DNA of 64,000 bases. It comes from Macrostomum lignano (lineage: Eukaryota). Of the stretch, positions 1 through 64,000 are shown one piece after another. The DNA lies in contig NIVC01002100.1 of the NCBI GenBank assembly GCA_002269645.1, positions 62,001-126,000 on the forward strand. Direction: 5' to 3'. The translations under genes and the position numbers were made by a program. The first letter of the stretch is position 1, and each line of letters begins with the position of its first letter. The notes below the pieces were generated by a model. It was not told the DNA's origin and ran no database searches. It saw only the letters and a list, made by a program, of their open reading frames with translations.

Positions 1-409
1 ATTTAATCAGGCACCTGTTTCCGAATCCAGATGATCAGACGCATATCCGCGTCCCCTATAAACGCTGAAAAAATGTTAAACAAAAAGCCATCTGCCATGG
101 CAACTGCGAGATCTGATGTTGCCTCGTCCTTTTTTTGTCGATGCCAGTCTTGTAAAGTGGTTCTTGCAGAGAAATTTTCTATAAGTCACACCAAAACGGC
201 TTCTCATCGTTGCCTTCAGTCTACCTTCAACTTGAAATTGATTTCGATGATTTCCCTCTGAACTATCAGTTTCTCAAGCGCAAAAAAAATCGAGGAAACT
301 TACTTGTGCTACCCTTCAGACTCATCCGTTCTTTTATACATGTACATGACGGCCTTCAAATTGCTTGGAAGGGGTAAGTTTAAATTTTAAAATGATAGGA
401 ATATTATAA

Positions 410-678
410 TTGATTACAGTTTGCCCCAATTGAGCAAAATGTGCAACCGACAGCTTAGCCAGAGCTATACGGCTGTCCAGCCCAATGACTAAAGGGGGGT
501 CGCCAAACACCCTCAATTACCCCAGCTAATGCTGATATCCATTTTACAGCTGGGTGAACTGAAGCAATGCAGAGCTAAGTGTCTTCCTTAAGAACACAAT
601 TATTCCAAGTGGGTCGAGAATCGAACCACCGACCTTTCAGTCCGTGATTCCGACGCTCTAACCAATGAGCTACAACCC
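410..678 (-). mobile_element. tRNA-derived SINE with CORE-like central domain
   Basis: Minus strand 678-607 reads GGGTTGTAGCTCATTGGTTAGAGCGTCGGAATCACGGACTGAAAGGTCGGTGGTTCGATTCTCGACCC (A box TAGCTCATTGG, B box GGTTCGATTC). It is followed by GTGTTCTTAAGGAAGACACTTAGCTCTGCATTGCTTCAGTTCACCCAGCTGTAAAATGGATATC, which resembles the MIR/CORE-SINE core. The 3' end is approximate. Confidence 0.7.
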
Positions 679-1382
679 TACTTCTCGAATTATTTGAAAA
701 GTAATATTCTGTGGCGGTGCACAGCCGGGATCGAGAACTTAGGGCGTTCGGACGTAGGCTCCAGCCAAGGACCACTGTAGTAGAAGGACTCGGCACTCAC
801 AAACCACGGGAAAATTTTTGAAAGCTGATTTTCAAAGTTTGATGCTGCCTCTTCAAATACAGATATTAAGATGATTTTTGAACCACATGAGCAGTTGAAT
901 GTTTTAAGAACATTGGCTGACCTTTCCACACATTTTAGTGATGTTTGTTACTTACAATGAAGAGTTTTGTACTGCACTCTGATAGCTCTCAAACCCTCAA
1001 AGTTTGAATATGGCTATATATTATTGGCTTAGTTAAGAAGTCGAGTAGAAGAGAACTAAAAAATGTGATTGCACACAGATGCAATGGCGTGCAAGTATGT
1101 AGTCAGACACAAAGCGTAACCATAAACCATCTAAACCATAAACATATAAATTTGAATCTATAATCTGTAACTTACTAAAATAAAATTGAATTTCTAAACC
1201 ATAACGAGGCTCGTAGTTTATGAACAGCTACAGTCATAATTCAGAACTCTATAAACTGATTTTGAAGTCCAGGTGAATTCACGCGCAGCAATCAACCGCG
1301 TCAGTTATTCAGCAGGAAATATATATTATAATAAGCAAACAGTAACGTTAGATAACTCTCTGAAGGCTCGAAGAATCAAAAC

Positions 1383-4300
1383 CTATGAAGCTTCGGGCGA
1401 AATCTCGACCTTCCTGCGCCACCCCACCCTCCAGCAGCGCAAGCGGCAGGCAAACCAGACAGCTCGCAGTGCGGCACCCAAGAAGGGCGCAGGTGGCGCA
1501 CCGAGCTGCTCTTCCACATCGAACTGGTCGGCTGCAACCGAATTTTCATGGGTCTCAGCCTCACCGGCCACATCAGGCGAGCTGCTATCCAGTGACGGCA
1601 GCAGGAGAAGCGTCAGCGAGCCGTCCGCGCAGCCGCACAGCGCGCCGCTGGAGTCGGCCAGGCAGGCGAGCGCCATCAGCTCAGCGGGCAGTCGGAACTC
1701 GGCCAGCAGGGCGCGGTCGGCGAGCCGCACAAGCCGCAGGCTGCCGCGCGCCGCCCGATAGTGCAGCGCGTGTCCACCGTCCGGAGTCAACGCCGAGATG
1801 CCGACGCTGCCGACGCCGTCAGCGGGTGAGCGGCGCAGCAGCCAAGCGGGCGGGTCTCCCGCTGGCTGGCGAAGTTCCAGCAGGCGAAGGCCGCCGGCCG
1901 CAGGTGCCGCCAGTCCGCGATGGCCGTCCAAAGTGGCGATGCCGTCCCAGTCGGGGAAGGAGCGCAGAGCTCGGCCGGTGCGGAAGTCCAGAACCAGCGT
2001 CTGCCGGGCGTCAAGCGACACGGCCAGGCAGCCCGGCCAGCCGGACAGTGGGCGAGCGACCGACTGCGGACCGGCTGAACCAGACAGGCGCGGCCGGACA
2101 GTCTCACAGATGGCGCCGGTGCGGGGCTCCAGCAGCCTCAGGACGAGCTGCTGACCGGACACGAGCAGCGGCAGCAGCAGAGCCAGCGCCATCTGACAGC
2201 CGCTGCCGACGGCATCCGGCCAGAAGCTCGGCTCCAGCGGCGTCTCCTTCTGCGGCAGATCCGCCTGCCACAGGGGCTGCGAGCAAAGCGGCTCGGCCAC
2301 GGACAGGCAGCGCAGGCAGAGCCGGTCCACCACGACGAAAAGGCCGCCGTCCGGGCTGAAGACCAGCGCCGACGGCTCGCTGACGGGCAGCTCCAGCAGC
2401 AGGCGGCCCTCGCGGCAGCTCCAGACGGCCAGCCGGCGGACTTCCGCCACCGCGGCGATCGAGCCGTCCGGCCGGAGGGCCGCGTGGCGGACGGCTGCAG
2501 CGCTGGCCCCGGCGGCCGCGGCCGCTGCTCCGGCGCAGGGCAGGCGGTGCAGCAGGCGACAGCCGGCTGAGACGTCCCAGACGGTGGCGCCACCGCGCCC
2601 CCAGGTCAGAGCGATGGCGCCATCGAGGGAGACCCGCGCGGCCTCGATGGGGTAGTCGGCTCGCGGGAGCGGGAACTGGCGCGCGGTCACGGCCTCCAGA
2701 TCCCACACCTTCAGTGTGCGGTCCATGGCCGCGGTGACGGCCCGGTTCCCGGCGGCCACCGCCTCCACCGCCAGGATGCGCCCGAAGTGGCCATCCAGCC
2801 GCTTGATGCAGGCGCCGGTGGCGCAGGAGAAGGCCAGCAGCAGGTGGCGCACTGGCGCCAGCAGAAGGCGCCGGTCTGGGCTGAAGGCGGCGCAGGCGCG
2901 TGTTGGGTCCCGGCCGGGCAGGCAGCGCAAACCTTCGGGCAGGCGGCCGCAGACCCGCCGTTTCTCCGCGTGCCGCAGGTGCCACACGGCGAACTCGGTC
3001 GGCCACAGCGCTGCCAGGAGGCCGCCGCAGGGGCTGAGGAGCAGACTGTGCGGCTGCTGCTGCTGCTGGCAGTCGCGGCAGTCCAGCTCGCAGGCAGTGC
3101 TGAACTCGCTGTCCGCGTCCGGCCGCTCAAGGAGCTGGACGGCCTGCCCGTGTCCGGGCGTGGCCGCGTACGCTCTCAACAGGTCCTCGGAGAAGGCGGC
3201 GCAGATGCCGACGTCCAGGTGCCGCTGCCACCGTCCGAAGCCATCGCGCAGCCGCAGCTGCCGGCCGCCGCCGACCCGGCAGACGGCGATGAAGCCGCAG
3301 CGGCCGCCGGACTCCACTGGCAGGCGCAGCCGCAGCAGCTGCTCGTCCGGGCCGCAGCCGAGGCTTCGCAGGTCACCGGCGGCCAGGCGCCGGTCACTCT
3401 CCCAGTCCAGGACCGCCCACCGCCTGGCCGAGAACAGCGCGTAGCAGTCCTTGGCTGCATCGACTCCCAGCAGTGGCTCGGCGGCGCCCAGCGGCGTCTC
3501 CAAGCAGCGCAGGCGGCCCTCGGAGAAGCGGGCGACCACCGCCTGCCCGTTGCTGGTGGCCGCCGCGCACCTGCAGTTGGCGTGAGAGCGGCGTCGCAGC
3601 GTGAGGCATTCGGCCAGCCCCGCCTACAGGCCCCACATCAGGTGCAAAAAGTGCAAACCTGTCGCCCGAGGCGCGCATGGCAACGCAGAGGCCCTGCAGT
3701 CCCGGCACGGGCAGGCGGCGCAGCAGCTCGCCAGAGCGCAGGTCCCACTGCAGCAGAGCGCTGGACAGCGAGGCCAGCTGGCTGCCATCGGGGCTGACGG
3801 CGACGCCGCAGGGCGCGAACTGATGGCCCTCCAGCGAGTGCTCGAGCGGGCCGCAGGGCGCGGGCAGCCACTGGTGCGCCGGCACGAGGGCGCAGTGGAC
3901 GACGCTTCGCACCCGACAGTCCAGCAGCAGCCGGCGCAGCGCCGGGTGCCGGTCGGTGAAGGGCAGCAGGCGGCCAATCAGCTGGGCGGCCAGCATGTCC
4001 GGGTGGCCGGACACGGCACTGGCCGAGAGACGCAGGCACTCGCGCAGCAGCAGCAGCTCGCGGTACTCGCCTGCGAAATTGCGCGGACAGAATGCTGTAC
4101 GATCGGCCCCGCTAGCCCGCAGCAACACCCGGCATCTCGGTGATTTCGGCTCACCTCCACTGGCCTCCAAGGCCTCCTGCAGGTCCGCCAGCAGGTGTCG
4201 CAGCGGGCAGGCCGCCACCTTAGCGTGCAGGAAGTCATAGTTGAAGAGGCACTCAGAGCGGAGCTCGGCCTGCCTGTTGGCCCGCAGTAGGTGATGAGGC

Positions 4301-7300
4301 AGCTGGCCCAGCTTCCTTAAGTTGTAGCGGCTGAGCCGCCCGGCCGAGTCGCGCAGCTCCAGCGGCTGCGGCGCCACCCGACGGTCGCTGCGGGACTCTG
4401 CGGCCTCGGCGGTGATGCCGAACCGCTGGCACTGCAGCTCCGAGTGCCTGAAGGGCTTCGGCACCTGCGGAGTGGGGCGCCACTGGAAACTACGAGCTAA
4501 AATATAAATTAATATTGGGTCTCGGTGACATTGTCCCACAACTAGCGCTAAGGCGATCCCGCACATACAAGCGTCAATACTGTACACAGGCACGCACTCA
4601 TACACAGGCTCCCACAGGGTGTACAGCAGCACTGACTTTCTAATCATCAGTCATGTACACTCTGTGAATTGGGGGTTGGCCCTCGTCATGGGTGTGAATT
4701 GTGCGACAACCTCTTGCCCAATTATCGTGCACTGTGTCTGGGTCCTCGCATCTCAGCCGTCTCTTCTATTACCCCATGCAATAACCCATGCAATACCCCA
4801 TGCAATACCCCAAGCAATACCCCAGCCCATCTGCCCAGGAAGTAGTCGGCCAGTGCATCGTGCACATCCGCCAGGAAGTTGACGTTGCGGAGGTAGCGCC
4901 GCTCGCAGGCGCTCCTGAACTGCCGGTGATGCCAACGCAGCACCAAAGCGCCGTCAGCCTCCGCCTCCGTCAGCAGCCCAGGCAACTCGGCGCGAACTCG
5001 TGACCACAGCAGAGGAGGCAGGCGACGCACCTGCAGAGATAATGTGCTGTTGTCTGACTTCCTAAGGAACTACAAGTACTAAGTAGAATACGGCTATATT
5101 ACTATAAGTAGGTGGATAAAGCTATGAAGCAGACAGCTGATCCAAGCTCACCGGCGGCAGGTGGTATTGGAACACGTCGTTCAGCACCTCGTCGTCAAGC
5201 GACAGCAGGTCCTCCAGCTCGGCCTCGGACAGGCCGCTCCGGCTGGCCGTGATGAGCGACAGGGCCCGGGACACCAGCAGCCGGCCGTGCCGCGCCTCCA
5301 CCGACTGCAGCAGCCGGTCGATGGCGGCCTCGGTGGCCAGCGGCAGCTCCGCCACCGCCTCGTAGCTGCGAAATCGCCGGGCTTCGCCGAGCAGCAGCCG
5401 GACGAACAGCGGCTCGGAGCTGGCCTGCAGGGCCTGCAGAAAGGCGGCCCGCTGCCCCGGCCCCGACAGCCGGCGGCCCTCGGCAGCCAGCCAGCCGTCC
5501 AGAGCGCGGGCCGCGGCGTCGGCACCCAGCGGCCCCAACGAGAGGCGGTTGGCGGCCGGCAGCGGGTGGCGGCAGGCGGGCGCGCCGGCCAGGGCGGAGG
5601 CGACGATCTTCACGCCCGGTGGCAGATGGTCGGGCATCCAAGCGAGCGCTGCCTCCGCCTCCGACAGCTCTTCGAGGCCGTCCAGCAGCAGCAGGAGGAG
5701 CCGCGGCCGGCCCTGCCTGCGGCTGACCGAGTCCAACAGCTGGCGGAATCGCTGCGCCAGCCGGAGCGGCTCCTCCGAGTTTGAGGCTGCCGCTGCCGCC
5801 GCCGCCGCCACTGAAGACGCTGTTGCAGCGGATGTGGCTGCGGCTGCCGCTGCCTCCGGTACGTCCAGCAGGTGGCCGAGGTGGCGGTTGAGGTCGGCCA
5901 GCAGGCCGGGCAGGGAGCTGCTGGCCGGCGAGGTGCCAAGGAAACGCAGGACGACGCTGAGCTCGCCGTTGCCGCCGCTCCCTGCCAGCCAGTCGGGGGC
6001 CTACAGTTGAATCGGAGAGCAAATGCTTTGAGTCCTGTTTGAGTCTCTCCAAGCAGAGCCAGTTGGCTCACCATAGCGCAGGCCCTCGCCATGAGGGCCG
6101 TCTTGCCGCAGCCCGGGTCGCCCTCGATGCGGAACGGCCGGTGGTTGCCACCGTCCGAGCAGTAGGCGGCCAGGGCCCGCAGCTCGGCCTCGCGACCATG
6201 GAAATTCTGAAAATTGTGCACGAGTACACAGAATTATTTCGGCTTAAGAGGCCTGCTCAGGGTTCTGCTGGACAAGTGCGGTGACAGTCTCACCTGACAG
6301 AGCCGGTTGCACAGGTGCATGTGGTGCAGCACCTCAGCCAGAGTGGGATCGTTGCTGGGCAATTTGTTCCGCTCTGCTCCCAAATCGATGAGCTGAGCTG
6401 TCCGCTGGTAGAAGGACTCGCAAAATTCTCCGATGTACTCTGCGGGAAAAGAGGTTGATGCGGAGACCCATTAAGGGGGCTGCTCAGCTTCCATAGAATA
6501 AAATGTGGCACTTCGACAGCTGGTCTTAACCGCTGAGCCAGGACCTCACCCGTGAAAACACGCAATTAAAGATTCAATGAAAGGTGCGATTTTGGTGACA
6601 TGAGCGTTCCGGATGTGAAATTTCGGAGGCGTGAAAGTTCAGGGATGCGAAAGTTCAGGGATGTGAAAGTTCGAAAGTGTGAAAGTTCAGGAATATGAAA
6701 TTTCGGAGGCATGAAAGTTCAGGGATGTGAAAGTTCGAAAATCCGGCTTTTGTTTCGTTCCTGACAGGAAAGGTGGTCACCCAAACTCGCTTAGAAATCA
6801 GCAAAACCTCGAGTCCCAGCTGCCAGCCAAACCTGAGTGGGTGGCCTCGCAGATCCCGGCCGGGTCGATCCAGGGCTGCCGGAATTCGGCGATGGCCGCC
6901 GCTGGCAGGCAGGCGGGGATGCTGCGGTCCCGCAGGCGCTGCATCAGCAGCTGCGCCTCCTCATCAACGCCGTCCCCGCCGGCCGCCATGTCGATGAAGC
7001 CTCGTGCAGCGGCCGCGTTGGCGAGGTTGATGCCCTCCAGGTGGCGGATGAAGGCCAGGCAGTGCAGGTGGCAGTTCTTGGCCGTGAGGATGCCATGCAG
7101 GTTCTCGCGTTCCGTCACTGCGCGGTTCAAGCGGTTGGGAAAGTTCGAACTCGACAGTCGGCTTCAACACAGTGCTTTGGTTTGCTCACAGATCTTTGTC
7201 TGGCTCGCGAGGGCCAACCCATAGGGTACTTAGACTGGGAAGCTACACTTTGTTCGAGCGTGTGCTCAGGGATCAGCTGTCGCTGGAAGAGGACAAATAG

Positions 7301-10300
7301 AGCTTCACAGCCCCCTAGAGTCAATCAACAGTTGACGGCTAGAAGCCAGATTTTGTGTACAGTAATTAATGTAGGCAGCTTCAGAAGCTGCTATGCACTA
7401 CGTCAAACCAAGGTGAAAGTGCGAAAGGTCAAGTACTTATTGTCATTCCGCTGACCTTGGTGACTTGGGGGTTGATTTCCATGCAAGAAAAGTGTGTGGA
7501 AAAGCGTCAAGTCAAACCCAGGTGCTCTGGCTCAGCTCACCCGACATGAAGAAGTTGTGCCGCTGCTCCTGGCTGAAGACGCCGTCGCGGCACAGAGTGT
7601 CCGCTGCCGACCTCAGCAGGCGCTGCAGGTACGCCATGGTCGCCCACCACTCGTTCTGGTGCGCCTCCATCAGCCGCTGAAAACCCTGTATGTAAAGTGG
7701 AGGTTGATTTGGCAGTCAAAGAGCACTTTTGGTCTACTCAGGGCTCGAAGTTGTTGACTCTTCATCGATGAATTCGCCCAACAATCGCAGAGGACAGACA
7801 AACAGTCCTGTACGATTGCAAAGGACAAACAGTCCTGTACGATTGCAAAGGACAAACAGTCATGTACGATTGCAAAGGACAAACAGTCCTGTACGATTGC
7901 AAAGGACAAACAGTCCTGTACGATTGCAAAGGACAAACAGTCCTGCATGATTGCAAAGGACAAACAGTCCTGTACGATTGCAAAGGACAAACAGTCCTGT
8001 ACGATTGCAAAGGACAAACAGTCATGTACGATTGCAAAGGACAAACAGTCCTGTACGATTGCAAAGGACAAACAGTCATGTACGATTGCAAAGGACAAAC
8101 AGTCATGTACGATTGCAAAGGACAAACAGTCCTGTACGATTGCAAAGGACAAACAGTCATGTACGATTGCAAAGGACATACAGTCCTGCACGATTGCAAA
8201 GGACAAACAGTCATGTACGATCGCAAACAAACAGTGCTGTACGATCGCAAACAAACAGTCCTGTACGATCGCAAACAAACAGTCCTGTACGATCGCAAAC
8301 AAACAGTCCTGTACGATCGCAAACAAACAGTCCTGTACGATCGCAAACAAACAGTCCTGTACGATCGCAAACAAACAGTCATGTACGATCGCAAACAAAC
8401 AGTCCTGTACGATCGCAAACAAACAGTCCTGTACGATCGCAAACAAACAGTCCTGTACGATCGCAAACAAACAGTCCTGTACGATCGCAAACAAACAGTC
8501 CTGTACGATCGCAAACAGTCCTATACGATCACAGACACACAGCAGTATAATTATACTCTAAAATCGCCAGCCCAAGCCAAAAGTGCAACTCACCTTGCTG
8601 GCGAAGTGCACCAGCACGGAGGACACGGGCTGCAACACGTAGACAGGTGGCACGGAGTTCTCGTCGCGCAGGTACCAGCGGGAGAGGCTCGCCACCGCCT
8701 CGGGCGAGTCGCGGGCCCGATGGAACTCAAGGATCGCCTCGAACTCACGGGCATCGACCAGCGCTGGTAACGGCCGGTAGCCGTACTTCTGGCCCAGCAG
8801 CACCACAAAGTTCGGACCGACGCTCACCTGCTGGCAGGCCCGCAGCTCCCGCAGGCAGAGCTCCGCGGTCATGTGATCATCCGTGGCCTCGTCCCGGACG
8901 CCCCAGCGCATGTCGACCACCTGGAACTCCAGGCCGTGCTTCTCGCGGCAGAACTCCTTCAGCCGCGGGTAGGTGTGCTCCATCAGGGCGTTGCGCTCCG
9001 CCGCAGTGTCTGGGGAGGCGGCGAGGATTTTGAGTACCCAACTCTGACTGAGTGCCCAACTCTGACTGAGTACCCAACTCTGACTGAGTGCCCAACTCTG
9101 ACTGAGTACCCAACTCTGACTGAGTGCCCAACTCTGACTGAGTGCCCAACTCTGACTGAGTGCCAGACTCTGACTGAGTGCCCAACTCTGACTGAGTGCC
9201 AGACTCTGACTGAGTGCCCAACTCTGACTGAGTGCCAGACTCTTATGTGAGTTCCCGTGGCTCCCGCAGCCTCAACTCACCCGTGAAAGTTGAGCTGGTG
9301 AAAATTCGCACAACTCTGCTTGGCAGCTGCGGCAGCCGGCGCAGGTCGCAGCCCCGCAGCAGCCGCCGCAGCAGCCTGGCGGAGGCGGTGCCGCCCAGCC
9401 CGCTGTCAACACTGCGCCGGCGATGCGGCGTTCGCGGCGGGGACGGAGGCGGCGGCGGTGGCGGGGGACTTGGCGACTTTGCTGGTCGCTTCTCCTCCTC
9501 AGAAGGACCTTCGGCCTCGACCTTTTCCGCCTGCACCGGCTGCTTAACTTCCGGCAGACTGCCTGGCTGCAGCTGCTTTGCTTCCGGTTTCGGTGAGTCC
9601 GGACGGCTGCGTGGCTGAGAGGCTGCCGCTCGCTGTGGCCCCGGCGGACCCTTGAGGAGGCCTGGCACCTGCAGCTCCCTCGCGGGCCGAACGGCATTCC
9701 ACAGCGACAGCTGCGGCGAATCCTGCGCTGTCGCGAGTGTCGGCAGCTTCCGCAAGGTGGAAGACGCCGCCGTGACGGCTCCATCGGACGCGAACGAAGC
9801 TGCCGCGGAGCCGGTAGGCAGCGAGCGTGCCCGAGCCATCGGCAGCCTCGGCAGCTGCGGCTGCTGCCCATCCCTGGCTGCCGTGGCCGCAAAGATGGCC
9901 GCTCCGCCGCCGTCGCTGTCGCCTGCGCGCTGTTCGTCGGCCTCGAGCGGTCCCCAGCCGCCGGTGCTGCGCCGCGGTCGCCGCCTCCATCGTCGCCTTC
10001 GCAGCAGAGCGGCCGCAGGATCCACCGATGCGGCCGCCGGTGCCAGCGGCGGCGGAGCGAAGGCCAGGTGCGGCAGCCGCTGTGTCTCGTGTCTCTCTGG
10101 AGGATTCGAATCCGCGCCACGCCCAGCTGATCCCCAAGGCGCCGGCTGCTCCCCGGCAACCCGGAATTCGAACTGCCGGCCCCAGAACACCACGAAGACG
10201 TCCTTGCCGAGACGGGGCGGCTGCGGCTGCTCCGTCGGCTGCTGCTGCAGCAGCTGCCGGTACTGCGAGCCTGAGAGCGGCACCAAGTTGCTCCTCCGCG

Positions 10301-10349
10301 TCATCTCTGCGCGATCCCGGGAGGCGCCAACGCCGCGGCCCGATGGCAT
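1383..10349 (-). CDS. NACHT and WD-repeat domain protein (NWD1/NWD2-like), about 2082 aa, 10 exons
   Basis: Exons (minus): 10349-9281, 9009-8594, 7685-7541, 7117-6833, 6439-6294, 6206-6072, 6000-5152, 5030-4821, 4464-3659, 3570-1383. All introns are GT-AG, phases are consistent, total 6249 nt. DUF4062-like RIFTSSTFTDTAAERNALMEHTYPRLKEFC...VDMRWGV; Walker A GDPGCGKT; Walker B LLLLDGLEEL; WD40 repeats (SLEGHQF, LDGHFGRILAV...MDRTLKVWDL). The start codon is tentative. Confidence 0.88.
4775..4826 (-). repeat. 12-bp tandem repeat (GGGGTATTGCAT)n spanning a 5' splice site
   Basis: About 4-5 units directly at the donor of NWD exon 8. Confidence 0.8.
6610..6745. repeat. Degenerate ~16-bp repeat (GTGAAAGTTCAGGGAT) in NWD intron
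   Basis: Repeated GAAAGTTC/GAAATTTC motifs; possibly the interior of a non-autonomous DNA element. Confidence 0.65.
7795..8525. repeat. Intronic minisatellite: 27-bp unit switching to 24-bp unit
   Basis: AAAGGACAAACAGTCCTGTACGATTGC units to about 8215, then AAACAAACAGTCCTGTACGATCGC. The ORF track shows 9-aa then 8-aa periodicity. Confidence 0.95.
9035..9243. repeat. 18-bp intronic minisatellite (CCCAACTCTGACTGAGTG)n
   Basis: About 11 units filling NWD intron 1. Confidence 0.95.
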
Positions 10350-11119
10350 TTCTACCAGCCCTGCGCCTCGCCCACTCAGCCGCTTCCTCCCAGCAACTCA
10401 AACTCCTTTCCTTACTTCCCACCCTCCCCAACCCCAGTCTCGCCCCCTGGGGATGCGGGGCAGAGGCTGCATTGCGGTGAGGAAGTGGCTTTGCAAACCG
10501 CCACCTCCGGCCGGATGCGCGGAGAAAGTGGCGCTGCGGCCCACCAGTAGGCAGAGAAACAATCGCGGATTATGATAATAGCCATGACTGCGGCCCAATG
10601 TCAGCACTGGGGGCTTCAGTTTGCCAATGCTCAAAGTTAATTGCTTTCTGTGTTGGGGGGGGGGGGGGGGGTGAAGTACCTCCTCCTGCCGCCGCTCTCA
10701 CGCGATCAATGAATTTCCCCTCCCCAGATTAACTGGGAGAAGCCAGCCAGCCCTCTGCGAGACTTCAAGTAGGGAGAGGGAGGCGGAAAGTTAGTCGCAA
10801 CAGGGTGCTGGAAAAGCAAGCAAGCCAGCTCTGTAGTGGGTGGCAACCACTTGGCAACAATGCTTTCACGGGAGAATGAGGGAGAGACGGGACCTACTGT
10901 TGTCGATTCTGCTGCAGCAGTTGTAAAAGCGATTAACCGTGCAACTTTTGTAGCAGCTCTCTCGGGCTGTCACTCACCCGGAGGCGGCGCTCCCGTCACG
11001 CGTAGGCGCTCCAGCGCGTCCGGGGTGTCCGCGGGCCGCCTCGTCATTGCAGAATCTGCGGGATCTGCGGCGTTGCAGCGTCCCTGATAAGCTGCAGCTC
11101 CCGCGATTGAAGCCCCGAG

Positions 11120-11262
11120 CTAATGAGTCACTGAGCCGCTTGAGTCACTGAGTCTCCGAGCCGCTTGAGTCACTGAGTCTCCGAGATGCTTGAGTCACTG
11201 AGTCTCCGAGCCGCTTGAGTCACTGAGTCTCCGAGCCGCTTGAGTCACTGAGCCACTGAGTA
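11120..11262. promoter_or_regulatory. 25-bp tandem repeat carrying six AP-1 consensus sites (TGAGTCA)
   Basis: TGAGTCA at 11124, 11141, 11166, 11191, 11216 and 11241; unit CTTGAGTCACTGAGTCTCCGAGCCG. The regulatory role is inferred only. Confidence 0.45.
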
Positions 11263-12348
11263 ACTAAGTAACGACTTTGTCCCAGCCAACTTGTCCCCAG
11301 ATCAAGAGGTTATAAAGGAGAGCATTTCTGCACAGTGGGTGGCTAGGTAAGGGGCAGAACAAGATGCTGCGAGGCGAATTTCCAGCTTCATCTCGACTGC
11401 TCACACAGTTGATCTCCGGTTTCCGGAGCGAGTGAGCAAGCAGGTCAACATGGGACACTTACCGGTATAGCAGCAATTTCCTCCCGCGGCCCCAGCCTCT
11501 CCGATGCTGCATCAGCTCCTGTAGTGCACGCGAGCCGAGCTGTGCCCCCCAGCTGCTCTTAGGCTGCATCTTGAGACAGCGCAGATGGGGGAGCGGCTGC
11601 AGCAGGCATTGTTCTGGCTGAGCCCACAGGCGAAACTGCAAAAGCAGTCACTGAGGCTGCTATTGTGCGACTCACTTTGGCAATTCTTGCGAAAATCTTT
11701 CCCAACTACAAAAGTGCACGCCAGCCCGGCAGAAAAGAAAGAAGCAAATGCAAATGCTGAATGCTTGGGATTAGCAACTGAGTCAGCTTTATTGTTGCAA
11801 AGAGCTACTGACGAACTCGCGCCTCGCTGCTACTGGAAGTAGTTTAACAGCATTAGAAATTCATGGATAAAAAAGCAAGTTTTCGAGTTTGAAGCTTAAA
11901 GTTGCCGAATAAAAAGCCGCATGCGGACCTACTCGGATTTGAATCGGGGTTGCAATATAAAAAAGTAGAAAAGCAGACAAGTATTACTAATAAGTAGCAT
12001 GTAGACGGGTTACGGACTTTTTAGAATGTGGTCAACAGCGACAAAACGCATTTAAGAGCGACTTCAGAGACATAGGCGACACTTCATTTCTAGGAAAATA
12101 TTTGAAGGCCGGATCTGCCCCAAAATTGCGCTGCAGGGATTGGAATTTCATTTTTCAACACAAGCTCAGTGCATATGTGCCTAACATGTGAAAACTTGCA
12201 TAAATCTCTCATTCACATTTCTAAGAAAGCTTAACGAACTCGGTGAGGGGGTTGAAACGGGTTCGGTGCTGAAAAATTCATTTTTTTTATCTCCGTCGCG
12301 CTCGCCGGATTGTTCAGATTTTCTAAGAAACGAAATTGCCGAGTCACT

Positions 12349-12597
12349 GCGGGCAAGTGCGCGCGAACTCGAGAGTGCGTCAGTACTTATGCAGGCAAGT
12401 GCGCGCGAACTCGAGAGTGCGTCAGTACTTATGCAGGCAAGTGCGCGCGAACTCGAGAGTGCGTCAGTACTTATGCAGGCAAGTGCGCGCGAACTCGAGA
12501 GTGCGTCAGTACTTATGCAGGCAAGTGCGCGCGAACTCGAGAGTGCGTCAGTACTTATGCGGGCAAGTGCGCGCGAACTCGAGAGTGCGTCAGTACT
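12349..12597 (-). repeat. 42-bp tandem repeat (6 units) starting at the fascin stop codon
   Basis: Unit (minus) AGTACTGACGCACTCTCGAGTTCGCGCGCACTTGCCTGCATA; the first unit contains the TAC TGA of fascin. Confidence 0.95.
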
Positions 12598-15500
12598 CCC
12601 ACAGGCAGGCGGCCCGGATTTCGTCGGCGTCCGCCCGCATGGTGCCGTTCTGCTCGCCGCGCACGTAGCAACCGTTGCTGGCCTGGATGGCAACGCAGGA
12701 GCGGCTGCGGAACTCCAGCAGGAACTCCTCGGGCCGCTCGCCTTTGAAAGAGATGCTCCCGTCCGCCTGCACGCACCAGAAGCCCTCGGAGCCTGGCGGG
12801 TGCGGGATGGAGAGACCAGAGAATTAAGGTCTAAATTTTATAATCCCCCATTTTAATAATCCCCTACTTCTTGTAATCCCCAATTCTCACTAGCTCTAAC
12901 TCTCACAATCCACAACTCTCAAAATCACCAACTCTCACAATCCCCAACTCTCAAAATCCCCAAATCTCACCATCACCAACTCTCACAATCCCGAATTCTC
13001 ATAATCCCCAACTCTCACCATCACCAACTCTCACAATCCCGAATTCTCATAATCCCCAACTCTCACCATCACCAACTCTCACAATCCCAAATTCTCATAA
13101 TCCCCAATTGTTATAATCAATGAGGTCTCAATTCACAAACACTTGAAAAACCAAAATTCCCGATATTTAAAATATTCGCATAATTAAGTCACCGAGGTAA
13201 GACTCACCCCAGCCCGCAGGACTCACGCCAGCCCGCAGGACTCACCCCAATCCGCAGGACTCACACGCAGGACTCACCCCCAGCCCGCAGGACTCACCCC
13301 AGCCCACAGGACTCACCAAGCACGCAGGACTCACCCCAGCCCGCAGGACTCACCCCAGCCCGCAGGACTCACCCCAGCCCGCAGGACTCACCCCAGCCCA
13401 CAGGACTCATACTCAGGACTCACCCCTGATGTGGTAGAAGCCGCTGTCGGACACCTCCAGGTTGAAGGCATCGTAGCTCACCAGGTTGCACTCCAGCCGG
13501 CCATTCTTGATGCCCACGAAGCCGAAGTCGCAGCGGAACACCACAATGGGCCGGTTGAGCAGCACCAGCTGAAACTGCTCCTCCGACTTCACCTCGCTGC
13601 CAGTGGCGTTCACTGCGCCCAGCTTCTTGGCGGACAGGTAACTGCCGTTCGAGCACTTCAGGGCCACCCGGCCCTTGGGCTGGTACTCCATGGCGAACAG
13701 GGTGGACTGGTCCCTGCGGCGGCGGGAATAGCAGTTCCATCTCAATCACCCTTTTGAAATCCCGATCCCTACTCTAGATCCCTTCTCTAGATCCCTTCTC
13801 TAGATCCCTGCTCTAGATCCCTACTGTAGATCCCTACTGTAGATCCCTACTCCAGATCCCTACTCTAGATCCCTACTCTAGATCCCTTCTCTAGATCCCT
13901 ACTCTAGATCCCTACTCTAGATCCCTACTCTAGATCCCTACTCCAGATCCCTTCTCTAGATCCTTACTCTAGATCTCTACTCTAGATCCCTACTCCAGAT
14001 CCCTTCTCTAGATCCCTACTCTAGATCCCTTCTCTAGATCCCTACTCTAGATCCCTACTCTAGATCCCTACTCTAGATCCCTGCTCTAGATCCCTACTCT
14101 AGATCTCTACTCTAGATCCCTACTCCAGATCCCTTCTCTAGATCCCTACTCTAGATCCCTTCTCTAGATCCCTACTCTAGATCCCTACTCTAGATCCCTA
14201 CTCTAGATCCCTGCTCTAGATCCCTACTCTAGATCCCTGCTCTAGATCCCTGCTCTAGATCCCTACTCCAGATCCCTTCTCTAGATCCCTACTCTAGATC
14301 CCTACTCTAGATCCCTACTCTAGATCCCTGCTCTAGATCCCTACTCTAGATCCCTACTCTAGATCCCTACTCCAGATCCCTTCTCTAGATCCCTACTCTA
14401 GATCCCTTCTCTAGATCCCTGCTCTAGATCCCTACTCTAGATCCCTACTCTAGATCCCTACTCTAGATCCCTACTCCAGATCCCTTCTCTAGATCCCTAC
14501 TCTAGATCCCTACTCTAGATCCCTACTCTAGATCCCTGCTCTAGAGCCCTACTCTAGATCCCTTCTCTAGATCCTTACTCTAGAGCCCTACTCTAGATCC
14601 CTGCTCTAGATCCCTACTCTAGATCCTTACTCTAGATCCCTACTCTAGATCCCTACTCTAGATCCCTACTCCAGATCCCTTCTCTAGATCCTTACTCTAG
14701 ATCTCTACTCTAGATCCCTACTCCAGATCCCTTCTCTAGATCCCTACTCTAGATCCCTACTCTAGATCCCTACTCTAGATCCCTACTCCAGATCCCTTCT
14801 CTAGATCCTTACTCTAGATCCCTACTCTAGATCCCTACTCTAGATCCCTGCTCTAGATCCCTACTCTAGATCCCTGCTATAGATCCCTGCTCTAGATCCC
14901 TACTCCAGATCCCTTCTCTAGATCCCTACTCTAGATCCCTACTCTAGATCCCTACTCTAGATCCCTGCTCTAGATCCCTACTCTAGATCCCTACTCCAGA
15001 TCCCTTCTCTAGATCCCTACTCTAGATCCCTACTCTAGATCCCTTCTCTAGATCCTTACTCTAGAGCCCTACTCTAGATCCCTGCTCTAGATCCCTGCTC
15101 TAGATCCCTGCTCTAGATCCCTACTCTAGATCCCTAATCCAGATCGCTGCTCTAGATCCCTACTCTAGATCCCTGCTCTAGATCCCTGCTCTAGATCCCT
15201 GCTCTAGATCCCTACTCTAGATCCCTAATCCAGATCGCTGCTCTAGATCCCTACTCTAGAGTTCAGATCCTCCCAGTGTTCCTCACAAATCCCAACTGAA
15301 GATCCAGGAACCCAAAACCCCAGAACTTGTCAGCCTCTCACCGAGAGTCCCCAGTCGCGCTGATGCCGTTGCCCACGGTGGACAGCTTCCAGAACTTGTC
15401 GTCCTTGGTGCGGAATCGCCACTTGCCGCTGGCAGCGTGGAACTCCAGCTGGTAGGTTTCGGTGACGTCGATGTCGCTCTGGTTGGCGTTCAGGTCCTGG

Positions 15501-18500
15501 CCTGCGGGTTCGTGATAAACTGCTGATAATAAACTTAACTAATCAGCCTGAAGCCAGGTGTCTCCGCAGGTGGATAGCAAGTGCTGGAAGAGGGTTTGCC
15601 AACCACGCTATGAAATATGGCATACAAAATCCAACAGCCTTCATAAGCCAGCTGACATTCTGTGCATTCCCAGTCCGCCGCCAGGCAGACACTGATAAGC
15701 CCGGCATCCTCCTGGGACGGCGGCAAAGAAATTCGCGTCATGGCTGCTGCTTGGAATATTCCAGAATTTGTTGCGGGGCTGCATGGCGCTTTGACGAACG
15801 GTGAGTCATAGCGGGATGGAGCGTCTGTCTGGGCAGCTTTGGCATTTCGTCTGAGGGATTGCAGCACACAGAATTCACGGCTTTTTGAATGAAGGATGCC
15901 AGCGTGTCACCCTGCTGCACTTTTAGCGTCCTGCTGCCAACCTCAGGCGCTTTAGTGTCCTGCTGCCATCTACAGGTGCTTCAGTGTCCTGCTGCCATCT
16001 ACAGGTGCTTCAGTGTCCTGCTGCCATCTACAGGTGCTTCAGTGTCCTGCTGCCAACCTCAAGTGCTTCAGTGTCCTGCTGCTAATCTCAGGTGCTTCAG
16101 TGTCCTGCTGCTAATCTCAGGTGCTTCAGTGTCCTGCTGCCAACCTCAAGTGCTTCAGTGTCCTGCTGCCAACCTCAGGTGCTTCAGTGTCCTGCTGCCA
16201 ACCTCAGGTGCTTCAGTGTCCTGCTGCCAACCTCAGGTGCTTTAGTGTCCTGCTGCCAACCTCAGGTGCTTCAGTGTCCTGCTGCCATCTACAGGTGCTT
16301 CAGTGTCCTGCTGCCAACCTCAGGTGCTTCAGTGTCCTGCTGCTAATCTCAGGTGCTTCAGTGTCCTGCTGCTAATCTCAGGTGCTTCAGTGTCCTGCTG
16401 CCAACCTCAGGTGCTTCAGTGTCCTGCTGCCAACCTCAGGTGCTTCAGTGTCCTGCTGCCAACCTCAAGTGCTTCAGTGTCCTGCTGCCAACCTCAGGTG
16501 CTTCAGTGTCCTGCTGCTAATCTCAGGTGCTTCAGTGTCCTGCTGCTAATCTCAGGTGCTTCAGTGTCCTGCTGCCAACCTCAGGTGCTTCAGTGTCCTG
16601 CTGCCATCTACAGGTGCTTCAGTGTCCTGCTGCCAACCTCAGGTGCTTCAGTGTCCTGCTGCTAATCTCAGGTGCTTCAGTGTCCTGCTGCTAATCTCAG
16701 GTGCTTCAGTGTCCTGCTGCCAACCTCAGGTGCTTCAGTGTCCTGCTGCCAACCTCAGGTGCTTCAGTGTCCTGCTGCCAACCTCAAGTGCTTCAGTGTC
16801 CTGCTGCCAACCTCAGGTGCTTCAGTGTCCTGCTGCCAACCTCAGGTGCTTCAGTGTCCTGCTGCCAACCTCAGGTGCTTCAGTGTCCTGCTGCCAACCT
16901 CAGGTGCTTCAGTGTCCTGCTGCCAACCTCAGGTGCTTCAGATGCTTCAGCCGCTCAGTGCAGCAGACTGCGGGCTATGACTCATGCCGCACCTACAGCT
17001 CAGCGGGAAAGGGCGAGGAAATCTGACGAACCGCCCCAACCCGCCACCCCCTTTCCAACTTCCCAAATCCCAGAAGCAGAAAACGCGGAAGCAGCAATCA
17101 ACACGGCCGGCAGTAAAGTAAATAAACTGCCTGGGTAAGGAACCGAGGCGCGCCCAAGTCAGCCCCAGAAATTGGTAAACGCTGAGCTTCACAGTGCGAA
17201 TCTGAAGGGACGCCCCCTGTCTGGGAAGTGGTTCCTAGTTATGAGAGACTAAACATTTTTGCCAGCTTGGTGTGGCCTGTGAGTAATTGCAGTGGTTGCT
17301 AATCACAGTTTACGATTTTATGGCCGCAATTCTACCGATTTATCGGGTAAAGGCACACAGACTAGACACAGACTAGGCGCAGACTATAGGCGCAGCTCAA
17401 TCAAGATGAGGCACCATGCCAGCTGCCTCACTCACCCTGCTTGATGCTGGCGTACCGCCCATTGAAGGCCTTGACGGCGATCTGCGGGTAGCTGTCCTCC
17501 AGCACGAACAGCTCGTCCTTGGACACCGTCTGGTTCTTCGTCTTGCTGGTGCCCGTGGCGCCGATGTTGGTGAGGAAGCGGCCCACGCTGTCCTGCGGGC
17601 GCGGCGCAAGGATGACGGAAGGTCATGGGAAGAAGTACAAAAGTACAGAAGTACAACCTGCACTTTTTAAAGAGTTTTCACGATTTATATGAAAAAGGTC
17701 TTATTTCATGTCAAAGTGGCACACAGCTAATATGACTCACCTTGAAGGCCAGTCCGGGGCAGGGGCCGCAGTGCACCTGGATGGAGAACAGAGACTCAGC
17801 CTCGTCCAGCCGGTCCAGCAGCTCGCCGCCGCGGGCCAGGTAGCGCCCGTCCGAGGCCCGGATGGCCACGCGACCGTCGCGCTGCATCAGAGTGATGAGG
17901 CTCTCGGCGCCCCATGGGTTCACCCGGTCGGCGGAGATCTCGCCACTGCCGAGCCGGAGGTAGCGGCCGCGGTTCAGGTTCTTCACGTGCACCTGACGGG
18001 CGGAATGTTGGAAGATGAGAGGGTGAAAAGGAGAGAGAGTGAGGAGAGAGGGTGAGGAGAGGGTGAGGAGAGGGTGAGGAGAGGGTGAGGAGAGAGTAAG
18101 GAGAGAGGGTGAGGAGAGAGAGTGAGGAGAGAGGCTGCGGAGGAGAGGGTGAGCAGGAGAGAGAGTGATCAGGAGAGAGGGTGAGAAGAGAGGGTGAGAA
18201 GAGAGGGTGAGAAGGAGAGAGGGTGAGCAGGAGAGAGGGTGAGCAGCAGAGAGGGTGAGCAGGAGAGAGGGTGAGCAGGAGAGAGGGTGAGAAGGAGAGA
18301 CGGTGAGCAGGAGAGAGGGTGAGCAGGAGAGAGGGTGAGCAGGAGAGAGGGTGAGCAGGAGAGAGGGTGAGCAGGAGAGAGGGTGAGCAGGAGAGAGGGT
18401 GAGCAGGAGAGAGGGTGAGAAGGAGAGAGGGTGAGCAGGAGAGAGGGTGAGAAGGAGAGAGGGTGAGCAGGAGAGAGGGTGAGCAGGAGAGAGGGTGAGC

Positions 18501-21398
18501 AGGAGAGAGGGTGAGCAGGAGAGAGGGTGAGCAGGAGAGAGGGTGAGCAGGAGAGAGGGTGAGAAGGAGAGAGGGTGAGCAGGAGAGAGGGTGAGCAGGA
18601 GAGAGGGTGAGCAGGAGAGAGGGTGAGAGAGGGTGAGAAGGAGAGAGGGTGAGCAGGAGAGAGGGTGAGAAGGAGAGAGGGTGAGCAGGAGAGAGGGTGA
18701 GCAGGAGAGAGGGTGAGCAGGAGAGAGGGTGAGCAGGAGAGAGGGTGAGCAGGAGAGAGGGTGAGCAGGAGAGAGGGTGAGCAGGAGAGAGGGTGAGCAG
18801 GAGAGAGGGTGAGCAGGAGAGAGGGTGAGCAGGAGAGAGGGTGAGAGAGGGTGAGCAGGAGAGAGGGTGAGCAGGAGAGAGGGTGAGCAGGAGAGAGGGT
18901 GAGCAGGAGAGAGGGTGAGCAGGAGAGAGGGTGAGCAGGAGAGAGGGTGAGAAGGAGAGAGGGTGAGCAGGAGAGAGGGTGTGCAGGAGAGAGGGTGAGC
19001 AGGAGAGAGGGTGAGCAGGAGAGAGGGTGAGCAGGAGAGAGGGTGAGCAGGAGAGAGGGTGAGAAGGAGAGAGGGTGAGCAGGAGAGAGGGTGAGCAGGA
19101 GAGAGGGTGAGCAGGAGAGAGGGTGAGAGAGGGTGAGAAGGAGAGAGGGTGAGCAGGAGAGAGGGTGAGAAGGAGAGAGGGTGAGCAGGAGAGAGGGTGA
19201 GCAGGAGAGAGGGTGAGCAGGAGAGAGGGTGAGCAGGAGAGAGGGTGAGCAGGAGAGAGGGTGAGAAGGAGAGAGGGTGAGAAGGAGAGAGGGTGAGAAG
19301 GAGAGAGGGTGAGCAGGAGAGAGGGTGAGCAGGAGAGAGGGTGAGCAGGAGAGAGGGTGAGAGAGGGTGAGAAGGAGAGAGGGTGAGCAGGAGAGAGGGT
19401 GAGAAGGAGAGAGGGTGAGCAGGAGAGAGGGTGAGCAGGAGAGAGGGTGAGCAGGAGAGAGGGTGAGAAGGAGAGAGGGTGAGCAGGAGAGAGGGTGAGA
19501 AGGAGAGAGGGTGAGCAGGAGAGAGGGTGAGCAGGAGAGAGGGTGAGCAGGAGAGAGGGTGAGCAGGAGAGAGGGTGAGCAGGAGAGAGGGTGAGAAGGA
19601 GAGAGGGTGAGCAGGAGAGAGGGTGAGAAGGAGAGAGGGTGAGCAGGAGAGAGGGTGAGAAGGAGAGAGGGTGAGCAGGAGAGAGGGTGAGCAGGAGAGA
19701 GGGTGAGCAGGAGAGAGGGTGAGCAGGAGAGAGGGTGAGAAGGAGAGAGGGTGAGCAGGAGAGAGGGTGAGAAGGAGAGAGGGTGAGCAGGAGAGAGGGT
19801 GAGCAGGAGAGAGGGTGAGCAGGAGAGAGGGTGAGCAGGAGAGAGGGTGAGCAGGAGAGAGGGTGAGCAGGAGAGAGGGTGAGCAGGAGAGAGGGTGAGC
19901 AGGAGAGAGGGTGAGAAGGAGAGAGGGTGAGCAGGAGAGAGGGTGAGCAGGAGAGAGGGTGAGCAGGAGAGAGGGTGAGAGAGGGTGAGAAGGAGAGAGG
20001 GTGAGCAGGAGAGAGGGTGAGAAGGAGAGAGGGTGAGCAGGAGAGAGGGTGAGCAGGAGAGAGGGTGAGCAGGAGAGAGGGTGAGCAGGAGAGAGGGTGA
20101 GCAGGAGAGAGGGTGAGCAGGAGAGAGGGTGAGAAGGAGAGAGGGTGAGCAGGAGAGAGGGTGAGCAGGAGAGAGGGTGAGCAGGAGAGAGGGTGAGAAG
20201 GAGAGAGGGTGAGCAGGAGAGAGGGTGAGCAGGAGAGAGGGTGAGCAGAAGAGAGGGTGAGAGAGGGTGAGAAGGAGAGAGGGTGAGCAGGAGAGAGGGT
20301 GAGCAGGAGAGAGGGTGAGCAGGAGAGAGGGTGAGCAGGAGAGAGGGTGAGCAGGAGAGAGGGTGAGCAGGAGAGAGGGTGAGAAGGAGAGAGGGTGAGC
20401 AGGAGAGAGGGTGAGCAGGAGAGAGGGTGAGAAGGAGAGAGGGTGAGCAGGAGAGAGGGTGAGCAGGAGAGAGGGTGAGCAGGAGAGAGCAGAAAAAGTT
20501 TTTCAACATGCCGGCTGCCCACCTGAGGGTGCAGCGCGAGCTGGCAGGTCCACCAGACGGGCGCCTTGGAGAAGCACTTGACGCGGTCCTCCTCGCCGGA
20601 GAAGTACAGGCCGTGCTGCGCGCTCTTCAGCGCCCACTGAACCCCATCGCCGGCGTACTCAATGATGAAGCGGGTCTCCGGGCCGGCCTCCTCGCTGGAG
20701 CAGGACACCAGACCGTCCTTGTCGGCGGACAGGAACCTGGCGGGTGGCGGGAGTCCGAGTTTGTGAAGGGATGATGATCATGAATGCTCTATGAAGGGAA
20801 TGGTGAATGCTCTATGAAGGGAGTGGTGAATGCTATATGAAGGGAGTGAATGCTCTATAAAGGGAATGGTGAATTGTCTATGAAGGGTTTGTGAAGGGAT
20901 GCTAAAGGGTCCATGAAAGGCTTGTGGAGGGTTTGTGAAAGGATGATGAAGGGTCGGGTTTGATGGGTTTATGGCTCATGAAGGGTCTGTGGAGGGAATT
21001 GTCACTTCAGGGCTGCTGAATGGTCAGGCAAGTCTGGCAGAATTCAGAAGCAGTGAAAGCAACTTCAAACTGGATTCACAAAACTTGAGGAGCAATCAAA
21101 ACTACCTGTTGAGGTGCGACTTCAGACAGACGGTTGACGGGTGCTCGGGGTCGGGCACCAGCACCCAGGTCTGGCGCATCTTCAGCGACGCTCCGGAGGC
21201 GTTGAGCTTGAAGCCGAAGGGCTCGGCAGTCAGGAACTTGCCGCTGGCGTTGCGCAGCCCCACCCGCCACTTCAGCGATTCGTCCGGGTCTCCGGCCTGC
21301 GGCTGCTGCAGTTTGGACGGGCCGTGGCCGTTGGTGCTGCCGGCCACTCCGTTGCCATTGGCAACCCGGCCGGGAATGACGCCGCCGTTCTGGTCCAT
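12590..21398 (-). CDS. FSCN: Fascin (singed) actin-bundling protein, about 522 aa, 7 exons
   Basis: Exons (minus): 21398-21106, 20736-20523, 17992-17741, 17592-17436, 15501-15342, 13713-13424, 12792-12590. Total 1569 nt in frame. Beta-trefoil motifs LKWRVGLRNASGKFLTAEPFGFKLNASGASLKMRQTW, QLALHPQVHV, ELFVLEDSYPQIAVKAFNGRYAS, LLNRPIVVFRCDFGFVG, and terminal CLWEY*. Confidence 0.95.
12860..13110. repeat. Degenerate AATCCC/ATCACC-AACTCT repeat in fascin intron 6
   Basis: Repeated CACAATCCCCAACTCT-like units. Confidence 0.8.
13200..13423 (-). repeat. ~19-bp tandem repeat of the fascin exon 6 5' splice site
   Basis: Plus-strand unit CAGGACTCACCCCAGCCCG, i.e. minus GGG|GTGAGTCCTGCGGGCT; about 11 copies abutting the true donor at 13423. 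Confidence 0.9.
13764..15260. repeat. 13-bp minisatellite (TACTCTAGATCCC)n, about 115 units
   Basis: Fills most of fascin intron 5; each unit contains the TCTAGA palindrome. Confidence 0.97.
15915..16940. repeat. 29-bp minisatellite (GTGCTTCAGTGTCCTGCTGCCAACCTCAG)n, about 35 units
   Basis: In fascin intron 4; 29-aa periodicity in the ORF track. Confidence 0.97.
18020..20490. repeat. 16-bp purine/pyrimidine-skewed minisatellite (GAGCAGGAGAGAGGGT)n, about 150 units
   Basis: Fills fascin intron 2; the sense strand of fascin is CT-rich (ACCCTCTCTCCTGCTC). Confidence 0.97.
20775..20990. repeat. Degenerate ~23-bp repeat (ATGAAGGGAATGGTGAATGCTCT) in fascin intron 1
   Basis: Several decaying copies. 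Confidence 0.7.
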
Positions 21399-21464
21399 TT
21401 TGTCCACGAACTGCAGGGTGGGCAGTGGGGTTTTGAGCACTTTGATGAGCAGGACGGAGATTCG

Positions 21465-22253
21465 GGTCACAAGCACAGCTCTGAGGAACTGAGATTCAGC
21501 TCACAAGCACAGCTCTGAGGAACTGAGATTCAGCTCACAAGCACAGCTCTGAGGAACTGAGATTCAGGTCACAAGCACAGCTCTGAGGAACTGAGATTCA
21601 GCTCACAAGCACAGCTCTGAGGAACTGAGATTCATGTCACAAGCACAGCTCTGAGGAACTGAGATTCAGGTCACAAGCACAGCTCTGAGGAACTGAGATT
21701 CAGCTCACAAGCACAGCACTGAGGAACTGAGATTCAGGTCACAAGCACAGCTCTGAGGAACTGAGATTCAGCTCACAAGCACAGCTCTGAGGAACTGAGA
21801 TTCATGTCACAAGCACAGCTCTGAGGAACTGAGATTCAGGTCACAAGCACAGCTCTGAGGAACTGAGATTCAGCTCACAAGCACAGCACTGAGGAACTGA
21901 GATTCATGTCACAAGCACAGCTCTGAGGAACTGAGATTCAGCTCACAAGCACAGCTCTGAGGAACTGAGATTCAGGTCACAAGCACAGCTCTGAGGAACT
22001 GAGATTCAGCTCACAAGCACAGCTCTGAGGAACTGAGATTCAGGTCACAAGCACAGCACTGAGGAACTGAGATTCAGGTCACAAGCACAGCTCTGAGGAA
22101 CTGAGATTCAGGTCACAAGCACAGCACTGAGGAACTGAGATTCAGGTCACAAGCACAGCTCTGAGGAACTGAGATTCAGCTCACAAGCACAGCACTGAGG
22201 AACTGAGATTCATGTCACAAGCACAGCTCTGAGGAACTGAGATTCAGGTCACA
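21465..22253. repeat. 34-bp minisatellite (TCACAAGCACAGCTCTGAGGAACTGAGATTCAGG)n, about 23 units
   Basis: Near-identical head-to-tail units with no spacers, just upstream of the acceptor preceding the fascin ATG. Confidence 0.96.
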
Positions 22254-22649
22254 GAAGTCAGTCACTAAAAGCTACCAGAATTTGACTGTTTCTCAACGCC
22301 TTAACAAGTATTTCTGCAACAAAATTGGGAGCAGCTCTTTCTGCAGCATAATTTGATACAGTGCAGCTGTGCAAGGATCGGTGGATGCAGCGGCATGTCG
22401 GAACCGGCAATCCGAGACGAGTTGCGAACTGAATCGGAAACCCGAGAAGGCGGCCAAGGAGTTGCAACGTGGGCGGCCCCGTGTCGAGGCCCGGTTGCGG
22501 GACAGGCCCGGACCTTACCAAAGCGGCGGGCGCTCGATGATGAATCATTGAGATTTCCATGCCGAATGCAGCCAAGGAGTCCCAGAGCCAGAACCTGGAC
22601 TCATTAATCCTCGTCAAATTTATTTCTGAAGGCAAACCTTGGCGAGAAC

Positions 22650-22800
22650 TCAAGTGAGAAGAGAGGAAAGGAGAGAAGAAAGGAGAGAATAGAAGAGGGG
22701 AGGAGAGAGAGGAAAGAAGGTAAGAAGAGAGAAGAAAAGAGAGGAGATGAGAGAAAAGAGGAGAGAAGAGATGAGTGAGGAGAAGGGTAGCGGCCCAGCG
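22650..22800. repeat. GA-rich low-complexity tract
   Basis: GAGAAGAGAGGAAAGGAGAG... pure purine run. Confidence 0.85.
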
Positions 22801-23814
22801 GAGAGAACTGAGAAGACTACTAAAAAGAGACACAAACCTTGAGCGGGCCCGGATTGCTATTATGAAGTTTCAAACTACCTGGATAGTATGGCCCGCGGAA
22901 CAGGATTTTACCAGGTTTTATAAACTCCTCGCAACACCCCCCTCCATTGTCCGGCCCGCTCGAGAGCGTGACTCAACGTTGATGACGTGGGTTTGAGGGG
23001 CCTTGTAGGCCTTGCGGGTTGCTTCGGGGTCCACAAGCAGGAGAAGGCTGTCTGCGCGGAGCCTCAATTCGATTACACTGAGCCTGGCTTATCTGCTGGG
23101 TTTCACTGTGCTGGCTGGGAGGCCCCGTGAGCAAGCGACGGACGGGCTGTTGACACTCACACTCAGGGTGACTCAGTGCCAGTCAGATGGCGAGAACTCA
23201 CGGCCTTCAGCTCCAGCTGGAATCCGTCAGGAAGCTCCGAGTTAAAGTCTTCAGGGCGCTGCATTTCTGGCGCAGTCTGGCGCAGTTTCACTAATATTAA
23301 CTGTTTTGCTAGTCGGCTGTGCTTTACTTCTGCTTTAGTTGCAGAAATTGCACTGCTACTAAAAGGTCTGGCGAGAGTCGTCGCCACACCTTGGGCATAA
23401 AAGGAGGGCTGAATGAGGCTTGGCCTGTCAAAGATTCTCAGCGGCAGATTCTCGTTGGGGCGGGAAACTTGGCCGAAGCAGAGAGTACGAGCTAGAAGTC
23501 GGAGTCGGGTGCACTTTCCCACAGGGCACGAATCGCTGGCCCGTTCTCGCCATCTCTCTGGCGCCAATCTGCTCCGAGCAGCCCTGGGAGCTGCTGGATC
23601 CGAGGGGCATAAAATTCATGTCGAGGCAGAATTTGCGAGCGCGAAGGCTCGGATACGGACCCAGCAGAGGGCACGCTAACTCTTCAAATTTATGAGAACG
23701 CGACTTTTATTTGAACTCGAAACTACCCTCTAAGGTCCTCTTAGTTGCTGGGCCACTGCTGCCCTCCCAGATCCTCACTGACCTCTGTTAAACATCCTGG
23801 GATTGATAGAAGTG

Positions 23815-24110
23815 ATTGGGACTGATGGGGAGTGACTGGGACTGATGGGGAGTGACTGGGACTGATGGGGAGTGACTGGGACTGATAGGGAGTGACTGGG
23901 GCTAATGGGGAGTGACTGGGACTGATGGGGAGTGATTGGGACTGATGGGGAGTGACTGGGACTGATGGCGAGTGACTGGGACTGATGGGGAGTGACTGGG
24001 ACTGATGGGGAGTGACTGGGACTGATGGGGAGTGATTGGGACTGATGGAGAGTGACTTGGACTAGGATTGATGACTGATGAGGACTATTGATGAGGACTG
24101 GGATTGATGA
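23815..24110. repeat. 20-bp G-rich minisatellite (GACTGGGACTGATGGGGAGT)n
   Basis: About 12 units, decaying at the right end. Confidence 0.92.
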
Positions 24111-26177
24111 GGAGCAGAGGATCAGATCAGAACTGTGATCCTTTTTAACAGTGGCCCTGACTCTGCTTTTGCTTGAGCCTGGAGATTTTTAAAGAAGTCT
24201 TTCAATGAGACACAATAAATTTGAAAATTCATATTTAGCATCCGTGCTGAAAGTCAGGACGAAAAAGGCTTCTCATCGGATCGTGAATTTTCTAATTGAA
24301 GAAAAGCACAAAAAGACAGCGTACAATTTCAGACCAGCATAAAGCAGACCTTACCTTTGTGTGATGACTCGCTGAGCTGACTAAACCAATAATAGATAGG
24401 AAATGCTCCTTCAGCTGTTCCTGACAGAACCGGTCCCGAAAGCGCCACACGCAGCAGTATATAAGGCAGTGGGGCTTTGGGAGGGTGGGGCCTCGCTGAA
24501 TCACAAATGACTGGCTGGGGGGAAGCCCCTCCTGGGCCCTAGCGAGATGAGGCCGGCCGCGGTAAATCGGCGCCCCACCCCCGGCTCTGCCCCTCCAATT
24601 GGGGTTGGCTGGGTCTGCGCTCAGCCGGGCGGGGCCTCCTGTCTGTCTGGTCTCCCCGCCTCCTTGTTCTCCACGGCTTTCGTGGCCATTTCTCCCTTTC
24701 TTTAAACTCTCCGTATCGATTTTCCCCGTCTCCTTTCAACTTGTCATGGGGCAAAGATGTGCACCAAAATCCGCAGCCCCCACCCCCCCCCCCCACCGAA
24801 TGGGCGCCCCCTTATGCAAGACAATGTGGCCTTAAGCTGAGCTCTATATCCTAGGCCTGTTTGACCACACAAGCTGTGTGAAGAGGCACAAGCCAGACAT
24901 GCAATTATTGAACTGCCTGTATATGTTCTCATCCCAAATTTTCTTTAGTCAACGTTTTTTCCTGTTTCGGTTTTAATTTCAATTCGCTGCAATGCCACAC
25001 AGATTAGTCTCATTCATATTCATCGCGGTCGCGGCCCTCGGAAGAGCTTGGACAATTTAGCTACACGCACTCAAGAATCAAGAATCTCAAGAATCTTTTG
25101 CAAGAACATAAGCGAGGTCGATAACTGCGAGTTTGACCATTCTAACGGGATTCCAATCAAAAAGGTCATGATCAATCCAGAAGCATGAGTCACAACCACA
25201 AGCCTTGCATCAGGATTAAAATGTACACTTTATTCAATTCAATTTAATCAACATGAGAGAAGCGCGCGCACTGCTCGGATCATGCTTGCCCCGGCTGGAC
25301 TGCTTTAAAATGTTGCTCAAATAAAAATTTGGATGTTGAAACCATCATAATACATGCGTGTTACTTAAAAATTTTAACTTCTTTTAAGTTTAATGATCAA
25401 TATTTAATTCACCCTCGGAGTGCGTCTCATCTGCTACTGCTGCCCGCGACCCTTCAGAGTGCGTCTCGTCGCGTCATCTGCTGCTGCGCCGCCCCTTTGA
25501 AGTGCGTCTCATCTGCTGCTGCCGTCCCATCGGCCATCAGGAATTTGTCTCATGTAGCCTGCTGCTGCCAGCCTGTCACCCCTTCCCTTTATATTGGAGT
25601 GCGTTCTTGGCATTATACGCGTATATAATGTCATTCGACTCATTTGATTTAAATTGCGCCTCGAAAAAACAGGCCTGATTTAAGAGCCCGTTTCTCAAAA
25701 GAATTCACATTGGGGTTGGCTCGTAGATAAAATTGGTTTATCATCCCGCTTGTCTCGTTGTCGTCAATTAGCGAGATCGTTATTTAGTTATTTTCCAATT
25801 CAAATAAATTTAAACAAGAATTTCTTCGTGCAAAATTCATCGAAATTTATCCAATTCAGGTTTGGCCTGCATCATTCCTAGATAAGCGGCTTTGTGGCTA
25901 AGCATTCAGATGATTAGTATCGTATCATATTCTTAGGCACAGTGACAGCGATAAACAATATGCCTGTACCTCATTAGGCCTAGGCCTATCACTTTTCACA
26001 GTTAACAACCACAACAAGACATTCGAAAACAGGGCAACAATAACATGAAATTTTGGCAGTATGCTTTCACTATGATGAAATTTTATATGAAGAACAGAAA
26101 ACAGTGGAAGAAATCCATATTTTAATGCATTGAGATTTTAGCTATCTGGGTTACCTGTAAATAAAATACTGTTTATC

Positions 26178-26361
26178 CAGTAGTGGATCCAGAAAATTTT
26201 GAACGGGGGGGGGGCGTAGACTACTAAGGTACATATATATATATTCATATCATGTACAAGTATATGTACATGATAAAGTGTATTTTTCATATAAAAAATA
26301 ATAATAATCAAACTCAATGGGGGGCGTGCGCCCAATGCACCTCCCTCTAAATCCACTACTG
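26178..26361. mobile_element. hAT-type MITE (184 bp)
   Basis: TIRs CAGTAGTGGATCCAGA ... TCTAAATCCACTACTG; perfect 8-bp TSD TGTTTATC at 26170-26177 and 26362-26369. Confidence 0.88.
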
Positions 26362-29021
26362 TGTTTATCCTACAATATTAAATTCATTTTAATGTAGGTC
26401 TAGGCCTACTGGCTGGCAGAGGCAGAATAAAAATAAGCGCACAACTAAAAGCATACTGCATATGCCTACAACTAGGTCTAGGTAATACAAATTATACTAT
26501 TAATATTGTGTAACAAGTATGACAATATGCAAAAGTACTATAAAATAAAATAAAGCTATAATATATAAGTAGATTATGCTAGGCTAGGCCTATCTATATT
26601 TCCCAAAGGATATCTAAGTATACTAAATCTCAAAGGTATGTATACAAGAACTAGGCTAGGCCTATCTATGTTTCCCAAAGGATATAAACATCTTAACCCT
26701 AACCTTAGCCTATACTATTGTACAGGGCCCCTCCCGATTTCTTTCTAAAAATAGCTATCGTTTATTACACTTTAAATTCACGCCAAAAACTACGACGCAT
26801 TTTTGTTTTAATATTCATGTTTTGTATAATATTTTACGCGAACTAATTTTTGTTTAAAATCTACTAGAATTTTACTATAAATACAAGCAAATTTGGCAGA
26901 GGGAGAACCAACCTCGCGCATCGCGGTTCGCAATCATACCGATTAATAGCAGTTAATAAGAGTTCCGAGAAAATAAGAATTGAAGAAGTGTTTTCTGTGT
27001 TAATTCCTTTCAAGAAGTAAGAGTGAAGTAGACGGAAGTGTGGACCATATATACTACTAAGAAGGAAAGTGTTGAGTAGTAAGAAGTTGCGAAGTAGATC
27101 TGAAGTAATACGTGTAAGAATAACCGGAGGCTGTGACCCTCTGATCTCGGTAACGCCCAAGGACTTGCAAAGTACATGAAATACATATACCAGTAAGCCA
27201 AAATACCGCTCAGGCCATTATTAAGTAGAACGCTACCAGAATAATAGAACGCTACCAGAATAATCAGAAGAGTACACCTTTCAGGGCTAATAGTTTTTCT
27301 AAGAATAATACTCAGACTAAATACTCAGACTAAATACTCAGACTAAATAGTCAGACTAAATACCCAGACCTATTCTAAGAAACATTTCTCGGATTATTCT
27401 AAGATTGATAAACTCACAATTTATTAATAGGATAATCCTGGTGGCAGCTACCAACCTAAGAAGAACACTTAAGAGATTAGTAAATTAGCCCTGTGATAGC
27501 TTTTGGTGACAGTGTGAAATTACTATTAAGAAGAAAGAATCACCCCTGAAACAACTTTGGTGGCGGCTAGCAAAAGGAATAATTAAGAGCCCTACGACAG
27601 CTTTTGGTACCAGCAGTGGGATAACTAAAGAGGGAAGCAAACCCCCTGTTACACTATTTTGTACCTTAATCTAGTAAAATCTAAAGAAATATTTGGCTAG
27701 TAGCTAGGCCTATATTGATTTCAAGGATACCTAAGCTTAGTTATTAACTAATGCTATATATATCATATAATTTATATATTGTATTCATTAAAAAGTATTT
27801 AAAATTAAAAGTTAAATATTGAATTATTTAGATTTTTAAATCTTAGCCTAATTAAAAAATATATATACTTTTAAATATATTATTAGATACCTAGATAATA
27901 TGGAATTATTATAATAGCTATAGCCATAGGGTTTAAGTCCATATAAGTCCATAGTGAAATAATAAAATATTAGATTTAGAAGGACAAGATAAAAATCACA
28001 AGACTAAGATAAGAGCAAACTTGAATATTTTTTAATAAAAACCCTTTTTGATATTTTGGTATAAGTATATTCTAGTATAATATGGTTATTAATGTTATTA
28101 CATTGTTAAAAAATTAGGAAAGAAATGCTCCTTTCCCCTAATAATTTTTTTGGTAAGCAGTTGCCACCTTGTCTTCTTGGCTTTATTGTATCTATTTAAG
28201 CTTAAGGTTTAAAGCTTGATAGCCTAATACTAATTAATTGCATTATGCATATAGCCTTTGATTTTGATAGGAGGGACATAATTTATTATACCAAGATAAT
28301 TTTAATTAAATAAAGCAATGTTAAGATAGAGTTTTTTAAGCATTATTAAATGGTTATGCATTATCAATTGCTTTATTGATAGGATACTTTATTTCTGCTG
28401 TTAAAGAAATGTAATAATCTGTTTTAGAAAACTGCAAGAATTTATAGCTTCATTTTTATATTTAGCTTGATTATAGGATATTATATAAAGATTGTAATAT
28501 TGTTTAAATAATGCCTAAGAGAAAATGCTTGTATGACTATTGATGTTTTTTATGGAAGTTAGAGTTATCTAAAGGTGGTTTCAAACTATAAATATATTAG
28601 GACTAGGTCCATAAGAATTACCTGCAGACAAATTGCCTACCAAGATTTTCCATAGTTCAATTTTACTGCCAGTGAATTGCTTGCCAAGCTGGTCTACCAA
28701 ACATTTTCCACAATGTTTTTTCCTGTAACACATTTAGCCATGTGCAAATTTTGTCTAGATTGCCCCCATGCTTAATGTAAGTATTAAAATAGAGATTTAG
28801 AGGACTACTATAGAAATGAAAGCCTACCTGAAAAATATGAATTTGATATGCAGTTATTATCATATTAAGACTTACTATTATTTCTATTCTTCTCCTAAGA
28901 CCCAAGGTGTTGAACCCAAAGCTTCAAAGCTGCAGCTGATTTCATTCTCACTTCCAGCCACCGAGCCCACACAAGCCAACTTTCTTTCCCGCCAGCAGCC
29001 GCCTCTCCCTCCAGCCAGCCA

Positions 29022-29717
29022 ATGCGCCAAGCCGACGCTGCCAGCAGCTTTGCCAATGGCGAGGGCAGCGCCGCCTGGGAGGCTGCCAGACGCCGGGCTC
29101 GCCAGCTGGAGTCAGCGCTGGACCGCCAGCTGGTGGAGCTGGCCAGCTGCCGGCGCCACGGGGGCGGTCAGGAGGGCGACTCGCATGACGCCGAGGTGGA
29201 GCGGCTGCTGGCAGAGCTGGAGGCCTGCCACCAGCGCATGGCCGCTGCCACCGCCAACACGGCTAGGGGCAGCTGGGGTCGGCAGTGGCAGCTGCAGCGG
29301 CATCGGGACACCCTGGACGAGTATCGGCGCGAGTGGCTCCGCATTGGGCGCCGCTGCTGGGCTGCTGCCACAGCCGCCGCCGCAGCCGCCGTCGCAGCTG
29401 CCTCTTCCGTGGCGGCAAATGCGGGCGACTTCGGGGTCGACCCGACTTCGCCGCCGCCGTCTCCATCGCCGCAGCAGACAGGGGCTTCCAAGCTGCGACA
29501 GGACGCCACCCTGATTGACATCGGCGTCTGTGCTGACCCAGACGAATCTGCCGAATCACCGCTGATGTCGCCTTCGCATCGGCAGCAACAGCTGCCCTGG
29601 CCCTGCCCCAGGACCTCCTGCGGCGAGTTCTTGGCTGGCGACGGCGACGGCACCTCCGGGCGCCTCGGCGTCCGCGCGAGGCAGCCACAGCCTGCGTTGG
29701 AGCCGGCTGTCTGCTGA
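29022..29717 (+). CDS. Gos1/GOSR1 N-terminal (Habc)-domain-like protein lacking SNARE motif and TM anchor, 231 aa
   Basis: WEAARRRARQLESALDRQLVELAS, EVERLLAELEACHQRM and QLQRHRDTLDEYRREWLRI match the N-terminal domain of Gos28/GOSR1. The C-terminal half is low-complexity. An acceptor-like TTCATTCTCACTTCCAG lies upstream (~28958). Confidence 0.65.
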   Translation: MRQADAASSFANGEGSAAWEAARRRARQLESALDRQLVELASCRRHGGGQEGDSHDAEVERLLAELEACHQRMAAATANTARGSWGRQWQLQRHRDTLDEYRREWLRIGRRCWAAATAAAAAAVAAASSVAANAGDFGVDPTSPPPSPSPQQTGASKLRQDATLIDIGVCADPDESAESPLMSPSHRQQQLPWPCPRTSCGEFLAGDGDGTSGRLGVRARQPQPALEPAVC

Positions 29718-30035
29718 TGCTCATGCTGGTGTACGTGTTCCTGTTCAGATGATGCTCAGGTGTGCTCATGCTGGTGTACGTGTTCCTGTTCAGATGATGC
29801 TCAGGTGTGCTCATGCTGGTGTACGTGTTCCTGTTCAGATGATGCTCAGGTGTGCTCATGCTGGTGTACGTGTTCCTGTTCAGATGATGCTCAGGTGTGC
29901 TCATGCTGGTGTACGTGTTCCTGTTCAGATGATGCTCAGGTGTGCTCATGCTGGTGTACGTGTTCCTGTTCAGATGATGCTCAGGTGTGCTCATGCTGGT
30001 GTACGTGTTTCTGTTCAGATGATGCTGAGGTGTGC
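29718..30035. repeat. 45-bp minisatellite, 7 units
   Basis: TGCTCATGCTGGTGTACGTGTTCCTGTTCAGATGATGCTCAGGTG units start right after the TGA of the Gos1-like ORF. Confidence 0.95.
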
Positions 30036-30835
30036 TAAAGCCTCTTTCCAGTTAGTTTTTATGCCTTGGCTTCATATTTGATAAAGCCTTGAGAACTGCA
30101 AAGCTCTGCAGTCAGATTTTTGTGCACGCATTTTCTTATTGTGCTCTGAATTCCCAATGCTTTGAACTTGTGTCTGTCAGATTATATTAACAATTTAATA
30201 AAATCGCCTAAAACCCTGTACAGAATTTACATGCACGCCAGCCTGTACAATTGGTACTGTACGCGAGAGCGGCTGTTTTATCCCTCTGCACACTAATGAT
30301 TATCCTAATCTTATATTTGTTATAATGTTCTCAGTTGTCAAGATATTCTCAAGAGGTCTCGGCGCTTTTCTCTCCAGTCAGGCTGCAGGTCACAATGGTC
30401 TATTTTATGTTTGAGATTTTCTACAAGAGTTTCTGCCCTCGTAAGCTGCGCATACTACTATGAGTAGTAGTGACTTTTATGCTCAATTGTTAGTGGCTAT
30501 TTATGATCAAATTCATGCCGTTTTTTATATTTTCCAGATTATTAATTGCCTGCTAATTAACCTGCCGCATCGCTGGCGCAAATACAATAAATGCAGAATT
30601 AGCGAGTTCTCGCCTTGCTGTTGCTGGAAGCAACTGGATTTTTTGACAATTAAAACTGTCCATCCGCCAATCGCAATAGAATTTGTGTTTATTTCGTAGG
30701 TTGCAAAAAGATTGGAACGCGAATTCGTAATAACAAAACCGAGAGCAAAAGCTGCCCGTTCAAAATTTGGGCAGCGACAATTAGAGCGGGCGCGGCATGA
30801 TTTTACCGGGTGAATCTGTCAGATTGATCATGAAC

Positions 30836-32434
30836 TCAAGGCATCATCCGGAGGGCTCCGTCCAGCCGGATGCACTCCCCATTCAGCATGGGGTTAGTGA
30901 CGATGGCTTCCACCAGGTGCGCGTACTCTGCGGGGTCGCCCAGCCGCTGTGGGAACGGCACGTTAGCCGCCAGCAGCTTGCGGGTCTTCTCTGGCAGCTT
31001 GGCCAGCAGGGGCGTGTCGAACAGGCCTGCAGAGTACGGGGTGCAGCGCCAGTCATCAACTAGCGAGGTATCCCAATCCCTGAATGAGTTTCCCAATCAC
31101 CTGAATGAGCAATCTAAATCTCTGAATGAGTATCCCAAATCCCTGAATAAGTATCCCAATCCCTGAATGAGTATCCCAATCCCTGAAAGACTATCCCAAT
31201 CCCTGAATGAGTTTCCTAATCTCTGAATGAGTATCCCAAATCCATGAACGAGTTTCCCAATCACCTGAATGAGTATCCCAAATCCATGAATGAGTTTCCC
31301 AATCACCTGAATGAGTATCCCAAATCCATGAATGAGTTTCCCAATCACCTGAATGAGTTTCCCAAATCCCTGAATGAGCATCCCAAATCCCTGAATGAGC
31401 ATCCCAAATCCCTGAATGAGTTTCCCAGTCACCTGAATGAGTATCTTAAATCCCTGAATGAGTTTCCCAATCACCTGAATGAGTATCCCAAATCCCTGAA
31501 TGAGCATCCCAAATCCCTGAATGAGTATTCCAATCCCTGAAAGACTATCCCAATCCCTGAATGAGTATCCCAAATCCCTGAATGAGTATCCCAAATCCCT
31601 GAATGAGTTTCCTAATCTCTGAATGAGTATCCCAAAACTCTGAATGAGTATCCCAATCCCTGAATGAGTATATCAAATGAGCATCCAGAACCCAGTCACT
31701 AACTACAATTCCAAAGCCACTGCAATCAGTTTCCTCACCCGGTGCAATGGTGACCACTCGGATGCCGATGGGGCTGAGGTCGCGGGCCATGGGCAGCGTG
31801 AGGCCCACGATGGCGCCCTTGCTGGCTGAGTAGGCGACCTGGCCCACCTGGCCGTCGAAGGCTGCTACCGAGGCGGTGTTCACCAGCACGCCACGGCCGC
31901 CGTCTTCGTTCGGCTCATTCTTGGCCATGAGCTGCGCGGCCAGCCGGCACACATTGAAAGTGCCGCAGGCGTTCACCTCCAGCACCCTGGCAAACTCCTT
32001 TAACGGGTGCACGGCGTCCTTGTTCCAGTTGTAGGTGCGCTGGGCGATGCCGATGCCAGCGCAGTTGACGGCGACGTCCAGGCCGCCGAACTGCTTGGTG
32101 GCGGCGGCTAGTGCGGCGCCAACCTCCTTCTCGCAGGTGACGTCGGTCTTCTGGAAGACGGCGCCCTTCGGCAGGCTGTCCTCGCCGGCCAGGTCGCAAG
32201 CGATGACGCGGGCGCCGCCCTCCAGCATCCGCTTCACCGTGGCGCTGCCCAGGCCGGAGCCGCCGCCTGTCACCAGCACGCGGAGACCCTGTAAAAATGA
32301 TTGCCAAATTGTGTGTACAGCAAAGCCCAACAGACTACTAGTAGTAGCAGGACAAAAATATCTTAAAATATGGATTTAAATCTTGAAATTGAGAATCATG
32401 CGCTCACCTTCACAGACTTGACAATATGAGCCAT
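30836..32434 (-). CDS. HSD17B10: 3-hydroxyacyl-CoA dehydrogenase type 2 / 17-beta-HSD10 (scully, MRPP2), 255 aa, 3 exons
   Basis: Exons 32434-32408, 32288-31739, 31026-30836. Motifs [62 protein letters not shown] and [17 protein letters not shown]. Confidence 0.96.
31070..31680. repeat. ~21-bp intronic minisatellite (CCCTGAATGAGTATCCCAAAT)n
   Basis: Fills HSD17B10 intron 2; 7-aa periodicity in the ORF track. Confidence 0.95.
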
Positions 32435-35400
32435 TGGCCAGCCCTGGTGTTTGGCTCAGCAAAAATCTGAAATAAGATTTGAAGACAAGGAAGCTTATGT
32501 TATAAAAAAAGTAGCAACTCCAGTGGAGATCAGGACTAATGTTCAAGTGACAAAAATGAGGAAAAACTTGTGGAGAAGAGTGGGGAAGCTCTTGTGCTTT
32601 TAATATATAAAATCAGACCAACAGCATGCCTACTCCACTCCCTTCTGTCTTATACCTTATAGAGTGGCAAGCAAAGGGAATGCTAGGCTTGGGCCCTAGT
32701 CTAAAAGGAGTCATGCCACTAGGAAGACATTAGAACCCTAATGAGCCAAGATTTTTTGGAATAGAGCTTAAGTAGTTTGTTATAGGCTATTAAATGCATT
32801 ACAATATTGCATTATACAATATATACAGTACATTAGTGTTAGTGCATTAACTATAGTTATTATTATTATTAATGACACTAGCCAATTCTAGCAAGCACAC
32901 AGTTTGAATAGGATAGGGGAACAGTTAGTGGTGGTCAAGGTGGGTAGGCCAATGCTTAGCAAGTCCTCTATTAGTGTGGCCCACAGGGTGGTGATGTGGG
33001 CTTGGCCTTAGCACAGGGGTTCAGTTGGGTTATGCAACATCAGGGTGGCATCAGAGGAAGGCATCTTTCCTGAGCTTATGTAGTGGAGGCTAGACCCTCC
33101 TATGCCATTACTATCTACATAACTGCATCCAACCCCAATGTGTACTGATATACAATGTATGATATATAACAATGCTTCAATGCTATATATCTGACTATGC
33201 AAATATGAAATAGCTTAATACCACTACAAGAGGCCAGATAGCCCATTTTTCTTTTCTTTCTTTTTGAGTAATGATAAAGTAGCCTGACATTGACAGTAGG
33301 TTTTGGAGCTTCAATTCATGGAACTTACAAGTATCTGCAGACAGCTTGCACTTCCTGTCTAGTGCCTACAACTGCCCAGATTTAAGACAGTACTAGAGTA
33401 CGATATACTTCTAGACCTTGAACTGATAATGCCTCATTTGAGTTATTACAATCTTAAACTACTAGTAGCTAGAAGCAACAAAGAAATGGATAACACATGG
33501 CTATCCACTTCAACTTGAGTGCTAGGACAAAGATCTAATGGTGGTAGCTATGCTTAAATCCTATTACCAATCTAAATATACTAAATTTGCTACTATTTAT
33601 CTAGTCTAAAAATTAGTATATTATAAAATAGAAGCTACTTCTACTTGTACCATGACCTATAAGCATAAAAGCAAGACTTTAGTATGTCTAATAAAAATGT
33701 AAGGCTATAAATGAGCAAAGCTAAGAAAATTAAATTACAAAGTATTATATGGCTACAAATAGCATAAAGCATTATTTCACCATAGCTTGCAACATGAGAT
33801 AGGCCCTAGTCTAAGGATAATCTAACCACTTTAAAAGGCTCTACCAAAAAAGCAGTGTTGCCATATCTGCACTTTTTGTGTTTCTTCTGCATAGAATTTT
33901 TTGTTGAATATGTGACTATGACCAATGATTTGTTAAAAAAAATTATTTGCAAAGTTCTATTAAGAGAATTAACAATTGACTTTGCTCAATGGTTAAAAAA
34001 GCAATGTGTCTTGCAACTTTTTGCTATTTCACTGTCTCCTTTACAATCAATAACTGCTACTTTCTCTTCTGTGCAAGTGCATAGTTCAGTAGTGCAACAT
34101 AAGTGCAAAAGTCAATGCTTCAGACCTTAATGTTTTTAGCAGAGCAGGTCCAGGTCTCAATTGTTCAGTTACTATAATACCATGAAAATTTCAACTCTAT
34201 CTTAAGCCTACAAAAATGTGTTAAACTCAATGGAATTCAGAGTGGCTGAAAAGTGCAACAAGAATGGCCAAGACATAATAGACATTAGAAGCTAGTGCTC
34301 TCTGGGGAAGCTGCCTTGAGAAGCAGCTTGCAAACTTGCAATTTGTGCCAGACAAGCTTTTCTTTCACACAAAAGGCATTTTGACTTTACACCAGCATTC
34401 AACTGCAGCAAAACATGTTTTGCTTGCCAAGCCCAAATCCCGTTTAGGAAATGCCATACCAGGCAGCTATCACATAATTTTTTTGCAATATTGAAACCAG
34501 CCATCAGTCATTGTAGTGCACGCATGCACACACACGTGCTTACATGCCGTTATCAAAAAACAAAACAAAAACATTTTATTAGAATATTTTTCAACTCCTA
34601 ACAAACAAAATTTTATTCGCATACATAAATTTATAGACTATACAGCATCAAAATTTTTGTCATACTTCGTTTCATCCATAGTACACCTTTTTGACACTGT
34701 AAGTTATTCTTGGAAAAGTGATGATTCTCACAATATCTGGGCTACTAATAAGGAAGTGTTGGATTTAGCATTAGCATTAGCCGCCCGCTTGCTCAATTCG
34801 GCCCTAAAATTGCATTTAAAATATAAGAAATTTTAATACTGTTTCATCTAAATACTAATAGTTTGTGTATTAAAATGAGGCGTCTGTAAATTTTCATGTA
34901 AATGCAAAATGTGATAAGTGCTATGCTGAGTACATGCCTAGGACAAGGCTAGGCCAATTTAAAATTCTTAAGTTAAATTAGGCATATAAGTATAATTACT
35001 TAAACGTAAAGTAACGTAACGTAATTACTTAAGTAAAGAAGGCTAATGATTCTCCAGCTTTAATATTTTGCTACAAAACATGATATAGGCATTTTGTTTG
35101 CAATCTTTGGGTTTTGGATAACAATCACCTTAAAATTGTTTTATATAAATAAAATTTGGAAGTTCTTAAACCGATAGAATAAACTGTTTCCAGAGATAAA
35201 AGATTTCGACTTTCATGGAATGATGAGCAATGATCATCATCCAAAAGATTGCCATTATGTTAGACATTAAGTCATTAATAATAGTGGTACTAGGGCCTAG
35301 TAATAGGCCCTAGTGTGACATTTTACTATACTATTTATAGCCATCTGCATCTAGTTAGATCTGGGTAGGCCTATAGGCCCAAAACTTAAAGTTTGCTCTA

Positions 35401-35469
35401 GACATAAAATTTAAATAAGTACATCCTAGTACCTAAACCTAATAATAACTCTAGTCTAAGCAAGGGTCC

Positions 35470-35700
35470 TAGTCATTTCGTCAACTGGCATTTCGTCAAC
35501 TGGCCATTTCGTCAACTCAGTTTTACCACTGGTCATTTTGTCAACTAGCCAATGAAGCAATCTCAAACCTTGGTCACTTCATCAATTGGCCAACAAGGAG
35601 TTTCCCAACATTGGTCATTTCGTCAACTGCCAATAAACTATCTCCCGCAGTCGCAAAAAAATAAAACTAAACCCTGAAGTGAAATGACAAAGTTGACAGG
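35470..35700. repeat. Clustered CATTTCGTCAACT motifs, probable non-autonomous DNA-transposon fragment
   Basis: About 6 direct copies plus an inverted GAAATGAC...GTTGAC copy at the right end; no clear TSD seen. Confidence 0.45.
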
Positions 35701-36313
35701 CTAAATATTCATAGGCCTACCCTTCTGCAATATCTGCCAGCTTTTGATCAATGCGTCTGCTATATGCTCATACATGTACTAACAAAATATTAAATGCGCT
35801 CATATATTTGAAATATATACAGTACCACATGGTTGGCATCCTGTGTTACACATTTGTGGCATTTCCGGATTTTGAACCTGGGGAATTCCAATCCTTGGAA
35901 CTATTTTTGCATGTATTTTAAAGTATAAGGTCATGCAAACTCAAACAAAAATTTGTTATTCATTAGGATAGAGTTAAACATAAAATAGAGTACATTCATG
36001 TAAAATTAGGATTTGAGGCAAACATTGATATTGTCAGCTAGGATGCTGTGCAGAATGTCAGGCAAACTCTGGCCTCTTTTACCTCTGCCTCTCCCTATGT
36101 CCCTTGCATCCTTTGAAACTTGTATTTTATCTTCTGTTTCCTCTCTTCGCTCTTGTCTCTTGTCTCTTTTCTCTCATTGCATATTGCACATAATTTCTTC
36201 GATGCACGCTTTATTGCATACTTACTTACTTACTTACTACTGACGGGGGGCGCAGGCGCCGCGAATAGGCCGCGAGGCCCCTATCGCAACCCCAAGGTAA
36301 AAGAGCACAAGGA

Positions 36314-41030
<4,717 letters not shown>

Positions 41031-44009
41031 TCAGGTGGTTTTGATTTATCCATGCAGAGTAGGCTGAAATGGAAAAACTGAAATGTAGAAAAGAGGGGGG
41101 GTAACCGCTCGGGGACTGGATATACCCCCAGCCAGCTCCGTGGAGCTACCCTCTGCCACGGTAAACAGCAGAGAAGCTTTGGGTTGCCGTCTTATCCCAG
41201 GATTGCTCCCAGGCGAGGCTCCGGCAGGCCCCCGGTCCACACTCTGCAAGATCAGGGGGCGGGAGGCCGGCTGCGGGCTTGGGACACAGGCGCCAGGTCG
41301 AGTTGACAGCCGACGCCCGAGCCCTCCCCCACAAGAGCGGCCCTCGAGAACCCGTGTGGTACCAGTTGCAACTAAGGGCTGTCGATGGGTAGTTGGCGCT
41401 TAGCCAGCAGCCAACTACTTAGCAGCCACCTGCCCCGCAAAAAAGCAGCAGGGGGGATCCGTCCCCCACCAGCAGACCAAGACGAGGAAGCTAGCCGCTT
41501 CCACGCCAGGCCAGAACGAAAAGGAGGGGGAAGAGCCTCCTCGAAAAATGAAAAGCTGGCGGATGTCACAGAGTCCCTCGGTTTAAGTTGCCGTTTGCCC
41601 CCCCGCTTTATTGCATGCTTTAACCGATTCTACCACAGTTGACCATAGACATGTTGCTGGCAGGCGTATGCTTTTTCTATGGGCTGCCAAAATTGAAGTC
41701 ACTTTTGCCTAAAAGTCATGCTAGACCTATTTTGCCAGATAGTTAATTAGCTTTATATAAAATGCCTATATGAATATAGGAAACTAAATCATTTTGCCCT
41801 CAAACTATAAACATTTCCCTTAGACCATTTTGTTTATATGCCATGTAGGTTCCCAAGTAAGATGTTTTGCTAGTGCTACAAGGGGTGTCCCAAAAGTTCC
41901 CAGAATGTCTAATGTAGCTCTTCAACAGAGCCATTAAATTTCACGCCCATGGTGTCAAATGAAAGGAAATTTTGTCACAAAGAATACAAAGTTAAAATCA
42001 TGTTGGTATCTTTTTTTATTCAAGAGCTACAGCAAGAAACGTGCGCAAAGGTCAAGGGTAGTGTTACACAACTTCAACAAATGATACAAACAGATGTTCA
42101 TGTGTACAATTGTTCAATGAAAAAGATCCTATATATCTAGCTTCAGTTTACAATTATTCAAATAGTAGAAATATATGTAAATGATTGTGAACCAAATGTA
42201 AAGGCATTTTAGTGTATCATTTCAAATTCTAGAACTGTGATAAAGAGGATCCTATATATCTACTTGGTCATTTAAATAGCAGACAACATTTTTTTCAATC
42301 ATTTATATATATATGATTGAATGATTGAATATGATATGATATATATATGTGTCATTTAAATTTAAGCTGAAGGGTAGTGAGGATGTGAAATAGCTAGTAG
42401 ACTAATTCATTTGTCTTTATCCATAGATCTCTATAGACAATGTATGGAGTTAAGTTAGAAGCTACCATATAGTAGGCAAACTACTGTCACAACATTATGT
42501 ACAAATGATTTAAAAGTTAATGAGATAGCATCATAATATACTAGAAATCCCTACCTTTGCAAATATTTAAATATATCACTGCCATTTAAATAATTGTAAA
42601 CTGAAGTGGATATACAGGATCCTCTTCATTGAATAGTTCTGGAACATGAAATGATACAATAAAACCCTTTACCTTTGGTTCACAATCATTAACCAAAGTG
42701 AATATATAGAATCATTATCATTGCCATGACATGGGAGAGACTATAGGTTGGCTATTCCATTTAGTTTTTTTACTAGTGAAATGAAGAAACCCAGTTTAAC
42801 AATTTTGCTTCTGCCTTCTTTCAAGTAGGCCATGATCACTGAAATAGAAAATAATATAGGGATTGTGACTGAATTTTGGGTGAAAAAATAATTGTAAACC
42901 AAAGCAATGCCAAGCTACAAATTATGTCACACTACTATTTTCTTCCCTTTTGCCATGTAGTACTATACTATTAAATGGGTCTATCTAAAGAGTGCACCAA
43001 TTCTCCAATTGCAAAAGTAACATGTTCATAATGAGTATAGGTGCATAATGATTTCAGTAAGATTTTAGAAAATAAATTGTTTAGTAATTTTTTAATACCA
43101 TTTGATATTTACCAGCCTAAGAAAGACACCTTACTTTTTTAAAATTTTATTAAACGTTAAAGAAGTTTAAAAAAAATTTGTATCTTGGATTTTCATTACC
43201 TTTTCAATGCATTTTATCTACTAGGCTCCTTGATCATTTCTTTCCAAAAAAAATTTTAATAAAATTTGTATAAAATAGTTTTATTGAACTAAATTTTATA
43301 TCAAATATTCAATTTTTGCTTTGTATCCCTTATATATTAGTAAAAATAAATCTAACATAACCAAAATAGCCAAAACCTTTGTAACAATATTAGGAGAAGT
43401 TAATTTTTGACTTAAAATTCATGGAAGGACTGCAAATGAATTTTTTACTATTTTTTTATGTCTTTAATTTTATGTCAATATAAAATACTTCCACTTTTTC
43501 TTTTTAAAACTTGCCCTATAGGTGCCCAAAGTGACAAAAAAAGTTGAAAAAAGTGCAAAAGTACCTTCAGTGGTAATGTAACCTCAACTTGTTAATCCCC
43601 TATGCTGGCAATCAGAATTTGATAGAAATAGTTGTGAGTTATTGTTATATTTTATTAATACAAGTAAAAAAGCATATCAAAAAGCTTAAAACGAGGTGAT
43701 AATATATATCTATTAAATTATATAATCATCAATGTGCCAAAATACAGTCTATAGCCTAACTGGTTCATGGGCAAAATATCTTATGTTTGATCATGCAAAT
43801 CAGCTACTCTGTTTATGTTTTATAAATTTTTGACCATGCTACTTATCATGCTTTAATTGTTATTTATTATGACAAGGAAAAACTAAAATGTCTACAGCTT
43901 TAAAGACCTTTATTGAAGGATAAGTTGAAAAAAATAATAAAACTTTATGCAACCTTATGTGCACACCTATATTGCTGGCCAGAGCACAGACCAGATCATC
44001 TCAGCAGAA

Positions 44010-46921
44010 ATGAATGTTAGCGGCTGTGAAAACACAAGTACCAACTGCTCCCTGCCAGGGGGTGGCAGACCTGGCTTTTACCTGTCACATGGAGACACAT
44101 GGCTACAGGTGCTGTGCACCTACTTAATACCCATCATTGCCATTCTGGGCGTCATTGGCAACACCTGCTCCTTCATCATCCTTAAGGAGTCTGCCACCCG
44201 GGTGTCCAGTCATTTCTATCTGTGCTGCCTGTCCATCTTGGACTCGCTCACGCTGGTGTCCATTGTGTTCAGCATCTGGCTGGCCGTCATCATGCCCGGA
44301 TACTACTATGTCCTCTATGGCCAGGTGGCTGCTTGGCTGCGGTCTGTCACCAGCAACTGCCAAGTGAGTCTGGGTCCATTCTCCATGATATACTCTACCC
44401 TATTCGAGATTAGTTATTGCCCTACCCATGTGAGTCTGTCCCATTCCCTTCCCAGGTGAGTCTGTCCCATTCCCTGCCCAGGTGAGTCTGTCCCATTCCC
44501 TGCCCAGGTGAGTCTGTCCCATTCCCTTCCCAGGTGAGTCTGTCCCATTCCCTTCCCAGGTGAGTCTGTCCCATTCCCTGCCCAGGTGAGTCTGTCCCAT
44601 TCCCTGCCCAGGTGAGTCTGTCCCATTCCCTTCCCAGGTGAGTGTGTCCCATTCCCTGCCCAGGTGAGTCTGTCCCATTCCCTGCCCAGGTGAGTCTGTC
44701 CCATTCCCTGCCCAGGTGAGTCTGTCCCATTCCCTGCCCAGGTGAGTCTGTCCCATTCCCTTCCCAGGTGAGTCTGTCCCATTCCCTGCCCAGGTGAGTC
44801 TGTCCCATTCCCTGCCCAGGTGAGTCTGTCCCATTCCCTGCCCAGGTGAGTCTGTCCCATTCCCTGCCCAGGTGAGTCTGTCCCATTCCCTGCCCAGGTG
44901 AGTCTGTCCCATTCCCTTCCCAGGTGAGTGTGTCCCATTCCCTGCCCAGGTGAGTCTGTCCCATTCCCTGCCCAGGTGAGTCTGTCCCATTCCCTTCCCA
45001 GGTGAGTCTGTCCCATTCCCTGCCCAGGTGAGTGTGTCCCATTCCCTTCCCAGGTGAGTGTGTCCCATTCCCTGCCCAGGTGAGTCTGTCCCATTCCCTG
45101 CCCAGGTGAGTGTGTCCCATTCCCTGCCCAGGTGAGTGTGTCCCATTCCCTGCCCAGGTGAGTCTGTCCCATTCCCTGTCCAGGTGAGTGTGTCCCATTC
45201 TCTACCCAGGTAAGTCTGTTCCATTGCCTGTCCCACTTTCAACAGTATTTGCAGCCCAAACATCTCAATTCTCTCGCACCGGCAGGTGAGCCAGTTCCGG
45301 GTGTACATCTCCTTTTACTGCCGCATGGTGTCGGTGTGGACGGTGGTGATCCTGTCCGTTGAGCGCTGCATCTCCGTCTCCAGCCCGCTGCGCTGGGGCA
45401 CCCGGCTGTGCACGGTGCGCAACGGCGTCTGGGCCATCGGCGGCCTCGTGCTGCTGGCCGCGCCGTTCAGCATCTACGCCGTGTTCGGCTTCGAGTACAG
45501 CGAGAAATACCGCACCTGCCGGCCCAACGACCACTTCTTCATTGGTGAGACACGCTCCCCATCACCATGGATGCTCATCTGTCAGAGACCCCACCACCTC
45601 AGAGATCCCATCATCCCAGAGATCCCATCACCTTAGAGATCCCATCACCCAGAAATCCCATCACCCAGAGATCCCATCACCCAAAGATCCCATCATCTCA
45701 GGGATCCCATCATCCCAGAGATCCCATCACCTTAGAGATCCCATCACCCAGAAATCCCATCACCCAGAGATCCCATCACCCAAAGATCCCATCACCCAGA
45801 GATCCCATCACCCAGAGATCCCATCACCCAAAGATCCCATCACCCAAAGATCCCATCACCCAAAGATCCCATCATCCTAGAGATCCCATCACCCAAAGAT
45901 CCCATCACCCAGAGATCCCATCACCCAGAGATCCCATCACCCAGAGATCCCATCACCCAAAGATCCCATCACCCAAAGATCCCATCATCCTAGAGATCCC
46001 ATCACCCAAAGATCCCATCACCCAGAGATCCCATCACCCAGAGATCCCATCACCCAGAGATCCCATCACCTAGAGATCATATTACCCAAAGAGCTTTCAG
46101 CCGTACCTTTGCATAATTGATTTCCCCCTTGATCCCCGCAGGCAACATTCTGAGCAATGTCCTGTTCTCAATCGTGCCGTGGATTGTGATCTGCATATCC
46201 AACTCGGTGCTGGTGCTGGTGCTTCGCAAGCGGAACCGCAGATCCTCCCAGATGGACCAGAAGACGCTGCGCCAAGAGAACAGCATCACCACCCGCCTGC
46301 TTGTGGTGTCCGTCACCTTCCTGTTTCTCACCCTGCCTCTGGCCATCACGAGCGCAATTAACAGCTACTATGAGCTGCAGGACCTTCGGGTGCGCAAAGC
46401 ATTTTTTGCAAACACCCCTTCCAATCTGCTACTATGAGTAGGCTATTGAAAACATTGCCAAAACCACCACCGTGTGCCATGTAGCTACTATGAGTAGGCT
46501 ATTTAAAACATTGCCAAAACCGCCACCGTGTGCCATGCAGCTACTATGAGTAGGCTATTGAAAACATTGCCAAAACCGCCACCACCTGCCGCAGACGCAC
46601 AAGACGGGCATCGTGGCCGATCTTTGGATGGTCAGCTTCGTGCTGTTCACCGCCAACTTCGCCTCCAACTTCTGGCTCTACTGCCTGACCGGCCGCAACT
46701 TCCGGCGGGCCGCCGTCGCGCTGCTCACCTGCCATCTGGACAGCATGCGCCGTCTGCGCCGCCGGCTGGACCGCGGCAGCGACTCGGCCGCGGAGCCGCC
46801 GTCCTCCAAGCTGACGGCGGTCAGCAGCCTCACGGGGCACGACGTGGCCGCCAAGCAGTCGGCGGCGCTGCTGTCTCAAGACGACCGGCAGCGGAAGCTG
46901 CGACAGGAGACCAACATCTGA
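44010..46921 (+). CDS. Rhodopsin-family peptide GPCR (FMRFamide/myosuppressin-receptor-like), about 395 aa, 4 exons
   Basis: Exons 44010-44363, 45286-45544, 46142-46389, 46595-46921, in frame. TM1 LGVIGNTCS; TM2 YLCCLSILDSL; TM3 SVWTVVILSVERC; TM7 ANFASNFWLYCLTGRNFRRA. An alternative ATG lies at 43947. Confidence 0.88.
44425..45215 (+). repeat. 26-bp minisatellite, about 30 units, each containing CAG|GTGAGT
   Basis: Unit CCAGGTGAGTCTGTCCCATTCCCTGC in GPCR intron 1; the last unit has CAG|GTAAGT. Confidence 0.97.
45590..46075. repeat. 16-bp minisatellite (AGAGATCCCATCACCC)n
   Basis: About 30 units in GPCR intron 2. Confidence 0.95.
46428..46585. repeat. 56-bp tandem repeat (~2.7 units) in GPCR intron 3
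   Basis: CTACTATGAGTAGGCTATTGAAAACATTGCCAAAACCACCACCGTGTGCCATGTAG. Confidence 0.9.
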
Positions 46922-47084
46922 GCATCAGCGCTTTGACGAGCCTGTTAATTGGTCGTCTGCTCTGCGGTTGCTTGCAGATTTGTGTTGTCCTTGATAATTT
47001 TTATTGCATCTGCTTCCTTTCCCTCAGGCCTGTTGAGTTCCTGACCGGGCGGTCATTGAGTGTGGCAGGTGCAGTTCAGAATCC

Positions 47085-47430
47085 CAGTCAGTGAAATCCC
47101 AGTCAGTGAAATCCCAGTCAGCAGAATCCCAGTCAGTGAAATCCCAGTCAGCAGAATCCCAGTCAGTGAAATCCCAGTCAGCAGAATCCCAGTCAGTGAA
47201 ATCCCAGTCAGTAGAATCCCAGTCAGTGAAATCCCAGTCACTAGAATCCCAGTCAGTGAAATCCCAGCCGGTAGAATCCCAGTCAGTAGAATCCCAGTCA
47301 GTAGAATCCCTGTCAGTGGAATCCCAGTCAGTAGAATCCCAGCCGGTAGTATCCCAGCCGGTAGAAACCCTTTCGGTAGAATCCCAGTCAGTAGAATCCT
47401 AGCCGGTAGAATCCCAGTCAGTAGAATCCC
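47085..47430. repeat. 15-bp minisatellite (ATCCCAGTCAGTGAA/AGA)n
   Basis: About 22 units downstream of the GPCR stop. Confidence 0.93.
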
Positions 47431-48771
47431 AGGATCAACACAGGATCTCAAGGTGGCCCCACCTTCAAAAGCCAGGCTGGTGCAATACCACCATGCATGC
47501 AGTTCCCGAAGTCAATAGGCGGTTTGGCAGCGCTGTGCTTGGTGTCAGTGCTGCTATGCCGTTATCATATTTACGTAAATTCTATGCCAATATGTTCTCC
47601 TTCATCACTAGCTGTTTTGCGTGGCTTATCAGGCCGTTTGGGGTTTTTTAATGGCTTTTTAACTGAGGCATTCGTGCCAACATTGTATTAAAGACCTCTC
47701 GCTAATTGTAAAAAGTATTTAATGTATTGTCCGTTTTTATTATCAGTAGAATCTTCACAGCTACTATGAGTAGGCTGGTAAAAATTGATGCGCATCATTC
47801 GATTATTTTGTAATTAATTTTGTGAGATAAATTTCTGTGAAAATTTAGCATGCATACAAGCGTATCCCTTTGTTGCGGATGCCTACTGTTAGTAGGCGGA
47901 TTTGCGTATTCCGATTGCTATTATTTTACAATTTGCACCAATGATATCGAAATCGGTTCCCAACCAAATCGATGCTGTGCGTTTTTTAGAAATAGACTAT
48001 CAATCAGTTTTTACCAGTACTAATTACTTTTAGTAATATGCCGTTCTTCTTACGAGTATTGATAGCCTCCGCACTCCACCAGCCCGATGTACAATAAATG
48101 CGATGCTCGCGTATTTTGCTAATCCCAAGCAGGCCTTTTCTGCGCTAAACTCGTTTCCGACAGGCGTTCCTGTGGCAGCTCTCTGCTTTTATTCTGAGAT
48201 AGCGGAACTTCAATAAATTCCCAGTTGCTGGGGGAGCAGGCGGCAGTTTTGATGCTTCAACATCAAATGTCAGGACCCGTCTGTCTGGCGGGGGGTTCGC
48301 TCGGATTCGGGAGAAGCGCAGCAGGCGCCGGTTTCAATCAGTTCCGATTCTCCTCTTCCCGACTGTCTCAACGGCTGCTGTTATCTGCGTGGCAATCGCC
48401 GCTACCAGGCTGTGCGCCGATTCTCATCTACTTGTCAGGAGGCTGCCACAGCTGACAGGTGGAAGACGGAGTTCCGTCGGTAAATATTTGAGCAGCGTGC
48501 CGAACTCAGCTGTCTGTCGGGGCTCTTCGGGGTTTATTTTTAGGGCCGGGCCGGCGCTGGGCCTGGGAGCTGCGAGCGGGCAACGAAGCCAATTCGACAC
48601 AGCTGTCGGTCTGGGGGTGGCCGCCGTGACGTGCTGGCCGGCAGGAAGTCCCCTGCGGCAGATTTTTCACTCTGAATTCCGACTTGTCTCGGTCGTTCAG
48701 ATCTTTCAAGGGCGGTTGAGTGGCTCAGCAGTGACGCGTCTGGTTCTTGCGCTTTTGGCGCGAGAAACGTG

Positions 48772-49745
48772 GTCTGGGTCTTGTGCACTGAGTGTGTACA
48801 TAGCAAGTCTGGGTCTTGTGCACTGAGTGTGGACATAGCAAGTCTGGGTCTTGTGCACTGAGTGTGGACGTAGAAAGTCTGGGTCTTGCGCACTGAGTGT
48901 GTACATAGCAAGTCTGGGTCTTGTGCACTGAGTGTGGACATAGCAAGTCTGGGTCTTGTGCACTGAGTGTGTACATAGTAAGTCTGGGTCTTGTGCACTG
49001 AGTGTGTACATAGCAAGTCTGGGTGTTGTGCACTGAGTGTGTACATAGCAAGTCTGGGTCTTGTGCACTGAGTGTGTACATAGTAAGTCTGGGTCTTGTG
49101 CACTGAGTGTGTACATAGCAAGTCTGGGTCTTGTGCACTGAGTGTGTACATAGCAAGTCTGGGTCTTGTGCACTGAGTGTGTACATAGCAAGTCTGGGTC
49201 TTGTGCACTGAGTGTGTACATAGTAAGTCTGGGTCTTGTGCACTGAGTGTGGACATAGAAAGTCTGGGTCTTGCGCACTGAGTGTGTACATAGCAAGTCT
49301 GGGTCTTGTGCACCGAGTGTGTACATAGCAAGTCTGGGTCTTGTGCACTGAGTGTGTACATAGCAAGTCTGGGTCTTGTGCACTGAGTGTGTACATAGCA
49401 AGTCTGGGTCTTGTGCACTGAGTGTGTACATAGCAAGTCTGGGTCTTGTGCACTGAGTGTGTACATAGCAAGTCTGGGTCTTGTGCACTGAGTGTGTACA
49501 TAGCAAGTCTGGGTCTTGTGCACTGAGTGTGTACATAGCAAGTCTGGGTCTTGTGCACTGAGTGTGTACATAGCAAGTCTGGGTCTTGTGCACTGAGTGT
49601 GTACATAGCAAGTCTGGGTCTTGTGCACTGAGTGTGTACATAGCAAGTCTGGGTCTTGTGCACTGAGTGTGTACATAGCAAGTCTGGGTCTTGTGCACTG
49701 AGTGTGGACATAGCAAGTCTGGGTCTTGTGCACTGAGTGTGTACG
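48772..49745. repeat. 35-bp minisatellite (GTCTTGTGCACTGAGTGTGTACATAGCAAGTCTGG)n, about 28 units
   Basis: 35-aa periodicity in three minus-strand ORFs. Confidence 0.97.
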
Positions 49746-50100
49746 AGTACCTGCCTGGTGACTAGAAGCCTGGGCCGCTGTGCATTCCGTGTGTGCCTTC
49801 GTACGTGTGCGAGTGCGTGCTCGGGGGTCAGTGAGATGGGCACGGCTGCTTGCCAATCGACTGTCGAGCGGCAGTGCCAGGAATCAAAAGGCCCCTACTT
49901 GAAACATCTTGCTCAGAATGACGACAAACGCGAGCTGCGTTAGGAATTGTCTGAATACCTAATCTCGTTTAATAAAACTGACTTCTGAAAGATGTGCATG
50001 GTTATTACATGATCATGGCTCCCTCCAGAGACGTTTCGCCACAAAAGTGGTTGCTCTATGCTCTTGCATTTGCCCCTTTTGTGGCTTAAAGAAGGAAGCA

Positions 50101-50457
50101 GCGGCGCACCTGTGTCTAGGACGGACGAGCTGCTGAACTCCCCGGACCTGATCGTGACCTAGCTTGTACGAGCTCTATGTTCGTGACTTCGTCCGGGACT
50201 CAGGCTGGATAACGATTGCAAACGACACTCTCTTACTTTTAAATTGGACCGCCGTTCAGCCGACGAATGACTTTATCCGTCGATTTAATGTAAAAGTACA
50301 TACATTTATTTGTCGAAAACATCGGCCGACGTCGGATTGCTGTACGGGCGAGGGGTCGGTACAGCCCAAGACTATAGTTGTCTGTCCTGTTCTTAGCTTG
50401 GGGTTGCGATAGGGCCTCTTGGTCTAATCGCGGGTGTCCTGTGTCCGTCGGTAGCAA
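50101..50457 (+). mobile_element. 5'-truncated, diverged 3' fragment of a LINE related to the 36.2-41.6 kb element
   Basis: GGACGAGCTG, CTTCGTCCGGGACTC, CCCAAG(A/G)CTA and CTTGGGGTTGCGATAGGGCCTC...CCGTCGGTAGCAAG align collinearly with the ORF2 end and 3' UTR of the full-length element. Confidence 0.85.
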
Positions 50458-51969
50458 GGGCACCTGCCAATTAACCAACAAAGACTTTGCGTCTTTCCTA
50501 CACATCTCTGATCGAGTTGCATTAGCGTGAGAGTTCAAGTTAGAAACCAGTAATTTTTCTTTGAATCCGTAAGTCTTTCATTTCGAATATAGACTGCCTG
50601 CCTTGTATTGATGTGTAAAGTTGTTCACAAATAAAAGCCGTTCACGAGGAGATCTTGCATCTCCGGCACACATCGGAAGCATATCTAGCTGTGAGCTGTG
50701 AGTCGCGTGCTCAAGCCCTGGAAAGCCCAAATCTATCAAGCTCTACTCAGCAGGCTGGCGCATGCAATTCATCTCTGCGGATTTGAGCTGACAGACACTT
50801 CAAATCCGTTGCGTTGAACCAGACTTGGTGAGAAGTTCGATAATACTGGAAATCCCCGCGGTATTAAATTGGGCACCAGATGAGCGTTCCGGTGGGGTGC
50901 AGTTGCCGCAGATCGTTATTCGGTCTGGCAGCTCTCGTCTGTCTCTTGAGAAGCTTCTCAACATATCTAAAAGTTGTCAAGATTATTCTTTGGTATTGGA
51001 TGACTTGAGTATCTGTGGCATTGGGCGCACGTTGTCGGTCAGACATTGTCGGTAGTTCTTAATTTTCTAGGCAATTTCAGTACGGTAGGCCCGATTGACT
51101 CACAGGTCGATTGATCTTAGTTCTAGTTTTAAAACTCTTTATTACTTGAGATTCATCCTACTCTTAAGCCAATCTTTGAAAAAATGTTTTGTAATCAATT
51201 TTTATATCACAAGAAATTCTGGCAAGGTGCAAAAAAAGCAGAAAGCAGAGAGCTGCCTGTCTGGAAGCAAATTAATCCACCTGTTTGAGCTTGCGCACCC
51301 GGCCAACTGCGCTTCCCGGACATCAATACTGTTTACGAATGAGCTCGGATTTCTTTTGTTGAAGACAGGAAGCTGGGAGTTTCCTCATTGAGAGAGCAGC
51401 CTGTTTTCTTTACTGATATTTGTTGCACAAAGTCTGTTCACGAGCTGCAGTTATTGTCAATGAGGATATTACGTCTTTCATTAAACCACATCCTGTGCGA
51501 TTTCTCATCCGGGAAAAAACAAGCAAGAATATATTTTATAGAAAATTTGTGTCTTATTTTCCCTGCCTTGCCAGGCGTTGTCACAAATCCCGAGGCACGC
51601 AGATATCGCAGGCTGAGCCTCGAGACCCTCGGGGATTTCTCATTTCGATAATGTTTCGCAGTCGGTAGCGAGACCCCGAGACTGCAGAGGCTCCGAGAGA
51701 AGCGCCATGCAGCTGTCGTCACGCAACGAATGAGGTTGGGGGAGTCGGCGGCCACTGGATAGCAGGCACGGGGCGAATCGAGTGATTCATCGCAGCCCGA
51801 GGCCATGGAGCAAGCTGAGAGGCGAGGCCGAGGGGAGCGGGGAGGGCAGGCGTCAAGAAGTGTGACGGCAATGCGGATTTGAGGATCAGCGCGTGAACTT
51901 GGACCAGCTGCTTCCCGATTTTTTCATCTGACGCGATTTCTAAGGAGAAGCAGAGCAGGGAAAAACACC

Positions 51970-53142
51970 ATGGCAGCGACTGTGAACATCAGCCTGGTCA
52001 ACAGCCAGCGACTGCTCAAATTCTTCGAGATTGCCACGACCCACGAACTGGCCAAGAGCCACATTGCGCTGCTGGGCCTCTACTCGCTCATTGGCCTGGT
52101 GTCCATCCTTGGCAACGGTCTCCTGCTCTTTGCTATTCTCCGCACCCGTCGAGTGTCAGAGAAGTATTTTCTGTTGAATCTAGTGCTCACCGACTTGCTC
52201 ATTACTGTCATTTGCATTCCCGGCACTTGCCAGAAGTTCTTCTCTAACGTGTGGCACCTGGGCGACTTGCTCTGCCGCCTAGCGAACGCGGCTATGGTAT
52301 CCACCGCGGGCGCGGCGATCTTCAACCACACGGCTATGATTCTTGAGCGCTCGCTGGGCGTCAATGCCAGCCGCATCGCCACCAACAGCCGCGACACGCG
52401 TGCCACTTCTCTGAAGATGATCGGCGCCGTTTGGTTGCTGGCGATCGCTTACGGCTCTCCCGTAGCCGTGCTCACCAGCGTCTCGGATGTGAGCTCCCTG
52501 CTCCGCCTGGCCAGCCTAAATGTGAGCAACCTGCCGCCTATGTGCATCAACAGCATCAGCAGTCCAATAGCCAGCGTTGTCTACGATGCGGTGGGCATGC
52601 TGCTGCTCTACATCGTGCCCTTGTGCGTCATCATCGCGGCCTACGTACGGATCGTCCGCACTGTCCGCGAGGTCAACTCGCAGTTGGTAAAGTTCAACAA
52701 CAGCGTCACCAACCGAAGCAAGAAGATTGTCCGTTTGGCCGTCACCATGGCGCTGATGTTCGCCGTCTCCTGGCTACCGCTGCACCTTAGCATGCAGGTG
52801 AAGAACATCGACATTCTCATCAGCAGTGTGTCCGGTCGAACTGTTCTGTTGTACAGCGCCGACAGCAAGTTCTCCGTGCTGCAGGACGTGTTCAACTGCC
52901 TTGGCCTGTCCAACTGCGCCGCCAACCCGGTTTACTTGTTTCTCTCCTGCCCAAACTTTCGCAAGACCCTCGTCCGTGCCTACAGGGGCGGCGGCGGCGA
53001 CGGAGTCGGCATCGGCGGTGGCCCCGGCAGCGTCTCCATGAGGGGCCGGCCTTCGCTCAACCGGTGCAGCTCCGCCAACTGCAGCAGCGGCCGTAGGGCT
53101 TGCGGAGAAGCCACGATAACCTGCTGCGAGAGTCAGCTATGA
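51970..53142 (+). CDS. Intronless rhodopsin-family neuropeptide-receptor-like GPCR, 390 aa
   Basis: GLVSILGNGLL (TM1), FLLNLVLTDLL (TM2), WHLGDLLC (ECL1), ILERS (TM3), LYIVPLCVIIAAYVRI (TM5), FAVSWLPLH (TM6), NCAANP (TM7). Confidence 0.9.
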   Translation: MAATVNISLVNSQRLLKFFEIATTHELAKSHIALLGLYSLIGLVSILGNGLLLFAILRTRRVSEKYFLLNLVLTDLLITVICIPGTCQKFFSNVWHLGDLLCRLANAAMVSTAGAAIFNHTAMILERSLGVNASRIATNSRDTRATSLKMIGAVWLLAIAYGSPVAVLTSVSDVSSLLRLASLNVSNLPPMCINSISSPIASVVYDAVGMLLLYIVPLCVIIAAYVRIVRTVREVNSQLVKFNNSVTNRSKKIVRLAVTMALMFAVSWLPLHLSMQVKNIDILISSVSGRTVLLYSADSKFSVLQDVFNCLGLSNCAANPVYLFLSCPNFRKTLVRAYRGGGGDGVGIGGGPGSVSMRGRPSLNRCSSANCSSGRRACGEATITCCESQL

Positions 53143-53629
53143 AATGCTGCATGCCGCGTTTTTGTCTACTGATAGTAGAGTGAATAGCAAATACAGGACA
53201 AGAATTCAGCATCTCGACCCCACTTTTAGAGACTAGTCCCTGCTACTAACTTAAATATTCGAAAATTTACTATAAGAATATATTTATGCATCAGTTGCAA
53301 AATCTCAATACCGATAAAAATCGTTGAAAAACACTTTCGGTTAGTTTTGAAACGCTTCGTCTATGTTTAGTTCGTTTTAGTTCTTAATGTTCTTTTTTGT
53401 CAAGCGCTGTACTAAAAATTAGGCGCACGTACTCCTAAAAACGCTTAATCAGATGCTGCAAAAATCCCTTAATGCACCTCTATTATTAACGGCACACAAC
53501 TTTGAAAACTAAAATAAACACTGCATATTTTAGCATATTGTTGTCGCTTATTTACATGTACAATCCTGGGGGGATGGTTTGGTGCCGCCAGCGCAAGCTG
53601 TGGGGTGCCATTGTATGGGACGCCATCGT

Positions 53630-53745
53630 AGGGGCGCCAGCACCAAGGGGCGCCAGCACCAAGGGGCGCCAGCACCAAGGGGCGCCAGCACCAAGGGGCG
53701 CCAGCACCAAGGGGCGCCAGCACCAAGGGGCGCCAGCACCCAGGG
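53630..53745. repeat. 16-bp GC-rich tandem repeat (GGGGCGCCAGCACCAA)n
   Basis: About 7 units. Confidence 0.92.
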
Positions 53746-54951
53746 GGTCCGAAGTTAAATTGTCTCACTGCCTCCGCTTTCTTTCAAAAGCATTGAGTTC
53801 ATTAGATTTATCCAGTGGAATGAGCTAAGCGCTGTCAAAAACAAAGTGTTTTTGTTGGTTAGATTGCTATTACTGTAAATACTCGCAAGTTTGGCCCAAG
53901 GTAAATTCCATAGAAAATTTAGTAATGAAGGCAGCCTAGGCAGGCCAAGCAAGCGTGAGACTGGTGGCTTGTATCTAATGTACTCAAGTAACTCAACTAC
54001 TCATTGTAAGCGCGTAAGTTACTCAATCTAAGCACTTTTCAAGGGCCAGAGCAGAGAAAGTTAGTTTACTGCCAAAAGCTCACACATTTCTGCTCAGCAT
54101 CGCTGGCAATTGTTTATCATAGAAGAGCAAGGACAGCTCAGCCAGATTTCCTTCTGCTGGGTCAAATTTTGAATTTTCACCTCTGCGCACTTGCAGTTTA
54201 ACAGCGCTACCTATCCAGGTATCAGCTCAATAGGACTGACCGATGCCAATTCTTTATCTGTGCCGATGACCGGACTAAACCAGTTGCCAACCAGTTGAGA
54301 GGGCCGGCCGGCTGCCAAAGGAACTCGCTAAAGTTGTTTCTGTTTACGCCGCGCCTGTTTAGCCGCCCGCCCCCCTATCTATCGCACTGAATCACATGAC
54401 TTCAACTGCAAAAGACTCGTGATTACACATTGTCAGCAGCCACGCAAAAACTAATAAATACCGGTAACAAGAGAAGCGGCGCCGCCGCCAGATAATTCAG
54501 AGAAAATTTGTACAATTGGGATAAGTGGGGCCGAACTCTCGGATTTATTCGGAGAAATGCAGTCAGCCAGCGACATGACCGCTACAGGTGAGCCTCTCTC
54601 GGTTTTATACAGACCGCTAGGCGTTATCAAACGCCCTTCCTTCACCTTACCCTCTGCTGCTCCGCTAGTCGTGTAAAATGAACGTCCTTGGTTTTTTCCA
54701 CTGTCTCGCCGTCCCAAGTGCCAGGCCGTCTACAATGCAAAGCCAGCTTTGGTTTTTTCCATCAGCGGAATAAAACTGCCCGCCCGCTTTCGCATGCAAG
54801 CGCGCGTGGGGTGGCGGGGCGCTCAATGTACATCGCCGGGGGGACCAGACTTGAACGTACATTACCGGGGCCAAGGATAGACTTGGATTTCCTTCCACTC
54901 GGCAATCTAACACTGGGTGGGGGTTGTAGCATTTTCTTGAAACCACTCCCC

Positions 54952-54958
54952 TATAAAA
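54952..54958 (+). promoter_or_regulatory. Putative TATA box of the PMT gene
   Basis: CCCCTATAAAAGGG about 105 bp upstream of the ATG of the short first coding exon (55060). Confidence 0.55.
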
Positions 54959-55059
54959 GGGCGCCCCCGGCCTGTACACTAGACAATCGCCGCCAGCAGT
55001 CTATTTTTAGCACTCGTCTCTCTGAAAAGGCAATAAACAGATTGAGTTGGCCCCACTCA

Positions 55060-57124
55060 ATGGAAGCCAAAAGCGGTAAGAGTGCTACTAATACGAGCGT
55101 ACTAAATAAATCTAGAGTTTTAACTAAATGTAAGCTTTGCAGATATCATATCAATTAGCCTTAAATGCACCGGGCATTCGGGTGAGCGTGAACGTGCAAT
55201 CCTGCGTTTCACTTGTACCTTATGACATTGTGTACTTTTACTTTACTTTTACAGTGAACATGAACATGCGGGTATTATCGACCCTTTAAGAAATTATTTA
55301 GGTTTTGAAGCCCTTTTTGCTACTGGTATTGTGCACTAATCTATGCAAACACGGAATGCTATGACCCAACCCTGCTACTCCAGAGACAAGAAAGAGCATG
55401 GCCAGCTACTGGCAGGAGCACGGCCAGGCAACGATGGAGATGATGATGCTCGATGAGAACGCGGCAACCATAGCGGAGAGGGAGGCGCTGGAAGTTCTTG
55501 GCATGCTGCCGAACATTGAGGGCATGTCGGTAGTGGAACTGGGAGCGGGAATCGGCCGGTTCACCCAGTACTTGGCACCGAAGGTCGCCCACCTGGAAGC
55601 CTACGACTTCATGCAGAACTTCATTGACAAGAACCGCGAGCTGAATGGTCACCATGGCAACGTTGAGTTCGGAGTAGCAGACGTAACCAAGCTCAACCTC
55701 AGTCAAAACAGATTCGACTTTATATTCTCGAATTGGTTGTTCATGTACCTGGATGACTCCGAGGTTGCGGGGGTCTTCAGGAAAGTCCTTGATTGGCTGC
55801 GTCCAGATGGCTACTTCTTCTTCCGCGAGTCCTGCTTCCACAAGTCCGGCTCAGTGGCCCGGACTGACAACCCCACGCGCTACCGGACGCCCCAGCAGTA
55901 CAATGAGCTTCTGCTTGAGGCCGCGGCTGGCAAAGGCTGCAAGTTCAGCCTGCTGTACGCCAGGCCGAGCCGGACCTACATCAGCTACAAGCAAAACCGC
56001 AACCAGATGTGCTGGCTGGTGCAGAAGGTCCCGGCGGTTGCGGACGAGGTCCGGCGTCAGCGCAAATCCGAGCGACTATTCTCGGAGGAGAGCATCGGCA
56101 AGCTGGAGAAAATCTTCGGTAAGAGCTTCTTGTCCAACGGTGGCATCTCAAGCACGCGCGAGCTGTGCGACAAGCTTGGCGTGAAATCCGGCGAGCGAGT
56201 GCTGGATGTGGGCTGCGGACTTGGCGACACCTCCATGTACCTGGTGCAGGAGTACGGGGCCAACGTCATCGGGATCGACATCTCCGCCCCGATGATCAGC
56301 ATCGCACTGCAACGGGCTAACCAGCTGAGCGTGCCCAATGTGAGCTTATCTAGAGAGTTCCAGGGTTTTTAAAAAATCGTTTTATTTAAAATTAAACCTG
56401 ATTTTCATTTCGTTTCGCATCAGGTTCTGTTCGAGGTCGCAGACATTGAGACCTACGCCTTATACGAGGAGTCTTCATTTGATGTTATCTACAGCAGAGA
56501 CGTGCTGCAATATGTTGGTGCCAAAGACAAGGTGCTAGCCAAGTACTACGTAAGTTCTTCTCGATTCACTTAATCTGCCTTCGTTTTACTGCGTCGAAAT
56601 TGTCTCATGGAGTGATTTTTGCACTGTGTTAGAAGAATCCATGTGTCAACAACCTTGAGCAATTTTAACCATTGCAGAAATGGCTGAAGCCGGGCGGCCG
56701 CCTGCTGATCTCAGACTACTGCGTGCAGAGCGGCGAGAGCCAGGAGCAGACGGGCCTCGACAGCTTCTGGTCGCGGCGACCGCACCGGCTGTGCACTGTC
56801 GAGGACTTCGCCTCCATGCTGACGCAAAATCGATTTGCCACGCTTGCCACAGAGGACATCACGCCGTGGTGCCAGCAGATCACCATGATGGAGCTCGACG
56901 TGCTGGAGAAGAACAAGAAGCTGTTTGTCGATGTGAGTCATTTGAAAATTGAAAATAATTTCCCTGATCCCGAATTATGCAGCTCCTTTTCATCAATTCA
57001 CCTCCAGGAGTTCGGCGAGAAACGTTTCGAGCTGACCAAATCGAACTGGCGCCGTCGGCTGGCGATGTGCATGAACCAGGAGCTGCTGTGGATCCTCTTC
57101 AGCGCCATCAAGCGTGAGGAATGA
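55060..57124 (+). CDS. PMT: Two-domain phosphoethanolamine N-methyltransferase (PEAMT/PMT), about 489 aa, 5 exons
   Basis: Exons 55060-55075, 55384-56339, 56424-56549, 56678-56932, 57008-57124 (1470 nt, in frame). N domain: MMLD, VVELGAGIGRFT, FSNWLFMYL, FFRESCFH, NPTRYR. C domain: IFG, VLDVGCGLG, YSRD, WLKPGGRLLISDYC. Confidence 0.93.
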
Positions 57125-58419
57125 ATAAGCAATGCCCGCTAACAAACAATTTGATTTAAGAAACCTATCCGCTCGTATCCTTGATGCCTTGATATGCTTG
57201 TAGTCTGGCATTAAATGCTACTCGTACCAATCTGTGTTCTGCTATGCTTCAACTACAATCGGTGTTATTATGTTCCATGGTAATGCGGGACCAGGTCAAT
57301 GTCGTACTGTACTAGTGATTTCAGCATGAATATTTTTGATTGCGTGAATCAGCTGATTTCATCTTTGTTATACTCGTACTCGAATGTTTGTACATTTAGG
57401 ATTCGCCAAGTGTAATTTTGCTATTCTGATTGACAGGCCGCCAAATCTAACCTATTCTACGTCTAGGAACTCGGCTCTCGGTTATAAACTCGCGTTTTTA
57501 CATTTATGGCGCTTTAACAGAATCATTGCATTGGTTTTTTGGCTGTACATCGTATCTCTCTAAGGGTGCTTGATTACTTTTTCATTGAAAATAATAAAAT
57601 CTGCGATTCGCATGCTTATCACTCGAAATGCACAATTTCCAATATTTCAAAGATTTACCGAGACTGAGCTGAGATATTCTCTAGACAGCAGACGTAATGG
57701 ACGTCTGTCTTACTCGGCTACGGGCATAAGCAGTTCAGACAGTGGATCAGATGGAGAGATGAGACTCTCATTCTTGGTCAGGCAAGATTGCATGAAAGCT
57801 CGGAATGCGAGCGAGCAACGTGCTTGCTACGTCGGCCCAATATTCCTATCCGAGCCCTTCTGCACCGGACAGACAGAGCATTTCTATGCAATTCTGCATG
57901 CACATTCACGTGTGCATCTCCCACAGCTCAGTAATTCCGGCTCTTAGCTCTGTATCATAATGCGTTCGCGTCTTTCTTTTGCTGCAGAAATTTAAATGGC
58001 CAGGCAGTTTTTTATAGATTTTTCATAGCTAGACGTTTTATTTTAGTAGTTATTAGTAGTATTTTCCGTGTCTTATACATAGATCTTCGAGTACACCAGT
58101 ACTCTTTCAGAATAAACCCGAATAAACTGTTTCTTTCTCTACTATGTGAACTGCGAGCTAAATTTGACTTGTAGCTCTTTTAACTACAGTAAAATGCGAA
58201 TCGCATGCTGTCTGGATGCTTCTACGAGAAAGCTTGCTTGTACGAGCTGTTGACGCTATCGACTTTTGGCTTGTGCGTAAATGACACGTACAATGAGCGA
58301 GGCAGTGCAACCGGACAGCACTTAGTGAGGTCACTTTTGACGAGCCAAATTTCCCGTCAAACTGAAGATCACGAGAAATGTATATTATCCTGATTTCCAC
58401 TAGCCTCGTCATCGGTTAT

Positions 58420-59388
58420 TTAGTCTTCAGTTGCCGTGATTGAGCAGGCCGCCAGGCCAGCAGCCACAGCCGCAGTGAGGCTGGCCAACACGCAGCAGAT
58501 GAAGCCGGAGCTGAGCACCTCGGAAGTTTCACCGTGACGCAGCACAGCGCTGTACATGGTGCCAAGAAACACAGACCAGGCGATGATTGACAGCACGGCT
58601 GCGGGAAAAAAGGGGGGCAATCCCAATGACCCCCGAATACATAGGGAAAGTGGTCTGTGTGTTTTAGAGAGCTCCTGCCAAAGCATCCACAGAACAAAGC
58701 GCAGAAGCAAATGGTTCCACATTCCGACGCTGAATCTCACCGACTCCGATGCACAGGGCGGCCACGGTGGCGGCCAGCACCCGCTCCTTGTACCGGTGGC
58801 GCACTAGCCCGCGTTCGCCGCACGCGTCAATTACCAGCTTGATGCTCGCCGTCAAGCCAAGGCCCAGACAGGCGAACAGCAGCACCCGGGCTGCCACCAA
58901 CGCTCCGTTGTTAGCCACGGTCAGCCGCCTCAAGGTGGCCTCGGACAGCACCGGGTGGTCAGCGCCCAAACGCCAGTTGGCCCGCAGGCCGGTGCTGTTT
59001 TCTGGCGCCTCCGGCGTCTCCAAGCCGACAGTGCGGCGGTCAGCCAGGACGGTCTCGTGGTAAACTAGCACCTCGCGCGGCCGGTGATGGTAGTAGAAAT
59101 GGTAGAATGCGACCCCTGGCGGAAAATTTATGCCAATTTAAGTGCCCGATGGACATGAATGCGTCGGATTGATCTGAGTCGCTAAAGCTTTACATTGTAG
59201 CCGTTTCTCCACTCACTTTTCGTCTCCCACAGCCCGACGGCCACGAAGGTGGTGGCGGAGGCGTTTCCTGTCAAGCCTGGCCGCGGCACCGAGGCCTCGA
59301 TCAGCAGCCAGCGGTCGCTGAAGAGGCCGATGGTGGCCAGGCAGACGCAGGCGGAGAGGAAGAACACGAGGGTGCAGCTGTGCAGCAT
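58420..59388 (-). CDS. Claudin/PMP22-superfamily-like four-TM protein, about 241 aa, 3 exons
   Basis: Exons 59388-59217, 59115-58741, 58598-58420, in frame. TM1 followed by SDRWL and a GLW motif; four hydrophobic segments. Confidence 0.72.
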
Positions 59389-60435
59389 TGTGTTCGTGGG
59401 TCGAATATTTTCTGAACTCTTTTTTAATTTTGTGAAATATCAACTGCAGGTATCGGCTTGGCTCACGTTCGCAAGCAATTTTTTCAGCGAAATATAGCTG
59501 ACGCCACAGCTGTGCCGAGTGCAGCAACTGCAGAATATCGAAAGCCTGAATCGATATCGAGGAAAGAGTGGCGAGCGACTTCTGCTCACAGTTGAGGAAG
59601 CGGGCGGGAAGACGCTTCAGTACAAGACAAAGCATTGGTGACGGCCCTGTCTTGTGTGCTGAGCTTGCAGAGCAAGGTAGAGGTGGGAACTTATTGGCTC
59701 TGTGGAGGGCGACTTTTCTCTAAATTTTCACAGCTTAACACCGCTTTCAGATTTTACCTTCTCTAATGTGCTTTTCAAATAGAACAGGCGCGATAGGAGT
59801 GCTATGTAAGTACCGTACGAGTATATGGACAAAACAGCCAGAGCATATATTTTGCATGTTGAAGGCAATGCCATGTCGTGAAATACGAGCGTATAAAAAA
59901 TGCTCGTCAAGAATGTCACTAGCTAAAAAACCTTTGTTTCGATTGCCTGCGGTTACCGCCACAATCTCCAGTCCATAAATTGTTCTGCCTCTGTAAGAAG
60001 CGAATTTGGAAGTCGTCAGAGTAAACTTGTAGCCGTTAGCATGACTGACTATGATCTAGATGTGTATTTCATTTAGAAGGGCATCGCTTAAACAATGTTT
60101 TATTGCACTTTAGTAACCGTTATTACAAATGAGTAGAAAAAAGTAGAAGGCGATATGCTCTATGAAAGTATTTTTAACATAACAATACGGAAAACTGCTG
60201 CAGTCCTTATCGCAAAACACTATTGGCATAACTATTGAGCAAAAAAGCATCCAACTATTGCTACTACCAATTCACACATGCGCTTGAGCTACAGACGTAA
60301 GAAAAAATTATCCCTTCACCTACGATAGAATTCTGTGACAGTTAGATGAAGGCACCAGCGGCGGCTGAGAACGCTGAGAACGAGCTCTTTTTTCAGATCT
60401 TCCTTCAGATCGGATGACAGGACTGGGTCCGGGAT

Positions 60436-63400
60436 TTAGGAAGCCTCTTCTGACTGATTTTTGGCGAATCTGATGAACACCTGCATGAACAGATCAGAAA
60501 AGCTTAGCCCAAAGCTTTAAATATTTAGACAGATAATTACCTGTGCGGTCATTATTGCATCATCCATTAAATAACTTTACCTGGTCGAGAGTGGTCTGGT
60601 TGACGCTGTAGTCCAGCACCAGACCGTTGTCCTTGAGCCTCTGGACGCTCTCAAAGATGGTCCTGAGCCTCACGGTCTGCTTCAGCTGGTACTGCAGCAC
60701 AGCCGCGTGGTTCTCGCACAGCATGGCGTCCGGAAAGGCCGACACGAACGCTTCGTGAGCTCTCTCCAGCTGACCTTCCGTGTTATCGACGCTGGCGGAG
60801 GCCGAGGCAGAGGCGGATGTCGCCTCCTGCGACTGCGGCTGACGAACGCGCAGGAAGATGGTGAACCCTTGGCCGAACTTGTTCTTCAAGTGCTGAGGAC
60901 TGCCGATGCACTGCAGTCTGCCGTTCACCTGTGTGAGATGTTAGTGAAGGTATGGTGGGGAAAGTGAGCTGCTTGGCTGCTGCATGAGCTGCAATACCAG
61001 CACTGAGCTGCTCTCACCATGATGGTGAGTCTGTGACACAGCGCTTGGCAATCCTCCATGCTGTGAGTTGTGAGAATGACGCACGAGCCAGCAGTGACCA
61101 TGCGTTGGATGCAGCGCCAAAGGAATCTGCGAGCTCCAGGGTCCATGCCGGCAGTTGGCTCGTCCAGGAACACGATGGGCGGGTTGCCGATGAACGCGAT
61201 GCCGCAGGAGAGCTTGCGCTTGTTGCCTCCGCTGTACTCCTGAGTGGTCTTGTCCAGGTGCGCCTCGATGCCCACCCTGCGGTGTCGAGGTGGCCCTGCG
61301 TACAATCTTCTCATTTCAAAAGCGCACTTTTTAGAGTAACATTCATTCAATTTCAATTTCATTTCAATCGTTTCACTTATTAGAGTAACGCGAGCAAGAG
61401 CAAGATCGGTGACGAACCTCTTTGAGATGGTCTCCACCAGTTGGTCGATGTCCTCCTCCTCCACTCCTCGAATCCTCGCGTACAGCTGCAGCGTCTCCCT
61501 GCCGGTCAGCAGCGGCAGCAGCGCATCGAACTGGGGACAATATCCCAGCTGCTTGTGCACCTCGAGAGCCTCCGTCAGGATTGAGAAGCCGCCGACTCGA
61601 GCGTCTCCGCTCGTCGGTGTGAGGTCACCTGGGGCAACGAGAGTGAAAATAAAGTGGAAAGCAAATCGGTAGGACCTCACGAATCTACCATTAACGACTC
61701 ACCAGTCAGCATCTTGAACGTGGTTGTCTTGCCAGCACCGTTGACGCCCAAGAAGCCGAAGCACTCCTGAGACTTCACTCCCAGACTGATGCCCTTGACG
61801 GCGGCTCTCGGTCCGGAGCTGGTGCTGAAAATCTTGACGAGCCGACGCAGCTCAAGCAGGTTTTCATCGCTCTTAGCACCCTCGACCTTCGCAGCTTCAG
61901 CGCGCACATCATCATCGATCTCTGCTGTTTCCATTCGCACCAGCGACTGATCATACTCGGAGCGGTAGAAAAAGCGGAAAAAGCGCGAGGACACGAGGCC
62001 CTGCTTGCAGCAGCAGTTGTACTCGAGCAGCAGTACGAATGCAAAGTACACAACACTTTCCACTACCATACAGAGCAGATATCGTCCTGTAGCATTCCAT
62101 GCGCTCTGGTGCACGTCGAATCCCATAAACCGTTTTATTGGAGCAGATTTAAGTCTGGAATCTTTTAGAAGTGTGCCGAACCTGATTGAGACCTGATGGA
62201 ACAAATTGTTATTATTACAGATTAGGTTACAATCCAAGAAATGCGAATATATAGCATTATATATATAGATATAATTAGCAATACATTATTCATGCGCATG
62301 TCCTAACTGACTAAAGTGTTTTTGGCGTGAATTCTAAATTTTGGTCTGCGCAACTTACCTGATAGTAGACGTTTAACTCCATTAGTGATTGGCCCAAGCA
62401 AAAGTGAGGCAGCGGTAGGAAAGCCATTTTCAGAATATCTGCAATGCGGAGAGCTGTGGTGTCATGGTTCTCTAGACCAACCAGTCGTACAATCGCGACG
62501 GACATTGTTGTCGTGAACCCGATGCCCAGGTTCAGGCATGACAGCATGGTGAACGCCTTGCTCGGAACGGTCAGCACCCAGCTGAAGGGATACATGAGCG
62601 GCGCACTGGCGAACCCGAACAGGACCACGGTCAGTAGGAACGGCACCAGGGACTCCTTTCCAATAAACTCGTAGCTTCTGAATGCAACGAAGATCAAAAT
62701 AACGATGGTCAGCGGTACTATGTAGTTCAACAGGTTCCAGATGTGGTTCACGACCCAGTACATAGTCGGGTTGATTCCGGACACGAACTGCAAGTGCTTA
62801 GCGTTTGTGGTTTTTTCCGAGATGAGGAAGATCACAAAGCTGGCGGGAATGAATGACAGGGCGAAGATGATGGACACCACTGTCATGGCCGATACCATGG
62901 TGTTCGCGCTGAGCACGTTCTGTACGTATGTTGTACGAAAAGTGATCGGGTGAGTCCAGCCTGACACCCCGATCGCTTCTGCCGAGCCGACGCTCCGGTT
63001 GGCGAGAGTTCGCACGATAGAATTGGTGAGCGTATTTAGATATGCAGGGCCAGACAAGTAACCGTGATTGTCGTACCAGACTTGGTTTACAATTGCTTCG
63101 GAACTGCTCTGCTGACGAAAGCTTTTCAGTAGTGATAGCAGCTGCTCTAGGAAACTATAGTTGAAAAACAACACGGCGTGCCATTTATCTTATTTATCGA
63201 TATATTCTTATTTATCTATCTGATTAATCTATCTGTTTATTATCAAATAAACAAATATCATTGGGTTTTGTGACTTTTCAAGCAGGATTTTCAAATAAAT
63301 GTAGGCTTAAATTTACTGTTTAAGTAAACCGATGCTATTGGTCAACTAAAATATAAAATAATAATTGATATTGGAATAAACTATACAAGTAGCATACACA

Positions 63401-64000
63401 CCCATCCTTTCGTTTATCCTTCATGCTTGCTAAATTTTCCAGAACGTGCTGGGTTTCGACATTAGCATTGTCTTCGTCCGCATTAACTGGCTGCGAGTCG
63501 TTCACGAACAGCGTGTAGCCTCCGAACCTCTTTCGGTAGTACTCCATCACTGTCGACTGGATGTAGTTTGTCAGGTTGTAGCCCTGCATGCTCTCCACAA
63601 TGTCGGAGCTCATCAGAGACTTACGAGCTGGCGTTGGCCAGTCAACGCACTTGGCGCTGTTCGGGTAGTCCTTGTACGAGCACTGACACCACGATGTGTT
63701 GCTGGGCAGGTTGCTGGGAGTCTCAGACCACACAGAGCCTCGTCGCTGCGTCTTGCACGGGAAGTCGGGGTTGCTGAACACATCCTCTCGCATGCAGCGA
63801 GTTCCGAGGAAGTCCGTGCTGTTCATGTGCAGCATCAGCCGGTTGGACAGGTCGGTCAGGCTGTGGTTGTTTGGGTAGGCGGTCAGGCTGCGGCTCTGGA
63901 ACACTGATAGGTCCTTGAGGCGAGATCGCTCTGGCTTGCCGAGCATGTACCAGGGCGCCAGCTCCATCGGTGGACTGTCGCCGTCTTTGGGCACAATTTG
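60436..64000 (-). CDS. ABC transporter subfamily A (ABCA1/2/4-like), C-terminal half, 5' truncated by the window edge
   Basis: Exons >64000-63402, 63154-62359, 62192-61703, 61628-61418, 61276-61018, 60928-60581, 60480-60436. Motifs: KRFGGY, VWYDNHGY..PAYLN, HLQFVSG, LPHFCLG, Walker A GVNGAGKTT, GYCPQFD, YSGGNKRKL, FLDEPTAGMDP, ILTTHSMEDCQALC, QTTLDQVFIRFA. Confidence 0.95.

Follow-up and report, generated by a model that had tools for sequence, protein, structure and literature searches.

A phosphoethanolamine N-methyltransferase from the flatworm Macrostomum lignano that combines a conserved N-terminal domain and a selectively maintained C-terminal domain that lacks the canonical catalytic dyad

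Phosphoethanolamine N-methyltransferases (PMTs), of interest both as stress enzymes in plants and as targets for antiparasitic drugs, are known in three textbook forms: the plant enzyme with two active domains, the nematode PMT-1/PMT-2 split and the single-domain Plasmodium enzyme. The latter (PfPMT and PvPMT; 3uj6–3ujd, 4iv0) consists of one MT2-type domain, and PfPMT carries out three methylations using Y19/H132, Y27, Y160, Y175, R179, Y181 and K247. Lee et al. (2012, JBC) reportedly observed that Y19F and H132A affect PfPMT activity, and an alternative PfPMT mechanism centred on D128 is said to have been proposed by Saen-oon et al. in 2014. The roles of the individual residues have been described (PMC4357015, PMC6705855; further residue roles in PMC6661969 and PMC10269165), with five Tyr and Arg/Lys contacts to the phosphate besides Tyr19 reported among these papers. 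In nematodes the division of labour between PMT-1 and PMT-2 is an established precedent (PMC10269165). The soybean PEAMTs GmPEAMT1/2 possess an MT2 with conserved catalytic residues and perform the first step only, a phospholipid methyltransferase being needed for the subsequent methylation at the lipid level (PMC8353235).

The window analyzed here, a 64 kb stretch of M. lignano DNA, contains a PMT gene of five exons on the + strand (54557-57124) with GT-AG introns throughout, whose 494 aa product matches the deposited M. lignano protein PAA60868.1 (BOX15_Mlig000722g1) at every residue. Exon 1 (54557..54587) provides the start codon, aa 1-10 (MQSASDMTAT) and the first base of codon 11; it is followed by a GT donor and recurs unchanged as the first exon of the homeologous gene annotated in L002. 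Exon 2 (55384..56339) encodes the entire N-terminal domain MT1 (about aa 16-226), the linker, the lid helices of the C-terminal domain MT2 and the MT2 SAM motif I and post-I (VLDVGCGLG, GIDIS). The MT2 strands with D110 (ADIE), D128 and the H132 position (SRDVLQY) are located on exon 3 (56424..56549), Y160 (ISDYC) and the phosphobase loop (F401, R405, H407) on exon 4 (56678..56932), and the C-terminal helix and strand of MT2 with R473 at the K247 position, followed by the stop codon, on exon 5 (57008..57124), all on the + strand. A first-pass annotation of this DNA had assigned a PMT C-terminal domain to 56040-57124; this span turned out to be the MT2-coding part of the spliced gene, introns included, whereas the small upstream exon had been missed. 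The strings RLFSEES, SRDVLQY, VLDVGCGLG, GIDIS and ISDYC it had read are all present where it placed them. A tblastn search of the window with 120 homologs matched 55365-57130 only, i.e. a second PMT locus was not found within the 64 kb.

Pfam methyltransferase domains match the protein twice, in agreement with tandem class I SAM-methyltransferase domains over about 490 aa. The top PDB matches are AtPMT1 and AtPMT2 (5wp4, 5wp5), which align over the full length with 41% identity (E=3e-117); PfPMT matches the C domain (33% identity, E=8e-44) and HcPMT1 the N domain. Among the matches listed, the closest relatives are canonical di-domain PMTs with 40-44% identity, compared to about 23% for HcPMT1. 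The gene product is a phosphoethanolamine N-methyltransferase (EC 2.1.1.103) of the two-domain plant type. With AtPMT1 and AtPMT2 it shares the two-domain architecture and length, the conserved MT1 and an MT2 with the same fold and SAM motifs, but its MT2 is far more diverged than its MT1, with the Tyr-His dyad and most of the phosphate-binding Tyr/Lys residues replaced.

MT1, which had been called intact in the first-pass annotation, retained all 52 of the 52 columns that are at least 97% invariant among di-domain PMTs. Its active-site residues (55410..55748, + strand) are W20 (55410-12), M31/M32 (55443-48), W128 (55734-36) and Y132 (55746-48). W20, M31, M32 and W128 align with W14, M26, M27 and W123 of HcPMT1, the phosphobase-pocket residues of that enzyme (PMC10269165), and all four are conserved. 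Judged by this complete conservation, MT1 is most likely a working catalytic unit, which would convert pEA to pMME.

For MT2, PfPMT residues were mapped in four independent alignments (phmmer pairwise to PfPMT/AtPMT1, MAFFT with 118 sequences, hmmalign to the MT2 profile and MAFFT L-INS-i), which all gave the same assignment; PfPMT numbering was anchored by PDB entries 3ujd (Y19F) and 3ujc (H132A). In the lid (56076..56105, + strand) Q18, Y19 and Y27 are replaced by L242 (CTA), F243 (TTC) and L251 (CTG), respectively. The catalytic His132 position (56511..56513, + strand) is occupied by Y359 (TAT), a single transition from CAT, which is also present in the homeolog and in an M. lignano paralog described below. 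In the phosphate-binding loop (56765..56785, + strand) Y175 and Y181 are changed to F401 and H407 with R179 kept as R405, and the Lys247 position (57056..57058, + strand) carries R473 (CGG), again also found in the paralog. The Tyr19-His132 dyad is absent, with F243 and Y359 instead, and the phosphate-binding set Y27, Y160, Y175, R179, Y181 and K247 is reduced to Y160 and R179, the other positions being L, F, H and R; these two are the only residues kept of those listed above for the three PfPMT methylations. The loss of Q18, Y19, Y27, H132, Y175, Y181 and K247, first noticed in the first-pass annotation, was reproduced in each of the four alignments.

For comparison, the same positions were analyzed in a set of 116 further di-domain PMTs, which covers vertebrates and invertebrates as well as plants. 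Y19, Y27, H132 and Y181 were each found in 116/116 of these canonical enzymes, Y175 and Q18 in 115/116 and K247 in 114/116, i.e. the substitutions of the window protein are no normal feature of canonical animal PMTs (n=116). Furthermore, the identity to canonical PMTs amounts to about 50% for the N domain and about 34% for the C domain, while in the canonical enzymes the conservation of MT2 equals or exceeds that of MT1, the reverse of the situation found here. Since the Tyr19-His132 dyad and four of what we take to be the six phosphate-binding side chains of PfPMT are gone, MT2 probably no longer performs the canonical pMME→pDME→phosphocholine steps.

MT2 would have to perform these steps without three phosphate-holding Tyr hydroxyls, or without the dyad, if the protein were an ordinary three-step PMT with canonical pMME/pDME→phosphocholine activity (for the residue roles see PMC4357015, PMC6705855). 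Moreover, changes coincide at seven positions where 114-116 of the 116 canonical enzymes do not vary, and 24 of the 78 MT2 columns with at least 97% invariance across the family are changed, leaving 54/78. An ordinary three-step enzyme is consequently very unlikely in our view, although its architecture and SAM site are intact, R179, Y160 and D128 are kept, and the D128-centred mechanism proposed for PfPMT, whose D128A structure (4r6w) appeared among the PDB matches, would be compatible with such an activity.

The SAM site of MT2, for which contacts were assigned from the PvPMT structure paper (PMC4357015), proved to be preserved, including the GxGxG motif and the S37 loop. S261 (S37), D285 (D61), G287 (G63), D309 (D85), D336 (D110) and D355 (D128) are retained as SAM-contact or core residues between 56133 and 56501 (+ strand), together with Y385 (Y160) and R405 (R179), in line with the retained SAM motif, Y160 and R179 of the first-pass annotation. 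A family-invariant Gly just past the SAM motif is replaced by Asp (G→D, position 292 of the full-length protein, 277 in the numbering used for the column counts). The AF2 model of the window protein reached a pLDDT of 88.4 and a two-domain pTM of 0.87, and the modelled C domain superposes on PfPMT with a TM of 0.89 and an rmsd of 2.1 Å. The model comparison, one of the checks proposed in the first-pass annotation, predicts a complete PfPMT-like fold including the lid; the phosphobase loop has low pLDDT and is poorly ordered in the model. Taken from its residues, MT2 is a conserved, probably SAM-binding domain, and it shares both its fold and its SAM-binding residues with PfPMT and PvPMT.

Such a domain could still be an active SAM-dependent methyltransferase with a remodelled pocket, which would act on another acceptor, as the first-pass annotation had also proposed, or by an MT1-like mechanism with Tyr359 replacing His132. 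This possibility is favored by the retention of D128, Y160, R179 and the full set of SAM-contact side chains, by the conservative exchange of K247 for Arg and by the models, in which the lid and the entire fold are PfPMT-like, whereas the poorly ordered phosphobase loop in these models speaks against it. In addition, the SAM-methyltransferase fold is known from other chemistry, e.g. from SpnF, which was present among the fold matches as well. We return to this explanation below.

In order to assess the selection acting on MT2, the window copy was compared with a 97.5%-identical syntenic homeologous copy. Seven synonymous and no nonsynonymous differences were found in MT2 (P=3e-5), and pN/pS of the whole CDS was 0.056. 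The two copies of the paralog differ in MT2 by nine synonymous and five nonsynonymous changes (pN/pS 0.17, P=0.001). A comparison of one paralog with the other gave an omega of 0.20 in the Rossmann core of MT2, 0.45 in its lid and 0.32 in its C-terminal portion. MT2 is not decaying; the domain is maintained by purifying selection. This very strong constraint on MT2 is again in favor of a still active, remodelled methyltransferase. The kept SAM contacts, D128, Y160, R179, the conservative K→R exchange and an omega near 0 would equally be expected of a catalytic MT2, which counts against a reading with MT1 as the only active domain. Apart from the unusual residues themselves nothing points to an artefact or pseudogene, be it through a faulty gene model, misassembly or decay of the copy: the ORF is intact with GT-AG introns, its product is identical to an independent annotation, and the same residues recur in the second genomic copy and in part also in the paralog. 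The comparison with the homeolog, the identity to PAA60868.1 and the selection result for MT2 refute this explanation, whose probability we regard as practically negligible.

Among the best 120 or 150 database matches listed, the M. lignano relatives fall into two clusters, P0001/P0288/P0289 and P0002/P0290, both with an altered MT2. The latter represents the only other M. lignano paralog among these matches and is 56% identical to the window protein. It carries the same H132Y, K247R, Q18L and Y27L exchanges and is more degenerate, having M at position 19 and D at position 179 and lacking the S37-G-G (SAM-carboxylate) loop and part of the lid; lid and loop of the P0002 model have low pLDDT. 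Because the paralog has the same H132Y, K247R, Q18L and Y27L, the MT2 remodelling predates the duplication that produced the two paralogs. The pocket is not conserved between the paralogs, which argues that the common property under selection is the core fold and not the phosphobase pocket. With no common new pocket in the two paralogs, and with R179, the SAM-carboxylate loop and part of the lid missing in P0002, the case for a remodelled but active MT2 is weakened.

The first-pass annotation had considered subfunctionalisation, in which the window protein would need a partner enzyme, and had asked for a paralog with the reciprocal pattern. This idea was not borne out, since the paralog lacks the reciprocal pattern and itself carries the four exchanges, and an M. 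lignano protein with an intact MT2 was not found among the best 120 or 150 database matches listed. A nematode-like split, with the window protein acting as PMT-1 and an M. lignano PMT-2-like protein with intact MT2 completing the pathway, could invoke the established nematode precedent (PMC10269165). The decapods, in which both types of forms coexist, also lend it some support: an MT1-intact/MT2-variant form (Homarus P0122) is found beside reciprocal-looking MT1-degenerate forms (Panulirus P0148, Penaeus P0155). With both M. lignano clusters among the matches listed altered in MT2 and a single PMT locus in the window, however, we consider such a split unlikely.

The comparison with nematode PMT-1 (HcPMT1 4krg, BxPMT1 6wlf, C. 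elegans PMT-1), whose C domain the first-pass annotation had cited as a vestigial analog, holds in part. As in PMT-1, the MT1 pocket residues are the same, the N domain is intact and the C domain is devoid of the residues for phosphobase methylation. On the other hand, the C domain of HcPMT1 is no longer recognizable by sequence, whereas that of the window protein still has 33% identity to PfPMT, retains the SAM contacts and is under strong purifying selection; a nematode-type loss of the C-domain SAM motifs is not the case. Moreover, the proteins are not orthologous, the M. lignano pair forming its own branch on the MT1 tree, and a PMT-2 partner was not found in M. lignano among the matches listed.

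H132→Y, often combined with Y19→F and Y27→L or I, was also detected in PMT paralogs of Homarus (XP_042227688), Myxine (UPI003590090E), Diadema (XP_071494735), Sycon (XP_065185080) and nemerteans. These uncharacterized proteins mostly keep MT1 and each has its own additional changes; a literature search for published work on flatworm or other non-nematode animal PMTs yielded nothing relevant. Relationships were read from the MT1 tree, and the MT2 tree, which is dominated by long branches, was left out. In the MT1 tree, built by NJ, each variant sits within its own taxon, with bootstraps of 94% for the M. lignano pair, 81% for Homarus with decapods and 63% for Myxine with Eptatretus, and monophyly of the F/Y forms received 0%, so an ancient common F/Y paralog clade was rejected. 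H132→Y, often together with Y19→F, arose independently in several animal lineages (lobster, hagfish, sea urchin, sponge, nemerteans), and the resemblance of the M. lignano protein to them is likewise of independent origin. Among 66 MT2 domains F19 occurred only alongside Y132 (4/4) and never with H132, the four domains belonging to flatworm, lobster, hagfish and one other eukaryote. This independent recurrence of F19/Y132 is more reminiscent of a favored alternative arrangement than of random decay, a further observation against an MT1-only enzyme.

The strict pairing of F19 with Y132 in carriers that are not monophyletic supports the view of MT2 as an active methyltransferase, and so does the Tyr carried by MT1 domains in the column equivalent to H132 (SNWLFMY versus SRDTILH in MT2). 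As Tyr in this column is the normal state of active MT1 domains, H→Y need not inactivate MT2. A more extensive mimicry, with F243 and L251 copying the W/M pocket of MT1, was not supported by the MT1-MT2 HH profile-profile alignment, which is confident only in the Rossmann core and of low confidence in the lid; solely the equivalence of H132 and Tyr holds up. Furthermore, no candidate acceptor can be named. Altogether, we regard an active MT2 with a remodelled pocket as possible, though somewhat unlikely. The related and more general proposal that Phe19/Tyr132 with an aliphatic residue at position 27 would constitute a recurrent alternative MT2 active site, which would still be SAM-binding and capable of methyl transfer, be it to a new acceptor or by an MT1-like mechanism, and would have arisen independently in flatworm, decapod and hagfish PMT paralogs, is put forward very tentatively, as we think it rather unlikely.

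On balance we favor, with some reservation, the reading that MT1 performs pEA→pMME and that MT2 has been kept by selection as a probably SAM-binding domain which would no longer carry out the canonical pMME/pDME reaction. MT2 would then likely serve as a non-catalytic module that aids MT1 in folding or through the packing of the two domains, possibly with a role in sensing SAM or SAH. Phosphocholine would in this case be supplied either by dietary choline via the Kennedy pathway or at the lipid level, where phosphatidyl-MME is methylated, the latter being a route shown for the soybean PEAMTs (PMC8353235). By analogy, the M. lignano protein may resemble GmPEAMT1/2 as a di-domain PMT doing only pEA→pMME with lipid-level methylation thereafter; the MT2 catalytic residues are conserved in the plant proteins (PMC8353235) but replaced in the flatworm protein.

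The PMT of M. lignano is not a categorically new system. Together with the three textbook forms it represents a fourth PMT state, found in a free-living flatworm, which combines a perfectly conserved MT1 with an MT2 that has lost the catalytic dyad and whose SAM pocket is under strong selection. The repeated animal cases provide a natural series on how a catalytic domain becomes a pseudo-enzyme or gains a new function, and this series also bears on whether the second domain is necessary for the first and on how PMT-bearing animals make phosphocholine. M. lignano is amenable to RNAi and transgenesis, and such questions are therefore testable.

The window is eukaryotic DNA carrying one spliced gene for a di-domain phosphoethanolamine methyltransferase (PMT) at 54557-57124 on the + strand. 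Comparison with the annotated syntenic copy on contig NIVC01002688.1 (L002) provided a small first exon (54557-54587) and the acceptor at 55384 of exon 2 (55384-56339), followed by exons 3 (56424-56549), 4 (56678-56932) and 5 (57008-57124), all on the + strand and delimited by GT-AG introns. The gene model is validated by its 494-aa product: it has the same sequence as the Macrostomum lignano (flatworm) protein PAA60868.1 (BOX15_Mlig000722g1) in GenBank. The interval 56040-57124, in which the first-pass annotation had placed the C-terminal domain, is indeed the part coding for the C-terminal methyltransferase domain (MT2), its three introns included. No second PMT-like sequence was found in the 64-kb window by tblastn with 120 homologs, and an artefact or pseudogene reading of the locus was excluded. 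L002 matches window 48078-63002 with ~97.5% nucleotide identity over more than 14 kb, the synonymous divergence of the PMT gene being ~3%, and its protein PAA55922.1 differs from the window product at two residues (E22D and M28V), consistent with a homeologous or allelic duplicate in the M. lignano genome.

A rhodopsin-family GPCR (PF00001, E=2e-34) is encoded by a single-exon 390-aa ORF (51970-53142, +) some 1.4 kb before the start codon of the PMT gene. Between both genes, about seven copies of the 16-bp repeat AGGGGCGCCAGCACCA occupy 53630-53746; many more copies are present on L002, so that the two genomic copies differ in copy number. Synteny with L002 11895-14561, where the annotated product comprises 2318 aa, places the 3' part of a large ABCA-type ABC transporter gene downstream of the PMT gene, on the - strand at ~60400-63000. 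Window 7797-49744 is crowded with many long minisatellite arrays (units of 13-48 bp, up to 157 copies), for example at 13764-15260, 15928-16941, 18017-20489 and 48772-49744. The array at 18017-20489, built from the 16-bp unit GAGAGGGTGAGCAGGA, causes the extreme GC skew (0.85) and the AT skew of the window's composition profile.

Pfam detected two class I methyltransferase domains in the product. Against PDB sequences, phmmer matched it over its full length to Arabidopsis AtPMT1 (E=3e-117) and AtPMT2 (E=1.5e-112), whereas Plasmodium PMTs matched residues ~241-491 (E ~1e-43), nematode PMT-1 only the N domain and nematode PMT-2 the C domain. The AlphaFold2 model of the near-identical PAA55922.1 (mean pLDDT 88.4, pTM 0.87) found 5wp4 as top Foldseek match, and its C domain superimposes on Plasmodium PfPMT structures with a TM of 0.89 and an rmsd of 2.1 A, only the loops 161-180 in the N-terminal domain (MT1) and 391-410, the phosphobase loop of MT2, being uncertain. 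The predicted fold of MT2 is thus retained. Architecture and descent place the protein in the plant-type di-domain PMT family, but it lacks two defining catalytic features of MT2.

PfPMT numbering was fixed by the PDB mutants 3ujd (Y19F) and 3ujc (H132A); Lee and co-workers are said to have found in 2012 that either exchange strongly impairs PfPMT. The PfPMT residues Q18, Y19, Y27, H132, Y175, Y181 and K247 correspond to L242, F243, L251, Y359, F401, H407 and R473 of the window protein, and S37, D61, G63, D85, D110, D128, Y160 and R179 are unchanged. Four alignments agree on this mapping (phmmer pairwise with PfPMT and AtPMT1, MAFFT of 118 sequences, hmmalign to the MT2 profile, and L-INS-i). 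A set of 116 other di-domain PMTs (from fish, amphibians, reptiles, lamprey, hagfish, hemichordates, a brachiopod, plants and algae) shows no exception at Y19, Y27, H132 and Y181, one each at Y175 and Q18, and two at K247. The changes of the MT2 dyad and phosphobase residues, initially read from a manual alignment, are thereby borne out, and judged from these comparisons the substitutions are real and far beyond chance. In PfPMT, Y19/H132 form the dyad, and Y19, Y27, Y160, Y175, Y181, R179 and K247 bind the phosphobase (PMC6705855; PMC6661969). In Plasmodium PvPMT the dyad residues Y16 and H129 are 3.2 and 4.8 A away from the methyl group of SAM, Y24, Y157, Y178 and R176 bind the phosphate, and D82, D107, the I33 backbone and G60 hold SAM (PMC4357015). 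The SAM-contact residues of MT2 are retained. That the domain still exerts its canonical activity unchanged is unlikely in our estimate. D292 (56229-56231, VGCGLGDTS) follows the GxGxG SAM motif, in a column where at least 97% of canonical PMTs have Gly (GIGGG); Asp is found there in both M. lignano paralogs and in the Diadema variant.

Among columns at least 97% invariant in the 116 other di-domain PMTs, the window protein keeps 52/52 in MT1 and 54/78 in MT2. Its identity to canonical PMTs is ~50% in MT1 and ~34% in MT2, whereas canonical PMTs show no lower conservation in MT2 than in MT1 (Lingula vs Xenopus 62% in MT1 and 64% in MT2; Lingula vs moss 50% and 61%). Furthermore, Trp14, Met26, Met27 and Trp123 of nematode HcPMT1, reported to restrict the phosphobase site to phosphoethanolamine (pEA) (PMC10269165), align to W20, M31, M32 and W128. 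With all invariant MT1 columns and these pocket residues conserved, the N domain is strongly intact, as had been supposed initially. As far as its sequence tells, the protein would work like nematode PMT-1, but it is neither orthologous to that enzyme nor similarly degenerate.

The window gene and its 97.5%-identical homeolog differ at 12 coding positions, three synonymous and two nonsynonymous in MT1, and seven synonymous and none nonsynonymous in MT2 (nonsynonymous:synonymous sites 3.4:1; P=3e-5). The sole other close relative among the matches listed from 5.8 billion clusters is the 480-aa M. lignano paralog Mlig021435 (P0002/P0290; 56% identity), the remaining ones being at most 44% identical. 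Its copies g3 and g2 differ in MT2 by nine synonymous and five nonsynonymous changes (pN/pS 0.17, P=0.001). Between the paralogs, with dS saturated, omega is 0.24 in MT1 and 0.30 in MT2, the latter comprising 0.20 in the Rossmann core, 0.45 in the lid and 0.32 in the C-terminal part, so that the SAM-binding core is constrained like MT1 and it is the former phosphobase-pocket parts that drift. On this substitution pattern MT2 remains under purifying selection and is no decaying remnant.

The paralog likewise keeps 52/52 invariant MT1 columns but only 40/78 in MT2. With the window protein it has Q18L, Y27L, H132Y and K247R in common, along with eight further departures, so that the remodelling is older than the duplication. 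In addition, its R179 has become D and its Y19 M, and the F-x-S-x-G-G loop, which contacts the SAM carboxylate through its backbone, is gone; in the paralog's model the Rossmann core is confident and the lid and loop are weak. Its gene (L001 6621-12244 and L003 1749-6214) has six coding exons with other intron positions and far longer introns (up to ~2.4 kb) than the five-exon window gene with its short introns, and one intron sits exactly at the shortened MT2 lid motif. The reciprocal paralog that a partner hypothesis had called for was not recovered, the MT2 of Mlig021435 being the more degenerate one, and no M. lignano PMT with a canonical MT2 was found among the protein matches listed. A PMT-2-like or PEMT-type partner may still exist elsewhere in the genome. 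A nematode-style partnership, which overlaps with our preferred reading, is unsupported and, in our estimate, improbable.

The best 150 relatives from an exhaustive HMMER search of 1.84 billion representatives were surveyed for recurrence. In the 66 MT2 domains with both dyad columns aligned, Y/H occurs 53 times, Y/Y four, F/Y four and other pairs five times; all four domains with F19 (4/4) have Tyr at the H132 column, and none of those with His there has F19 (0/54). Since F19 occurs only alongside Y132 and the Y/Y state exists, H132Y may have preceded Y19F. F/Y is carried by the window protein, proteins of Homarus americanus and Myxine glutinosa and one further eukaryotic contig. H132Y also occurs in Diadema (sea urchin) and Sycon (sponge), and the nemerteans Tubulanus and Lineus have N and Q; invariant MT1 columns kept are 51/52 in Lineus, 48/52 in Tubulanus, 43/52 in Diadema and 36/52 in Sycon. 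In the MT1-based NJ tree the M. lignano pair (bootstrap 94%), Homarus with decapod sequences (81%) and Myxine with Eptatretus (63%) group with their own taxa and the F/Y proteins are monophyletic in 0/300, hence the changes arose independently. Decapods also show the opposite pattern, a degenerate MT1 with the MT2 dyad kept (Panulirus P0148, Penaeus P0155), alongside the MT1-intact, MT2-variant Homarus homolog (P0122); this pair of forms resembles the nematode PMT-1/PMT-2 split and appears to be undescribed.

MT1 domains themselves have Tyr at the column equivalent to His132 (SNWLFMY vs SRDTILH) in three alignments (internal MT1/MT2 against AtPMT1, hmmalign, and profile-profile with a probability of 99.6%); lid residues of the two domains could not be equated in the profile-profile alignment. 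According to Lee and Jez (2017), the two AtPMT domains reportedly differ in chemical mechanism. The intact SAM site, an omega near zero, this MT1 residue and the F19-Y132 coupling would all suit an MT2 that remains a catalyst, be it with another acceptor or by an MT1-like mechanism. Against this main alternative speaks that no pocket is conserved between the two M. lignano paralogs, and we regard it as less likely. Instead, we consider it reasonably probable that MT1 carries out the conversion of pEA to its monomethyl form (pMME), that MT2 would lack the canonical second and third methylations, and that it may be maintained as a structural, possibly SAM/SAH-binding module. Soybean GmPEAMT1 and GmPEAMT2, which complement yeast cho2 opi3 only when a phospholipid methyltransferase is supplied as well (PMC8353235), are a precedent for such an MT1-only di-domain enzyme, and by analogy suggest that pMME could enter phosphatidylcholine via a phospholipid methyltransferase. 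A literature search found no publications on flatworm PMTs. The value of the locus lies mainly in the evolutionary series of catalytic-domain remodelling to which it belongs, with M. lignano as an experimentally tractable organism.
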